Part shown: piece by piece, positions 1-64,000 of the stretch | Layout: the number at the start of each line of letters is the position of its first letter | How positions within the stretch are numbered: position 1 is the stretch's first letter | DNA from: Octopus sinensis | Taxonomy: Eukaryota | NCBI RefSeq assembly: GCF_006345805.1 | Contig: NC_043012.1 | Location: 33,852,001 to 33,916,000 of the forward strand | DNA length: 64,000 nt | Direction of reading: 5' to 3' | Position numbers and translations under genes: made by a program | The notes under the pieces: model-generated | Told to the model about the DNA's origin: nothing | What the model saw: only the letters and a program-made list of their open reading frames with translations | The model's database searches: none

Positions 1-1700
1 TCATTAATATTTTTAAAGTAAATCTTTTCAATTGACGCCATTTCTTTGGGATTATTATTAACGACCAAAGAATTAAATTGTAATTTTACACTGGACCTGA
101 AAAGGAATTGATAAAATATACGTTAGGGGTGAAGTTTTGACCAGAGTACCTGCTACAGAGGTTCATATTCATTAGAAACTTGCCCTCTGTCACAACTCCC
201 AATTTAATTTTTTTTACAAAATAGCAAAGATTGAAGACTTGAGAACTGACCCTCTGAATTCAAGAAACTGAACCTGATGTATCTTGGACTACATTGTCTA
301 ATGTGTTCCTCTTTGAAATAAGAAACAAAGTGGGCCGTGTTTTGAAGGAAATTTGATTGTTATTTCTAGATCAAGCAACTCTCACAGAGAGGTTTCCATT
401 CTGTTGACGTTTTTCTCCACTTAGGGGTTGTTACAGTTGTTATTAAAAGACACCAGCGTTTACCATTTCTTGCCAATTTCTAGAACTAGTTTAGTTCCAG
501 ATGAGATGTCCCGATTGCTACTTTCTCCAAGGGCCCTTTGTTCCCTCAGTGTACTGACACTAAGTATGACCCACAGCGCTCTAACCCTATATCGTGATCT
601 CCCACTCCAAGGGGAATGTAAAAAAGAGGTATAAACATGTAGGCTAATTAACCATAAAAAAGAAGGGGGGAGTGAACAACACAGTCTATACAGACACTAT
701 GTATGTCAAAAAGTAAAAGAACCCAAAGACTTAGCTAAAGGTGTTTGTGGATGGGGAGGGTACCCCAAATATTTGCAACTTTAAAGGGTTTTCTTTTATG
801 TTTTTTCTTGATTAGGAAAGCCAAGTTCACCTCGAAGGGAAAGATATTTCTGTTGTAGGGACTTCAAATTTGTAATTTAATGTCAAGGGATTGATATTTA
901 TCTCTAGTGAATGAACTGTGTGTGTGTGAACAATTTCATATTTTTTAAAATTTTATATTGGTTGATCAGTTCTGGACTGTCAGAGCTTAATTTTGTTTGC
1001 AATGTTGATGTCTTGGAACAGCTGGTTGTGATATAGGGCTAAACACACACACACACTGCTGTCTAACGATGGAGATATTTACTGTTACGCAGACTCACTC
1101 ACTCTACAGGTTTCATTAGATTATCCTATTACTATCTTTATAGTCTTTTTCATCTTTTAAAATCTGTGAATTAACTTATTGTTAAAAGTTCTTATTTATT
1201 TCTTTTCCAATAATAAATGGAATTGGATTCGGTATTTAATTTTTAGCTTTAATATTGCTTCAGACAGTAAGGTGGTAAGCTGGCAGTATCGTTAAGCACA
1301 CTAGGCAAAATGCTTAGCGGCATTTCATCCGTCTACACATTCTGAGTTCAAATTCCGCCAAGGTTGACTTTGCCTTTCATCTTTTCGCGGCCAACAAAAT
1401 AAGTACCAGTTGAGCTCTGGGGGTCAATGTAATTGACTCCCCCACCCAGCCCCCGAACTTGCTGGATTGTGCCAAAATTTGAAGCTAATATTATACTTCA
1501 AACCTTAAGTAAATTGTGATGTTAGCACTAGGCGAGGGCTGCCGATATCAAGCTGGTTTCAATTCATTCTACTATCTATAGAAAAAAACATTTTCTTCAC
1601 TTCCTCCTATAAATTATAAGGTCCTGTATATATTCAATATTTGTGGGTTTTTTTCTTTCTTTAATGGTCACTAGATTTTGCTGTCTAATTAAAATCTAAT

Positions 1701-1972
1701 ATGTGAAGTATATTTGCCATCTAAATATGGCTAACCACTAAGGGTGGATGTTACTGTAGCCTGTAGCCCCAGGAGAACATCTTCTCAAGCTGGCTATTGA
1801 CACACTTTCTGTGCCCTATCGGTATTTGCAAAGGGAAGCCACCCTTCCCATCGTCGACCTGACGTGATACGCACGGACCCAGGTTTCTGGAGATGTTTTC
1901 CTGGGGCTACAAGCTACATTAACATCCACCCTTAGTGGTTAGCCATATTTAGATGGCAATTATACTTCACAT
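1701..1972. mobile_element. MITE-like foldback, 82-bp inverted arms (1701-1782 and 1891-1972), 78/82 identical
   Basis: Direct comparison of the arms shows 4 mismatches; 108-nt spacer. Confidence 0.85.
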
Positions 1973-3841
1973 TGTCCTGCAGTTACTGTCTATACCTCGT
2001 TCAGAGATTAAAATCTAATAGCTACTGTCTAATCCATGGAATGGTTTTAAGGTGATCCCAAGCTTAGCTTCCCTGTTCACCTGATGATAGTTCATTTAGG
2101 TGATTGCAAACTGCTGCCAGTCTCTCTCCTAGGTTACATTTCTTGCTGATAGGTAAATAAACCAACCACCATACTGCCAAGGAGTCACTCTGCATGCTAG
2201 AAATGGCACCCCCACTATCTTATAGGGGAGAACGGGTTGGGCACAGTTGGAATGTCTTTGACTGGGGCCAAACAACAACTAGCTGCTGAGCTGTTAGAAT
2301 GTATTGAACCGCAATAGATGTACTACAGCCATCTTCCTGCTAATATTTCTTTTACAATTGAGTTCATTGCAATCAGATTTCAAACTACAAAAATAAAGTC
2401 TCATCTACATAATATTGATTTCTGTCAGAGAAACAGTATTGATTTTATATTGATTTTATTCAACATTCATGAGATTTGAACTCAGGATGTAAAAGAGTCA
2501 TAACCACAAGGAATTTTGTGCCATGTCATCTTCTACCCTTTTATGTAATATTGATTTCTTACTTTGGTACAAGCCACTAATATTTGGTAAGAAAGAACCA
2601 TTGGATCTACCAATTACAGAAGGATGAAATAAAAGGTAGTTGTCTTTGGGATTTGAACTCAGAACATACAAGGTTGTGGTTAATTACTTCAATTTTGTGT
2701 GCTATAGTTACTGATTCCACCAATCCTATTGCCAATACCTGCCATTCTTCTGTTCAATTTATTTGGTTTTTCCAGGCAAGCATCTATCCCAAAACAATAT
2801 TGGATAGAATAGTTTGCTTGCAGTGTTATTATTTCTCTAATTTGTAATTAGCTTGATGTTACAAATCTTATTCCGTTGAAATTTTCCCCTTGGATAGGTA
2901 GGAAGAAACCACTGCTGCCTGTGTAAACTCAATTAGGGAATGAAATACCTTCCACAGTAACTGTCAGCAATGTTACTGATTGTAGTTCTTCAAATTCCTG
3001 TAATTTGGGGTTGTTCAGTTGACCTTTCAAACTTCCAGAAGAGTTGTATCTTATTCCCATGACGTGTTATCATCATCGTTCAACGTCCACTTTCCATGCT
3101 AGCATGGGTTGGACGGTTTGACTGTACAGTTGGATGTCCTTCCTAATGCCAACCACTCTGAGAGTGTAGTAGGTGCTTTTACATGCCACCAGCACAGGGG
3201 CCAGTCAGGCGGTACTGGCAACGACCTCGCTCGAATCTTTTTACACATGCCAACGGCACAGGTGCCAGTAAGGTGATGCTGGTAACGACCCCGCTCGAAT
3301 GGTGCCTCCTACATGCCACCGTGTTGTGTGGTTCCTTTTCTTCAGCCGACCAGAAATCATTGTAATTAGAAGACTTATTTCTATTAACAATGTTTTATAT
3401 AAATTGGCTGTAATTTCCACTCTATGAAACTCCTTTCAATATTTTTAGGTTATTTGTTCTTCTGAATGTAAGGTACGTAACTCTGCTTGTTTCAGTTTGC
3501 CTGGCTGACGAACAGTATGCAAATGTTCAATTTTGTAAAATAAAATGAAACAGATGCAGAACAATCGAAAGAAACTGGTTGGTGTTCGCGTGGCAAAAAC
3601 ATTAAACTTCATTGTTATTGAAGGATCTATAAATTTTACTCAAAATCAAAGTTTTAGAATATTCCTATAATTTTTATATTTTTTTTTTTTTAATTTACCA
3701 ACTGATTTTTCCAGTTGGTTGCCCTTGCTACTGCTGCTCTTCTACACTATAGGTTCTAGAATTTTCAAGCAAGATGAAACCAGAAATGCTAAATGCCTTA
3801 CTTGGTAGGGAAGTAATCCCCCATCTCCATTATACTTCAAC

Positions 3842-3960
3842 TTATCCAAGTTTTGGGGGAAGCAGGAAATTTTTTTTTTTTTATCCAAGTTTTGGGGGAA
3901 GCAGGAAATTTTTTTTTTTTTTATCCAAGTTTTGGGGGAAGTAGGAAATTTTTTTTTGTT
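3842..3960 (+). repeat. Tandem repeat, 3 x about 40 bp (ttatccaagttttgggggaagcaggaaa-T12)
   Basis: Three consecutive units read directly, 55 nt upstream of the 4015 acceptor. Confidence 0.9.
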
Positions 3961-4014
3961 TTTTTTATTTGCGTGTTTCATGTACTGGATTTTCTTTTTC
4001 TCTTGTTCTTTCAG

Positions 4015-4185
4015 ACACGCACTCTTTTTGTGAATGCGTTTATCACAAACAATCGTTCTGATTACATAACACACCTGATGGCTTACCATACAAAGTATCT
4101 AGAATGTTTTCTCAAGACTCAGAACCATTTAATGAGAGCTGATGGACCATTACCATTTGCATATAGACATTATATAGCTATAATG
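4015..4185 (+). CDS. SESN: Sestrin exon (first found): TRTLFVNAF...[15 protein letters not shown]
   Basis: ttctttcag acceptor, atg|gtaagt donor, 171 nt, phase 0/0. Confidence 0.95.
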
Positions 4186-7100
4186 GTAAGTATTTCTTCA
4201 TCATTTAATAAATCAAGACATTCTGAAAAAAAAAAAAAAATCATCTTTTTTCTTTATTTTTTCATTTTCTCTAAAGCATGAAAATCCTTGTTTTTAAATT
4301 CTCAGGTTCTGTTTGCTGGTCAACAGAAGCTGCTAAATAGATGCAGCACAGAATTTTCATCTCTTAAGTCAAGGGCTCAAATACTACTACCATCATTTGC
4401 TTGCAGGCTATTGTTGTAGTGTAATCCTAACTTCAGATGTTCCAGCTATGATCATCCTGTCCTTTAAAGTGTGTATGTGTGTGTGTGTGTGTGTAAGAAG
4501 GGTCTGTGAACCTTTTTGAAACAACTGCTGTAAACCCTTTATTTTTAATTAAGTGGCCTACTTCCCAACTGTGATTTCACGTTGCACAGCACCTTGGGCA
4601 AGTGTCTTCTATTAAAGCCCCAGGCAACAAGTGCAGTCTTATGGCTGGATTTGGTAAATGGAAACTGAATGAAGCTCATCTTGTATATGTATGTATGCAT
4701 ATATAGATATGTGTTTTTGTGTCCCCTTGTCTTGATATAAGTTAATGGTTGTAAAGGTTATTCATTTCCAACCTTCCATACAAAACCTATGTGGCCATGG
4801 AGAAAGGAAAGTATTACCTTTCTTGAAACCGGTTAGGGCTGGCAATGAGAAGGGCATCTGGCCATAGGAAATCTGCTTCAACAAATTCCATCTTGACTCA
4901 TACAAGCATGGAAAATTGAATTTTAAAACTTATGATGGTGGAAAGAATTGGCCAGCCCTGTGCAACTGTGCTGCTAGGATCATCTACAACAAATGCAGAA
5001 TTGAAAGCTGTCATTATCATCATCATCATCGTTTAACGTCCGCTTTCCATGCTAGCATGGGTTAGACGGTTTGATTGAGGGCTGGCGAACCAGGTTTCAA
5101 TCTTGATCTGGCAGAGTTTCATCCCTGTCGTATATATATTTCATATAACAAAGAACCTGCTAATGAAATGGTCCTAGTAACTTCAAGACACAAAACCTCA
5201 TTTCATCTCTTCATCACGCTATATATAAATCTGTTTGTGTAAGAAAAAGGAAATTCAACCATTTGGCTGCCAGATTTTTTTTTCAGAAAATATAGTTTTT
5301 CAATTAATAATTTATTAAATTTATGATTAAAATAAGGCTTCGTAAAGTCAGTCTAATGAACTTGTTTCTTCCGATGTAGGCTGCTGGTCGACACAAGTGT
5401 TCCTACCTCATTCAACTTCAAGCTACTGAGTTCCTCTTACAGAGCGGTAACGCCGATTGGTTGAAAGGGTTGGATTACATCCCACAGAAACTACGAGATC
5501 TTTATGAAATTAATAAATTGCTTGCCCATAGGCCATGGTTAATAAACAAATCACATATAGAAGTAAGTTTCAAATTTTGGAGTTTTTCCATTTTATTTTT
5601 TCACCTTTGGTTTCTCTTGAATCTTTCCTAGATTATTCTGCTGTTCCTCAACACGATTTTAACAATCCTATAAAGACAAAATACTGGAGGTGTGGAGAGT
5701 CAGTTTTTTTAGTTTTCTATTTTAATCATTTAAAATTTAAATAGCTAATAAGAAGAAGGATACTGTAAATTGAGAATCTATTTTTCTTGATTCACGAAAT
5801 TTTTATCAATTTAAATTTTCACACTGGAAAAAAAAAACACCAAAAAAGCACTCTCTTTCATTAATATAACCTTCACATAAAATTCAGTTCTTGGAATTTA
5901 TATTTCCACATATGCTACTAATATATTTTTAATAATGTACGACCATCACGACCCTTTCCTCACCTCTAGTGTTTGGTATCATATTAACCTAGAATTAGCA
6001 ATTAATTAAATTAATTAGGAAAGCCTTCATAGTATATTTATTTACTGTGGTGTATATGGTGTGTTTATAGATATATTTGGTATGGTGTGTTTATAAACTG
6101 TTGTGTTTGAGTTAAGTATTTTTATAGGTCTGCATGTAAACAGGCTTTTGTAGTCGGTATATAAAAAAGTGTTTAAATGAGTTTCTTTTCTCTTATTTCT
6201 ACTGTTCCCAACCAACCAGCTGCGACTAGTCGACTGGTTATCCTTGAAAATAGGCCACTGCTTCTTGTTAGCTTTTTTTTACTTTACACACAAACTACAA
6301 CAAATAGAATGCAAACATGTTTTTACAGTGGCAGCTTACACAGAATAAACTTTGCACATTTGTAACAATCTTTCTCTCCCTCTCGTGTAGCAGTATCTCT
6401 TTACCCCTCCTCCAACGTAGCAGCAACTTAACAGTTCCACATTCAATACGAACAAACAAATAAATAAGAAATATAAAAATGCTTTTGCTCTTTGAAAGTC
6501 AAAATGGTGGTATGGTTTCTGTGATATTCCTCTTTACAAATATTTCTCCGGATTATATTTTAGAGTCTTTTGGTATGAGGCCATAGATTTACCAAGGAAG
6601 TAGAGAGACCATTTCCCCAGTACATATCTAGAACTTACTTACAGTCCTGAACAAATGAATGACTTGTCATCGGTCTCCTTTGTTACTTCACTTGAATAAA
6701 TCTTGTCTCCGTTAAATATTAAATAGTTGGTTTGACGCTACATTAACTGAAGTGGAGAAATGTTTGTGCGTAATGTATGAGCATTTAACGTCCATGCTGG
6801 CATGGGTGGGACGGTTCAACAGGAACCAGCCAGGCAGAAGCCTGCATCGGACTTCTGTGACTGTTTTGGCAGGATTTTTACAGCTGGATGTCCTTCTTAG
6901 CACCAAGCAGAGTGGACTTATATATAATCAAGATCCTCATCATTTAACCCTTTCGTTGCTGTATTTATTGCTCTGTGTTTCTTTCAATTACTTTAAATAT
7001 AACAAGGGATTTAGTAAAATAACTTAGTTATCATTAAGCCAGTGTTAGGAACATAAATTCTGACTAAGGTTTGGTGGAAGATTTTAAATCAAAACTTATG

Positions 7101-10100
7101 GAAACAAGACATTTGTACTCAGAGCCAGAGCCGGTTTCAGCCGGGTTGGTAACAAAAGGGTTAATGTTCACCTTCCACACTGGCATGGATGGGTTGCACA
7201 TGCCAGCTGATTTGTCTTCATCTTCAGTTTATTAATGGTATAGATTTTTTATTGACCCTGAAAGAAAGCCAAGCAATGTAAAGGAGATTGACTGTTCCAC
7301 TACTTAGCTGTTTCACCATAACTATTAAATAAATGATAAATCATTGATCAGAGAAAACTGGATTTATTTGCTTTTACATAATTGTCGAACATATTAATAT
7401 AGTTTCCAGTGGATTTGATTTCATTCAAGGCCAGTGGTTTTATGTTTAACTCTGAATTGTGACCTGTTGGTTTACAATGGTAAACTGGAACTGCAGTGTA
7501 AATTTAGGTTTAAAGTTATGGGATAATTAATTTCAATGCTGGAAGAAAAACAGATTAACTGAAATTTTCCTTGTAGTTGTGGCAGGGGTTTTTGTAACTG
7601 TCACAGGAAAGGAAAGACAATTTGGAGCGATTAAGAATTGATCCCTGGAAGTCAATTCACATTTGGAGAAGGAAAGCTTGAATGGGGACTACCATGGAAG
7701 TGTTCCACTGTGTTAGACTTTATCGAGAATATCTTCTCAATTGATCAGCAGTAAATTACTGACAAGGTCAAATATGCTGAATCATCATATATTTGTCCCC
7801 TTGCTTGGAAATAACTGTCATAATTTCCTTTCTGTTAATTTGTAAAATTTACTTTGAGAGATTAATTTGTTTTCTTTCTCTAATTAGAGGCAGGTTTCAA
7901 TTAATTATTTTAGCCCCTCCCCCCACTTCACATTACACTAACACAGCACTCACTTCTACAACTTGTTAAAACAAGCTGGCCAGTCGAGAGGGATGGTGGA
8001 CAGATTAGTTAATATTAAGATTAATTGTACAAATCTTGTGTAATTTAATACTTAGGCTGTTAATTAGTGTCAGTTCCATTTTACTTAACTGCTATATTGT
8101 TGAAGACTTTTCTCTGTGTGTGTGTGTGTGTTGGTAAGTAGCTACAATAGATACCTTTCCTTTTTAATGTCGTGTATTCAGGTCATGAAGTAGGAACGGT
8201 GGCAGCTATTTAGTAGCTAAGGGTGAAGCAGTGAAGGAAGTTTATGGGTTAACTATGTAATGAAAAGAAGAAGAAAAAAACCCCGCATAACTCTCTCAAT
8301 CCTCCACCCTCCTCTTTACCAAAATACTTGTTAACAAATGTCTATTTTTTAACTAGAGATGGTATTTAAGGGTTAGGAAAAACTGCATAAAATATTTCAC
8401 TCTCTTCCTCAAATCCATTTCCTCTTCCCCATAAAAGACCTGTTGACAAAACTGAAGAAAGAAAATTATTAAATTAATTCCACAAACTTAAGAACAGTTC
8501 CCAACATTTTAAATGAGACAAATTTCATCTCACAATTATTAGAGATTATTAACATATCTGTTTATCAATTAATTTATTTAATGATAACTGTTTTACATAA
8601 ACCATTTAAAATAAATAATTGTACAACTAACACCAGGTATTGTTTCAATGTAAAATGATCCTTAGAACCTGGCCAAGCTTCTAGTTTTGTTGTTTTCTTA
8701 TCATTGGAGCATCATGACCTATTGACATTAAGAATTTTTGTCCAAAAGTTAAAAATATAGAATATTTAATGTTGTGCTGGATTTCAATATTATTTTGTAA
8801 TGTGGTGTATTTATTTGTAATTTCCAGAAACTTACCAAAGGGCCCAACAACTGGTCGGTGTCTGAGGTAACTCAGGCATTAATAATACTTTCTCACTTCC
8901 ATGCATTGTCCGGGTTTATTTATGGCTGTGGAATTAGTTGTGATTTTGATGCTGATCAAGGACTCACTTACCTGCCTGCTTCCAAGAACTATGATGATTC
9001 TTGTGAAAATGGCTGTCAAAGTGAAGAAGAAACAGAAGAGGAAGAAGATAATGTAAGTGAAACTTTTTTTTCTTTTTAAATAGCTCAGTAGAGGAACGTT
9101 GTATTTATTGTAAATGAGAAATATAACTATGCTTACATGGTAACATAGAACTGCGTATGTGTGTGTGTAACTGCTAATTTCTCTTTCACTAAACAATTTC
9201 TGTAATGCTAATGACAGTACATAGATTTTTTTTTTATTCTGGTACAGTATTAATCATTTAATGATGCAATTAACTGAATCACTATTATTTCCTTTTTGAT
9301 TTAATTAATTGAAATCTAAAACGCTAATAATAGTACAAAGTATTCAACTGATTTCTGAATTTTGTTAATTATATTATTAGTTTTTTAATAAATTGAGTTT
9401 TCATCGTCACTACTTGTTATGGTGGGGAAAAAATATCTTGTAGCAAACAAAGACAGCAAACTGGGTTCAATTCTCTGAGTGAAGATGCATTACAATGTAT
9501 TAGGAACTAAACACTTCGGTATATAACTGGTACTTTATTAATTCCAGGGGTAGGTTTGAAGTCCTAATTTCGAGAAGAAGAAGGAAAAAAAAACTAAATT
9601 AGTTCAACCATTGATTGTAGTAATTATAAAAATATATCTTACTTAGGTACCACATATTGGGGAAATGGACATTGTGTCCCTGTAACTGACTGATCCTATT
9701 TTTATCAACTCTCAGTGGTGGTGGTGCCATATAGTAGATTTAGTTAAACTTCTGATTTCCGTGTCCAGAAAAACCATTTTTAGTCAGCACATTGTTAAAA
9801 CCTTGTCAGCTTGATTTCTCTCTTCCATAAACCTCTAAAATAATTAGTGCAGGATTTTCAATAACCCTGAATTATTGTATTTCTTAACAGTCTTATGAAT
9901 GCTTTGAGGGAGGAGTCGAAGCTTTACTTGAACGAATGAAGAAGCTGAGTGAAACCCAAGAAGAAGCAACAGAAGAAGAAATGCTGAAAGGATTTGAGAA
10001 GGTGGAATCTCCTAACCTCGAATGTAAGTTCAAAATAACTATTTTGGGGGGAGTGGCATTGATGGGGTGCCACACAGCATGCTTAAGATTATTATTTCTT

Positions 10101-13100
10101 CATGTGTTCCTTGTTCAGTTTGCATTTGATTTCCTTCTCAGTAGGGTTTGATCAAATAGGTTTGTGACTCCTACCCCATATGTATGGTCTTTGACCCGTG
10201 TCAGAAATCACTTTTATTAAAAAAAAAAAAAAAAAATAGACTGATAAGAAACTTAAATATTCCCTCAAAATGTCTTGAGTTGGCTGCAAAGGTGAAAGGT
10301 CAAAGATTCTTATTTCTGCATATGGTTTCTTAATAATTTTTTAGCCAGACATTTTCTGTTTTCCTAACTGGTTTAGCCAAAATGTTATTTTTCACAAAGA
10401 CCCAATATGTCATATTGTTGACAATAAATGCCACTAAAGATAACCGTGGTAGACTCTTCCCTGTCCAAGGAGAAAAAGTTCACAATTGGAATGAAGATTT
10501 GGACCATCAGTCTTCTCAGTGAGAGCTGGCCTGGTCTGGGAAGAAGGAGCTTCAAGATGGCCTTGCTGGTACATGCACCAGGCCCCATGAGGGCTCAAGA
10601 CATTTCCTGGCATTAAGTACAAGAGCAAAGAAGAGATTTATAGACACATTCTGCCCGTTTTCTACTATTGTTGTTCAATGTAGGGGAGACTTTACTGGCT
10701 GCTGCTATTGTGCTGAACAGCAGGCCATAATGGATGATCTAATTTGGAAACTTTTGCACCCTAATAGAGGCTGGAGACCCACTCAACTGCATTGATGGCA
10801 GTGGTAAATGCATGAATGGAACTGAGGTTCTACTAAAGCTAATAGGGGCCAGAGATTCTTGGTGTTGAATGGTGAAACATCTTGGTTGCAGCCACTTAAA
10901 GGAGAGAAGCTAACGGTTGTACAACTCCCCGTCCTGTCATATTATAGTCACTCATTCCTTGCATCCTTCCATATTACGACAAATGTTCTCAAACGTTGGG
11001 TATTGTGTTTATTTTGTTAGAATTGTTTTTCCCCAGCTAACATTGTTGGGTAGATTTGCAACACAGGAGCATTCCAACCATCTTGGCACATTTACAACAC
11101 AGCTACACATTATGCTGCTCTCTCATCTGTTGACAGTTTTAGCAGCACAGTTTCTGCTTTTCACTCCAAACATCTCTCTCTCTCTCTCTCTCTCAGCATA
11201 CACACATATAGATAGATAGTGCTGTGTGTTTTGTGTATGTTTATGTTCCCTCTTGTCTCATCTAGAATTACTGTATTTTTTGGTTCTCTCTTTCTTTAAT
11301 TCTTTTAGTAAGTACCTCAACAGAGAATCTCACTGCAAACAAATCAAACATACTACGCTATGTCTATGAACCAGACTACACATACCAAGACTTCAAACGT
11401 GTTAATTACCAAGAAGTAGCTACATTCCGAGCTCAGGATTACTCCTGGGAAGATCATGGGTTTTCATTAGCCAATCGTCTCTATCCAGAGATTGGAAGTC
11501 TATTGGACGAAAAATTCCGAGTGGCTTACAACCTTACTTATAATACGTAAGTAACCAACCAGATTTTCGATTTTATTTCCATATTTCATTTGGTTTTTAT
11601 TTTCTGTGGTTTTTAAAAGGTCGTTGGTAGTAATATGAACATACCCTTAAATATTTCTGTTAGACTTCTTAAGTCTGTCGGCTGCAAAATAGGATCTGGA
11701 TTGAAAGAATGTTGCACTCTGCTGTGTGCTACCAAGAATGGCAACTATTCAATTCTAAAAATATTTACTCCATTAATAAAAAGTTCTGTGATTTGTTGTC
11801 AGTTGACATACAAATAATGAAATGTTAATTTTAATGGAAATAATTAAAGGTTGTATTTGAACTGAAAATTAAAGTAAATACTGTAGAGAACTTTTAAAAA
11901 AAAAAATCATAAACTACCAATGTCATTGGTCCGGCAATACTTATTTGCACATTCTATAGCCTTGCATTGACCAGATGGAAACTTTGTGAAAGGCCATCAG
12001 ATTGTCTGTTCTTGTGATTGAAGAGCTCAGCCTTCCACACACTATTAAGACTGATTCTGTCAGAGTATTACATCACAGACACAATTATCTGTGGAATACT
12101 CAACCTTTTATGCAGTATTCCAATAAGTCATTGATTTAAGCAACTAGAATGAGGAAGGCCACACCTTGATGTGTGTGTGTGTAACTTTTAGATTTTATTT
12201 ATCAAAGTATCCAAGTAAAAATCTTGTCAAACATTTGAGTTAAAAAAATAGAAATGTTTAAAAGTGAGGTAAAATTATTCCAATTATTATGTTCTTGTAT
12301 AGTTTTCCTAATTCATCTTCCTAATGAATTCTTCTATATTTTTTTTTCTTTAGAATGGGTAACAACAAAGGTGTTGATACGACAGCTTTCCGGAGAGCCA
12401 TCTGGAACTACATCCACTTCATGTATGGCATCCGTCACGATGACTACAATTACAATGAAGTGACCGATCTACTAGAGAGAGACTTGAAAACCTATGTTAA
12501 AACTGTCACTTGTTATCCTGAGCAGGTTTCCTACCAAGATTACAAAAATGTTTTGAAAGGCTTTCAACATTCGGAAAAGGTAAGTAATGATTACCATTTA
12601 GAAAAACCTCCGTTCCACTTAATGGGAATCATTAGAATTAGAAATCATTAGCTTCTTCGCAATAAAACCTACTCTTTCGTGGTTCTCCCTGCTATCTTTG
12701 AAAGCAAATATTTGGTTTGAGCAGACTTACTCTTCTGTAGTCCTTGCAACTTTTAACCCTTTAGTGTTCGCATTATTCTGCCAAAATTAATCCTTTTTTT
12801 TATCCACATTGCCTTGAACTAATCAGGCATTAATCTTGGTGCTATGAGATTTTGATGAGGTAGCTGTTAATTTTTAAAACGATATTGTAGAGTTGGTGTG
12901 AAAGACCAGATCCGGCCAGTTTGAACATAAAACAGGCAGAATACTTTTGGCCGGTTTAAATGCTAAAGGGTTAACGCTGTTCCTTCCAATGAGGCGGCTA
13001 ATCTGCTTACATAATGATGAAAATGGAGAGATAGTACTGAGTGTTTTAGTAGATGAAAGACAAAGTGAAAAAACATTGCTCAGATTCCAGCCATTAGTTA

Positions 13101-13469
13101 AAAAGAATTATTATATATCTTACTTAACTTCAATCTTTATCAAAGGAGAGGACCAATTTGTTCAAGAATATATTTTACTTTCTCTTTCGGAATTCTTTCT
13201 TTTTGGGGTATTTTGTAAAAATGTAGAAGTAGCAATAGCTTTTTAAAGAATTACTAAATGAATTTTAGAATATTTTAACTAAAAAAAATCTTCAAGGGAC
13301 AGTTTTCATTTTTCAATTTTTATCCTTAATCTTATTTGTTTTAATTACAATTTAATTTTTTTTTTCTCTTCTTTTTACTTAGGTTCATGTCAATTTGATG
13401 ATGTTGGAAGCTCGTCTACAGGCAGAATTGTTATATTCTTTGCGGGCTGTAATGAGGTACATGACTTGA
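4015..13469 (+). CDS. SESN: Sestrin (PA26 family), 5'-incomplete; exons 4015-4185, 5380-5562, 8828-9052, 9891-10023, 11309-11546, 12354-12579, 13383-13469
   Basis: Manual splicing at AG/GT(AAGT) sites gives 1263 nt with consistent phases (0,0,0,1,2,0) and no internal stop. Motifs [25 protein letters not shown], [27 protein letters not shown], [15 protein letters not shown], GIRHDDY, HSEKVHVNL and [19 protein letters not shown] match sestrins. Confidence 0.97.
5380..5562 (+). CDS. SESN: Sestrin exon: [10 protein letters not shown]...[14 protein letters not shown]
   Basis: gatgtag acceptor, gaa|gtaagt donor, 183 nt; carries the catalytic Cys (tgt 5398-5400). Confidence 0.96.
6944..7164. mobile_element. 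piggyBac-type MITE family 1 (TTAA-CCCTTTCGTT...AACRAAAGGG-TTAA); copies at 20595-20812 (inverted) and 53681-53909
   Basis: TTAA at both ends, short TIRs and about 220 bp of shared internal sequence in three copies. Confidence 0.85.
8828..9052 (+). CDS. SESN: Sestrin exon: [13 protein letters not shown]...GCGIS...[10 protein letters not shown]
   Basis: tttccag acceptor, aat|gtaagt donor, 225 nt. Confidence 0.95.
9891..10023 (+). CDS. SESN: Sestrin exon: [19 protein letters not shown]...[13 protein letters not shown]
   Basis: ttcttaacag acceptor, t|gtaagt donor, 133 nt (phase 0/1). Confidence 0.93.
10385..10620 (-). mobile_element. Possible RTE AP-endonuclease remnant in a Sestrin intron
   Basis: Frameshifted VLSPHG.GACTS.GHL...WHLL resembles the RTE pattern GPHG.G.CN.NG.LL...WHLID. 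Confidence 0.35.
11309..11546 (+). CDS. SESN: Sestrin exon: ...[40 protein letters not shown]
   Basis: ttcttttag acceptor, ac|gtaagt donor, 238 nt (phase 1/2). Confidence 0.96.
12354..12579 (+). CDS. SESN: Sestrin exon: [21 protein letters not shown]...GIRHDDY...FQHSEK
   Basis: ttctttag acceptor, aag|gtaagt donor, 226 nt; overlaps ORF 12355..12651. Confidence 0.97.
12753..12974. mobile_element. piggyBac-type MITE family 2 (TTAA-CCCTTTAG...CTAAAGGG-TTAA); partial copies at about 51040-51229 and 20825-20890
   Basis: TTAA duplication and TIR; the internal gttttatgttcaaactggcc block is shared with 51050. Confidence 0.8.
13383..13469 (+). CDS. SESN: Sestrin last coding exon: [28 protein letters not shown]
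   Basis: ttttactttag-type pyrimidine tract with AG at 13381-82; TGA at 13467-69. Confidence 0.97.
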   Translation, partial: VHVNLMMLEARLQAELLYSLRAVMRYMT

Positions 13470-14275
13470 AGTGGGTACTGCTGACTGGTTCTGTCCGGTG
13501 TGCTAGTGGGTGCCTGCTGTCATAGAACTGTTAATATGGTATTTATGAAGAAGAGCCAAAATAAAAACCATATTTTATATATGTATATATTTGAAAGTGT
13601 GTGTGTCTATACATGTATACTGTATATATATGTGTATAATGTATAACATATGTGTATATGTTATATATATATATGTGTGTATAATGTATAACATATGTGT
13701 ATATGTTATATATATATATGTGTGTATAATGTATAACATATATGTGTATGATATATATATATGTGTGTAATATATATATATATATATATGTATTATACAT
13801 GTATATATATTATGTGTGTGTATGTATGTATATCTGTGTGTGTGTACGTATATATTTGAATATGTATATATATAATATATTACAGCAGCTAGAATTGTGA
13901 AGCAGCTGTGTCTGCAATTAAGCTCAGGGGACATAGAAATCAGAAATCAGAAAAGCTCTTCCTCCCTTGGATAAATCATCACAAATATGATGATGATGAT
14001 GATGATGATGTTGATGAATATATACCCACAGCATTATGTGAACATTTCTTTTTTAAAAATGGGCAAAAAATACATATATATTGACTGAAAAAAAATTGAA
14101 CTGAATTCCAAACCAAGACACACTCTCATACATATGAATGTATGCCTGTCTGTGTTAATGTGTATACATCTGTATAGCCTCACAGGTATGTGTATACATG
14201 TGTATAACCTTGGCTAACAACATTTAAATAGTTATATATGTAATATATATATACTTCTATGTTATATAAGGTGTG

Positions 14276-14323
<48 letters not shown>

Positions 14324-14335
14324 TATATACATATA

Positions 14336-14380
<45 letters not shown>

Positions 14381-17300
14381 ATATATAATATGCATATACA
14401 AGAGTATATATGTGTGCGTGTGTATAATGTATATATATATACATACGTAAACGTGTTTATATGAGGTGTGTGTAAATATGTGTAAATGCACACACTATAT
14501 AAATACACACGAGGTATACACATGCATATATATAGTGAGGTATACACATACTGGTTATATAAGGTATATAAACATCTTTTTTTATTTAATGACCTTCAAG
14601 AAATTAAAAATTATATGAGAGTACTCTACAATGATACAGAGTACTGTACAATGATATACAAAATGAGTACTCTAGTACTTTTTTTTTTTTTTCTAAAATA
14701 CTTGGCACATAATGTGCATATGGTGGAGTCGGGCTTATTGCCATGTGTGCATCATGTAAGTGACAGACATGCTGTGGCGGCAGTCGCAGTTGACAGTGAA
14801 ATAATTGTTTTCCAAGAATAGACTAAATGGTACGAGGTAGAACAGCATGATTGTGGTCTTGTGTGATCTGCTTGGGATCAAATTTTGAGTATTGCTACTA
14901 ATTCTGTCAACTTCACTGCACATGAATGTCTGTTATTTAAGGAAGAAAAAAAAAATATTAATCTGTGATATATTATATCTTTTTACTATCTTTCTAACTC
15001 TCTCTCTCTCTCTCTCTCTCTCAATCTCAGATAGAAAATGTCATTATAACAATACATGAGCTGACGGAAAACATTAATTATATTAAACTGGACTAATTAT
15101 AACAAGCATGGGACTCGAGCTCACACATTTACACAGGGTACAAACAAACATAAGGGGTAAATTGGGTCTTAACACAAAAATATTCTGTTCAGGGCATTTT
15201 TTTTTTTCCAGATGTAGAATAAATTACACACACACTCACACATGCAACATGCAACACATCCTTCTCAAGCTTGTTATATGTAGAATGTACCTTTGCATTA
15301 ACATGTTTCTTATATATACACACCAATATACACAAACACATACCCACATATGGTTATATAAAATAAATATATCCATGTATCCCATACACACATAATTTAC
15401 TTGGGTGAAATATAAGGCAAGGTATTTTGCAATATTTTGATAAAAAAAAAATACCATTTTATGGAAATTTATTGATGAAAAAACAATTTTTTTTTGTTTT
15501 CGAAAATCTATTTCCTTATTTTAGATGATTAACCCATTGTCAAATTTTTATGGAAAAAAACTGCATTATTTAGATTGTATTTTTTTTTTTTTTTTTTTTT
15601 CAAGTAGTTAATGCAGCTCAAAATATAAATACTTGTAGTTCTAAACTTGTAGTCATGTTATCTCTGGAATTATTCATATAAAATCTTCAAAAAAAAAAAT
15701 GATAATAATAATAATGATAATTAAAAAAAACTTTATTGGATTTGATACATATGTATATATAGTCCGGCTACTCTTCTAACATCGAAATAAGTACATTTAT
15801 TGTTAATAGTTTTTATTCTGAACAATAATTTCTCAGTATTAATTAAAAACATTACTAATTACATATACACAATGTAATCTTAACGAAAAACTATCAGTCT
15901 GTATCTGTCTGTCATAAACTTAACTATTCTCTGGACATTGAGACCTTCAGATTAAGGTTTATTAGAAAAACAATATTCAGGTTTATAATAATAATAATAA
16001 TAACTTCTAGTTTCTGAAAAAAAAAAACCCACAAAAAAAAAAAGAAAAAACAATCACCAGTCCCCTCTTTAGAACTATTCAATTACCATGCTCGTTATAT
16101 TTGTGAACAGTCTTAGAATATAATTTTCTATCCGAAAATTCTTCGTATATATTATATATATTTATTCTACTTTCTTAAAGGAAGAAAGAAAGAAGGGTGA
16201 GGGGGGAAGGGAATGGTCTTCAAGTGGAAATGGTGGTTAATATTTTCGTGAGATGTACGTGTTCTCCAACTGTGATGGTCTCTAGTTTCATAATGATGGT
16301 CATGATGATGGATAATGGTGTTGGTAGTAGTAGTAGTTGTAGTAGTAATAATAATAATAATAATATACCAATGTAAAGTTTAGCTTAAAAGATAAAACTT
16401 AAATAATAATCATACCTTGTGATTTAAAGAGAGTAATATATATTTTTGAGTTAACTCACCTGAAATGAAACATTAAAATTTTTTTTTATTTTTACTTGAA
16501 ACATAAAAATCTAAATTTATTTAACAAAAAGTATATTTTTTTTCTTTTTTTAATTCCTTATTTTGGCAGAAAAGTTCTGGCCACTTTCTTTTCTCATAAG
16601 GCTTTTTTCCTTTAAAGTTTTCTTTTCGCTACTTTTGTCAAAATATAGCAGAAGAAAAGAATAATATCAAAGCAATTAATAATTTATTTATATATTTATT
16701 CTAAATGTTTTTTTTTTATTATATATATATATATATACCCTTATTCTGCTAATATTTTTTATAGTCTATTTAACACAAAGAACAAAATATCCATTTTTAT
16801 TTTATTTATTTTTTTCTCTACAATGTGTTATATTAGCAAAGACTTCCAATTTTGTTTAAAGAATATTAGCTTGGTCAGTTCCTGTATATAAATGTATAAT
16901 ATATGCGTATGTATATACATATGCTCTCAAATTGTGTAGGTATTTATGTATACAAATGTGTGTGTGCGAGTATGTGTGTGTTTTCAAGGTGGTTTTTTTT
17001 ATGTTACCTTGAAGCAGTGTTTTCTATTCCAATAACTGTTGTTTTACTTTGTTTTATAATTTCTTTTTCAAAGCCTTTTTACAAATCAAGAGGAATTCTT
17101 CAAAATGTTTTGGGTGTGATATATATATATATGTATGTATCTGTATGACTGGGTATCTATGTATATAATATGTAAGATTCCAATTTAAAATTTCTAAGGG
17201 TTTTTTTTTTCCTCAAATAAAATCTTTCATTTATTTGGAGGATTCCTTCTAATCTTTGGTTTTTCTCTAACAAGGGGGATGGTGTTTGGTTAGGGTTGGT

Positions 17301-20300
17301 GGGTTAACAAGTGATATCTTGGGTTCTGTTGGCCTTTTGGACAGAGGCTGTTGTTTCTCAGAATTGAGTTGGTTTTTTTTCTCTTTTTATGCTAAATTTC
17401 TTTAATTCCTAATTACACCCACTTATAGCAAAGGTTTTAAAGAATGTTTTAGAGAAGTGGGAGTGATAGTTTATAAAATACTAAAATCTAATGCCAATCT
17501 TACTGGGTTTACATCCAAATTGACTAGAAACTTGGGAGAAGGGTCATTATTTACTTACAAAAAGCACAATTCTTGTTAAAAACAGCTACCTAGGGTTTCC
17601 TGTTTGAATTCTGATTTTTATTATATATATAATCATAGGTTAGCCTGTTAATATATCATCCCTTTTAATCAACTTGAAATGCCAAAAGAGTAAAATGTAA
17701 AAAATTCATTTGTTACTTAAATAAATGAAAACTATTCCTATAATAGCTAATTAGTAGTTTATTTATCAGATTGATTAGTAATTCTCATGAAACATGTGCT
17801 ATCATCCATCCTCTAGTCAAATTCTTCTGGCCCAAACTTTTTTTATTTATTATTTTCCTTTGTAAGACTATAATAGGATTTTATTTTTTTTTTGAGAATT
17901 CAGTGTCCATTCTTGTTGAATTCTATAATATGAATCCCACAGCACAAAAACTTACCTAATAACTAATGTCTTTCCTGTTGTATAAATATATGCAACACTT
18001 TATATAATACGTATGTATATACATGTGTAAATATATACACTTGTGAGTGTGTGTGTGTATGTATGTATGTATATATATATATGTACATATATACATACAC
18101 ACACACACACATTGTATGTATTGTATAATTTTTCCTGCATTTGTGATTTTTTTCTTACAATTGGTTTGGACGGACCGGACCATTCCTAATGTTTTTATTT
18201 TATTTTTTTATTTTTATCCCTTTTTTTTTTTTACTTGTTTTTTCTTACGACAAGGCTCCAGTCCAGAACTTGTAAATTTCTTTGAAAAACATATGTAATG
18301 TTTTAAGAGTTCTTACTTGATGAGAAAGAAACATAAATCTTGTGTTTTTACCATCATCATTATTATTATTATTATTATTTTTGACTTCAGTTATTTTGTA
18401 TTGTTCTTCCAAAACTTGTAGTTTAACTGAGAACTACTGAATTTTACCTCTCAAAGTTGGTGAAAAACTTTCGTTTCTTTCCTTTTATTTTATTTTTTTT
18501 TTACATTATTATATTATAATAATAATTATTATTGATAGTCTTACAGCTGTTTTTACCAAGTGCAGCTGTATAGTGATATCTTTTCAAGTAGAAATGTTTG
18601 TATGAAAGGTAGGTAGGAATGTATGTATGTCTGTGGCACCAAATTCTTTACAACATAAAACTGTAATCTGACTGATATTTTTTAAAAGAATTTCCGAAGA
18701 ATTTATTATTACTGATGATGATTATGATAGACTTAACAGTTGCATATACCAATACTCCAACAAAATACATTTATGTACTCCCACATGAGTTCCTTCTGTC
18801 AAAAAAAAAAAAAAAACTTGTTTAATCAACATGCACGATTTGAGAAGTGTGTGTGTTAAAGCAAACAAGGAAACTAATCAATATCTTAATGCCTCCCCCG
18901 TCACACATAACACACATTCACAGCAACTTTAAGATACCACCAGGAACTTGCCCCATCCTTCTCTAAGCTTTAAATTTATCATAATGTCCTTCACATTGTG
19001 GCAGACAAAGAAACTTTGTTCGCTAATCCTATGAGTCTCCAGTTGTAAATTGGAATATTCCTGGAGAAAAAGAACAGTTTGTTTACTTAACGGGGCTATA
19101 AATGAATCCAAAGACAGTTTTCAGTGACATTACAATAATCATATACTGCCGTACCCTCTCCCTTGACTGTAAAATGAGACAAAGCTGAAGTTTTACATTT
19201 CAACTATACCATGATTTATTAAATGTAACACACACACACAGATTGTTAGTATTGGTCGCAATTCTAACATGTAGCAGTGGTGTTTAGAGCTTTGTAAAAT
19301 CATGAGCTCCAGTTGCAATTTTGATTGCAATTGTCACAACCTCTGCTCTCTTTTGAAGTTTGTCACTTTGTCAGACAAAATATTGACAATGAACTTGACT
19401 TAACATGTATATAGGGTCAAAATTGAAGACAGTGTAAAATCTGGTCTAGATTCTCCAATTCCTTACTTGCAGTATAGGGCTTATCAGACTCTGGGAGCTG
19501 ACTACCTGTTCAGGTTTAAGAGTTCGTTTTCCTTGCCATTCAGTTTTTTATTTATATAAATATATATATATATATATTCGTTTTCTACTTCTTCCAATTA
19601 AAACCCCCAACAAATTGCTTGGTGATGCCATTTCATTGGGAACTGGTTTTTAGGGCAATATTACGCATCAAACACATCTGCCATTCTTTGTCCATTAAAA
19701 AATATATTCTCCCTCTCTTAATCTTCCTGACTTTCTCATTCTGGTGGCATTATTGAGCTGAAGCCTCCTACCCCATCCCAATATATATGTTGGTTGTGAT
19801 TTCTTGATTTTCTGACGATAATTAAATTAATTTATCAAAATAAAAAATAAAATATATATATATATATAAATCTTTAAAACCAAAATAAAGGGTTACTTTT
19901 AAGTTCTTGCAACAAATGCTAAAATAACAATGGCAACTTTGATAACTTAGATTTTCCTGATAAAGCCTTTGTTTAAGAGAAATTGATCTTCTCTTTAAAT
20001 TGGAACCACCTCAGTTGACAATAATAATTAGTAAAGACATTAGTAAATACTTCCAATTTTTAGCAAGTTGTACTTGATGGGGGGTGACAGGGTAGATTGA
20101 CTAATTGGGAAATTACAATTTTCTGGCTCCTCTTTTCCAGCTCTCAGTTCAGGTTTCTCATAAAAATGTACACCTTTAGCACCTCTCCTCTCTCTCTCTC
20201 TCCTCTGTCTCTTAATTATTGCCATTATTGCTTGACTCTCTCTGAACAAGTGCCACTTCACTTTGTTTTAACAAGGTGAAGCAGACAAGACAGATTGATA

Positions 20301-20530
20301 TAGTGAGTGTGTGTGAAGAGAAGAAAGGAACGGGACAAAAAATATAATTAAAAAAAAAAAACACAAAAAAACATTGACAAAAATGGGTGATGAAAATCTA
20401 AAAAGGAATTTTAAAAGTAAAAAAAAAATATATAAAAAACTTAAAATACCTTGTACAATTTTTATATTTTTAAATTTGTGATCTCAGAATGAACAAACAA
20501 TAAAGAAAAAAAAAAACTATTCGTGATTTT
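13470..20530 (+). other. Candidate long 3' UTR of Sestrin (SINE/LINE-free interval)
   Basis: No copy of the SINE or RTE families that are frequent elsewhere; AATAAA at 20499-20504 followed by a T-rich tract. The end point is a guess. Confidence 0.4.
13620..13790 (+). repeat. About 42-bp TA/TG-rich minisatellite, 3 copies
   Basis: tatatatatgtgtgtataatgtataacatatgtgtatatgt repeated. Confidence 0.8.
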
Positions 20531-21202
20531 GTTATTTCTTTTTCTTTTTCATCTTCTTGCATGTTCCCTTTTTAGCACGGGACCGGTTCCTTTGTTAACC
20601 CTTTCGTTACCAAACTAGCTCTGGCTCTGAGTACAAGTGTCTTGTTTTCATGAGTTTTGAATTAAAATCTTCCACTAAACCTTAGTCACAATTTATGTTC
20701 CTATCACTAGCTTAATGATAACTAAGTTATTTTACTAAACTCTTTGTTATGTTTAAAGTAATTGAGAGAAACACAGAGCATCTCAAAAGAAATACAGTAA
20801 CGAAAGGGTTAAGCATCCCTTTCTTTTTAGCATTTAATCCAGCCTCTTACACCTACCCTAAAATGTCAGTCTAAAAATAAACATACACATTATTGATTTC
20901 AAATTTTGGCACAAAGCCAGCAATTTCGGGGGATGGGGGATTACATCAACGTCAGAGGATGAAAGGCAAAGTTGACCGTAGCAGAATTTGAACTCAGAAC
21001 AAGGTTGGACGAAATACCTATTTCTTTACTACCCACAAGAGGCTAAACAGAGGGGACAGACAAACGGATTAAGTCGATTATATCGACCCCAGTGAATAGA
21101 TGGTACTTATCTAATCGACCCCGAAAGGATGAAAGGCAAAGTCGACCTTGGCAGAATTTGAACTCAGAATGTAGCAGCAGATGATGATTATATATATATA
21201 TA

Positions 21203-22390
21203 AGCTCGTCAAGTATGAAATTTGTAGAAAAGAAAAAATTTCCTAATGTTCTATAAATACAAGGCATAGTTTTATTCATCAAAGTATGCACCCATATTGT
21301 CAATATACTTTTACCATTTCAGCAGTAGTTAGTCCAGCCTGGAACTATAGAAGCTTGGCAATCTAGAGTCAATAAAATCTTGGAAGGCCTGTTTTACAGT
21401 ATCGTTGGAATTAAATTTTTTTCCTACCAAAAAGTTATCCAAATTCTGGAAGAAATGGTAACCAGTAGGGGAAAGATCAGGTGAGTATGGTGGAAGATGG
21501 AGAACTTCCAAATCCAACTCCTGTAGTTTCACCAATGACATTTTTGTCTTGTGTGGTTTGGCGTTGTCTTGCAATAAAATAGGAGTGGATCTGTTGACTA
21601 ATTTAGGCTGGGGTTTTTTTTTTTTTTGTAAGATTTTGCATCATTTGATCCAGTTGGCTGCAGTGTTCTTCAGCCGTGATTGAAGAGCCAGGTTCAATGA
21701 AGTCATAATGGATCACCTGTGCCAGACCACCAAACACACACCAGCTTCTTTTGATGAATTTCGCTTTTTGAACTGTGTTTTGGTGGCTCGTCTTCATCCA
21801 ACCACTGTGCTGAATGTTTACAGTTGGTGTATTGGATCCATTTCACTTCACATTCGATTAAAAAAGGATTCATTTTCATGATGGAAAAGCAGCATAATGC
21901 AGGCTTCCAAACATTACTGTTTCTGATTTCCCTTGAGTTCATGTGGAACCCACTTATCCAACTTTTTCACGTTACTGATTTGAATTAGGTGAGTCAATAT
22001 TGTTTGTTTGCTAATGCCAAACAACGATAATTCACAGGCACTTTGAGACTTGACGAGGGTTTCAGTTCGTCATATCCATCTTTGTTTCTGGTCGACTGTG
22101 TTACTCATTTGTGAGGTCAAAGTTACCAGAGTGAAATTTTGCAAACCAATTTGATACTGTCTGCTGTATAATAACATTAGAATGAAATACGCCATTAATA
22201 TTCTGAGCTGTACTTCCAAGAAAGAACTCATATTTCAAAACTACGAATTTCTGACTTATCCATCTCTAAACAAAAATAGCAAAAAACGGTTTATAAATAC
22301 TTTATAAAGTGCAAAATGAGTTAGAATAAAGAAATTGATGTATCAGCTTTCTAACAAAAATATTGTCAAAATATAATAACAACACAAAAT
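21203..22390 (-). mobile_element. Decayed full-length mariner (Hsmar1/cecropia-like) transposon; transposase remnant about 21268-22263
   Basis: Minus-strand frames give MDKSEIR..., KLDKWVPHEL, KK..VCVWW, QDNAKPH, LPPYSPDLSP and IDNMGAYFDE*, with stops and frameshifts; TA-rich flanks; TIRs not cleanly recoverable. Confidence 0.9.
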
Positions 22391-23049
22391 TATATATATC
22401 TTGTCTTAACTTCTTTCAGTCACTGGATTGCAGCCATGCTGAGGCACCGCATTGAAGGGCTTAAGTTGAATGTATCAACCAGAGTACTTATTTTTTTTAA
22501 AGCCTGATACTCAATTTATTGGTCTCTTTTTGCCAAATTGTTAAGTTATGGGACATAAGCTATCACTATTTGTCAAGTGATGGTGGTGGTGGTGGGGGAC
22601 AGATGTTATGACTCCTACATAGAGATATGTACATGTATGACAGCTTCCTTCATTTTCTATCTACCAAATCCACTCACAAGGCTTTTGTTGGAACAGGGCT
22701 ATAGTGGAAAACACTTGCCAAAGGTGTCACACTGTGGAACTAAACCTGGGACTACAAAGGACAACGAAACCTATAGAAAATAAGTCGGTGCTCCTGCATG
22801 GTCACAGTCCTATGACTGGAACAAAAGAATAAAAGAATTAACTTCATGGCCATGCCCATTGTCTATTTGGCTGAGCCTGTGGCATTAAGCTTTTATTTGC
22901 AACAAGGTTCAATCCCACTGTACGGCACACTTCTCCTTTGGTTTGACTTTAAAGTTGTCTTGTTTTTTTTATTTTTTTGTAGGAGATGGGTTTCCTTTGT
23001 TTGACTCAGTGAGGCTGATTACATCCTATTATGATGAATATACATTGAT

Positions 23050-23587
23050 GGTCTCACCAAGGCAATGACTAGTGACCGAGACCTTTGGAAGTATGCTGTG
23101 CATGAGAAGACCCGGCAGGACAAGTGAGACCATAACCCGTGGCCTCTACCTGGGATGTAGCCAGTCCACTTATGCATACCTTTCTTCTTGGGACACAAAA
23201 CTCTGCTTGCGAAGACCTGTTGAGGCAAGTGAAATCAAAATCAAAATCGATCAAAAATTTATGGAAATCGTAGTTGTAATACCAGTGCCGGTGGCACGTA
23301 AAAGAACCATCTAAACGTGGCCATTGCCAGCGCTGCCTCGACTGGCCTCTGTGCTGGTGGCACATAAAAAGCACCAACCAATCATGGCCGTTGCGAGCCT
23401 CGCCTGGCGCGTAAAAAGCATCCACTACACTCACGGAGTGGTCAGCGTTAGGAAGGACATCCAGCTGTAGAAACACTGCCAGATCAGACTGGGCCTGGTG
23501 CAGCCTCCTGGCTTCCCAGACCCCGGTCGAACCATCCAACCCATGCTAGCATGGAAAGCAGACGTTAAACAATAAGGATGATGATGT
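23050..23587 (+). mobile_element. RTE 3' end: ORF C-terminus AMTSDRDLWKYAVHEKTRQDK*, long 3' UTR, (GAT)n tail
   Basis: Colinear with 62508-63081; ends ccatgctagcatggaaagc.gacgttaaac..gatgatg. Confidence 0.85.
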
Positions 23588-24604
23588 ATATGTAATAAAA
23601 AAAATAGAAGGCACATCTATTCTCAATGACACTGAAGTAATGAGTGCACCAGCCTGTTAGTTCAACCACCCACTCTAAAATTATGAAACAGCTGTGTAAC
23701 AAAAAGGAAGGCAGGGAGAAATAGCGTTCACTTTGTTCAACAAACAACTGTTACAAGGTCACTCAACTTGCTAAAAATAGAAGTCAAAACTCACAAATCA
23801 GTCTGCTACCTTAAATAATACAGCTTTGGATATGCAACAGCTTTCATTAGAGTTGTCTTCAACTCAGACTGATCTGGGACAACACAACATCCACTTTCAC
23901 TTGAAGCCATCCAAAAAATGCCTCTACACAGGTGTACAACCTTTTAGAAGTAGCAGCCAAATTTCACTGAAAGCACAATGGACTCCTTTATATATAACTA
24001 CTACATGTATATATACCTCTAATCATTGCATGTATATACATGTAACGCATCCATAAGTCATATGTAAAAACGACCCCCTTTGGTCACAAATATCTAGAAA
24101 GTTCTCCGAGGCACAAGTTGAAACAAGGTTGTTTGTGGAAAACCAGTAGTTGCCCATGCATACCAGTTTCCCCTTTCCACACCACTGGTGTTATCCAAGA
24201 GAAAGGCAAAGGTCAATACAGCTTAGCACCAGTGACATCACAACTCATTTCTACAGTTGAGTGAAGCAGAGCAACATAAAATAAAGTGTCTTGCTTAAGA
24301 ACATAACACACAGCCCAGTCTGAGAATCTAAATCACAGACTTATGATAGTAAGTCTGACACTCTAACGACTGAGCTACCTTCACTATAAATCACATCTTT
24401 AGCACTAATTACTAGAATAAATCATAATCTTTAGCACTAATTACTAGAATATCTAATGTGTAGTTTGAAATGAGGCTTACATTTCACATTGGGACCTATT
24501 TCCATTCTTTTAGAGGTTTGACTACTAACCAGCCAGAGAATTTATTTTTTTATTTCATCTAGTTTCAGCTCATGAGCTGTGGCCATGCTGGGGCACTGCC
24601 ATTT

Positions 24605-24712
24605 AAAAAAATATGAACCGCTTCAAGAATTTGCATGTCATCCTTGCGCAGGGCCATGCTAATCTTCTCTGAATCGTTCCAATTTTAGAATATGTGCCGC
24701 TGTAACTAGTAC
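24605..24712 (-). pseudogene. U6: U6 snRNA full-length retrocopy (degenerate)
   Basis: Minus strand reads GTACTAGTTACAGCGGCACATATTCTAAAATTGGAACGATTCAGAGAAGATTAGCATGGCCCTGCGCAAGGATGACATGCAAATTCTTGAAGCGGTTCATATTTTTTT, colinear with U6. ACAGAGA box is changed to TCAGAGA, one C is missing in the ISL, the 5' stem is broken and there is no TATA at -30. Confidence 0.93.
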
Positions 24713-25519
24713 AATTTCTTCACTTACAAGAAATAGCAGTCAATTTCTTCCTCATTGAATCATACCAAGGACACATTAAATAATGTGATGTTGCTAGATT
24801 CACAAGATCCAGAAACAGGGCCCTAAGCATTTAAAAGATTTTGGTGCCCTCATAAAAGATTATTTAATTAAAAAAAAATAACAACAAACCATGAAAAAAA
24901 TTTTTATTTTTCAAAACAAAACAAAACAGTAAGAGGGAAAATAATGTTTATTTTTGTCTCCTTCCACTTAATTTATATTTGAAAAGTTCCCTCTTACTTT
25001 GATTACATCCTCAAAATTAATGTTAGATAACACATCTGCATCTATATACCTAATAAGGATAAAAGAATCCCAAATATTATTTTAGCAAGTTTAAAGTAAT
25101 TTCTTTTGTGCCATCAACCATTTACCATTTCTGTGGTTCCCCCCTCCTTTCCTTTATGCCCTAAGTACATGCTTATTTTGCTCAATGGTTAATCCAATGC
25201 TGTCCAGAAAATAAACAGGCTGGTTATTGGTTGGAACCCTTTAGCTCAATGTTTCTCAACCATTTTTCAGTCATGGACCCCTTTCATTCCTATTTTACTT
25301 GGGTGGACAATTGTAATCCATTTTATGTTTAAAAAATCCTATTATATTTTTAGTCCAGCCCAAACAGTAAAGTCCAGCCCACCACTCTGTAAAGTGGTTG
25401 GCATTGGGAAGAGCATCCAGCTCTAAAAAAACCATGCCAAAACATACACAAAGGTCTGGTGCAGGCTCCTGCTTGGTCAGTTCCTATGAAACCATCCAGC
25501 CCATGGAAGATGGATGTAA

Positions 25520-25543
25520 AATGATGACGATGATGATGATGAC

Positions 25544-25635
<92 letters not shown>

Positions 25636-25680
25636 TGGTGATGATGAAGATGACGATGATGACGATGGTGATGATGATGA
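25520..25680 (+). repeat. Compound (GAT)n(GAC)n(GAT)n microsatellite at an RTE tail
   Basis: Read directly; it produces the spurious poly-M/T/S ORFs. Confidence 0.95.
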
Positions 25681-26289
25681 ATTAAATATTATTAGGAATT
25701 GTGATGATGCTGATTTTGTGTAGTGTTGAAGTACAGCAAATTTATTGGAGATACACTTGAACAACAAAATCTTATGTGGGGCCTCCCCCACACAAGAGCA
25801 TTATGGACCCTGGTTGGGAACCATTAGTTAAGAACATAGGTCTACTCAGCTATGATTGCCCTTGGGCTAAACCACAACAAAATGCTCCTCTAAGTCTCTC
25901 CCCCAACTCATTGTTCATCTTCAGGTTTTAACCTAATTTTTCTTGTTACAGAAATTCTCCATTTTGGTGTAATTTGATCTGAGTCTGTTGGATGTCAGCT
26001 GCTGGCTGGTTGTTGTAACATGGGGTTAGGGTTAGGATTGGCTGATAAAGGGTTGGGGAGAGTTAGGGATGGTTGGGAAATGGTAGATCTCATGGCATTT
26101 TGGATGATGGGGGACACAAAATAAAACTACTTCTGGGATGAGGTTGAGAAACTTCTCTCTTTCTCAACATTTTATACTTCACCCTAGCACCAAACTACCC
26201 AAGAATTTTATGTATATTTATACATATATGTACACACACATACATACATATATGCGTGTGTAAATAGATATAATAAATAAATATGCACG

Positions 26290-26327
<38 letters not shown>

Positions 26328-26407
26328 ATATAGGGGATGTACTTGCATAGCAAGTGACTTTATCTGAGATCGTGTGCTGGAATGAAAACAATGTATATAT
26401 ATACAAT

Positions 26408-26555
26408 TGCAGCATGGAAGGTGTTTATAAACCATTAAGAAACACACAAAAACCGTTAGATTCACTTCAACATTTAAATTTAAATTTAGTGTTGAAGTGA
26501 ATCTAACAGTTTTTGTGTGTTTCTTAAATGGCTTATAAACACCTTCCACACTGCA
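26408..26555. repeat. 148-bp near-perfect palindrome embedded in (TA)n
   Basis: tgcagcatggaaggtgtttataa...cacttcaacatttaaattt|aaatttagtgttgaagtg...ttataaacaccttccacactgca. Confidence 0.9.
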
Positions 26556-26557
26556 TT

Positions 26558-26611
<54 letters not shown>

Positions 26612-27356
26612 GTATGTATATACATATGCATACATGGGTACAGGAGGTCACCAAAAGTGGACAACATGAAATACAAAAGTAAATGAGTTCAATACACAAA
26701 CAAGAGAAATGAATGGCAAACAGGGCGAGTAACATAAACAATGACCCTTCATCAGTTGTTGGCTGTCTATCTACTCCTCACTTCGAGCATTGAATGACAA
26801 TATGAGTCTTTGAAGACAGTTGCTCCCATAAGTACCAAATTAAAATTTGGGATTTATGGAGGGTCAAAGTTGGGAACAAAAACAGGACAGTGGAGACATA
26901 CAAGGAAACCAAACGAAAACAAACATGGAGGGTCGTTAGACCAGAACAAGAGTAAAATAGCGAATGCTGGAGAAATATTTTCTTTGACAAGAGAAAAGAT
27001 AGAAGAGAGATATATGGAATACATCCAGTCCTTAGGACAGCCCGGAATGAAAAGAAAGTTGATCACATGAGAAAAAGAAAGATGGACGATGGTCACGCGT
27101 GAGCAATGAGAAAGAGGGGACGAGAGAGAGACAGATAGAAAAGTGTGAAGGGGAGGAATAAAGGGAATTAGAGAATGGATGAGAGAGAAAATGATAGAGG
27201 AACATATTCATTTATTCTATTATTCTTTTACTTGTTTCAGTCAGGCAGCGACCATGCTGGAGCACTACTTTGGTGGGTTTTAGTCAGACAAATCAATCCC
27301 AGTGGTCAAGCAATGATGGAGGTCAAACACAGACACAAAGACACACACATAGATAC

Positions 27357-27428
<72 letters not shown>

Positions 27429-27484
27429 CGGGTTTCTTTCAGTTTCTGTCTACCAAATCCACTCACAAAGCTTTGGTTGGATAA

Positions 27485-27975
27485 GGCATATGATACTTTC
27501 TTTAAACGGTTTGGGAAGTTTTCCACATGCAAGGGAACTCTGAAAAAGCATCTGCAGAAGTTTTGTGAGAGATTTCTTGCAAGGTTTTTATGAGAACAAC
27601 CAGAAATCAATCTGGGCCTGTTATTGTGTTTGAATCCATCTCATCAACGGCTGATATATTCATCTCCTCAATGGTCGAGTATGTGTCGATGTAATCGATG
27701 GTTGCCTCTTTCCCTTGTAGATCTGCAGCGCTGAAAAACTCTTTAGGCTCAGCTACTTACCAGTTTCCCTGTGAAGAGGTGAAGACACTCTGGAACTGTT
27801 TATTTAGTACTTCAGTTATTCTCTTGGAGTTTGCAATTAGGAAGCCATCTTCAAACAGTAGCCCTATCTTGGTGGCACTGAGGCAGAGACTCTTTTGCAA
27901 TCTTGTAGAAAGCTTTGAGATACATTTTTATATCTTCCACTGCTCCCTGGTTTATCTTTCTACACTTTCCTTTTC
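27485..27975 (-). mobile_element. CR1/L2-type LINE ORF2 fragment
   Basis: ITEVLNKQFQSVFT...AVDEMDSNTITGPD*F, then after a frameshift LQMLFQSSLACGKLPKPFKESII. Confidence 0.75.
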
Positions 27976-28041
27976 ATGAGAGAGTTTGAGGTTTATGTTC
28001 AATTTCTAGATCTCTGTCTCACACACACACACACACACACA

Positions 28042-28080
<39 letters not shown>

Positions 28081-29679
28081 CTCTCTCTACATATACATAT
28101 ATATATATATATATATATTTTTCATCATCATCATCATTTAACGTCCGCTTTCCATGCTAGCATGGGTTAGACGATTTGACTGAGCTCTGGCGAACCAGAC
28201 TCCAATCTTGATCTGGCAGAGTTTCTACAGCTGGATGCCCTTCCTAACACCAACCACTACGAGAGTGTAGTGGGTTAGGGCCAGTTTGGTGGTACTGGCA
28301 ACAGCCACGCCCAACTGGTGCTTTTTACATGCCACCTGCACAGGAGCCAGTCCAGCGGCACTGGCGACGACCTCGCTCGAATATTTTTATATTATATATA
28401 CAGATTGATATAGATATATATACATATATGTATGTATATGTACATGTGTATGTATATATATATACATGCATATATGTATTTTAAACTGCCATAATGTTCG
28501 TCTTGACCTCATGTCATTATCAAGTAGTCTATTTCAACTGAACCAATTTCAACGAATATAACACATTATACATACACGTGTACGCACACACATGCATCGT
28601 TGAAATATTTTTATACGTATACATACATGATATATCTGCATAATATATCATCTACATCATTGACTTCTTTTGACTGCCTCCCACATTAGTAACAGCTCTG
28701 TTACTCATTCCCTCCTCTGTCTTACATCCCTTGCATCATAAATTCCTAGAACTTCTCTCTCTCTCCCTTTCCCTCTCTCTTTCTCATCCATACCTCTGTC
28801 ACCCATATATTTCCATTTCTTTATTGCCCACAAGGGGCTAAACATAGAGGGAACAAACAAGGACAGACAAAGGGATTAAATCGATTACATCGACCATAGT
28901 GCGTAACTGGTACTTAATTTATCGACCCCGAGAGGATGAAAGGCAAAGCCAACCTCGGCGGAATTGCAACTCAGAACGTAACGGCAGATGAAATAAATAC
29001 CTATTTCTTTACTACCCACAGGGGGCTAAACACAGTGAGGACAAACAAGGACAGACACACGGATTAAGTTGTTTATGATGACCCCAGTGTGTAACTGGTA
29101 CTTATTTAATCGACCCCGAAAGGATGAAAGGCAAAGTCGACCTCGGCGGAATTTGAAGTCAGAACGTAGCAGCAGACGAAATACTGCAAAGCATTTCGCC
29201 CGCCGTGCTAACGATTCTGCCAGCTCACCGCCTTCATACCACTCACTGGTACAGCACCTACTTCTTTCCATTCAGCATGTCACCAACTTCATCATTCAGC
29301 CTCCCTCACCCAGATCATAACCTATATACAGCGGGCAACATTGGACCACTTGTGCCAAATCCACTCTACCTTCCCCCTCTCTTTCTCCACTGCCTGTCAT
29401 CCCAACTGCACCCTCTGTGTGTCATCACACTCTTGTTCCAATTCTTTTACACATCCTGGGTTCCGTTATCGCATAATTTCCTGGGTCACGTTGCCTTCTT
29501 GTCATCACTCTGTTATCTCTGTTGTTGTCTCGAATATACACAGCTCTCTCGGAATACTGAGTCCTCTTATCTCTCGCCCTCCTCTTTCACAGTCTTCTTA
29601 TCACTATCATTTATGCCTCTTTCTCTCACATTTCTCAAGCTATAAAGACCACCACTAAGCAAGTAGAAATATAGAGTTG

Positions 29680-29860
29680 TGAGGAACCTTTAGCGGTGTC
29701 AAAGACTTCACTGGACACACAAGAAGTGGGATTGCAGATGGCCTACCAGAGAAGGCACATTGTATATGCCGCAGATGCAACAGAGCAATAAATACTAAGA
29801 GCACTCAGAAAATATATATTCTGAAATGTTCAGATGCCTCCCGAGAATTTGTTGATAGAA
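29680..29860 (+). mobile_element. RTE Cys-rich region fragment
   Basis: LHWTHKKW...C.RC..AINTK-like remnant, same family as 40020-40200. Confidence 0.5.
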
Positions 29861-29872
29861 TTTGTTTACCTA

Positions 29873-30104
29873 TTTCTTTACTACCCACAAAGGGCTAAAC
29901 ACAGAGGGGACAAATAAGGACAGACAAACGAATTAAGTCGATTACATCGACCCCAGTGCCTAACTGGTACTTAATTTATCGACCCAGAAAGGATGAAAGG
30001 CAAAGTCGACCTCGGCGGAATTGCAACTCAGAACGTAACGGCAGATGAAATACCGCTAAGCATTTCGCCCGGCGTGCTAACGTTTCCGCCAGCTCGCCGC
30101 CTCT
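29873..30104 (-). mobile_element. tRNA-derived SINE family A, full length, 15-bp TSD
   Basis: TSD gaatttgtttaccta at 29858-29872 and 30105-30119; body ...gagttcaaattccgccgaggtcgactttgcctttcatcctttcggggtcgataa (Meta-domain-like, from memory). Confidence 0.92.
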
Positions 30105-30681
30105 GAATTTGTTTACCTAGATGACTGAATTAGCAATAGAGGCAAGTATACCAAAAGTGTTGTAACTTGGAAACGGATGAGGATGTGTGACAAGAACATC
30201 TGTTGCAAAGAATCTGCTTCAACAAATTCTGACATGTGCAAAGTGAATGTTAAAACATTGATGATGATATTCACATGCACATATATTTATGCATATATCA
30301 TCATCATCATCATTATTGTCGTTTAACGTCCACTTTCCATGCTGGCATAGGTTAGACGGTTTGAGGAGGCCGCACCAGCCGCCAGTCTAATCTGGCAAAG
30401 TTTCTACACCTCGATTCCCTTCCTAACGCCAAGGATGCCCTTCCTAACACATAAACATGTCTCTGGATGCAGGCCTACCTGTTGGGGGTGCTTCTCTCCC
30501 CTTTGTAAACATAAGGACATAGGAAATGTGTCAAGGCCGACAGGAAGCGTTGATGCTTCCTAGGGCTAAATAGCGGTGGTGTGATTCCCTTTTCGGGACT
30601 GTCACATTAAGTTGACAGTATACAACTGCTCTATCGTTCCACCACTGCTTATATCTCTCTGAGTTATTTAGAAATTTAATA

Positions 30682-30735
<54 letters not shown>

Positions 30736-30743
30736 TATATATA

Positions 30744-30785
<42 letters not shown>

Positions 30786-30797
30786 TATATATATATG

Positions 30798-31185
30798 TTG
30801 TCTTCGTTTGCCGATAAAGGCATTTTTTCCAAATACGCCAGCTAAACTTGTTGTACTGTTTATTAGTCGTAAGACACCTGCTGTTTTTGTCCTGTTTTTA
30901 CCATTATTGTTTTTTGTATTTTATATTCGTGTGGCATCGTCCGTTTTTCTGTCCCTGTTTCGTATACATTCGATCCTTCTTCCAAGAAATCTAATGCTCG
31001 TAGATTAGTTTTTCCTTGGGGCTGGCCGGATCGGAGCGATCTCAAGATTAATCAACCGAAATTGCTACGATGATCCGGTTCTTGACAGAAGATTGAAGGC
31101 TTCGAATGTCCCGTTCGTGTTTTTTGTATCGTCTTCTAAATGTTTTACGTTCTTGTCCCAGTTTGTATTTTTCTACATAAAATAA
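30798..31185 (+). repeat. Unclassified (TA)n-flanked repeat family E; other copies at 31561-31685 (partial) and 35257-35665 (inverted)
   Basis: Shared block ccgaaattgc...gatccggttcttgactgaagatt(g/a)aaggcttcgaatg...ttacgttcttgtcccag in three places. Confidence 0.75.
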
Positions 31186-31197
31186 TACATATATATA

Positions 31198-31277
<80 letters not shown>

Positions 31278-31353
31278 ATATATGAATAATATATACTGTA
31301 TATATATATATATATGAATAATATATATATAATATATATATACATACATATAT

Positions 31354-31510
31354 AGGGAAAGTTTACGAAAAAAAACAAAAGACGAAGACAGGTGGTGTAC
31401 AAAACAAACAGATGTATTAGTATAACGCTCAGGAATAGAAAAAAGTCTTTTAAGTTTCGAGCCTACGCTCTTCTACAGAAAGGTACGCAGAAAAAACAAG
31501 GAGAGAAACA
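31354..31510 (-). mobile_element. Penelope-like pLTR-type repeat, copy A, hammerhead-like motif at 31446-31483
   Basis: Homologous to 34230-34440, 35735-35900 and 61826-62010; flanked by (TA)n and (CATA)n. Confidence 0.6.
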
Positions 31511-31680
31511 TACATACATTCATACATACATACATACATACATACATACATACATACATACAGCCGAAATTGCGAGGATGATCCGGTTCTTGACTGAAGA
31601 TTGAAGGCTTCGAATGCCCCGTCCGTGTTTTTTGTATCGTCTTCTAATGTTTTACGTTCTTGTCCCAGTTTGTATTTTTT

Positions 31681-31726
<46 letters not shown>

Positions 31727-31737
<11 letters not shown>

Positions 31738-32163
31738 AACGGCAGTTTGTCTGTCTGTGTGTCTGTGTGTCTGTCGGGTTGTACCCTCACCCTGACCACG
31801 GCTTTCAACCGATTCTGATGAAACTTGACACACACATAGCCCAATGTCATAATTCAAAACTAACGCAGCAAAAACTTTGAAAAGTTCCCCCAGTTCTGAA
31901 AATGATCGATAAATTCGACATGGGGTCGAGAATCTAAGCTTTTTATATGCAACACATTTTCTGTCTAGGGGACACAACTCGACCTTTTTATCGCCCAAAG
32001 GGACAGCTAGGAACATCGTATACACAGAAGTATTCGAGTGAAGAGAAGATATTGCAACCTGCACATACGCCTTCGTTCCCAAGAGGGAAAGGGCTAGATT
32101 GGGATTAGTCGTTGCCTACTAGGGGCTCTTACATACCCGGGCAATGCCGGGCTATGCTGCTAG
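31727..32163 (+). mobile_element. Non-autonomous Helitron-like element
   Basis: 5' tatatataaacggc.gtttgtctgtctgtg; 3' hairpin cccgg-gcaatg-ccggg (32136-51) then CTAG|T. Confidence 0.75.
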
Positions 32164-32196
<33 letters not shown>

Positions 32197-32210
32197 CATA
32201 TATATATATA

Positions 32211-32280
<70 letters not shown>

Positions 32281-32282
<2 letters not shown>

Positions 32283-33156
32283 TACATATGTGGAAAACCG
32301 GTGTGTGTTTGTTTGTGGCGTTGTTAGCTAACTCCTCCTACATCGTTTTATTGATTTTGATGAAACTTGACATGTGAGTATAATTCATATTTGGAAACCT
32401 CGTGACATACTTAGATTCTTGAAAAATCGATAATATGGCCCCTGGAAGGGACCTTTATATCAACCTCATATAACAAAATTTTTTAAAACACCCAAGGGAA
32501 ATAACCCATGCCACCTGCAGAATTTAGCGAAGTGATCAATATTTGATTCTCACGATCAGCTGACCTAATTCTGCATTTCACTACTCAGAGTTTTGAACTG
32601 CTAAACATTATTATTGCACTTCCTTAATTTGAATATCTTCAGTCATACATTTCTATACTTACATACTTTTTTGAATGCCCATTACTCCGATAATTCTGCA
32701 TTTTTAGAGTTATAATTTTTCCATGAAAGTAGATAAATTTTTTATTCCACAGCGTATTTGTAGTGGCTTCATGCAAGCATAGCGTAGATTCGATCTTCGA
32801 TTGCCAAATTTCACTTCAATAGCGCTTTTCTTATAGTAAAACAATAGTTTTTTTCTGTGAATGCAGTTGTACCTTTCCCAGATGTCTTCGCTAAGCAGAA
32901 TAATGTCTTTGCCTCTCGCCAACCTCCGACAACCTCTCTCACCAACCTGAGACAATCTTTCTCGCCCACCTCCGAAAACCTCTCTCGCCAACCTCCAACA
33001 ATCTCTCCCTCTTCCAGCTGACAGTTTTTTTGTACTTTTTTGTGATGGAAAATACACCTTTGTGGCAATTAAACGAAATTTCTTTCTTATATCAGAGTAG
33101 TAAGGCATTTCAATAGGACATCTTTACCCCCGGGAATTACCGGGTACACCAGCTAG
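32281..33156 (+). mobile_element. Non-autonomous Helitron-like element
   Basis: Shares gattttgatgaaacttgaca with 31815; 3' hairpin cccgg-gaatta-ccggg (33129-44) then CTAG|T. Confidence 0.7.
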
Positions 33157-33176
33157 TACACACACACATATTGTGA

Positions 33177-33497
33177 AGGTGCATGGCTTAGTGGTTAGGA
33201 CATTCGGTTCACGATCGGAAGGTCGTGTGTTCAATTACTGGCGACACGTTGTGTCCTTGGGCAAGGCACTTTATTTCACATTGCTCCAGTCCACTCAGCT
33301 GGCAAAAATGAATAGCAGCTGTATTTCATAGGGCCAGCCTTGTCACACTACGTATCATGCTGAATCTCCCCGAGAACTATGTTAAGGGTACACGTGTCTG
33401 TGGAGTGCTCAGCCACTTGCACATTAATTTCACGAACAAGTTGTTCCGTTGTTTGTATCAGCTGGAATCCTCGTCATCGTAACCGATGGAGTGCTCC
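33177..33497 (+). mobile_element. tRNA-derived SINE family C; inverted copy at 50338-50648 and related head at 24065-24380(-)
   Basis: A-box tggcttagtggttagg, anticodon-like arm ttcggttcacgatcggaa, B-box-like gtgttcaatt, then gtgtccttgggcaaggcactttatttcac. Confidence 0.8.
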
Positions 33498-33510
33498 ATA
33501 TATATGTATG

Positions 33511-33545
<35 letters not shown>

Positions 33546-34182
33546 AAATTATATATACATGCATATATGGGTAAAGGACGTCACCAACGGTGTAAATAAA
33601 ACTTGAAATAGTAATTGTATGTGTGTGTGTGTGTGTATGTACATATATATACATACATGTAAATACACATATAGATATTTATATGTATGTGTGTATGTGT
33701 GTGTGTACAGTATTTGCCGGTGTATAAGCCACACCCATCTATAAACCGCAACCCCAATTTAAGGTACGGTAATGAAATTCCAGCTGGATTTGGTTGATGG
33801 AAACTGAAAGAAGCCCGTCGTATATATATAAATATATATATATACATGTGTGTGTGTTTGTGTATGTTTGTCCTCCCAAGATTGCTTGACAATCGATGTT
33901 GGTGTATTTATGTCCCCACAACTTAGTGGTTCAACAAAAGAGACCGATAGAATAAGCACTAGGCTACTAGAGAATAAGTCCTGAGGTCGATTTGCTTGAC
34001 TAAGGAGGCGGTACTCCATCATAGCCACAGTCAAATGAATGAAACAAGTAAAATAATATATATATACACACACACATATATGTATTACATACATATGTAT
34101 ATATATATATATGTGTGTGTGTGTATGTATATACACACATATAGATAGATAGATACACAGGAGCTAGCTTAAAAGCTGCCCT

Positions 34183-34229
<47 letters not shown>

Positions 34230-34231
<2 letters not shown>

Positions 34232-34800
34232 GGGTGGGGGAGAATTCACAAAAGACAAAGACAGGTGGTGTAGACAACAAACAGATGTATTAGTTTAACG
34301 CTTGGGAAGTGAAAGCGTCTTTAACATTTCGAGCCTACGCTCTTCCACAGAAAGGAACACAGAAAGAAACAGGGACAGAAAATAAATAGTGTGTAGTGGC
34401 TAGCGATGTATTATGGTGAATGCCGGACAGAGGGGTCACACAAGAAAGCTAGGAAGAAGGGGAGATAACAAAGTAGTGGTGATCCCAAAATGAAGGTGCA
34501 TCTGAATGTGTATAAGAGAGCATGTATGTGCACGTGGAAGAGGGCTGGTGACCTTGAGGTGTATAGTGATGACCTTGACGTGTGCATGTGTAGGCTTGTG
34601 GATGATGGTGTGGGGGTGGGAAGTGGTCAGTGCTAGTGTGTGCGTGGTGGTGACACCCACACCCACACCCACACACCCACACATATATGGTAAATTGAAC
34701 CAGGAATCTATGAAGTGTACCACTCTGCTAGGGATTGGCAATTGGTATCCTTGTTCAACAGCTCTGCTTTGTATTCCACTTCAAGATGATTCTTAAACAC
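34230..34800 (-). mobile_element. Penelope-like repeat, copy B (longer), hammerhead-like motif at 34318-34355
   Basis: Same pLTR-like segment. The region near 34700-34790 shows a weak GTLH...PG.N resemblance to a GIY-YIG C-terminus on the minus strand (low confidence). Confidence 0.5.
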
Positions 34801-35229
34801 TCTATCCATCAATGACCAATGTCTGCTCAGCATCTTAGTAGTAGTTGCAGTAGTAGTAGTAGTAGTAGCCGTATGGTGGCGGGGGGGGGAGGGGAGTATT
34901 CAGCTAGCAGTCTTTCAGTAGGAGGAATAGCAAAGAAGAAAGGAGTGGCGCAGATGCTTTATTTGTCATCAATTTTACCACTCATTCTACACATCCTTGT
35001 CATTTTCCTTGTATTGGCCTTTCTCTTTACTATGAAATTTGTTGTTGTTTTTTCTGGTGGGCGGGGGGGGGTGTTTAGCTATGATTTGATCAAGTGGGAG
35101 ATGTATTACACAACAACACTGTCAGGCATACCAGTCTATTGCAGACCTTATTTTCATCATTGCGGTTGTCACTTGAAACAAAACTATTTGTCTTAACATC
35201 TGTAAATATCGGTGTGTGTGTGTGTATGC

Positions 35230-35261
<32 letters not shown>

Positions 35262-35539
35262 GGACAAGAACGCAAAACATCCAAATAGACGATACAAAAA
35301 CACGGATGGGTCATTCGAAGCCTTTAATCTTCAGTCAAGAACCGGATCATCCTCGCAATTTCGGCTGATTAATCTTGAGATTGCTCCAATCTGGACAGCC
35401 TCAAGGAAAAACTAAGCTAACAGCATTAGATTCCTTGGAAAAAAGCTTCGAATGTATACGAAACAAGGACGGAAAAATGGACGATGTTACACGAATATAA
35501 ATACAAAAAAAAAACCGAATATAAATACAAAAAAAAACA

Positions 35540-35584
<45 letters not shown>

Positions 35585-35681
35585 GGACATAACAACAGGC
35601 GTTTTTCGACTGGAAACGAATTGAATTCAGCTGGCGTATTGAGAATAAGCCTTTCAGCAGACATATATGTGTGTGTGTGTG

Positions 35682-35733
<52 letters not shown>

Positions 35734-35734
35734 A

Positions 35735-35900
35735 CGGGAAGCTTTATGAAAATAAACAAAAGACGAAGGCAGGTGGAAAACAAACGAACAATTGTATTAG
35801 TATGGCGCTCAGGAAATATAAATAAAACAAGTCTTTAACGTTTCGAGCCTACGCTCTTCAACAGAAAGATACACAGAGAGAAAAAAAACACAGAAAGAAG
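35735..35900 (-). mobile_element. Penelope-like repeat, copy C
   Basis: Homology to copies A, B and D; contains the intact fold at 35832-35869. Confidence 0.6.
35832..35869 (-). ncRNA. Minimal hammerhead-ribozyme-like motif (best copy) in a Penelope-type repeat
   Basis: Minus strand UCUUU-CUGUUGA-A-GAGC-GUAG-GCUC-GAAA-CGUU-AAAGA: stem I 5 bp, stem II 4 bp with tetraloop, palindromic loopless stem III (ACGU), GUU triplet; A6 is U. Confidence 0.7.
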
Positions 35901-35941
35901 GAGAGAAAAAAAATGCGTGCATATATATATATATATCTGAG

Positions 35942-35981
<40 letters not shown>

Positions 35982-36451
35982 GGGAGAGATAGAGAGAGAG
36001 ATTGATTGAACAGATTGGAATGTAAAATAGATAGAGTATGACATGTATGACAATGAAAAATGTCTCTGTGATTTGGTTTTTCACTGCAGTTTGTCATGGA
36101 GAAAAATTCTTGCTTAAGACAAAATAGGATCGAAGTATCATAGTCAGCTTAGGATGCATTCTTTTGAACTGATGGATGCATTTCAAAGTCTTTGGCACCA
36201 GATACCAAAGAGAGGCAACTCTGACTAGGAAACAAAGGTTCCTTTATAAGAAATCGGTCTATATCATTAGCTTCAACTATATCTCAGGCATATTTGAACG
36301 GGTGTTAACTTTGTTAGCTTTCAGTCACTGCTTTGCACACCTAGTAATGAATTTGTTCTGGCCTGGCAGCCAATATGTGCCATCAGCCAATAATATTGGT
36401 TTCAAATTTTGGTACAAAGTGCCTTGGCTCCTCGGCCCTTGTATACTGCAT

Positions 36452-36925
36452 AATCATCATCATCATTGTTTAACGTCCGTTTCCCATGATAGCATGGGCT
36501 GGACGGTTCGACCGGGATCTGGGAAGCCAGAAGGCTGCACCAGGCCCAGTCTGATCTGGCAGTGTACAGCTGGATGCCCTTCCTAATGCCAACCACTCCG
36601 TGAGTGTAGTGGGTGCTTTTTACGTGCCACCGGCACAAGTGCCAGGGGAGGCTGGCAGCGGCCACGATCGGTTGGTGCTTTTTACGTGCTACCGGCACAG
36701 AAGCCAGTCAAGGCGGCGCTGGCATCGGCCACGTTCAGGTGGTGCTTTTTACGTGCCACCGGCACAGGTATCACAACTACGATTTCCATTGATTTTTGAT
36801 GTTGATGTACTTGACTCAATAGGTCTCCTCAAGCACAGAGTCGAGACGGTGTTTCTTTACTTGCCACCTACACAGGAGTCAATCCAGCGGCACTGGCAAC
36901 TGCCGGGTGCCAGTCATAGAATTGG
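36452..36925 (-). mobile_element. RTE 3' UTR copy; further copies at about 3069-3320(-), 5014-5122(-), 6782-6905(-), 25375-25680(+), 28122-28385(-), 30298-30450(-), 37258-37330(-), 39033-39277(+), 43030-43362(+), 43535-43678(-), 55068-55187(+), 57590-57742(+), 63390-63750(-), 63800-64000(+)
   Basis: Shared catcatcatcgtttaacgtccgctttccatgctagcatgggttggacgg... consensus. Confidence 0.9.
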
Positions 36926-37798
36926 TAAGAAGATGTAAATACCAAATTGTGCTTGGCAATATATATCGCTATCCGTGAGATAAAAACGCACCAAACCTCA
37001 GAGTAACTACACCAGGTATTGATGTTTTCTGCAGGATATTGGTTGTTTGATTAGCCATAGGTTGAAACAAACAAAAAAAAGCTCATCTACTCTACACACC
37101 ATTATGGACTGCATATACATGCAATTATGGACTCTCGATACAACCAAGGTCTATATAATCGGAAACTACACTATGTTCATGGAATTGTTGCTGTGAAGTG
37201 GGCTTATGCCATTCTTCCAGGTCTTCAGATACATAACATTCTTGTGTCTGTGTCGTTATCATCATCATCAGCATCGTTTAACGTCCGCCTTCCATGCTAG
37301 TATGGGTTGGACGATTTTGACTGAGGGCTGACAAACCAGACGGCCGCACCATGGAATAGGATTTGCACTCTTAGGGTTGATGTGGGACTTGGACAAGAAC
37401 AACTTCAGAAAGAGAATATGTAGAGATGGAGAGAAACAATATCCATGGCCACCTTTCCTGTGGTTGATGGGACCAGGGATTATGTTCCTTCCCAACTCCA
37501 TTACTCCCTCTCTCCTCCTCCAGCTGGCAATACTCTCCTCTCCCCAGGGAATGCTTGTGGCAGGCCCCTCCCCCAGGGGGATGTTGGAGCTATTGTATTC
37601 AAAGTTGTATATTTGCTTTGTCCTTGAGACAAATAAAGAAGTCCTGGTGGTGGTGGTGGTGGTGATGGTTGTAGTCGGGGTGGGGGTGGAGCGTACTCAC
37701 CACCCTGCAGGCGTTGTTGCTGTTGTGGTTGTCATCGTGGTCCTCCTTGTTAGTTATCATCCATTGTCTTGTTATTGTTATCGTGGTTCTTGTGGTTG

Positions 37799-37830
<32 letters not shown>

Positions 37831-37919
37831 GTCGTCGTTGTAGTCTTCTTTGTCGCCGCCGTTTATTATGTTTACACTTTCTTCCTCCAAGCCAGAAGTT
37901 TGTGGAATGTTGAGGGGAT

Positions 37920-38290
37920 AGACACACACACACACACACACACAAACACACACATACACACACACACACTCATACACACACACACATACACGCATACACA
38001 TACACACACACACTCATACATTCATATTCACATTTCATAGATACAGATGTGCACACACACACACACATACACACACACATACACATACACACACATACAC
38101 ATACACACACACATACACATCTCTCTCACACACACACACACACACTCATACATACATATTCACATTTCATAGATACAGATGTGCACACACACATACACAC
38201 ACACACATACACACACACATGCACACACACTCATACACACACATACACACACACACACACATACACATCTCACACACACACATACATACA
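37920..38290 (+). repeat. (CA)n-rich tract with an internal 132-bp tandem duplication
   Basis: atattcacatttcatagatacagatgtgcac at 38024 and 38156. Confidence 0.85.
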
Positions 38291-38625
38291 CTGCAGTGTC
38301 AAGAAGCCCAATGAAGAGATTGATAAATTACTTGACCTCCAACAATTGTCATGGAGACAATATCTTGAAATATAAAAGTTTATCTCTGGCTTCTCCTTCT
38401 CCTCCTCTCCTTACCACCAACATCCCCGCCACCATCACCTGTCCTCCAATACACCACTACCCTCGCCAACCCCCTTTACCACCACCGCCGCCGCCACCTC
38501 TAGCCCCCTCCCCGTGACCTCCTCCACCACCACCATTGTAGAACAGCTGGGCTTTGTTAGTCTGACATGTTGAAGAGAAATATTATTCTTTCCTATACAG
38601 TGCAACATTGTTGCTGATGTGTGTA

Positions 38626-38665
<40 letters not shown>

Positions 38666-39292
38666 TGAGAGAGAGAGAGAGGAGGGTGTCTTTTCTTATC
38701 TGGATTTTTGTAAAAGCAACATATTACAATTATAAAAAAAAAATTCAGGTTTCAAAACAAGAAACACCAAAAGAACCGGAGAACTTCCATACATGCCAAA
38801 CTGGACTGAAAGGAAAAAACTAATAATAATAATGATGCTGATGATGATGATGATTTCTTTTATTTGTTACAAGGGTAAAGGATGAGGTGGGGAACAATAA
38901 ATACTGAGGCAGACATAAAATCTGGTTATTTATATAGAACAGAATCTAAGTATATAGGTGTAGACATGTAGACATGGCTGTTTGGCAAGAAGGATACTTC
39001 CCAAGGCATAGTTCTAGGTTCAGCTCCCACTGTGTGGCACGTAAAAAGCACCAACCGATCGTGGCCATTGCCAGCCTCCCCTGGCACCTGTGCTGGTGGC
39101 ACGTAAAAAGCACCCACTACACTCACGGAGTGGTTGATGTTAGGAAGGGCATCCAGCTGTAGAAACACTGCCAGATCAGACTGGAGCCTGGTGCAGCCTC
39201 CAGGCTTCCCAGACACCAGTCGAACCATCTAACCCATGCCAGCATGGAAAGCGGACGTTAAACGATGATGATGATGATATATACATACATAC

Positions 39293-40020
39293 ATGGGAGT
39301 CGCCAAAAGAAACCGGAATTTTGCAATATTATTTTATTCACTTGGTTTTACATGTTTACACTTTGACCACCTTCAGAATATTCTCCATTTGAAGCAACAC
39401 ATCAGTCCAGATGCGTTTTCCCCTATTCAAAGCAATGCAGGAATTCTTGCAAAGTGATGCCTTTTAATGCCTCTGAGCATTTTCTTCACTTCTCCCACAT
39501 CTTCAAATTCCATAGCACCAGCTTTTATCACCTGTGATGACCTTCAAAAAATGGTTCGGATCAACTTCCAGCAATTCCTTCAGTTTGCAACATGCATTCA
39601 GTCAAGATTGCTTTTGATCTTCTGTGAGCAAGCAAGGCACAAATTTTACTGCAACTATTTTTTTTCTCATTTGCAATTCCTCACTCAGAATTCATTGGCA
39701 GGTGCTCCAGAACACGCCAGCCATACCAACATGTTTGTTAATTGTTTGGTGATAATCCTCCAAGACCAGTTCATGTATTTTCATGTTTTCATTGGTTCAG
39801 GCGGTCAACAGTAACCTTGAATGAGGTTAGTCTTCAAGAAATAACTGACCATTCCTAAAGCATGGAAACCACTCATAAACTTGTTTTGCTCATGGCAGTT
39901 TCCTTGTAAGCTGTTTGAAGTAGGACAACTGTTTTCATTGCCATTTTCCCCAGAAGAAAACAGAATTTCATGGTAACACACTGTTCTTTCGTTTCAGCCC
40001 ATTTTCAGCATTTATTGTAC
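39293..40020 (-). mobile_element. Internally deleted mariner element
   Basis: Minus strand: KEQCVTMKFCFLLGK...QVYEWF...VITGDKSWCYG joined directly to FEDVGEVKK...ALKGITLQEF...CVASNGEYSEG. Confidence 0.85.
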
Positions 40021-40640
40021 CTGTGCATCTTATGCATACAAAGATTAGTCTCCTTGTTAACCTTCCTCTGATATTGCTGCACCTTTAATGTGTCCAATGC
40101 TTACACTGCATGCATCTTATGGAGTTTCTACCTACACCTTTTCTACAGATTGAGCAGGGCCATCTACCTGAAGAGATTTGTGATTTGTCTGCCTTCCTAC
40201 TCACTAAGACTTTGGTTTTTGTTAGGTTAACTCTAAGGCCTTTCCTTCAATTCTAGATCTTGCTTCCATACCTGGAACTTTTCTAGTTCAGGTAGTGATT
40301 CAGCTATAAGAAGAAGGTCAACGGCATAGAGGAGCCCCTAGGGGCAGCCTGTCTTAAATTCCTCTGTTATTGCTTGGAGGACTATGATGAACAAGAGGGA
40401 GCTGAGCATTGATCTTTGGTGAACCCCTACAAGTACCTTGAATTCTTCACTGTACTTATTGCCAACCTACCTTACTGGTAGCATCTCTGTACATAGCTTG
40501 TACAGCTCTCACTAACCATTCATCTGTCCCTAGTTTCCACATTAACCACCAGATAAGGGATTGGGAAACTCTGTCAAAGCATTTCTCCAAGTCAACAAAG
40601 GCCAAGAACAGACAATTATCTTTGGCTAGGTAATTTCTCC
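40020..40640 (-). mobile_element. RTE-clade LINE ORF fragment (RT domain to Cys-rich region), decayed
   Basis: VDLEKCFDRV, GVHQRSMLSSLLFIIVLQAITEEFKTGCP, LLYAVDL, GRWPCSICRKGVGRNSIRCMQC. Confidence 0.85.
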
Positions 40641-40899
40641 TGATGACAACAACGATGATGACGACGACAGTGATGACAATGATGATGATGATGCATATCT
40701 ATATAGAAATGTATTTTTTAAAAAGTACAATAAAGTACAATTATTAAAAAGAGAATATATATATATTTTTTAACTAAGACATAAAAGATTTTTCCAGGCT
40801 AGGCTGTGTTTAGGGCTCTCCATGACCCATTCACTTAAACAGTTCTCAAATTCTGATTGAGTGCAATTGAACTGAGGAATCTAATGTTGAAAAAAAAAA

Positions 40900-41690
40900 G
40901 GTATTCCACTTGAAGGTATTCCACTCTACCTCCTGTGTGCCCCATAGCTTACATTGGGCATAGCATATGGAGTTTACATCCGTTCCTTTTCCACATACAG
41001 AACACGACCATTTTCCTAACAACACCAAGATTCTGTCTTCTTTTCTACTCATTAACAACTGAATCTTTACCAAGTGTATCTTGGGGCTTCTCGGTTCTAG
41101 GTTTAGCTTCCATGCCTGGAATTTCCCTTTTAATTTCTCTATGGATTCAGTTATGTGAAATAAATCCGTAGTTTGCATGGACAGCTTGTCTTAAGCTCTT
41201 CTGTGATGGCTTGCAGGATAGGAATGAATAGAAGAGAGCTGAATACTGAGCCTTTGAGAATTCATGGAAGAAGTCCATCTGTCCTTCTGCAACGGCGCTT
41301 GTGGTGCTTTGGCCATGCATGTAGGCGTCCGGTGGGTGAACTGAGTCATGATGTCCTTCTCCCAACTCCACTTCCCAACTGGCGGAAGCGCGTGGGCAGG
41401 CAGCTGAAGACCTGGGCTACGATGATCAAGGAGGACCTCTCTGTGCTCACGGGTCTGCAGGTGGACGGCCTGCGCGGATGGAACCGTGACTGGCTCGCTA
41501 TCTCCAATGAACTGGTGCAGGACCGTCGTGCGTGGGCTGCCATGGTTCGAGACGCCTCGAGGGTGATAGAAGAAGCCGACTCAACCCGCCCAGGGTGAAT
41601 GTCACCACAAGTAAAAGTACAAGTAAGAATACTGAGCCTTAACAGACCCTTGCATTCACATTGAATTTGTAGCTGAAATCCTTTTTGATT
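40900..41690 (-). mobile_element. Second RTE-clade RT fragment, interrupted by a nested LINE
   Basis: ORF 40846..41178 (KFQAWKLNLE...GKWSCSVCGKG); the frame continues across the insertion as ARVC*GSVFSSLLFIPILQAITEELKTSCP. Confidence 0.8.
41255..41626 (+). mobile_element. 5'-truncated RTE LINE 3' end with 14-bp TSD
   Basis: RRLWCFGHACRR...WRKRVGRQLKTW...DRRAWAAMVRDA...STRPG*, then a caagtaaaagtacaagta tail; TSD gaatactgagcctt at 41241-41254 and 41627-41640. Confidence 0.9.
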
Positions 41691-42531
41691 CATAATTTAC
41701 TTACTGCATCTTTGTTCATTGCTTACACATTCCTTACAAGCCATGTGTCTACACCTAGTATCCTTATATATGAGTACATATTCTTTTGTTTGAGAACAAT
41801 AAACCTTACAAGAATCTGTTTCAATATATATTGTGTCTTATCAAAGGTCAGAAGTAAAGAGATTCTGGAAATTAACAGCATTTATACAAAAGTTTAAAAA
41901 CTAGAATACAATACTAATGCAATGTTATACACACACACACACAAACCATTTTAAATTGGTAAAAAAGAGAAAAATTATAAATGCATTGTATGAAAGAGAA
42001 AACTATTTGAGGAGGGGACTTTTCATACAGAAATTCTATCTGGATTATTATGAAATTAATAGTACATAGTTAAATTCAAGGAGCAATTTTTTTTTTTGGT
42101 TGATAGTTATAAGTGGAACATTCCAAACAATTAAACAACCTCCATTTATAAATTATTTATAATCACAGAAAGAAAAAAATATCAGGAGAAAATAACAGAC
42201 AAATGAATATTGGTAATCAATCAAATTGCCCTGATGAGGGGGTATGAAAACAGACCAATGGATAGATTAACAGACAGATATATTTAATTATTAAATATAT
42301 TACATTACAAAATTAAAGTTTACAAATAATGAATCCTCCTCAATGTAGAAGGATTAGATATTTTGGATAAGGTGTAGGTGTGGCTGTGGGGTAAAAAGCT
42401 TGCTTCCAACAACATGGTTCCAGGTTCAGTCTTGCTGCTTGGTCAAGTATCTTCCACTATCGTCCCAGGCCAATCAAAGCCTTGTGAATGGATTTGGTAA
42501 AAGAAGTTTGTCGTGTGCATGTGTGTGTGTT

Positions 42532-42570
<39 letters not shown>

Positions 42571-43814
42571 TGTGTGTGTGTGTGTCTTTGTGTTTGTCCA
42601 GCCAGTACCACTTGACAACCAGTGTTGGTATGTCTATGGTCTATGTCCATGTAACTTAGCAGTTCAGCAAAAAAAGACTGATAAAACAAATACCAGGCTT
42701 AATGAAATGTAAGTACTGGGATTAATTCATTCAACTAAAAATTCTTCAAGGCAGTGCCCCAGCATGGCCACAGTCTAATGACTGAAATAAGTGAAAGAAA
42801 AAGATAAAAGAAAGAAGGTAAAACATCTTTTGGCAGTCATAAGGCAACATTGGGTTTGACTTGAAACAGGCCAGGATAAAGATGACCAGAGTATCGTGAA
42901 TTGCTTTCTGGTACATTTCTGTTGTAAAATAAAATAAATTTATAACTGAGTCAAATGGAAAAGGATGGCATTGTTGCTCTTTCTTAGGGTCTCGAACTAG
43001 TGGAGGAACAAAAAAAAATTTTTTTTTAAATCAAATGGAAATTGTAGTTGTGATACCAGTGCCGGTGGCACGTAAAAGAACCATCTGAACCTGGCTGTAG
43101 CCAGCGCCGCCTCGACTGGCCTCAATGCCGGTGGCATGTAAAAAGCACCAACTGATCATGGCCGTTGCCAGCCTCCCCTGGCACGTAAAAAGCACCCACT
43201 ACACTCATGGAGTGGTTGGTATTAGGAAGGGCATCCAGCTGTAGAAACACTGCCAGATCAGACTGGAGCCTGGTGCAGCCTCCTGGCTTCCCAGGCCCCG
43301 GTTGGACCGTCCAACCCATGCTAGCATGGAAAGCGGATGTTAAACGATGATGATGATGATGATAAGAAAGGCAATATACCAAGATAATGAGTTATCTTCA
43401 GTTCTGAAATTTGTTTCTAACACTTGTAACAGCAGTGCTGGCTTTCAAGATCCTGCTCCGGGCCTCTTCATCAATGTTAACGGTTCCCAATAGAGTATTG
43501 TGATGTTGAGCAATCTGTCAACTGCTTGTGGTTATCATCATCGTTTAATGTCCGTTTTCCATACTAGCATGGGTTGGACGGTTCGACCGGGGTCTGGGAA
43601 GCCAGGGGCTGCACCGGGCTCCAGTCTGATCTGGCAGTGTTTCTACAGCTGGATGCCCTTCCTAACGCCAACCACTCCTTCAATTTCTGCAATTTCAACC
43701 AATCAATGACGTCTATTGATGTTAAAACATTCTGTGCCGTATGAATATGTCCCTCGTTTAAGAAACAGATTGGGTTTATTTACATTTCTGAAAAAAAAAA
43801 GTTACCCTCCCCCA

Positions 43815-43843
43815 CCCCTAACCCTAACTAACCCTAACCCTAA
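43815..43843 (+). repeat. Telomere-like (CCCTAA)n block inside a GGATC-family element
   Basis: ccctaaccctaacctaaccctaaccctaa. Confidence 0.8.
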
Positions 43844-44193
43844 AACAGATTGAAATGCAATAGATCGATACTAGGGTCATAATTATGGGTGACAATTTCA
43901 TATGACACCGCTAGAAAAACCTGCCGTTCAAACCGAAAAGATCCGTCTGAAAATAACGAGATAATCACAGGTGGTTCAAGATGGACTGGACTAGAGAATA
44001 ACAAAATCTGTAATTAAAACATCGTTTCTGTAGAATGAAGCATTTGATCTTCTACGGCAAAATATGATCTCTACAGAAGCTTGGTAAGGAGTACACTAAA
44101 GGCTAGTATATTCCCGTCGTAAGGTGTGCTAGATGTCACTGGAAATTATTGTTGAAGACGCTCTGCTACAGGATTACTAAAATATATTTCGAG

Positions 44194-44428
44194 AGGCGGC
44201 GAGCTGGCAGAAACGTTAGCACGCAGGGCGAAATGCTTAGCGGTATTTCGTCTGTCGTTACGTTCTGAGTTCAAATTCCGCCAAGGTCAACTTTGCCTTT
44301 CATCCTTTCGGGGTCGATAAATTAAGTACCAGTTACGCACTGGGGTCCATGTAATCGACTTAATCCCTTTGTCTGTCCTTGTTTGTCCTCTCTGTGTTTA
44401 GCCCCTTGTGGGGTAATAAAGAAATATA
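44194..44428 (+). mobile_element. SINE family A, full length; other copies at about 1266-1490(+), 47855-48072(-), 49110-49505(-, cluster), 54500-54735(-), 59482-59685(+)
   Basis: ggcggcgagctggcagaaacgttagcacg...ttgtggg.aataaagaaata. Confidence 0.92.
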
Positions 44429-45188
44429 TATTTCAAGGGGTAATAGGAATTCAAATTGAACTGCATCTCTCTTGGAATAAAAATTATGTTTTAAAAACTG
44501 CTTGTCTTTTTCTTTTTTCGTCCTAGGGCGGTTTCGTCCTCAGGGGGTTTTCTTTGGGATTTTTTCTTTCTTGGGAATTTTGTCCTAGATTTGAATATAA
44601 GATTTAAGGAGAGGTACACTTTGGTTCTACCAGTAGTTAATACTAGACTGTCAACGTACCAACCTTTTTATAATCTCATTCGTCGCCTGTTTCAATCATA
44701 TTTACTAAAGAAACATCATTCATTCATACGCCTCTGTATTGGCTTACGAATGTATTGTATGAACTAATAACCAAAAGTATTTAGTGTCCCACGAGTGCTT
44801 CTTTGAAGCCTGAGCTGAGGAGTGAACAGTTATTCATAAACCACACTATACTGATACTCTAGGATTTATTTCCAACGGCTGATTACACAGGGATTAACTC
44901 CAACACTATGTTTAATCCCCTCCTATTAAAATGTAAATCTTTCATCCAAATAATATCATTAGTTGAGAGTGTAAACAAGTACTATAATACAAGAAAGGGT
45001 GTGCCTGTCTTTTTCTGTGTCTGAACAACAATAAGAAACATTGTGTCTTTGCTACTAATTAAGATATTAGGCCAACGAACATTATGGATCACCTAACATA
45101 GGACCAAAAGTTTGACAAATAGTTAACGTTAAAGGATTTCTAAAAGAAACACTCTATATTATTATTTCGTGTTTATTGCAAATATTTT

Positions 45189-45964
45189 GAATCTTTTCGC
45201 TTTGACCGGCAGATTTTAAAAATAATTTCTTTGTAACTAAACACTTTTAAACTTCGTATACTGGTAGAATGTGTTTATAAAACATCTTTTTCTCTTGGCT
45301 TTCTTGAGAAAACTCTGTAGTTTGTAAGCTATTTCTTGTTTATTTTCTTGCATTTTGGCAATATTTTCATTATTTTTCTGAGTTTGAGGAAAACATTCTG
45401 AGAGGAGAATCCATGTGTGCCACTAACAGAAAAGTCTAGACTCTCCATAGTTATTGGTTTTTGCCAATTCCATTGTCGTTTCCCTGTGTTCTTGAACTTT
45501 TACAATTATTGACTCTGTTCAAAATTGAAATTCGATTCCAAATTAATTCTTTTTTCAAACATTTTATTGATGTTTTAGAAATTTTGTCTAATTCTTCAAA
45601 CTGGTCAGGGACCCAGACGTTCCTTCAAAACGTCTGGAAATTTTTGTTATATCTGTTGAGAAACGACCGTGCGTAAAGGAGTTGGTGACAGAAATGTTGG
45701 ATCTTTTCACTTTGACCGGCACAAAATGTTGTTGACAAAGAACAGCAGAAATCGTATTCACCTCAATAGACGTCATTGATTGGTTGAAATTGCTGAAATG
45801 CAAGAAATTTAACAAGAAAAAAGCTTACAAACTACAGAATTTTCTCAAGAAAGCCAAGAGAAAAAGATGTTTTATGTAACACATTCTACCAGTATACGAA
45901 GTTTAAAAGTTTTTAGTTACAAAGAAATTATTTTTAAAATCTGCCAGTCAAAGCGAAAAGATCC
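45189..45964. repeat. Foldback with about 165-bp inverted arms of the GGATC MITE family
   Basis: 45189-45350 is the reverse complement of about 45800-45964 with few mismatches; no TSD found. Confidence 0.85.
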
Positions 45965-46099
45965 TAATTCTGGGGGGAAAGGAGTAATTAGATGTTTTGT
46001 AATACTTTTAATATTTTTTTTTCTTTTCTTCCCATTAAAAATATGTCGCTAAATATAAAGTATAGGCCAACCACAACTTTTCTTTATATTTTAGCAAAA

Positions 46100-48500
46100 T
46101 AAATAATTCTTCATTTTATTCCATACAATATTTAACAAAAATAACGTGAGGCTTTCTCTTTAAATCTGAAATGTAAAATTTTGCCGGGTTTGGCAAGGAT
46201 GGGCGGCTTGAATTCTTTACCATCGCTTTTTTCATAAACAAATTTAATTTATATCTAAATCTATTATACTGATATAACAGCGAGGATCAGTTATGAAAAT
46301 CGCATTAATCTTAAACCTTAAATTGATTTCACACAAATCAATAGGAATTAAAGTGATTTTTGTTGGATCGGCCTACAATTATTTTAATGTGTTGCCTGAC
46401 TACAACTACCACGATAATTACTGAATGACACATGAATTCGGGTTGTTATACGGAAAATAAGAGTTGTGTACAGGGAGTTTTGTTTCCAGTCGAGAATTGT
46501 AATCAAAGTGTGAAGTTAAAAACATCGAGAAATAATCTATCGCGCTTCTAATACAGACTTTAACCTTTATTTCTTGAGCAAGAAATGTCGATTTTCAGAT
46601 GATCGGGATATAGTGATGTCTAAGAGCTGAATGTAAACGCTAACCGGTTCCTATTAAAGACCGCCTTCTGGATACTTTTCTAGGAATAAATGGATAAATT
46701 TTTTATTCGAAATATGAACAGGAATATATTTTACGAAAGACGAAGAAAAAAATACAGCAAAAAGAAAAGAAAGAAAGAAATCATCTACGCAGCAGGAAGT
46801 GCTTCTGTTGGTCGCAACACCACGAGGCTCAACGGAACCTACTGAGGCAAAGCAGCACGGGTGAGGTCATGGAATTGGAAAAGCCAAGCACCCTCACGGA
46901 CATCATCTGACACCTCGGTAAGGCGAACTGCCAACGATGACAGGTACTTCACTGTTAGCGGTCCTGTCCCTCCAAACGTTTCAAACGCCACGTGTTGGAA
47001 GAAATGGTTCACTGCTAAGTCCCGATACTAGTTCTTTACTGGAATGGTACTGGAATAAAGGAAAGGCAAATTTGTCCACAGACAGGGTCGAAGTTAGCGG
47101 AATAAGGAAATTAATTTCCTTATTCCGCTAATTTGAAATTGCGTAACTGCAAATGCTTCGGTTATGTTTCTTATATTCTTTATCGAAGACATACCCTTTC
47201 TCATTGGAGGAGGACAGGAAACCATATCGCTCTGATATCCTCTTCGTTATCGTTATCGTTTCTATTCTAAAATGTAAAACATATTAAAATTGAAAAAGAC
47301 CAAAATGCTTGGGATAATTATCTTGGATGAAGAAATGAAAATAACCAATCAAGACGTTGGTTCCAACAACGACCAGAAGAAAACAGTGACCAATTCTATC
47401 TAACTTTAAAGACATTAGTAAGTAATTTTGTTTTAATTTTCCCTCTTTCTACTAAATAATTGACCCAGCTGCTTAAATTTCTCCTTCAAAATAAAATACA
47501 AAGAAATTTTTAGAACTGAAAGAAATTTTTCTTCTTCTTCTTATGAATAACCATGCCTTTTTAATTAAATTAACAATGTCTTGAAATTTATTTAAAACAC
47601 AAAAAATATACAAGACTTTATAGTGAGTAATCGAAAAATTAATAACTGTTGAGGAATTGACTCAGAAATATTAAAATATTTCCGTTAAATAATCAATAAT
47701 ATTGATTCTTCACCAATCGATATCATCGATACAGAAACTAAATTTATTTTCCGAAACTTCACTGTTCCCCAACCTCCTTTTGTAAATGTGTCATTTTAAT
47801 ATTTCTGAACATTTTCTCGAAATTGCATGTTTAAACATCAAATAACACAATATATATATTTCTTTACTACCCACACGGGGCTAAAAATAGAGGGGACAAA
47901 CAAGGTCAGACAAAGGTATTAAGTCGATTATATCGACCCTAGTGTGTAACTGGTACTTAATTTATCGACCCCGAAAGGATGAACGGCAAAGTCGACTTCG
48001 GCGGAATTTGAACCCTGAACGCAACGGCAGACGAAATACGGCTACGCATTTCGCCCGGCGTGCTAAAGATTCTAGACGTTGCTAAATGTCGTGCTTTTCA
48101 ACAGTGTTCCAATTGTGACCCCTGTCCCCTTTCAAACACGATTACTTTGTCTTTCTGAAGCTAAAAGCGCCCTTATGCTTCAACCTGCGTATTTTTTTTA
48201 AAGGACGCGTTGTCTAATGTAATCCGGATTATAACTCCGCCTGAAAAATAAAGATAGGATGACTATGGATGAAAAATTACCTTGATTAGAGATTATCTGG
48301 GGCTGAACAACAACTAATACAAGCGACAAGTTCGTGTGTGTGTTTACTGCTGTGGACGAAAAATGCTTAAAATAGCAGCTTTCGTCCTCTATAACAAACA
48401 TTTTAAATAAGAGGCGGGTGGACATGGGTGGCGTGTCGTTAATCATAGGTTTTCTGCATAAAAAGCTGGCGGGCTAAACAACTAATGACAGTCATCATAA
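46100..48500. promoter_or_regulatory. CpG-enriched unique region, possible promoter or first exon of an unidentified gene
   Basis: Visibly more CG dinucleotides than the flanks; candidate donors (cg|gtaagg 46917, tta|gtaagt 47418); no recognisable ORF. Confidence 0.3.
47094..47131. repeat. Perfect 38-bp palindrome
   Basis: TTAGCGGAATAAGGAAATT|AATTTCCTTATTCCGCTAA. Confidence 0.95.
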
Positions 48501-49931
48501 CCTACGGAGAATTCCATATATGGGCTCTCTCTCACCCTCTCCCTCTGCTAGAAATAGCAGTTAAATCATTACTAAAACACCATCATAGTCACCTGGATCA
48601 ATGCTGAACAGGGCCAACAACAAAAACAGACTACTGTTCCATCTAGGCGATGATATAACTGCTATTTCTAGTCTATCGAGTGACCACTTAAAACGATCCC
48701 TTCTGATTTTTTTGTTATTTTTTTCCCCTATTCGATAAGTTTGGAGAAAGGGGTTGTGTTCATGACGCCTACATAGACTGATGATTAGTTTCAGGCTAAG
48801 GGAGGTGGTAACACCAAGAATACCAAGAGGTGGAAAGACAAGTAGGTTGGAGCTATGAGAACAACCAACCCCGAGTAATGATAGAAAAGGCAGTGAAACA
48901 AGACAGCACGTCCTTTAATGAGTGAATCCCATTTAGCCAAGTGTTTCTCATTTGGCTGGGGTCTAGGGTACCATGTGCATAACGGCAGTACCATCTTAGA
49001 TGTGGGAGCAGTATTTTATTGCAGGTCTCGTTTGAGCCTTGCAGAACATTAGCAGCTGAAATAGGAGCTGAAATATTTTCTGTCTCTGAAGAAAAGGGTC
49101 AGTCTTTTGGATGCAGTCCTATCATAAAGGTACTTATTGTATTGACCTCAAAAGGATGAAAAGCAAAGTCGACCTTGGTGGGATTTGAACTCAAAACTTT
49201 CAAATGAATGAAATACTGCTCAGCATTTTGTCTGCTGTGCTAATGATTCACCCAACCTGCCTTCTTAATAGCAACAATAATAATCCTTTCTACTAAAAGT
49301 GCAAAGCCTGAAATTTGGTGGGGAGGGGGGCCTAGTCGATTACATCAACCCCCAGTACTCCACTGGTACTTAATTTATCAACTCCGAAAGGATGAAAGGC
49401 AAAGTCGACCTTGGTGGAATTTGAACTCAGAATGCAAAAATAGAGAAATTTCTGCAATGCATTTCGCATGACATGCTAATGATTCTGCCAGCTCACTGCC
49501 TTAACAACAACAACAACAACAACAACAATAATAATAATGATGATGATGATGGAAAGTAGACATGGCTTAATGTTGCTTATTCTTTGATGAATGTCTTTAG
49601 AATTAAAGAAATATAGAGTAACTGTTAAAAGTACAAAGTACAGATGAAAAGGTAAAAGAAGAAGAAGAGAAGTACAGAGAAGGTTTTTACTCGTTAGACT
49701 GTGTTCCATCAACCATGAAATGAAATTCTAAAAAACCTGATTACTTCTCTTTTATACTGTTTCATCATCTTCTCACTGTTGTTTTTCTCTTTCATGTTCT
49801 TCATCATCATCAACTTACTTATGCTCAAAAGCATGCTTTTTTTGTGCTAACATTTTCTTGCATCAACTTGCACTTTAAATGTAATGTGTGTTGTATATGG
49901 ATGTAACATTTATAGGAAGTTATGATGTCTA

Positions 49932-50290
49932 CTAGCACTATGACCTGGCAACGCCGGGTCATAGTGCTATGCATTTACAGCTGCATGCGTGCGCGCATAC
50001 ACATGAGTTCTGTCCAAATCTCCAACCAATCACATACAGCTAGCTGGCATTCAATTGGCGTATCAAGTTTCGGGCATTTTGATTGGGTTTTGGATAGAAA
50101 ATTCACAAAAAAGTAACTTCTATTGATTTTTTAATGGCTTTGCAGGGTGACTGGGGAAATGTAAAGATGTGCACGACCACCCTTGGACGGTTTTGAATGA
50201 CCATAGAAAGTGCGAGCCCTCTAACTGAAAAATTGTGGATTTGTACAAAGGACACACAGACAGACATTTTGCCGTTTATATATAGAGAGA
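49932..50290 (-). mobile_element. Non-autonomous Helitron-like element
   Basis: Minus strand starts TCtctctatatataaacggcaaaatgtctgtctgtg and ends with a 15-16 bp hairpin (49934-49968) and CTAG|T. Confidence 0.8.
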
Positions 50291-50669
50291 TGACGTTGGA
50301 TTTAATTGTTTAGCGTTCAAAGCAACCTAACTGCATTCCGTCAGTTGTGACAATGAGGGTTCCAGTTGATCCGATCAATGGAACAGCCTGCTTGTGAAAT
50401 TAACGTATAAGTGGCTGAGTACTCCACAGACATGTGTACTCTTAACGTAGTTCTCAGGTAGATTCAATGTGACAGAGAGTGCGACAAGGCTGGCCTTTTG
50501 AAATACAGTTACTACTCACTTTTGCCAGCTGAGTTGACTGCAGCAACATGAAATAAAGTGTCTTGCTCAAGAACACAATGTGTGACAGGGAATCAAACTC
50601 GTGACCTTGCAATCACGAGCCAAAAACCCGAACCAATAAGCCATATGTCTTCAGAACAACCATATCCAA

Positions 50670-51027
50670 GGCGTAGGAGTGGCTGTGTGGTAAGTAGCTT
50701 GCTTACTGACCACATGGTTCAGGGTTCAGTCCCACTACGTGGCACCTTGGGCAAGTGTCTTCTACTATAGCCTCGGCTTGACCAAAGCCTTGTGAGTGGA
50801 TTTGGTAGACGGAAACTGAAAGAAGCCCGTCATATATATGTGTCTGTGTTTGTCCTCCCAACATTGCTTGACAACCGATGCTTGTGTGTTTACGTTCCCG
50901 TAACTTAGCAGTTCGGCAAAAGAGACCGATAGAATAAGTACTAGGCTTACAAAGAATAAGTCCTGGGGTCGATTTACTCGACTAAAGGTGGTGCTCCACT
51001 GACTGAAACAAGTAAAAGAGTAAAAGA
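50670..51027 (+). mobile_element. tRNA-derived SINE family B (CORE-like centre); other copies at about 4560-4800, 22440-22800(-), 27200-27480(-), 33775-34050, 42371-42810, 56450-56665, 56925-57200, 57755-58110, 59990-60170(-), 60644-61018, 61670-61820
   Basis: ggcgtaggagtggctgtgtggtaag...ggttcagtcccact.cgtggcaccttgggcaagtgtcttc...cagcatggcc.cagtc.aatgactgaaacaagtaaaag. Confidence 0.9.
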
Positions 51028-51901
51028 TATCCTACCTAAATTTTCTACTTGTTTTATGTTCAAACTGGCCAGGTCCAGTCTCTCACACCTACCTTACAAT
51101 GTCATTCTAAAAGTAAGCAATCACATCATCAAAATCTTGAAGCTAAGAGATAATGCATCATTAATTTAAAACCATGTGTTTGAATAAGTGTTGCATTTAA
51201 CACAGTAATCTGTTTGCTAAGGGGTTAAATGATGACTGTGAAATCGCTCTCTCTCTAATGGTTCACGAATCTGTTTAAAACATTCTCTCTTTTATCTTTC
51301 TCTCACACACACATACATATACATACATACTCTTGTATGCATACACACATTCACAGTCTGTCACACAAACACACTCATGCACACACACTCTATTTCACAC
51401 ACACACAAGACAGACATACAAGACATACACAAGCACAACATTCACACATACATACACAACACAAATATAACACATACAACACACACACACACCACACACA
51501 CAATACACCTACACGCAATACACACACACACACCATACACACACCTACACACACTCACAACACACACATGCACACAAACTCTCTCACACACGCACTTCAT
51601 TGAGTTCACAGGGATAAAAACAATTATATCACCAGATTAAATGGTACAAACCACTTTTGGGAACCACTCAACAGCATGCAGCCCTCCTATTGGTTACCAA
51701 ACTAAAGAGCTTTGGATCCTGTCAAAATTCCAACAGGTTTTTCAGAGATAAAGTAATTTGTCTGCCATCAACTAAAAACTTGAATCATTTCATCAGAAAT
51801 ACTTCAATTATTTCATCAGAAATGTTACAGTAATTTCATTTCCTGGTGTATTTGTTTCAGAGCTCTGTGGTGGTATTTGATCTTGTGCGATTATTCTATA
51901 A

Positions 51902-52007
51902 CTATTGTGTCTGGGGATAGTCATTTTCTTTTTGTGCCTTATTATGTAACACACTCACCGGTAAAATTAAGGCACAAAAAGAAAATTACTCTCCCCAGAC
52001 ACAATAG
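51902..52007. repeat. Inverted repeat with 40-bp arms (MITE-like)
   Basis: ctattgtgtctggggatagtcattttctttttgtgcctta versus taaggcacaaaaagaaaattactctccccagacacaatag. Confidence 0.8.
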
Positions 52008-52181
52008 AATATGCTTCAACACACCACACGAACTCGTATAAAAGAATCTTGCAAACCAAATCCAAAAACGAAATATTCTATAACTTTTTGTTTGAAGACT
52101 TATCCACTGTTCGCTTCTTGTGTTTGTTCTATGTACTACTGAGCTGTAGTGCACCTGAGCATTGCATACAATAAGTTCATC

Positions 52182-52540
52182 ATTATTACCTCCACCTTAA
52201 CGAAGGTGGCAGTATTGTTTTCAGTCATATTTGTTTGTTTGATATCTCAAGAACTGCTGGATGGATTCGGATGAAATTTTCAGGGATGTTTGGCCTTGTG
52301 ACTGGAACAAACTGATTAGATTTTAAGACCGATCCAGTACCAGACAAGGATTCTGGATTATTTTTCCTGTTTTTTTACTTAACTTTTGAGAGCGGCCAGG
52401 TTCATTTTTAGTATTCTCGTTTGTGAGAGCAGTCGAGTTTATTTCAGATATTCGCATTTTAAAAATCCTTTCCTGTTAAACATTGAGAGGGATATCAGTG
52501 TTGCCTTGGCGGAGGTTTGAACTCTCCGAGTTGCTCGTTA
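52182..52540 (+). mobile_element. Helentron/HINE-like non-autonomous element
   Basis: 5' sub-TIR acctccacc with hairpin ccacctt-aacg-aaggtgg; 3' ggcggaggt; T-rich (tta)n flanks. Confidence 0.6.
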
Positions 52541-52995
52541 TTATTATTTTATCTTTTTACTATGGTGAAAGAGGTGGTGTGGTAAAGGTTGAAACGACTG
52601 CAAACTAGCACCTTCTTCTCAGCCACACTCTCATCAACTTTTCCAAATTTCACCTGACCCTATAAATTCTTTGAAAAGCGAATCAGATTAGTAGAAATGG
52701 TATGAGTAAACAGACTGCTCTGCACAAATGCCTGCACAAATGTCTGGGAAGAGGCACCTGCCTTCATGTTTAAGGTGATCCAAGTTTTGTGGGGTTTTCC
52801 TCAACTTGCCCTTGATAGTGTCCACCCCTCCCCCATTGAGGAATTTTGTTTTTCTTATTTCTTTTTTTTGCATGTAAACCTCACCCACCATGTTTCTACT
52901 TTGTCCCTTCACACTGCCCTTGTTTTCTTTGCTCCCTTGTTACTAATAAAGAAGTTGATTACCAGTTGAGTTCAGAGCTCAACTGGTATTTATTA

Positions 52996-53400
52996 AGGCA
53001 GCGAGCTGGCTGAATCATTAGCATGCCAGGCGAAATGCGTAGCCCTATTTCATCTGCCATTACGTTCTGAGTTCAAATTCCGCCGAGGTCGACTTTGCCT
53101 TTCATCCTTTCGAGGTCGATAAATTAAGTACCAGTTATGCACTGGTATCAATGTAATCAACTTAATCTGTTTGTCTGTCCTTGTTTGTCCCCTCTGTGTT
53201 TAGCCCTTTGTGGGTAATAAAGAAATAGGTATTTCGTCTGCCGTTACATTCTGAGTTCAAATTCCGCTGAGGTCGACTTTGCCTTTCATCCTTTCGGGGT
53301 CGATAAATTAAGTACCAGTTACGTACTGGGATCGATGTTATCGACTTAATCCGTTTGTTTGTCCCCTCTGTGTTTAGCCCCTTGTGGGTAGTAAATAAAT
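52996..53400 (+). mobile_element. SINE family A head-to-tail dimer; other dimers at 20890-21180(-) and 28812-29235(-)
   Basis: The second unit starts at the internal ggtatttcgtc directly after ...aaagaaata (junction 53227/53228). Confidence 0.9.
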
Positions 53401-55689
53401 AGGTATTTATTTTATCAACCCCACAAGAATCAAATTCAGTGGAATTTCAACTCAGAATATGAAATATTGCCAAGTGTTTTGCCCAGCATGTACTAAAGGT
53501 TCTGCATGCTTTCGCCACTCTTCCACTATTTTTATATTAATTCATTCCTTCCTGCTATTACTTATTTTACTTACATATGGCAAACAAAGGAAATAAAATG
53601 TATATCAATAACAAAAAGACGACCAATTCTGAGTGAAATGTCAGCTTAGATTCTGTCTTCTCCTTTCTGTTTGAATATCTTTAACCCTTTCGTTACTGTA
53701 TTTATTTTGAGATACTCTGTGTTTCTTTCAATTACTTTAACTATAACAAAGAATTTAGTAAAATAACTTAGTTATCATTAAGCCAGTGTTAGGGACATAA
53801 ATTGTGACTAAGGTTTGGTGGAAGATTTGAATTCAAAACTTATGGAAACAAGACATTTGTACTAAAGAGCCAGAACCGGTTTCAGCCGGATTGGTAACGT
53901 AAGGGTTAAATGTAGTGAAGAAGCCTCACCTAAGCAGTGACATTGAAGTGCTGGTTGCCATGAAAGACATCATTGAGTGACCACCAGAAATAAATACTTT
54001 AATTCAGGAAGTGATTGTCAATGACAAAAGAAGGATTGGCAGAGGAGAATTTTCAATTACAGTTAATTGTTACTAAAAACAATTCAGAAAAATCTAGAAG
54101 CAGATTATTTTCCATGCTATAATATTCTCTAGAAAGATGTCACCCCCACTTTCCCTATATCCGTCTTAAGGTTTTTATGAATCATTAAAAAATATATCGT
54201 AACATTGGAGATGTAACTTGTCTGTCTTGGAAATAACTGAGGTTGTGTGTCAACATTGAAGTAATTCCAAAATTGAAGGAATTCTATTTTAACCATTTAA
54301 AGAACACAAAAATCTGTTTAATTCAAATTTCATATATTTTGTGACCTGTCAAAATTTCCATTGTACTACCATGACTTGGTGGCCACTGGCATAGATTTGC
54401 TGTGGAACCATGCCAGTAACCAGGTCACTGATGACTGAAAATGGCTCTTCTTTGATGCAGAAAGTTTGGGGAGCCAGAGTGTGATCTGTATAACTTTACT
54501 TATTTCTTTACTGCCTACATGGGGCTGCACACAGAGGGGACAAACAAGGACAGACAAACGGATTAAGTCAATTGTATCGACCCCAGTGCGTAACTAGTAC
54601 TTATTTAATCAACCTCGAAAGGATGAAAGGCAAAGTTGACCTCGGCAGAATTTGAACTCAGAACGTAACAGCAGATGAAATACCTCTAAGCATTTCACCT
54701 GGTGTGCTAATGTTTCTGCCAGCTCGCCACCTGTATAACTTTACTATAGTATGAAGTAGAAACTTAGTCCCTATATGATGGCATATAGCAGAGGGACAGC
54801 GATTTTCTTTGTTCTCCCCAGATGTGAAATTAGTAACTCCTTCCATTAATAAACTCCAGTATTCTTTAAAAAAAAAAAAAAACAGACTTCATTGGATTAA
54901 ACACAAAGTGTATTTATAGTAGAACATATATGTATGTGTTACTGCATATAAATACCAATTTTCTATGTATATTATATACACTCACACTTTATATGTACAT
55001 GTATTATATACTCTCACACTATTTGCTATGTATATATACTGTCAACAGTTTTATATGTATATTATGTAGAAACACTGCCAGATCAGACTGGGCCTGGTGC
55101 AGCCTCCTGGCTTCCCAGACCCCAGTTGAACCGTCCAACCCATGCTACCATGGAAAGTGGACATTAAACAATGATGACGATGATGATTATGTATATATAC
55201 ACACATTGTTCTTGTTTGTGTGTGTGTGTGTGTGTGGTGATTGCTGCTTATTGACTGAAGATGCCATCTCCTTTTAAATATCTGTACCCAAACTCTGTAC
55301 AATCATGCTTGCACAAATGGCAGCTTCTGCAAGTATGGTGACTTTGTGATGGGTTTTCGACCAGCTCTGCACGTACATTTTCTTATATTCTTATTGGCCT
55401 CTTCAGACCTCTAGTAGACCTACAAACCGAGTCACAAAATGGAAGCACTTTGTTTCGGTCTTGGAGGGAGTATGTTCTTATATGCATCTTGATTCTTGTC
55501 CCCTTCCACGTGACTGTTCACAGCTAACTAATCCAGCAGTTGATAAGAATTGGTGCTTACAGGGAACACCCATGAATCCTCCTTCAAACTCACTTGGTCA
55601 TTCATGCTTTCAAATAGTCTTTTAGTTTTGCATTTGGACTTCTGTTCTATTCAAATGTTTCACAGCTTTTGTTGATTGTACCAAACCAC

Positions 55690-56080
55690 TTTTTGTCCAA
55701 CGCAAGCGTTTGCCTTTATCATATCTTTATATCTCTTAATTGCTTGAGAATCCTTGTCTCATCCATCCTAATTAGATGATCCGACTAGCACATTTCATGC
55801 AAAATAATGACTTTTTTTCAATGCTGGGTATATTAGTGTTTGCCAGAACGATCATGTCTTGGGTTTTTATCTGCCATTTTATCATTAGTTTGTGCCTTAA
55901 ACAATCTTTCAAGTGATGCCGTGTGATGGCTCATGTTTCTGAAGAATACAGAAGACAGCTTAAAGCAACTCTCACAGATAGAAAGCTTTGTGGCAAAAGT
56001 AATTCCTCCATCCTTCCACATTCATTTTTCAAGATAGCTGAAAGCAGTGATTGCTTTTGCATTCCTTTCATGAATTTCAT
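55690..56080 (-). mobile_element. RTE-1 LINE post-RT fragment, decayed
   Basis: [35 protein letters not shown]... matches the RTE pattern DDEI..RIAKA..AFGRL..RVW...GI...TKL. Confidence 0.7.
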
Positions 56081-56084
56081 CATC

Positions 56085-56109
56085 TATATGTATATATATA
56101 TGTGTGTGT

Positions 56110-56162
<53 letters not shown>

Positions 56163-56177
56163 CATATATATATATAT

Positions 56178-56211
<34 letters not shown>

Positions 56212-56450
56212 TATATATATATGTATTGTATATATATATGTATATATATATATGTATATATGTATTTGTATATGTATATATGTATTTGTATATATATATA
56301 TGTATTTGTATATATATATGTATTTGTATATATATATGTATTTGTATATATATGTATATATGTATTTGTATATATATATGTATTTGTATATATATATATA
56401 TAATGTATTTGTATATACGTATTTGGATATATGTATATATATATATCTGT
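56085..56450 (+). repeat. (TA)n/(TG)n tract with an 18-20 bp higher-order unit tatatatatgtatttgta
   Basis: Read directly; about 8 units. Confidence 0.85.
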
Positions 56451-58721
56451 GAGTGTGTTTGTGTCTTTGTCCATTATCATAAGTTATCTATTAGTATTAT
56501 TGTGTTTACATACCTGTAACTTAGCACTTTGCCAAAAAGGGGCCGATCAAATAAGTACCAGGTTTAAAACAAAACTATGGACTGGGGTTGATTTGTTCAA
56601 CTAAAATTCCTCAAGGAAGTGCCCAAGTATGGCCACAGTCTAATGACTGAAGTAAGTAAAAGATATATATATATATTTGTGTGTGTGTGTGTGTATCTGT
56701 GTTTATATATTCAGTGGGGTGAGGGTTGTAAATAACGTCAGAGAGCAACGAAGTGGTTTAAAATATCATTATGTCAATTATTTAACCTTTGTTTCATTAA
56801 ATGTTAATAGGTCTGAGAGGTCTTTCTCTCTTAATTGGTGGACGGTGTTTGAAGTATATTTAGGTTCTGTATGGTTTTAACGAGTGCTCTTTATATACAC
56901 TTGTTTTATGTGTGTAGAGGGGAGGCAGGAATGGCTGTGTGGTTGAGAAGTTCCTTTTCCAACCACAGAGTTTTGGGTTCAGTCCAATTTTGCACCAGTT
57001 TGGACAAGTGTCCAACGAAGCTGGGAGTTGGTGCCAAAAATCAGAGCAATTGTTCTCAAATGGCAGCTGAAAACTTGTGGTCAACAGTTCCTAACCTTGT
57101 TTTCATTTTCAGAAACAAATTCTATAGCTCCAGGCCAATCGAAGTCTTATCAGTGGATTTGGCTAACAGAAATTGAAAGAAGCCCATCATATATGTGTAT
57201 ATAGAAAAATGTATGTGTGTATAATTATATATATATCCTCTTAACAAAGTGCTACATGCATTGACACTGTTGTCATTTTTACTGCCAACAAATCAATCCT
57301 TGAGTTTGCCCCTTTGAAGATCCCTTACTTGAAGAACAAGTAAGGACTAGCAGTGAAAAGGACATTCTGTTGTAAAACATTATATATATGGTTTTAGGGT
57401 CTCAACTCTGTTGCAGTGGGTGGTCTTCTTGAGTACAGCGAAGCAACAGAGGACGGAGATATGTGACACATTTGCTGTACTCACAAAGACTCACCCATCA
57501 CAAGAGAATCAAGATCCTAAAGACCAAAGGGCCATGCGAAAAGCTCTGGTGATGGTGCCACATAAAAAGCACTCAGTTCATTCTGTAATGTGGTTGGCAT
57601 TAGAAAGGGCACCCAGTCATAGAAACCAAAGCAACACAGACGGTGGAACCTGGCGTGGCCCCAGGCCTTGCTATTTCCTGTGAAGCCATTCAACCCATGC
57701 CTGCATGGAAAAACAGATGTTAAATGATTGATGATGATGATGATCTATATAGGTGCAGGCGTGGCTATGTAATAAAGTTTGCCTTCCAGCCATGTAGTTC
57801 TGGGTCCAGTCCCACCAAATGAAATCTTGGGCAAGTGTTTTCTACAATACAGTCTCAGATGAATCAAAACCTTGTGAGTAGATTTGGTAGACAGAAAACC
57901 TGAATGAAGCCTGTTGTATATATGTGTATGTGTGTGCGTCATTGTGTCTGTACCCCACCACCACTTGACAACCTGTATTGGTTTGTTTACATCCCTGTAA
58001 CTCAATGCTTCGGCAAAAAGAAACCAATAGAGCAATTAGAGGAGAAAGGGAGTGGGCACCAAACCTTTCAAGGTGATGCTCCAGCATGGCCACAGTCTAA
58101 TAACTGAAAGATGGACTGTGTCAGAGTTTTGTGATCAGAAGACCAAATCCAAGAGCAAAGGAACAAATTGTCAGTGAAAGGTAAAATAAGATCCTGCAGG
58201 ATTGCAGAGGTTGCACCTGCACCTAGTTTGGTGTGGTGACTGCTTTGATGGTGAGGGAGAAGAATGTGCAAGAGTATGGGTTGGACAGTTCTTGATAGTA
58301 CCAATGCTGCTTTGCCCTGCTGGGAGGAAAGTCCTGAAATCATGATTTTTCAGTCAACGACTGGTGATGGGAGAGTACTGTGCAATGAAAACTGTATGTA
58401 TGATAGTGTGTGTGTGTGTGTGCGCGTGCACATGCGCATTTATAATTAACGATGAGAATAACATGGAAACTAAGCAAGGTGTCGTTGTAAGCAGAGCTGG
58501 CACTAGGAAGTGTGAGGCTCAATTTGAGGATTGTCAGTGGAGCCCTCTACTCTACAAAAGCTAGAGGTTTTATGCCCCATGTAGTACACCGGTCTCAGCC
58601 AAAAAGCATTGAGGCTCCACCATTAGTCACAATGATATACTAAAAATTTATCATAGTGTCCTCTGCTCCAGCATGTGCACAAAGCCCTCTCTTGGTGCAG
58701 GACCCAACTTGAACAAATGTC

Positions 58722-59126
58722 GGATCTTTTCGGCTTAACCGGCAGATTTTTTAAATAATTTCTTTGTAACTAAACTGGTAGAATGTGTTACATAAAACAT
58801 CTTTTTCTCTTGGCTTTCTTGAGAAAATTCTGTAGTTTGTAAGCTATTTGTTGTTTAATTTCTTGCATTTCAGCAATTTCAACCAATCAATGATGACTGT
58901 TGAGGTGAATACGATTTCTCCGGATCTTTGTCAACAACAATTATTTGCGCTGTCATATGAATTTGCCACTATTATTTACAAATAGCTTACAAACTACAAA
59001 ATTTTCTCAAGAAAGCCAAGAGAAAAAGATGTTTTATGTAACACATTCTACCAGTATACGAAGTTTAAAAGTGTTTAGTTACAAAGAAATTATTTTTAAA
59101 ATCTGCCGGTCAAAGCGAAAAGATCC
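58722..59126. mobile_element. GGATC-terminal MITE with long TIRs and 8-bp TSD; relatives at 45189-45350, 45699-45964 and 43680-43946
   Basis: TSD caaatgtc at 58714-58721 and 59127-59134; long TIRs beginning ggatcttttcg. Confidence 0.85.
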
Positions 59127-59965
59127 CAAATGTCTAAATGGTTTGAAACTGGCTCTGGTTGTAAGTTTGGTATCCAATGAGAGACTAAGTTGAAGAGTTT
59201 TCGAAATTTTAAGCTTAAACTCTTCTTCTGAAAGTTAAATAAAAGGAAATAAAAAATGGGAGCAGCTGAGAAAAACATGTTGGTCTTTGGCAAATGAATA
59301 GGAGTGACTGAAAGGATTGATGTTTCATGGGATGGTAACTGTATAAATTATGTATGTATGTGTGTGTGTATGCATGTGTAGTTTTAGTGGAAGTCATAAT
59401 GTGTGTGTGTGTGTGTGTATTTCTCAGTTCTTGTTATTTATAGTGTTTGTTTTTGTGTGTGTAATATCATAATCATTGTTAAGGCAGCGAGCTGGCAGAA
59501 CCATTGGCCTGCCAGGCAAAATGCTTAGTGGCACTTCATTCTGATTTTCAAATTCTGTCAAGGTCGACTTTGCCTTTCATCCTGCCATAGTTAAAATAAG
59601 TACCAGTTGAACATTGGAGTCGGATGTAATTGACCTACACATTCCCCTGAAATTGCTAGCTTTGTGCCAAAATTTGAAACCAATATCATCACCATTATTT
59701 TAAAATCCACTTTTCCATTCTTATTCTTGCAGGCAGTGGTCAGATGAATTCCTTGAGACAGATTTTCTACAGCTATTGTCTCTTTCTGTTGTCAATTCTC
59801 ATCTGTCTCTAAGCTAATATTTTACCAAGTCCTTCAAATATGAACAGTTCATTGGCTGTCATATGTTTTCATGGAAGATAGAAAATGAATAAAAACCATT
59901 TTTGTATGAATGTCAAGTTTATTCACAGTCACCATGTGATGTCAGGAGATACAGTCACACACACA

Positions 59966-60014
<49 letters not shown>

Positions 60015-61825
60015 AAAAGCTTCTTTCACTTTCTATCTACCAAATTCACTCACAAGGATTTGGTTGGTCTGGGATTGTATAAGAAGCTTGTTCAAAATAG
60101 CATGCAGTGGGACTGAACCCCCCCCCCCAACCAAACAGTTGCACAGCAAATTTCTAACCATAGTCATGCTTTTATACACACACACACACACACACCACAC
60201 ACACACACACACTTTCCTGTATTCACACAGAACTACATTTTCCAGTATGTTCTTCTTCCCTTTAGGATGATACACATTGATTTGAGGGAAATTTGGCTGC
60301 TGCTTCTTGCAGGTAGACTGCTCCTGCAAAAGCTTTCCCTTCTTGATTCAGAGTAAACTTTATTGTTATGTAGTCCAAGATGAGCCAAAGTCAAACAAAA
60401 CTGTGATGAGAGGTGTGCCATTCATGACAACCTATTCATTTGTATATAGGGGAATCTCTTGTTCAGGTGTGTATTGTGTTGGAGTTTTAGCTACTATTCT
60501 CAGCAGGTGAGGCAATCCTGTTTCAGCCAATGAACAATTTCCCCTATAACACTCCTCTTCCTCAAACTTTTTTGTATATTCTGTGTGGGTGGCTGAAGAA
60601 ACAGGTAGAAGGGAGATTTCAGTTACATATCAACATGATAAAAGCAGGAGTGGCTGTGTGGTAAAGTAGCTTGCTTACGAACCACATGGTTCTGGGTTCA
60701 GTTCCACTGCGTAGTACCATAGGCAAGTGTCTTCTACTATAGCCTCGGGCTGACCAAAGCCTTGTGAGTGGATCTGGAAGACGGAAACTGAAAGAAGCCC
60801 ATCGTATATGTGTGTGTGTATATGTTTGTTTGTGTGTCTGTGTTTGTCCCCCCAACATCGCTTGACAACCGATGCTGGTGTGTTTACGTCCCTGTAACTT
60901 ATCGGTTCAGTAAAAGAGACCAATAGAATAAGTACTAGGCTTACAAAGAATAAGTCCTGGGGTCGATTTGCTCGACATGGCCGCAGTCAAATGACTGAAA
61001 CAAGTAAAAGAGTAAAAGCAGTATTATTAGATTTGAGTAGGGGGTGAGAGAATTGCTACAATTAGAAATAGAATGCCTTGAATTTGTGGGTTCAAATCCT
61101 GTGGAAGCCAGCATTGTCTTTCTTCCTTCTAAGGTCAATGGAAGAAAAGACAGTAATACATTTTAGTAGATTAATAAACTGTTCCCAACAATTCTTGACC
61201 TTCAGACAATCTTCCTTATCAAACAGACATTAAGATATTTCATATTTTAAGGATTGGACTTAAGAGGCTTCAGTACTATAAAGGAAGGAACATTGTGCCG
61301 TTAATTGCTGCCGGCTCTAAACACAGGCCCACATACTCTTGAACACAGACAGACCAATTTCTAAATTTACTCTCTCGGATTAATCGCTGAAAATACTAAG
61401 GAAATGAAACCACTTCAGTCTTTAACGTCATCAATTCCTCTCCATCTAATTCTCAAACTCCCCCTCATTCTCTCTTTACACACACACACACACACGTATA
61501 CATAATTTATATGAGTGTATGTGTGTCTAATTATGGACATGTATATGTATGTATATATACATATTTGTATACAAGTATATGTATGTAAGTATATGTACTA
61601 GTGTCTGTATTATATGTGTGTGTGCATGTATCTATCTGTCTATCCAGCCATCCACCGACCAGCACAGCAGATATTAAGGTCACTCCTCAACCTTGAGGTT
61701 TTAGGCTCAGTTCCACTGTAATGCACCTTTGGCAAGTGTCTTCTACTATAGTTCCAGGTTGACCAAAGCCTTGTGAGTAGACTGGAAAATAAAAACTGAA
61801 AGAAACTTACCATATATATATATAG

Positions 61826-62010
61826 AGGGAGAGTTTACGAAAAAAACAAAAGACGAAGACAGGGGTGGTGTACAAAACGAACAGATGTATTAGTATAACC
61901 TCAGGAATAGAAAAAGTCTTTTACGTTCGAGCCTACACACTTCTACAGAAAGGGACACAGAAAAAACAAGGAGAGAAAAAAATGTGTGTAGTGGCTAATG
62001 ATCTATCATG
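61826..62010 (-). mobile_element. Penelope-like repeat, copy D, degenerate hammerhead motif at 61917-61953
   Basis: Homology to A-C; stem II is broken (GTGT/GCTC) and GAAA is reduced to GAA. Confidence 0.55.
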
Positions 62011-62507
62011 GCGACACACATATATATCATCATTATCCTCATTTAATGTCTGTTTTCCATGCTGGCATGATTTGACAGGAGCTGACCAGGCTGAAAGGCT
62101 AAAGGGCTCCCTGTCTGTTTTAGCATGGTTTCTATGACTGGATTAATAAGTTAACTTCTTAACTACACAGCCATGCAAGTACATATATAGATATGTGCAC
62201 ATACACACATACATGTCTCACTGCATGTAGCAACACACTTTGTATACAAGTATTCTAGACTCTTCCCTTCACCTTGAATGAGAAGGTTTGTTGTCAGCAG
62301 AGGTATTAGCTCCATTTTGTCCTTATTGTGACTATCACACCTCATATGTCCACATTATCTATAAACACACACAGTTCTCAATTGTTATGGTTCTGTACCG
62401 CCCAGTTGTACACAAGTTGTCTCACAGTTATGTTTAATTATGTAATGTATAATGAAATTCTACATGTAATAAATAGATATTTGTGACACCTAAATAGATA
62501 TAATTTA

Positions 62508-63081
62508 GGGAAGAGGTAGACCCAGGAAGACCTGGGATGAAGTGGTGAAGCATGACCTTTGAACATTAGGCCTCATCGAGGCAATGACTAGTGACCGAGA
62601 CTTTTGGAAATATGCTTTGCTTGAGAAGACCCGGCAAGCCAAATTAGACCATAACCAGCCCACTTATGCGTACCTTTCCTTCATTGGACACTAAACTCTA
62701 CTTGCGAAGACCTATTGAGGCAAGTGAAATCAAAATCAAATTTGATGACTGGCATCTGTTCTAGTGGAATGCTAAGAGCACCATCTGAGTGTGATCGTTG
62801 CCAGAGCGGCTAACTGGCTTCTGTGCTGATGGCACGTAAAAAGCATCATTTGAGTGTGGCTGTTTGCCAGTACTGCCTGACTGGCCCTCATGCCGGTGGC
62901 GCATAAAGGCACCCACTACGCTCTCGGAGTGGTTGGCATTAGGAAGGGCATTCAGCTGTAGAAACTCTGCCAGACCAAGATTGGAGCCTGGTGCAGCCGT
63001 CTGGTTCGCCAGCCCTCAGTCAGACCATCCGACCCATGCTAGCATGTAAAACGGATGTTAAACAACAACAATGATGATGAT
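62508..63081 (+). mobile_element. RTE 3' end: GRGRPRKTWDEVVKHDL*TLGLIEAMTSDRDFWKY plus 3' UTR
   Basis: RTE C-terminal GRPRKTW motif linked to the ubiquitous (GAT)n-tailed repeat. Confidence 0.88.
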
Positions 63082-64000
63082 TAAATATTGCATATAGCAA
63101 ATAACTGTGTAGATATTATCTAAATGTATGTGAACATATATAGGTATATGTCATACATATAACTACATATAGAAAACCTGTGTAATATGAAGATAGAGCA
63201 TGACCTACAACTGTTTTTAATCTTCAGTTTTGATTTTTAATTGATTTGTTTTTATATCTCTGAAAATTAAATATCTTCTCCTTAACCCCCTCTCCCCACC
63301 TTGTTACCTCTAACTAATGGGAAAAACCATTATGTGGTTGCTCAACATGATAGTGATAGCAACCAAATCTCCCTCAAATCACACTCTAATCGTCGTCGTT
63401 TAACGTCCACTTTCCATGCTAGCATGGGTTGGACAATTTTGACTGAGGGCTGGCGAACCAGATGGCTGCACCAGGCTTCAATCTTGATTTGGCAGAGTTT
63501 CTACAGCTGGATACCCTTCCTAACGCCAACAACTCCGAGAGTGTAGTGGGTGCTTTTACATGCCACTGGCACAGGGTCAGTCAAGCAGTACTGGCAACGA
63601 CCTCGCTCGAATTTTTTTACACATGCCACCGGCACAGGTGCCAGTAAGGCGATGCTGGTAATGATCACGCTCGAATGGTGCCCTTTTACGTGCCACGGGT
63701 ACGGAAGCCAGTTAGCCGCTCTGGCAACGATCACGCTCGGATGGTGCTCTAATGTCTCAAAAACATATTTTGAGATACATTTGATAATCTAGTTTCGTAT
63801 GTGGTTGATGGCAGCGCCACCCTGACTGGCTTCCGTGCCGGTGGCACGTAAAAAGCACCCACTACACTCACAGAGTGGTTGGCGTTAGGAAAGGCATCCA
63901 GCTGTAGAAACACTGCCAGATTAGACTGGGCCTGGTGCAACCTCCTGGCTTCTCAGACCCCATTCAAATCGTCCAACCCATGCTAGTATAGAAAGCGGAT

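What the first reader, a model, noticed from the sequence alone, without database searches (positions are those of the whole stretch)
24541..24712. U6 snRNA copy fused in-sense to a retroposon 3' tail: candidate U6/retroelement chimeric retrogene
Seen: on the minus strand a full-length U6 ending in T7 is followed directly by AAAT-GGCAGTGCCCCAGCATGGCCACAGCTCATGAGCTGAAACTAGATGAAATAAAAAAATAAA. This matches the 3' terminal segment of SINE family B (compare 42748 ggcagtgccccagcatggccacagtc) and ends in an A-rich tail. There is no TATA upstream and the ACAGAGA box is mutated. Established: U6/L1 chimeras in mammals have this layout (complete U6 5', retroelement 3' end) and are attributed to RtcB ligation or template switching. 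Inference: an analogous route may operate here with a non-L1 (probably RTE-type) machinery. Only a 5-bp aattt is available as a possible TSD, so independent adjacent insertions are not excluded.
Basis: partly seen in the sequence, partly recalled or inferred. Interest (0 to 1): 0.75.

Follow-up and report, generated by a model that had tools for sequence, protein, structure and literature searches.

The report
U6 pseudogene fused to SINE tail
A dead, full-length copy of the U6 spliceosomal RNA is joined head-to-tail to the last 60 bases of a common SINE; this is most likely a by-product of retrotransposition of a kind already described in vertebrates, and it cannot be proven from this one locus.

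Summary
On the minus strand, 24712-24605 is a complete U6 snRNA copy (Rfam U6, 92.4 bits, model 1-105) ending in T7. AAAT follows, then the 3'-terminal 60 nt of an abundant SINE ('family B', 8 copies in the window), in the same orientation and running to its A-rich end (24541). The U6 is a pseudogene: ACAGAGA reads TCAGAGA, the 5' stem-loop is broken, one base is deleted, and it is about 88% identical to canonical U6.

The other seven SINE-B copies keep their body, so only this one is tail-only. The U6 5' flank shows no SINE body, which excludes a nested insertion. Chance adjacency is about 4x10^-4 per U6 copy.

The best reading is one retrotransposition event: a LINE reverse transcriptase started on SINE RNA and switched to U6 RNA, or U6 and SINE RNA were ligated beforehand.

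This is not proven. The candidate target-site duplication is only 5 bp exact or 8 bp with one mismatch (p about 0.12). An equally good 5-bp repeat (TAAAT) flanks the SINE tail alone, so two separate insertions remain possible. The RTE partner is only weakly supported.

No related genome was reachable, so recurrence and empty sites are untested. U6 chimeras with L2, RTE and SINE partners are already published (Doucet 2015). This is a new member of a known kind and of modest interest.

The parts
24605..24712 (-). Full-length U6 snRNA pseudogene, including its 3' T7 run (24611-24605)
   Evidence: Rfam RF00026 scores 92.4 bits over model 1-105 of 105. There are 94 matches, 12 mismatches and 1 deletion against canonical U6. 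ACAGAGA reads TCAGAGA and the 5' stem-loop has non-canonical pairs.
24601..24604 (-). Junction nucleotides AAAT between the U6 T run and the aligned SINE tail. Their origin is ambiguous: untemplated, SINE-derived (other copies read ..TTCAA|GG or ..CTAAA|GG here), or a target-site copy.
   Evidence: Read directly. The alignment with other SINE-B copies puts TTTTTTTAAAT opposite AATTCTTCAA.
24541..24600 (-). 3'-terminal 60 nt of SINE family B, in the same orientation as the U6, 5'-truncated at about position 376 of a roughly 434-nt element, ending in an A-rich tail
   Evidence: Exact 24-mer shared with 42750-42773, with 0 matches in shuffles. Blastn gives 87% identity over 61 columns. Multiple alignment with 7 other tails.
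24713..24720 (-). Candidate 5' target-site duplication AAGAAATT, directly abutting U6 G1
   Evidence: It matches AATAAATT at 24546-24539 (7 of 8; exact core AAATT). About 12% of shuffled flanks or random window 30-mers score as well, so this is not significant.
24539..24546 (-). Candidate 3' target-site duplication AATAAATT, overlapping the end of the A-rich tail
   Evidence: The overlapping TAAAT (24544-24540) also repeats the TAAAT at 24605-24601, which would serve as a duplication for the SINE tail alone.
42375..42830 (+). Reference full-length copy of SINE family B: Pol III A/B-box-like head, internal (TG)n, and the same tail subfamily as the chimera
   Evidence: The other copies lie at 22397-22721(-), about 33900-34060, 50674-51010, 56480-56663, 57826-58109 and 60646-61011. 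All of them have SINE body upstream of the tail.
41173..41632 (+). 5'-truncated RTE-like LINE: the C-terminal 141 codons of its ORF plus a very short 3' UTR ending in ACAAGTAAAAGTACAAGTAAG. It is a possible autonomous partner of the SINE, with weak support.
   Evidence: ORF. Homologues at 58-71% identity lie on ENA contigs and have the same short ..GGGTGAA..ACAAGT.. ends. Pfam finds nothing in this C-terminal piece. Similarity of this end to the SINE tails gives p 0.03-0.09.

Best explanation
This is a dead-on-arrival chimeric retropseudogene made in one retrotransposition event.

Shown: a complete U6 copy starts exactly at U6 nucleotide 1 and ends in T7. It is joined, with at most 4 ambiguous bases, to the last 60 nt of a SINE in the same orientation, and that SINE part runs to its own A-rich 3' terminus. 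The U6 part is non-functional. It has no recognisable upstream TATA, and no SINE body lies on its 5' side.

Inferred: the reverse transcriptase of the LINE that mobilises this SINE nicked the target and began copying a SINE RNA from its 3' tail. After about 60 nt it switched template to the 3' oligo-U end of a U6 snRNA and copied it to its capped 5' end. The run of T/A bases at the junction (TTCTTCAA in the SINE against U-rich U6) would allow microhomology. Alternatively, U6 and a cleaved SINE RNA were ligated first by an RtcB-type ligase, and the chimeric RNA was recognised through the SINE tail.

The product was integrated with a short A/T-rich target-site duplication (AAATT to AAGAAATT). 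It has since decayed by roughly 10%. The internal T7 is a Pol III terminator, so the copy cannot propagate itself.
For: 1. The full-length U6 has an exact 5' end and a T7 3' end. Genomic human U6/L1 chimeras carry a full-length U6 ending in 5-7 T joined to a 5'-truncated element (PMC6789731).

2. The tail is the true 3' end of SINE-B, in sense orientation, and it is the only tail-only copy among 8 in the window.

3. The chance that a same-strand SINE-B fragment starts within 5 bp of a given point is 3.75e-4. With all repeat families (about 40 fragments per 64 kb) it is roughly 2e-3.

4. The 300 nt 5' of the U6 show no similarity to the SINE body (p 0.14 and 0.48). U6 therefore did not insert into a full SINE.

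5. The flanks are unique in the window, so this is not part of a larger duplicated block.

6. Precedent: U6 chimeras with L2, RTE, Mon-1 and AnolisSINE2 have short duplications of 1-9 bp for stringent LINEs. In those clades chimeras are the only form of U6 pseudogene (PMC4476161).

7. A 3'-truncated U6 fragment flanked by a 17-nt direct repeat lies in a related genome (L004). This shows that U6 RNA is a retro-insertion substrate in this animal group.
Against: The candidate target-site duplication is short, A/T-rich and not significant (p about 0.12).

The same motif gives equally good 5-bp repeats for 'SINE tail alone' (TAAAT). Once the tail is removed, it also does so for 'U6 alone' (AAATT).

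There is only one U6 in the window, so recurrence is untested. No orthologous or paralogous empty site could be obtained.

T7/AAAT is an A/T-rich site of the kind many LINE endonucleases prefer, which raises the odds of an independent insertion there.

The species' own U6 gene and promoter are unknown. 'No promoter' and 'about 10% decay' are therefore judged against a vertebrate or Rfam consensus.
Confidence: 0.65

Rival explanations
1. Two independent events. A U6 copy (a solo retro-insertion or a decayed DNA-level gene copy) was already there, ending ...CATATTTTTTT/AAATTCTCTGG. A 5'-truncated SINE-B then inserted at the T7/AAAT site and duplicated TAAAT.
For: TAAAT flanks the 60-nt tail on both sides, and AAATT would flank the U6 once the tail is removed. 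The duplication for the whole composite is no better than this. T-run/A sites are common LINE endonuclease targets (general knowledge of L1-type endonucleases). In this window the element density is high: 8 SINE-B and at least 15 copies of another family in 64 kb.
Against: It needs a coincidence of about 4e-4 to 2e-3 per U6 copy, even if raised about tenfold by site preference. It also needs an extreme 5' truncation that none of the other 7 SINE-B copies shows. A solo U6 retrocopy without an A tail or LINE tail is not expected from stringent LINEs (PMC4476161). No TATA is seen where a gene copy should have one.
Confidence: 0.25
2. The unit is one copy of an amplifying, SINE-like repeat family with a U6-derived head and a SINE/LINE tail. 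This would be analogous to SINEU elements, or to what automated annotation calls SINE/U or SINE/U-L1.
For: The layout of small-RNA head plus LINE-recognised tail is that of a SINE. An Octopus vulgaris repeat annotation lists one 'U' family (369 kb) and one 'U-L1' family (52.7 kb) among SINEs (PMC13282606). SINEs with snRNA heads exist (PMC4494074).
Against: The T7 between head and tail is a Pol III terminator, so a U6-promoted transcript would not include the tail. Animal U6 promoters are upstream and are not carried along. The window holds only one copy. That the window comes from an octopus is my recollection of the SINE sequence and was not tested. The make-up of the 'U' and 'U-L1' families is not given in the paper.
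Confidence: 0.07
3. It is a functional or recently functional U6 gene that happens to lie next to a SINE fragment.
For: It is full length, with a proper oligo-T terminator, and the AGC triad and most of the core are intact.
Against: The catalytic ACAGAGA box reads TCAGAGA. The 5' stem-loop has non-canonical pairs, and one C is deleted in GGCCCC. In all there are 12 mismatches and 1 deletion against canonical U6. No TATA is seen upstream.
Confidence: 0.02

Closest known systems
U6 chimeras with stringent (non-L1) LINEs and their SINEs: platypus U6-L2 and U6-Mon-1, Anolis U6-L2, U6-RTEX-2 and U6-AnolisSINE2 (Doucet et al. 2015, PMC4476161)
   Same: A sense U6 lies 5' of a short 3' piece of a LINE or of the SINE that LINE mobilises. 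Target-site duplications are short or absent (1-9 bp in platypus). There is no poly(A)-only form. The published attribution is to template switching during target-primed reverse transcription.
   Different: Those cases are vertebrate, and each has several to dozens of copies with different junctions. In platypus nearly all U6 parts are 5'-truncated, whereas here the U6 is complete. Here there is a single copy in an unidentified, probably molluscan, genome, and the LINE partner has not been pinned down.
Mammalian U6/L1 chimeric pseudogenes (Buzdin 2002; Garcia-Perez 2007; Moldovan 2019, PMC6789731)
   Same: A full-length U6 ending in 5-7 T is joined to a variably 5'-truncated retroelement 3' end in the same orientation.
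   Different: The L1 chimeras end in poly(A), have duplications of 6-19 bp and sit at L1 endonuclease consensus sites. Here the partner is a SINE tail ending in an A-rich simple sequence and the duplication is at most 8 bp. RtcB ligation has been shown only in human cells.
SINEU: SINEs with U1- or U2-derived heads (Kojima 2015, PMC4494074)
   Same: An snRNA-derived 5' part lies in front of a retroposon tail. Template switching to an snRNA is proposed as the founding event.
   Different: SINEU families are amplifying multi-copy families with shared junctions, and their heads come from U1 or U2, not U6. Here an internal T7 terminator and the single copy argue for a one-off by-product.

Membership tests
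U6/retroelement chimeric retropseudogene | Complete or 5'-complete U6 in sense orientation at the 5' end of the composite | tested here: met
   Rfam U6 model positions 1-105 of 105, not truncated, 92.4 bits
U6/retroelement chimeric retropseudogene | The U6 oligo-T end is joined directly to a 5'-truncated retroelement in the same orientation, and that element reaches its own 3' terminus | tested here: met
   T7, then AAAT, then SINE-B positions about 376-434, ending in the A-rich tail
U6/retroelement chimeric retropseudogene | A target-site duplication flanks the whole composite and not its parts | tested here: inconclusive
   AAATT exact, or AAGAAATT/AATAAATT at 7 of 8, with p about 0.12. TAAAT equally flanks the tail alone.
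U6/retroelement chimeric retropseudogene | No U6 promoter (PSE, TATA) upstream, meaning an RNA-derived copy | tested here: inconclusive
   No TATA-like box at -20 to -35 by reading. The species' own PSE and real U6 flanks are unknown.
U6/retroelement chimeric retropseudogene | Both parts arrived at the same time (empty orthologous site lacking both) | not testable with these tools
   No close relative was found in any collection. The flanks have no paralogue in the window.
U6/retroelement chimeric retropseudogene | Recurrence: several copies in the genome with different junction points | not testable with these tools
   Only one U6 in 64 kb. About 110 kb of a related genome lacks this SINE and holds only one truncated U6 fragment.
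SINE with snRNA-derived head (SINEU-like) | A transcription unit that spans head and tail, with no internal terminator | tested here: not met
   T7 lies between the U6 and the tail. Four or more T terminate Pol III (general knowledge).
SINE with snRNA-derived head (SINEU-like) | A multi-copy family sharing one junction | not testable with these tools
   Single copy in the window. The genome is not available.
Functional U6 snRNA gene | Intact ACAGAGA box, 5' stem-loop and internal stem-loop | tested here: not met
   TCAGAGA, non-canonical pairs in the 5' stem, a 1-nt deletion in GGCCCC, and 13 differences in 107 positions
RTE-mobilised SINE (applies to the partner element) | The SINE 3' tail is homologous to the 3' end of an RTE-clade LINE of the same genome | tested here: inconclusive
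   The shared 11-mer ACAAGTAAAAG gives local alignment p 0.028-0.09 for three SINE-B tails and 0.78 for the chimera's own tail. The LINE's clade was not formally assigned: Pfam finds nothing in the C-terminal fragment.

The most novel reading that the evidence does not exclude
In this invertebrate genome (probably a cephalopod), U6 snRNA is captured again and again by the SINE/LINE retrotransposition machinery. The result would be a population of U6-SINE-tail composites with varied junctions, possibly what automated annotation of Octopus vulgaris files under SINE 'U' or 'U-L1'. That would extend U6 chimera formation from vertebrates to lophotrochozoans. It would also offer snapshots of how a small RNA acquires a LINE-recognised tail, the proposed first step in the birth of a SINE.
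Probability: 0.3. Interest if true: 0.5.

Novelty: new member of a known kind. Interest (0 to 1): 0.3.

Why it matters
If this is a single-event chimera, it shows that template switching or RNA ligation onto U6 also operates with the retrotransposition machinery of a non-vertebrate animal whose genome is dominated by SINEs and stringent LINEs. It would support the view that this is a general property of non-LTR reverse transcription and the route by which small RNAs acquire LINE tails.

The mechanism and the non-L1 and SINE-partner variants are already published for platypus and lizard. One decayed copy with an ambiguous target-site duplication therefore adds little on its own. Its value is as a pointer to a cheap genome-wide survey.

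Tried and rejected
1. A search of the metagenome collection for U6-core...SINE-tail (GCGCAAGGATGACA N30-60 CAGCATGGCC) gave one hit, L003. It is GC-rich, has no U6 by Rfam, and is a chance match.

2. The SINE tail pattern found nothing in genome contigs or viral contigs.

3. An exact look-up of the window's sestrin exon ORF to find the source or sister assemblies found nothing on record. The best protein relatives are only 76% identical, on short Logan contigs, and only the exons align. Orthologous non-coding DNA is therefore out of reach.

4. About 110 kb of a related genome (ENA ERZ21867824, L004-L009) was fetched through homologues of the RTE-like ORF. It holds no SINE-B and no U6 chimera, only one truncated U6 fragment.

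5. Nested insertion of U6 into a complete SINE is rejected: the 5' flank has no SINE-body similarity.

6. A search for paralogous copies of the flanks in the window, to serve as a surrogate empty site, found none.

7. I considered an ORF trick, searching junction-spanning peptides in the protein collection. I dropped it because the frame is closed in canonical U6 and the species is absent from the collection. One protein search was left unused.

8. Dating the two parts against each other did not work. The sequences are too short (107 and 60 nt) and the species' own U6 and SINE subfamily consensus are unknown.

Full report
WHAT IS THERE

On the minus strand, cmscan at Rfam gathering thresholds finds exactly one RNA family hit in the 64-kb window. 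It is U6 spliceosomal RNA at 24712..24607, scoring 92.4 bits (cut-off 44) with E 1.8e-22. It covers model positions 1-105 of 105 and is not truncated. A permissive scan (E<=1) and a blastn with canonical U6 at word size 7 find no second U6 or fragment. Everything else in the permissive scan is microsatellite noise hitting miRNA models.

The copy starts at the canonical G1 and ends in seven T (24611-24605). Against canonical U6 it has 94 matches, 12 mismatches and one deletion. Among these changes, ACAGAGA reads TCAGAGA, the 5' stem-loop has non-canonical pairs, and one C is lost from GGCCCC. It is a pseudogene.

A U6 fragment from a related genome shares two of the 'mutations': A at position 6 and G at position 15. 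Part of the apparent decay may therefore be lineage-specific sequence, and roughly 10% divergence is a fair estimate. No TATA-like box is visible 20-35 nt upstream. The species' own U6 promoter is unknown, so this is weak evidence.

THE 3' PARTNER

Four bases (AAAT, 24604-24601) follow the T7.

- The first 24 nt recur exactly at 42750-42773, with 0 matches in 100 shuffles.
- Blastn aligns the 60 nt to positions 376-434 of the full copy at 42375-42830, at 87% identity.
- A MAFFT alignment places them column for column on the tails of seven other copies, down to the ...ATGACTGAAAC/TAAG...A-rich terminus.

The window holds eight tails of this family. Seven have SINE body immediately upstream, and the U6-linked one is the only tail-only copy.

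The junction cannot be placed to the base. Where the chimera reads TTTTTTTAAAT|GGCAGTG, the closest SINE copies read AATTCTTCAA|GGCAGTG or CTAAA|GGCGGTG. Some of the AAAT, and even the last T, could be SINE-derived, and there is room for U/A microhomology.

ONE EVENT OR TWO

For one event:

- The chance that a same-strand SINE-B fragment begins within 5 bp of a given point is 3.75e-4 at the density seen in this window. Allowing any repeat family (about 40 fragments per 64 kb), it is about 2e-3.
- The 300 nt 5' of the U6 have no similarity to the SINE body (p 0.14 and 0.48 against shuffles). U6 did not land inside a complete SINE.
- The flanks are unique in the window.
- The layout matches published chimeras. 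Genomic human U6/L1 chimeras carry a full-length U6 ending in 5-7 T joined to a variably 5'-truncated element (PMC6789731). For 'stringent' LINE clades, U6 pseudogenes occur only as chimeras, with short duplications (PMC4476161).

Against certainty:

- The best target-site duplication for the composite is AAATT (exact), or AAGAAATT/AATAAATT (7 of 8). About 12% of shuffled flanks or random window 30-mers do as well.
- The same A/T motif gives TAAAT on both sides of the tail alone. After conceptual removal of the tail, it gives AAATT on both sides of the U6 alone.
- T7/AAAT is also the sort of site a LINE endonuclease might favour.

I weigh this as about 0.65 for a single chimeric insertion and about 0.25 for two independent events. 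Small remainders go to a U6-headed repeat family and to a real gene.

MECHANISM (INFERRED)

A LINE reverse transcriptase primed on nicked target DNA and began on a SINE-B RNA recognised through its 3' tail. It copied about 60 nt, switched to the 3' oligo-U end of a U6 snRNA and ran to its 5' end.

The alternative is that a U6 3' end was ligated to a cleaved SINE RNA (RtcB-type ligation, shown in human cells), and the hybrid RNA was then reverse-transcribed through the SINE tail. The DNA product is the same, and the ambiguous 4-nt junction does not discriminate between the two.

The internal T7 would stop Pol III, and animal U6 promoters are external. The copy is therefore an evolutionary dead end, not a new SINE.

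WHICH LINE

At 41173-41598 (+) there is a 141-codon C-terminal fragment of a LINE ORF, followed by a very short 3' UTR ending in ACAAGTAAAAGTACAAGTAAG. Its homologues, at 58-71% identity and all on contigs of one ENA assembly (ERZ21867824), end the same way in two cases.

The motif pattern of this C-terminus and the ultra-short 3' UTR ending in short repeats resemble RTE-clade elements. That is my recollection and is not a test. Pfam finds nothing in this fragment.

Some SINE-B tails share ACAAGTAAAAG with this end. Local alignment gives only p 0.028-0.09, and 0.78 for the chimera's own decayed tail. The RTE partnership is therefore plausible and unproven.

CONTEXT AND ORGANISM

The window carries sestrin exons on the plus strand. 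Pfam PA26 positions 20-79 fall at about 4.0-4.2 kb and positions 344-419 at 12355-12583. The last coding exon is at about 13328-13470, by alignment to a relative's contig. The chimera therefore lies antisense, about 11 kb downstream of that gene.

The SINE-B sequence looks to me like the abundant octopus SINE. This is recollection only and no tool confirmed the organism. The nearest sestrin exon in the protein collection is 76% identical.

If it is an octopus, a recent O. vulgaris repeat annotation is relevant. It lists SINEs at 11.6% of the genome, active RTE, Dong-R4, CR1 and L1-Tx1 LINEs, and one 'U' and one 'U-L1' SINE family of unstated composition (PMC13282606). That is a lead for the genome-wide survey.

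COMPARISON WITH WHAT IS KNOWN

U6/L1 chimeras are classic (Buzdin 2002; Garcia-Perez 2007; reviewed). Doucet et al. 2015 extended them in two species:

- Platypus: 40 U6-L2 or U6-Mon-1 copies, with duplications of 1-9 bp.
- Anolis: 3 chimeras each with L1, L2 and RTEX-2, plus 6 with AnolisSINE2.

They concluded that template switching to U6 is a general property of non-LTR retrotransposons, and chimeric retrogenes from a fungal LINE are also known (PMC2104539, listed). My literature searches found no report from molluscs, but the library is limited to open-access papers.

The locus is thus a probable new member of a known kind, in a new host group, represented by one old copy.

LIMITS

No collection available here contains the source genome or a close relative. 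They remain the decisive steps.

Noticed in passing
L004:11953-12025 (ENA ERZ21867824, contig ctg91653l): A related genome holds a 3'-truncated U6 fragment (about nt 1/6-46...CAGCTTCGGCGGTACATATACTAAAATTGGAACGATACAGA). It is flanked by a 17-nt direct repeat ACAGATGGA(G/T)GTAAATA, and the downstream copy of that repeat overlaps U6's ACAGA. This looks like an internally primed U6 retro-insertion with a clear target-site duplication and microhomology. It scores below Rfam gathering and was found by blastn.
   Followed up: partly
window 3853-4281, 12355-12583, 13328-13470 (+): Exons of a sestrin (PA26) gene. Pfam PF04636 positions 20-79 and 344-419 are matched, and the last coding exon was found by alignment to a relative's contig. 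The U6 chimera lies antisense, about 11 kb downstream of the stop codon.
   Followed up: partly
window 41173-41632 (+) and 40846-41178 (-): A 5'-truncated RTE-like LINE 3' end has a 3' UTR of only about 35 nt ending in ACAAGTAA-type repeats. Abutting it is an antisense ORF containing a C-x2-C...C-x2-C motif (SVCGKGTDVNSICYAQCKLW), probably a fragment of another retroelement.
   Followed up: partly
window 24386-24451 and about 24290-24400 (-): Just 3' of the chimera lies a 32-bp unit duplicated 2.1 times (94% match). Next to it is a tRNA-like head, GGTAGCTCAGTCGTTAGAGTGTCAGACTTACTATCATAAG..., with no other full copy in the window. ARAGORN calls no tRNA.
   Followed up: partly
window, e.g. 23291-23590, 36447-36689, 38850-39300, 43179-43364, 63389-63999: A second, even more abundant interspersed repeat family has at least 15 fragments at 80-93% identity. 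It produces the recurring spurious ORFs (…SDLAVFLQLD…, …ARSDWAWCSLLASQ…) in the ORF list.
   Followed up: partly
window 42515-42585 and other SINE-B copies; 18040-18110, 34056-34160 and others: SINE-B carries an internal (TG)n microsatellite of variable length. (TG)n and (TA)n tracts across the window account for about 100 sub-threshold hits to mir-297, mir-466 and mir-3149 in the permissive Rfam scan. These are artefacts.
   Followed up: yes
literature (PMC13282606, Table 1 and supplementary table): An Octopus vulgaris repeat annotation lists SINE classes 'U' (1 family, 369 kb) and 'U-L1' (1 family, 52.7 kb; its 2 'recently active' copies total 353 bp, about 176 bp each). That length is close to this 172-bp composite. 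The composition of these families is not given.
   Followed up: no
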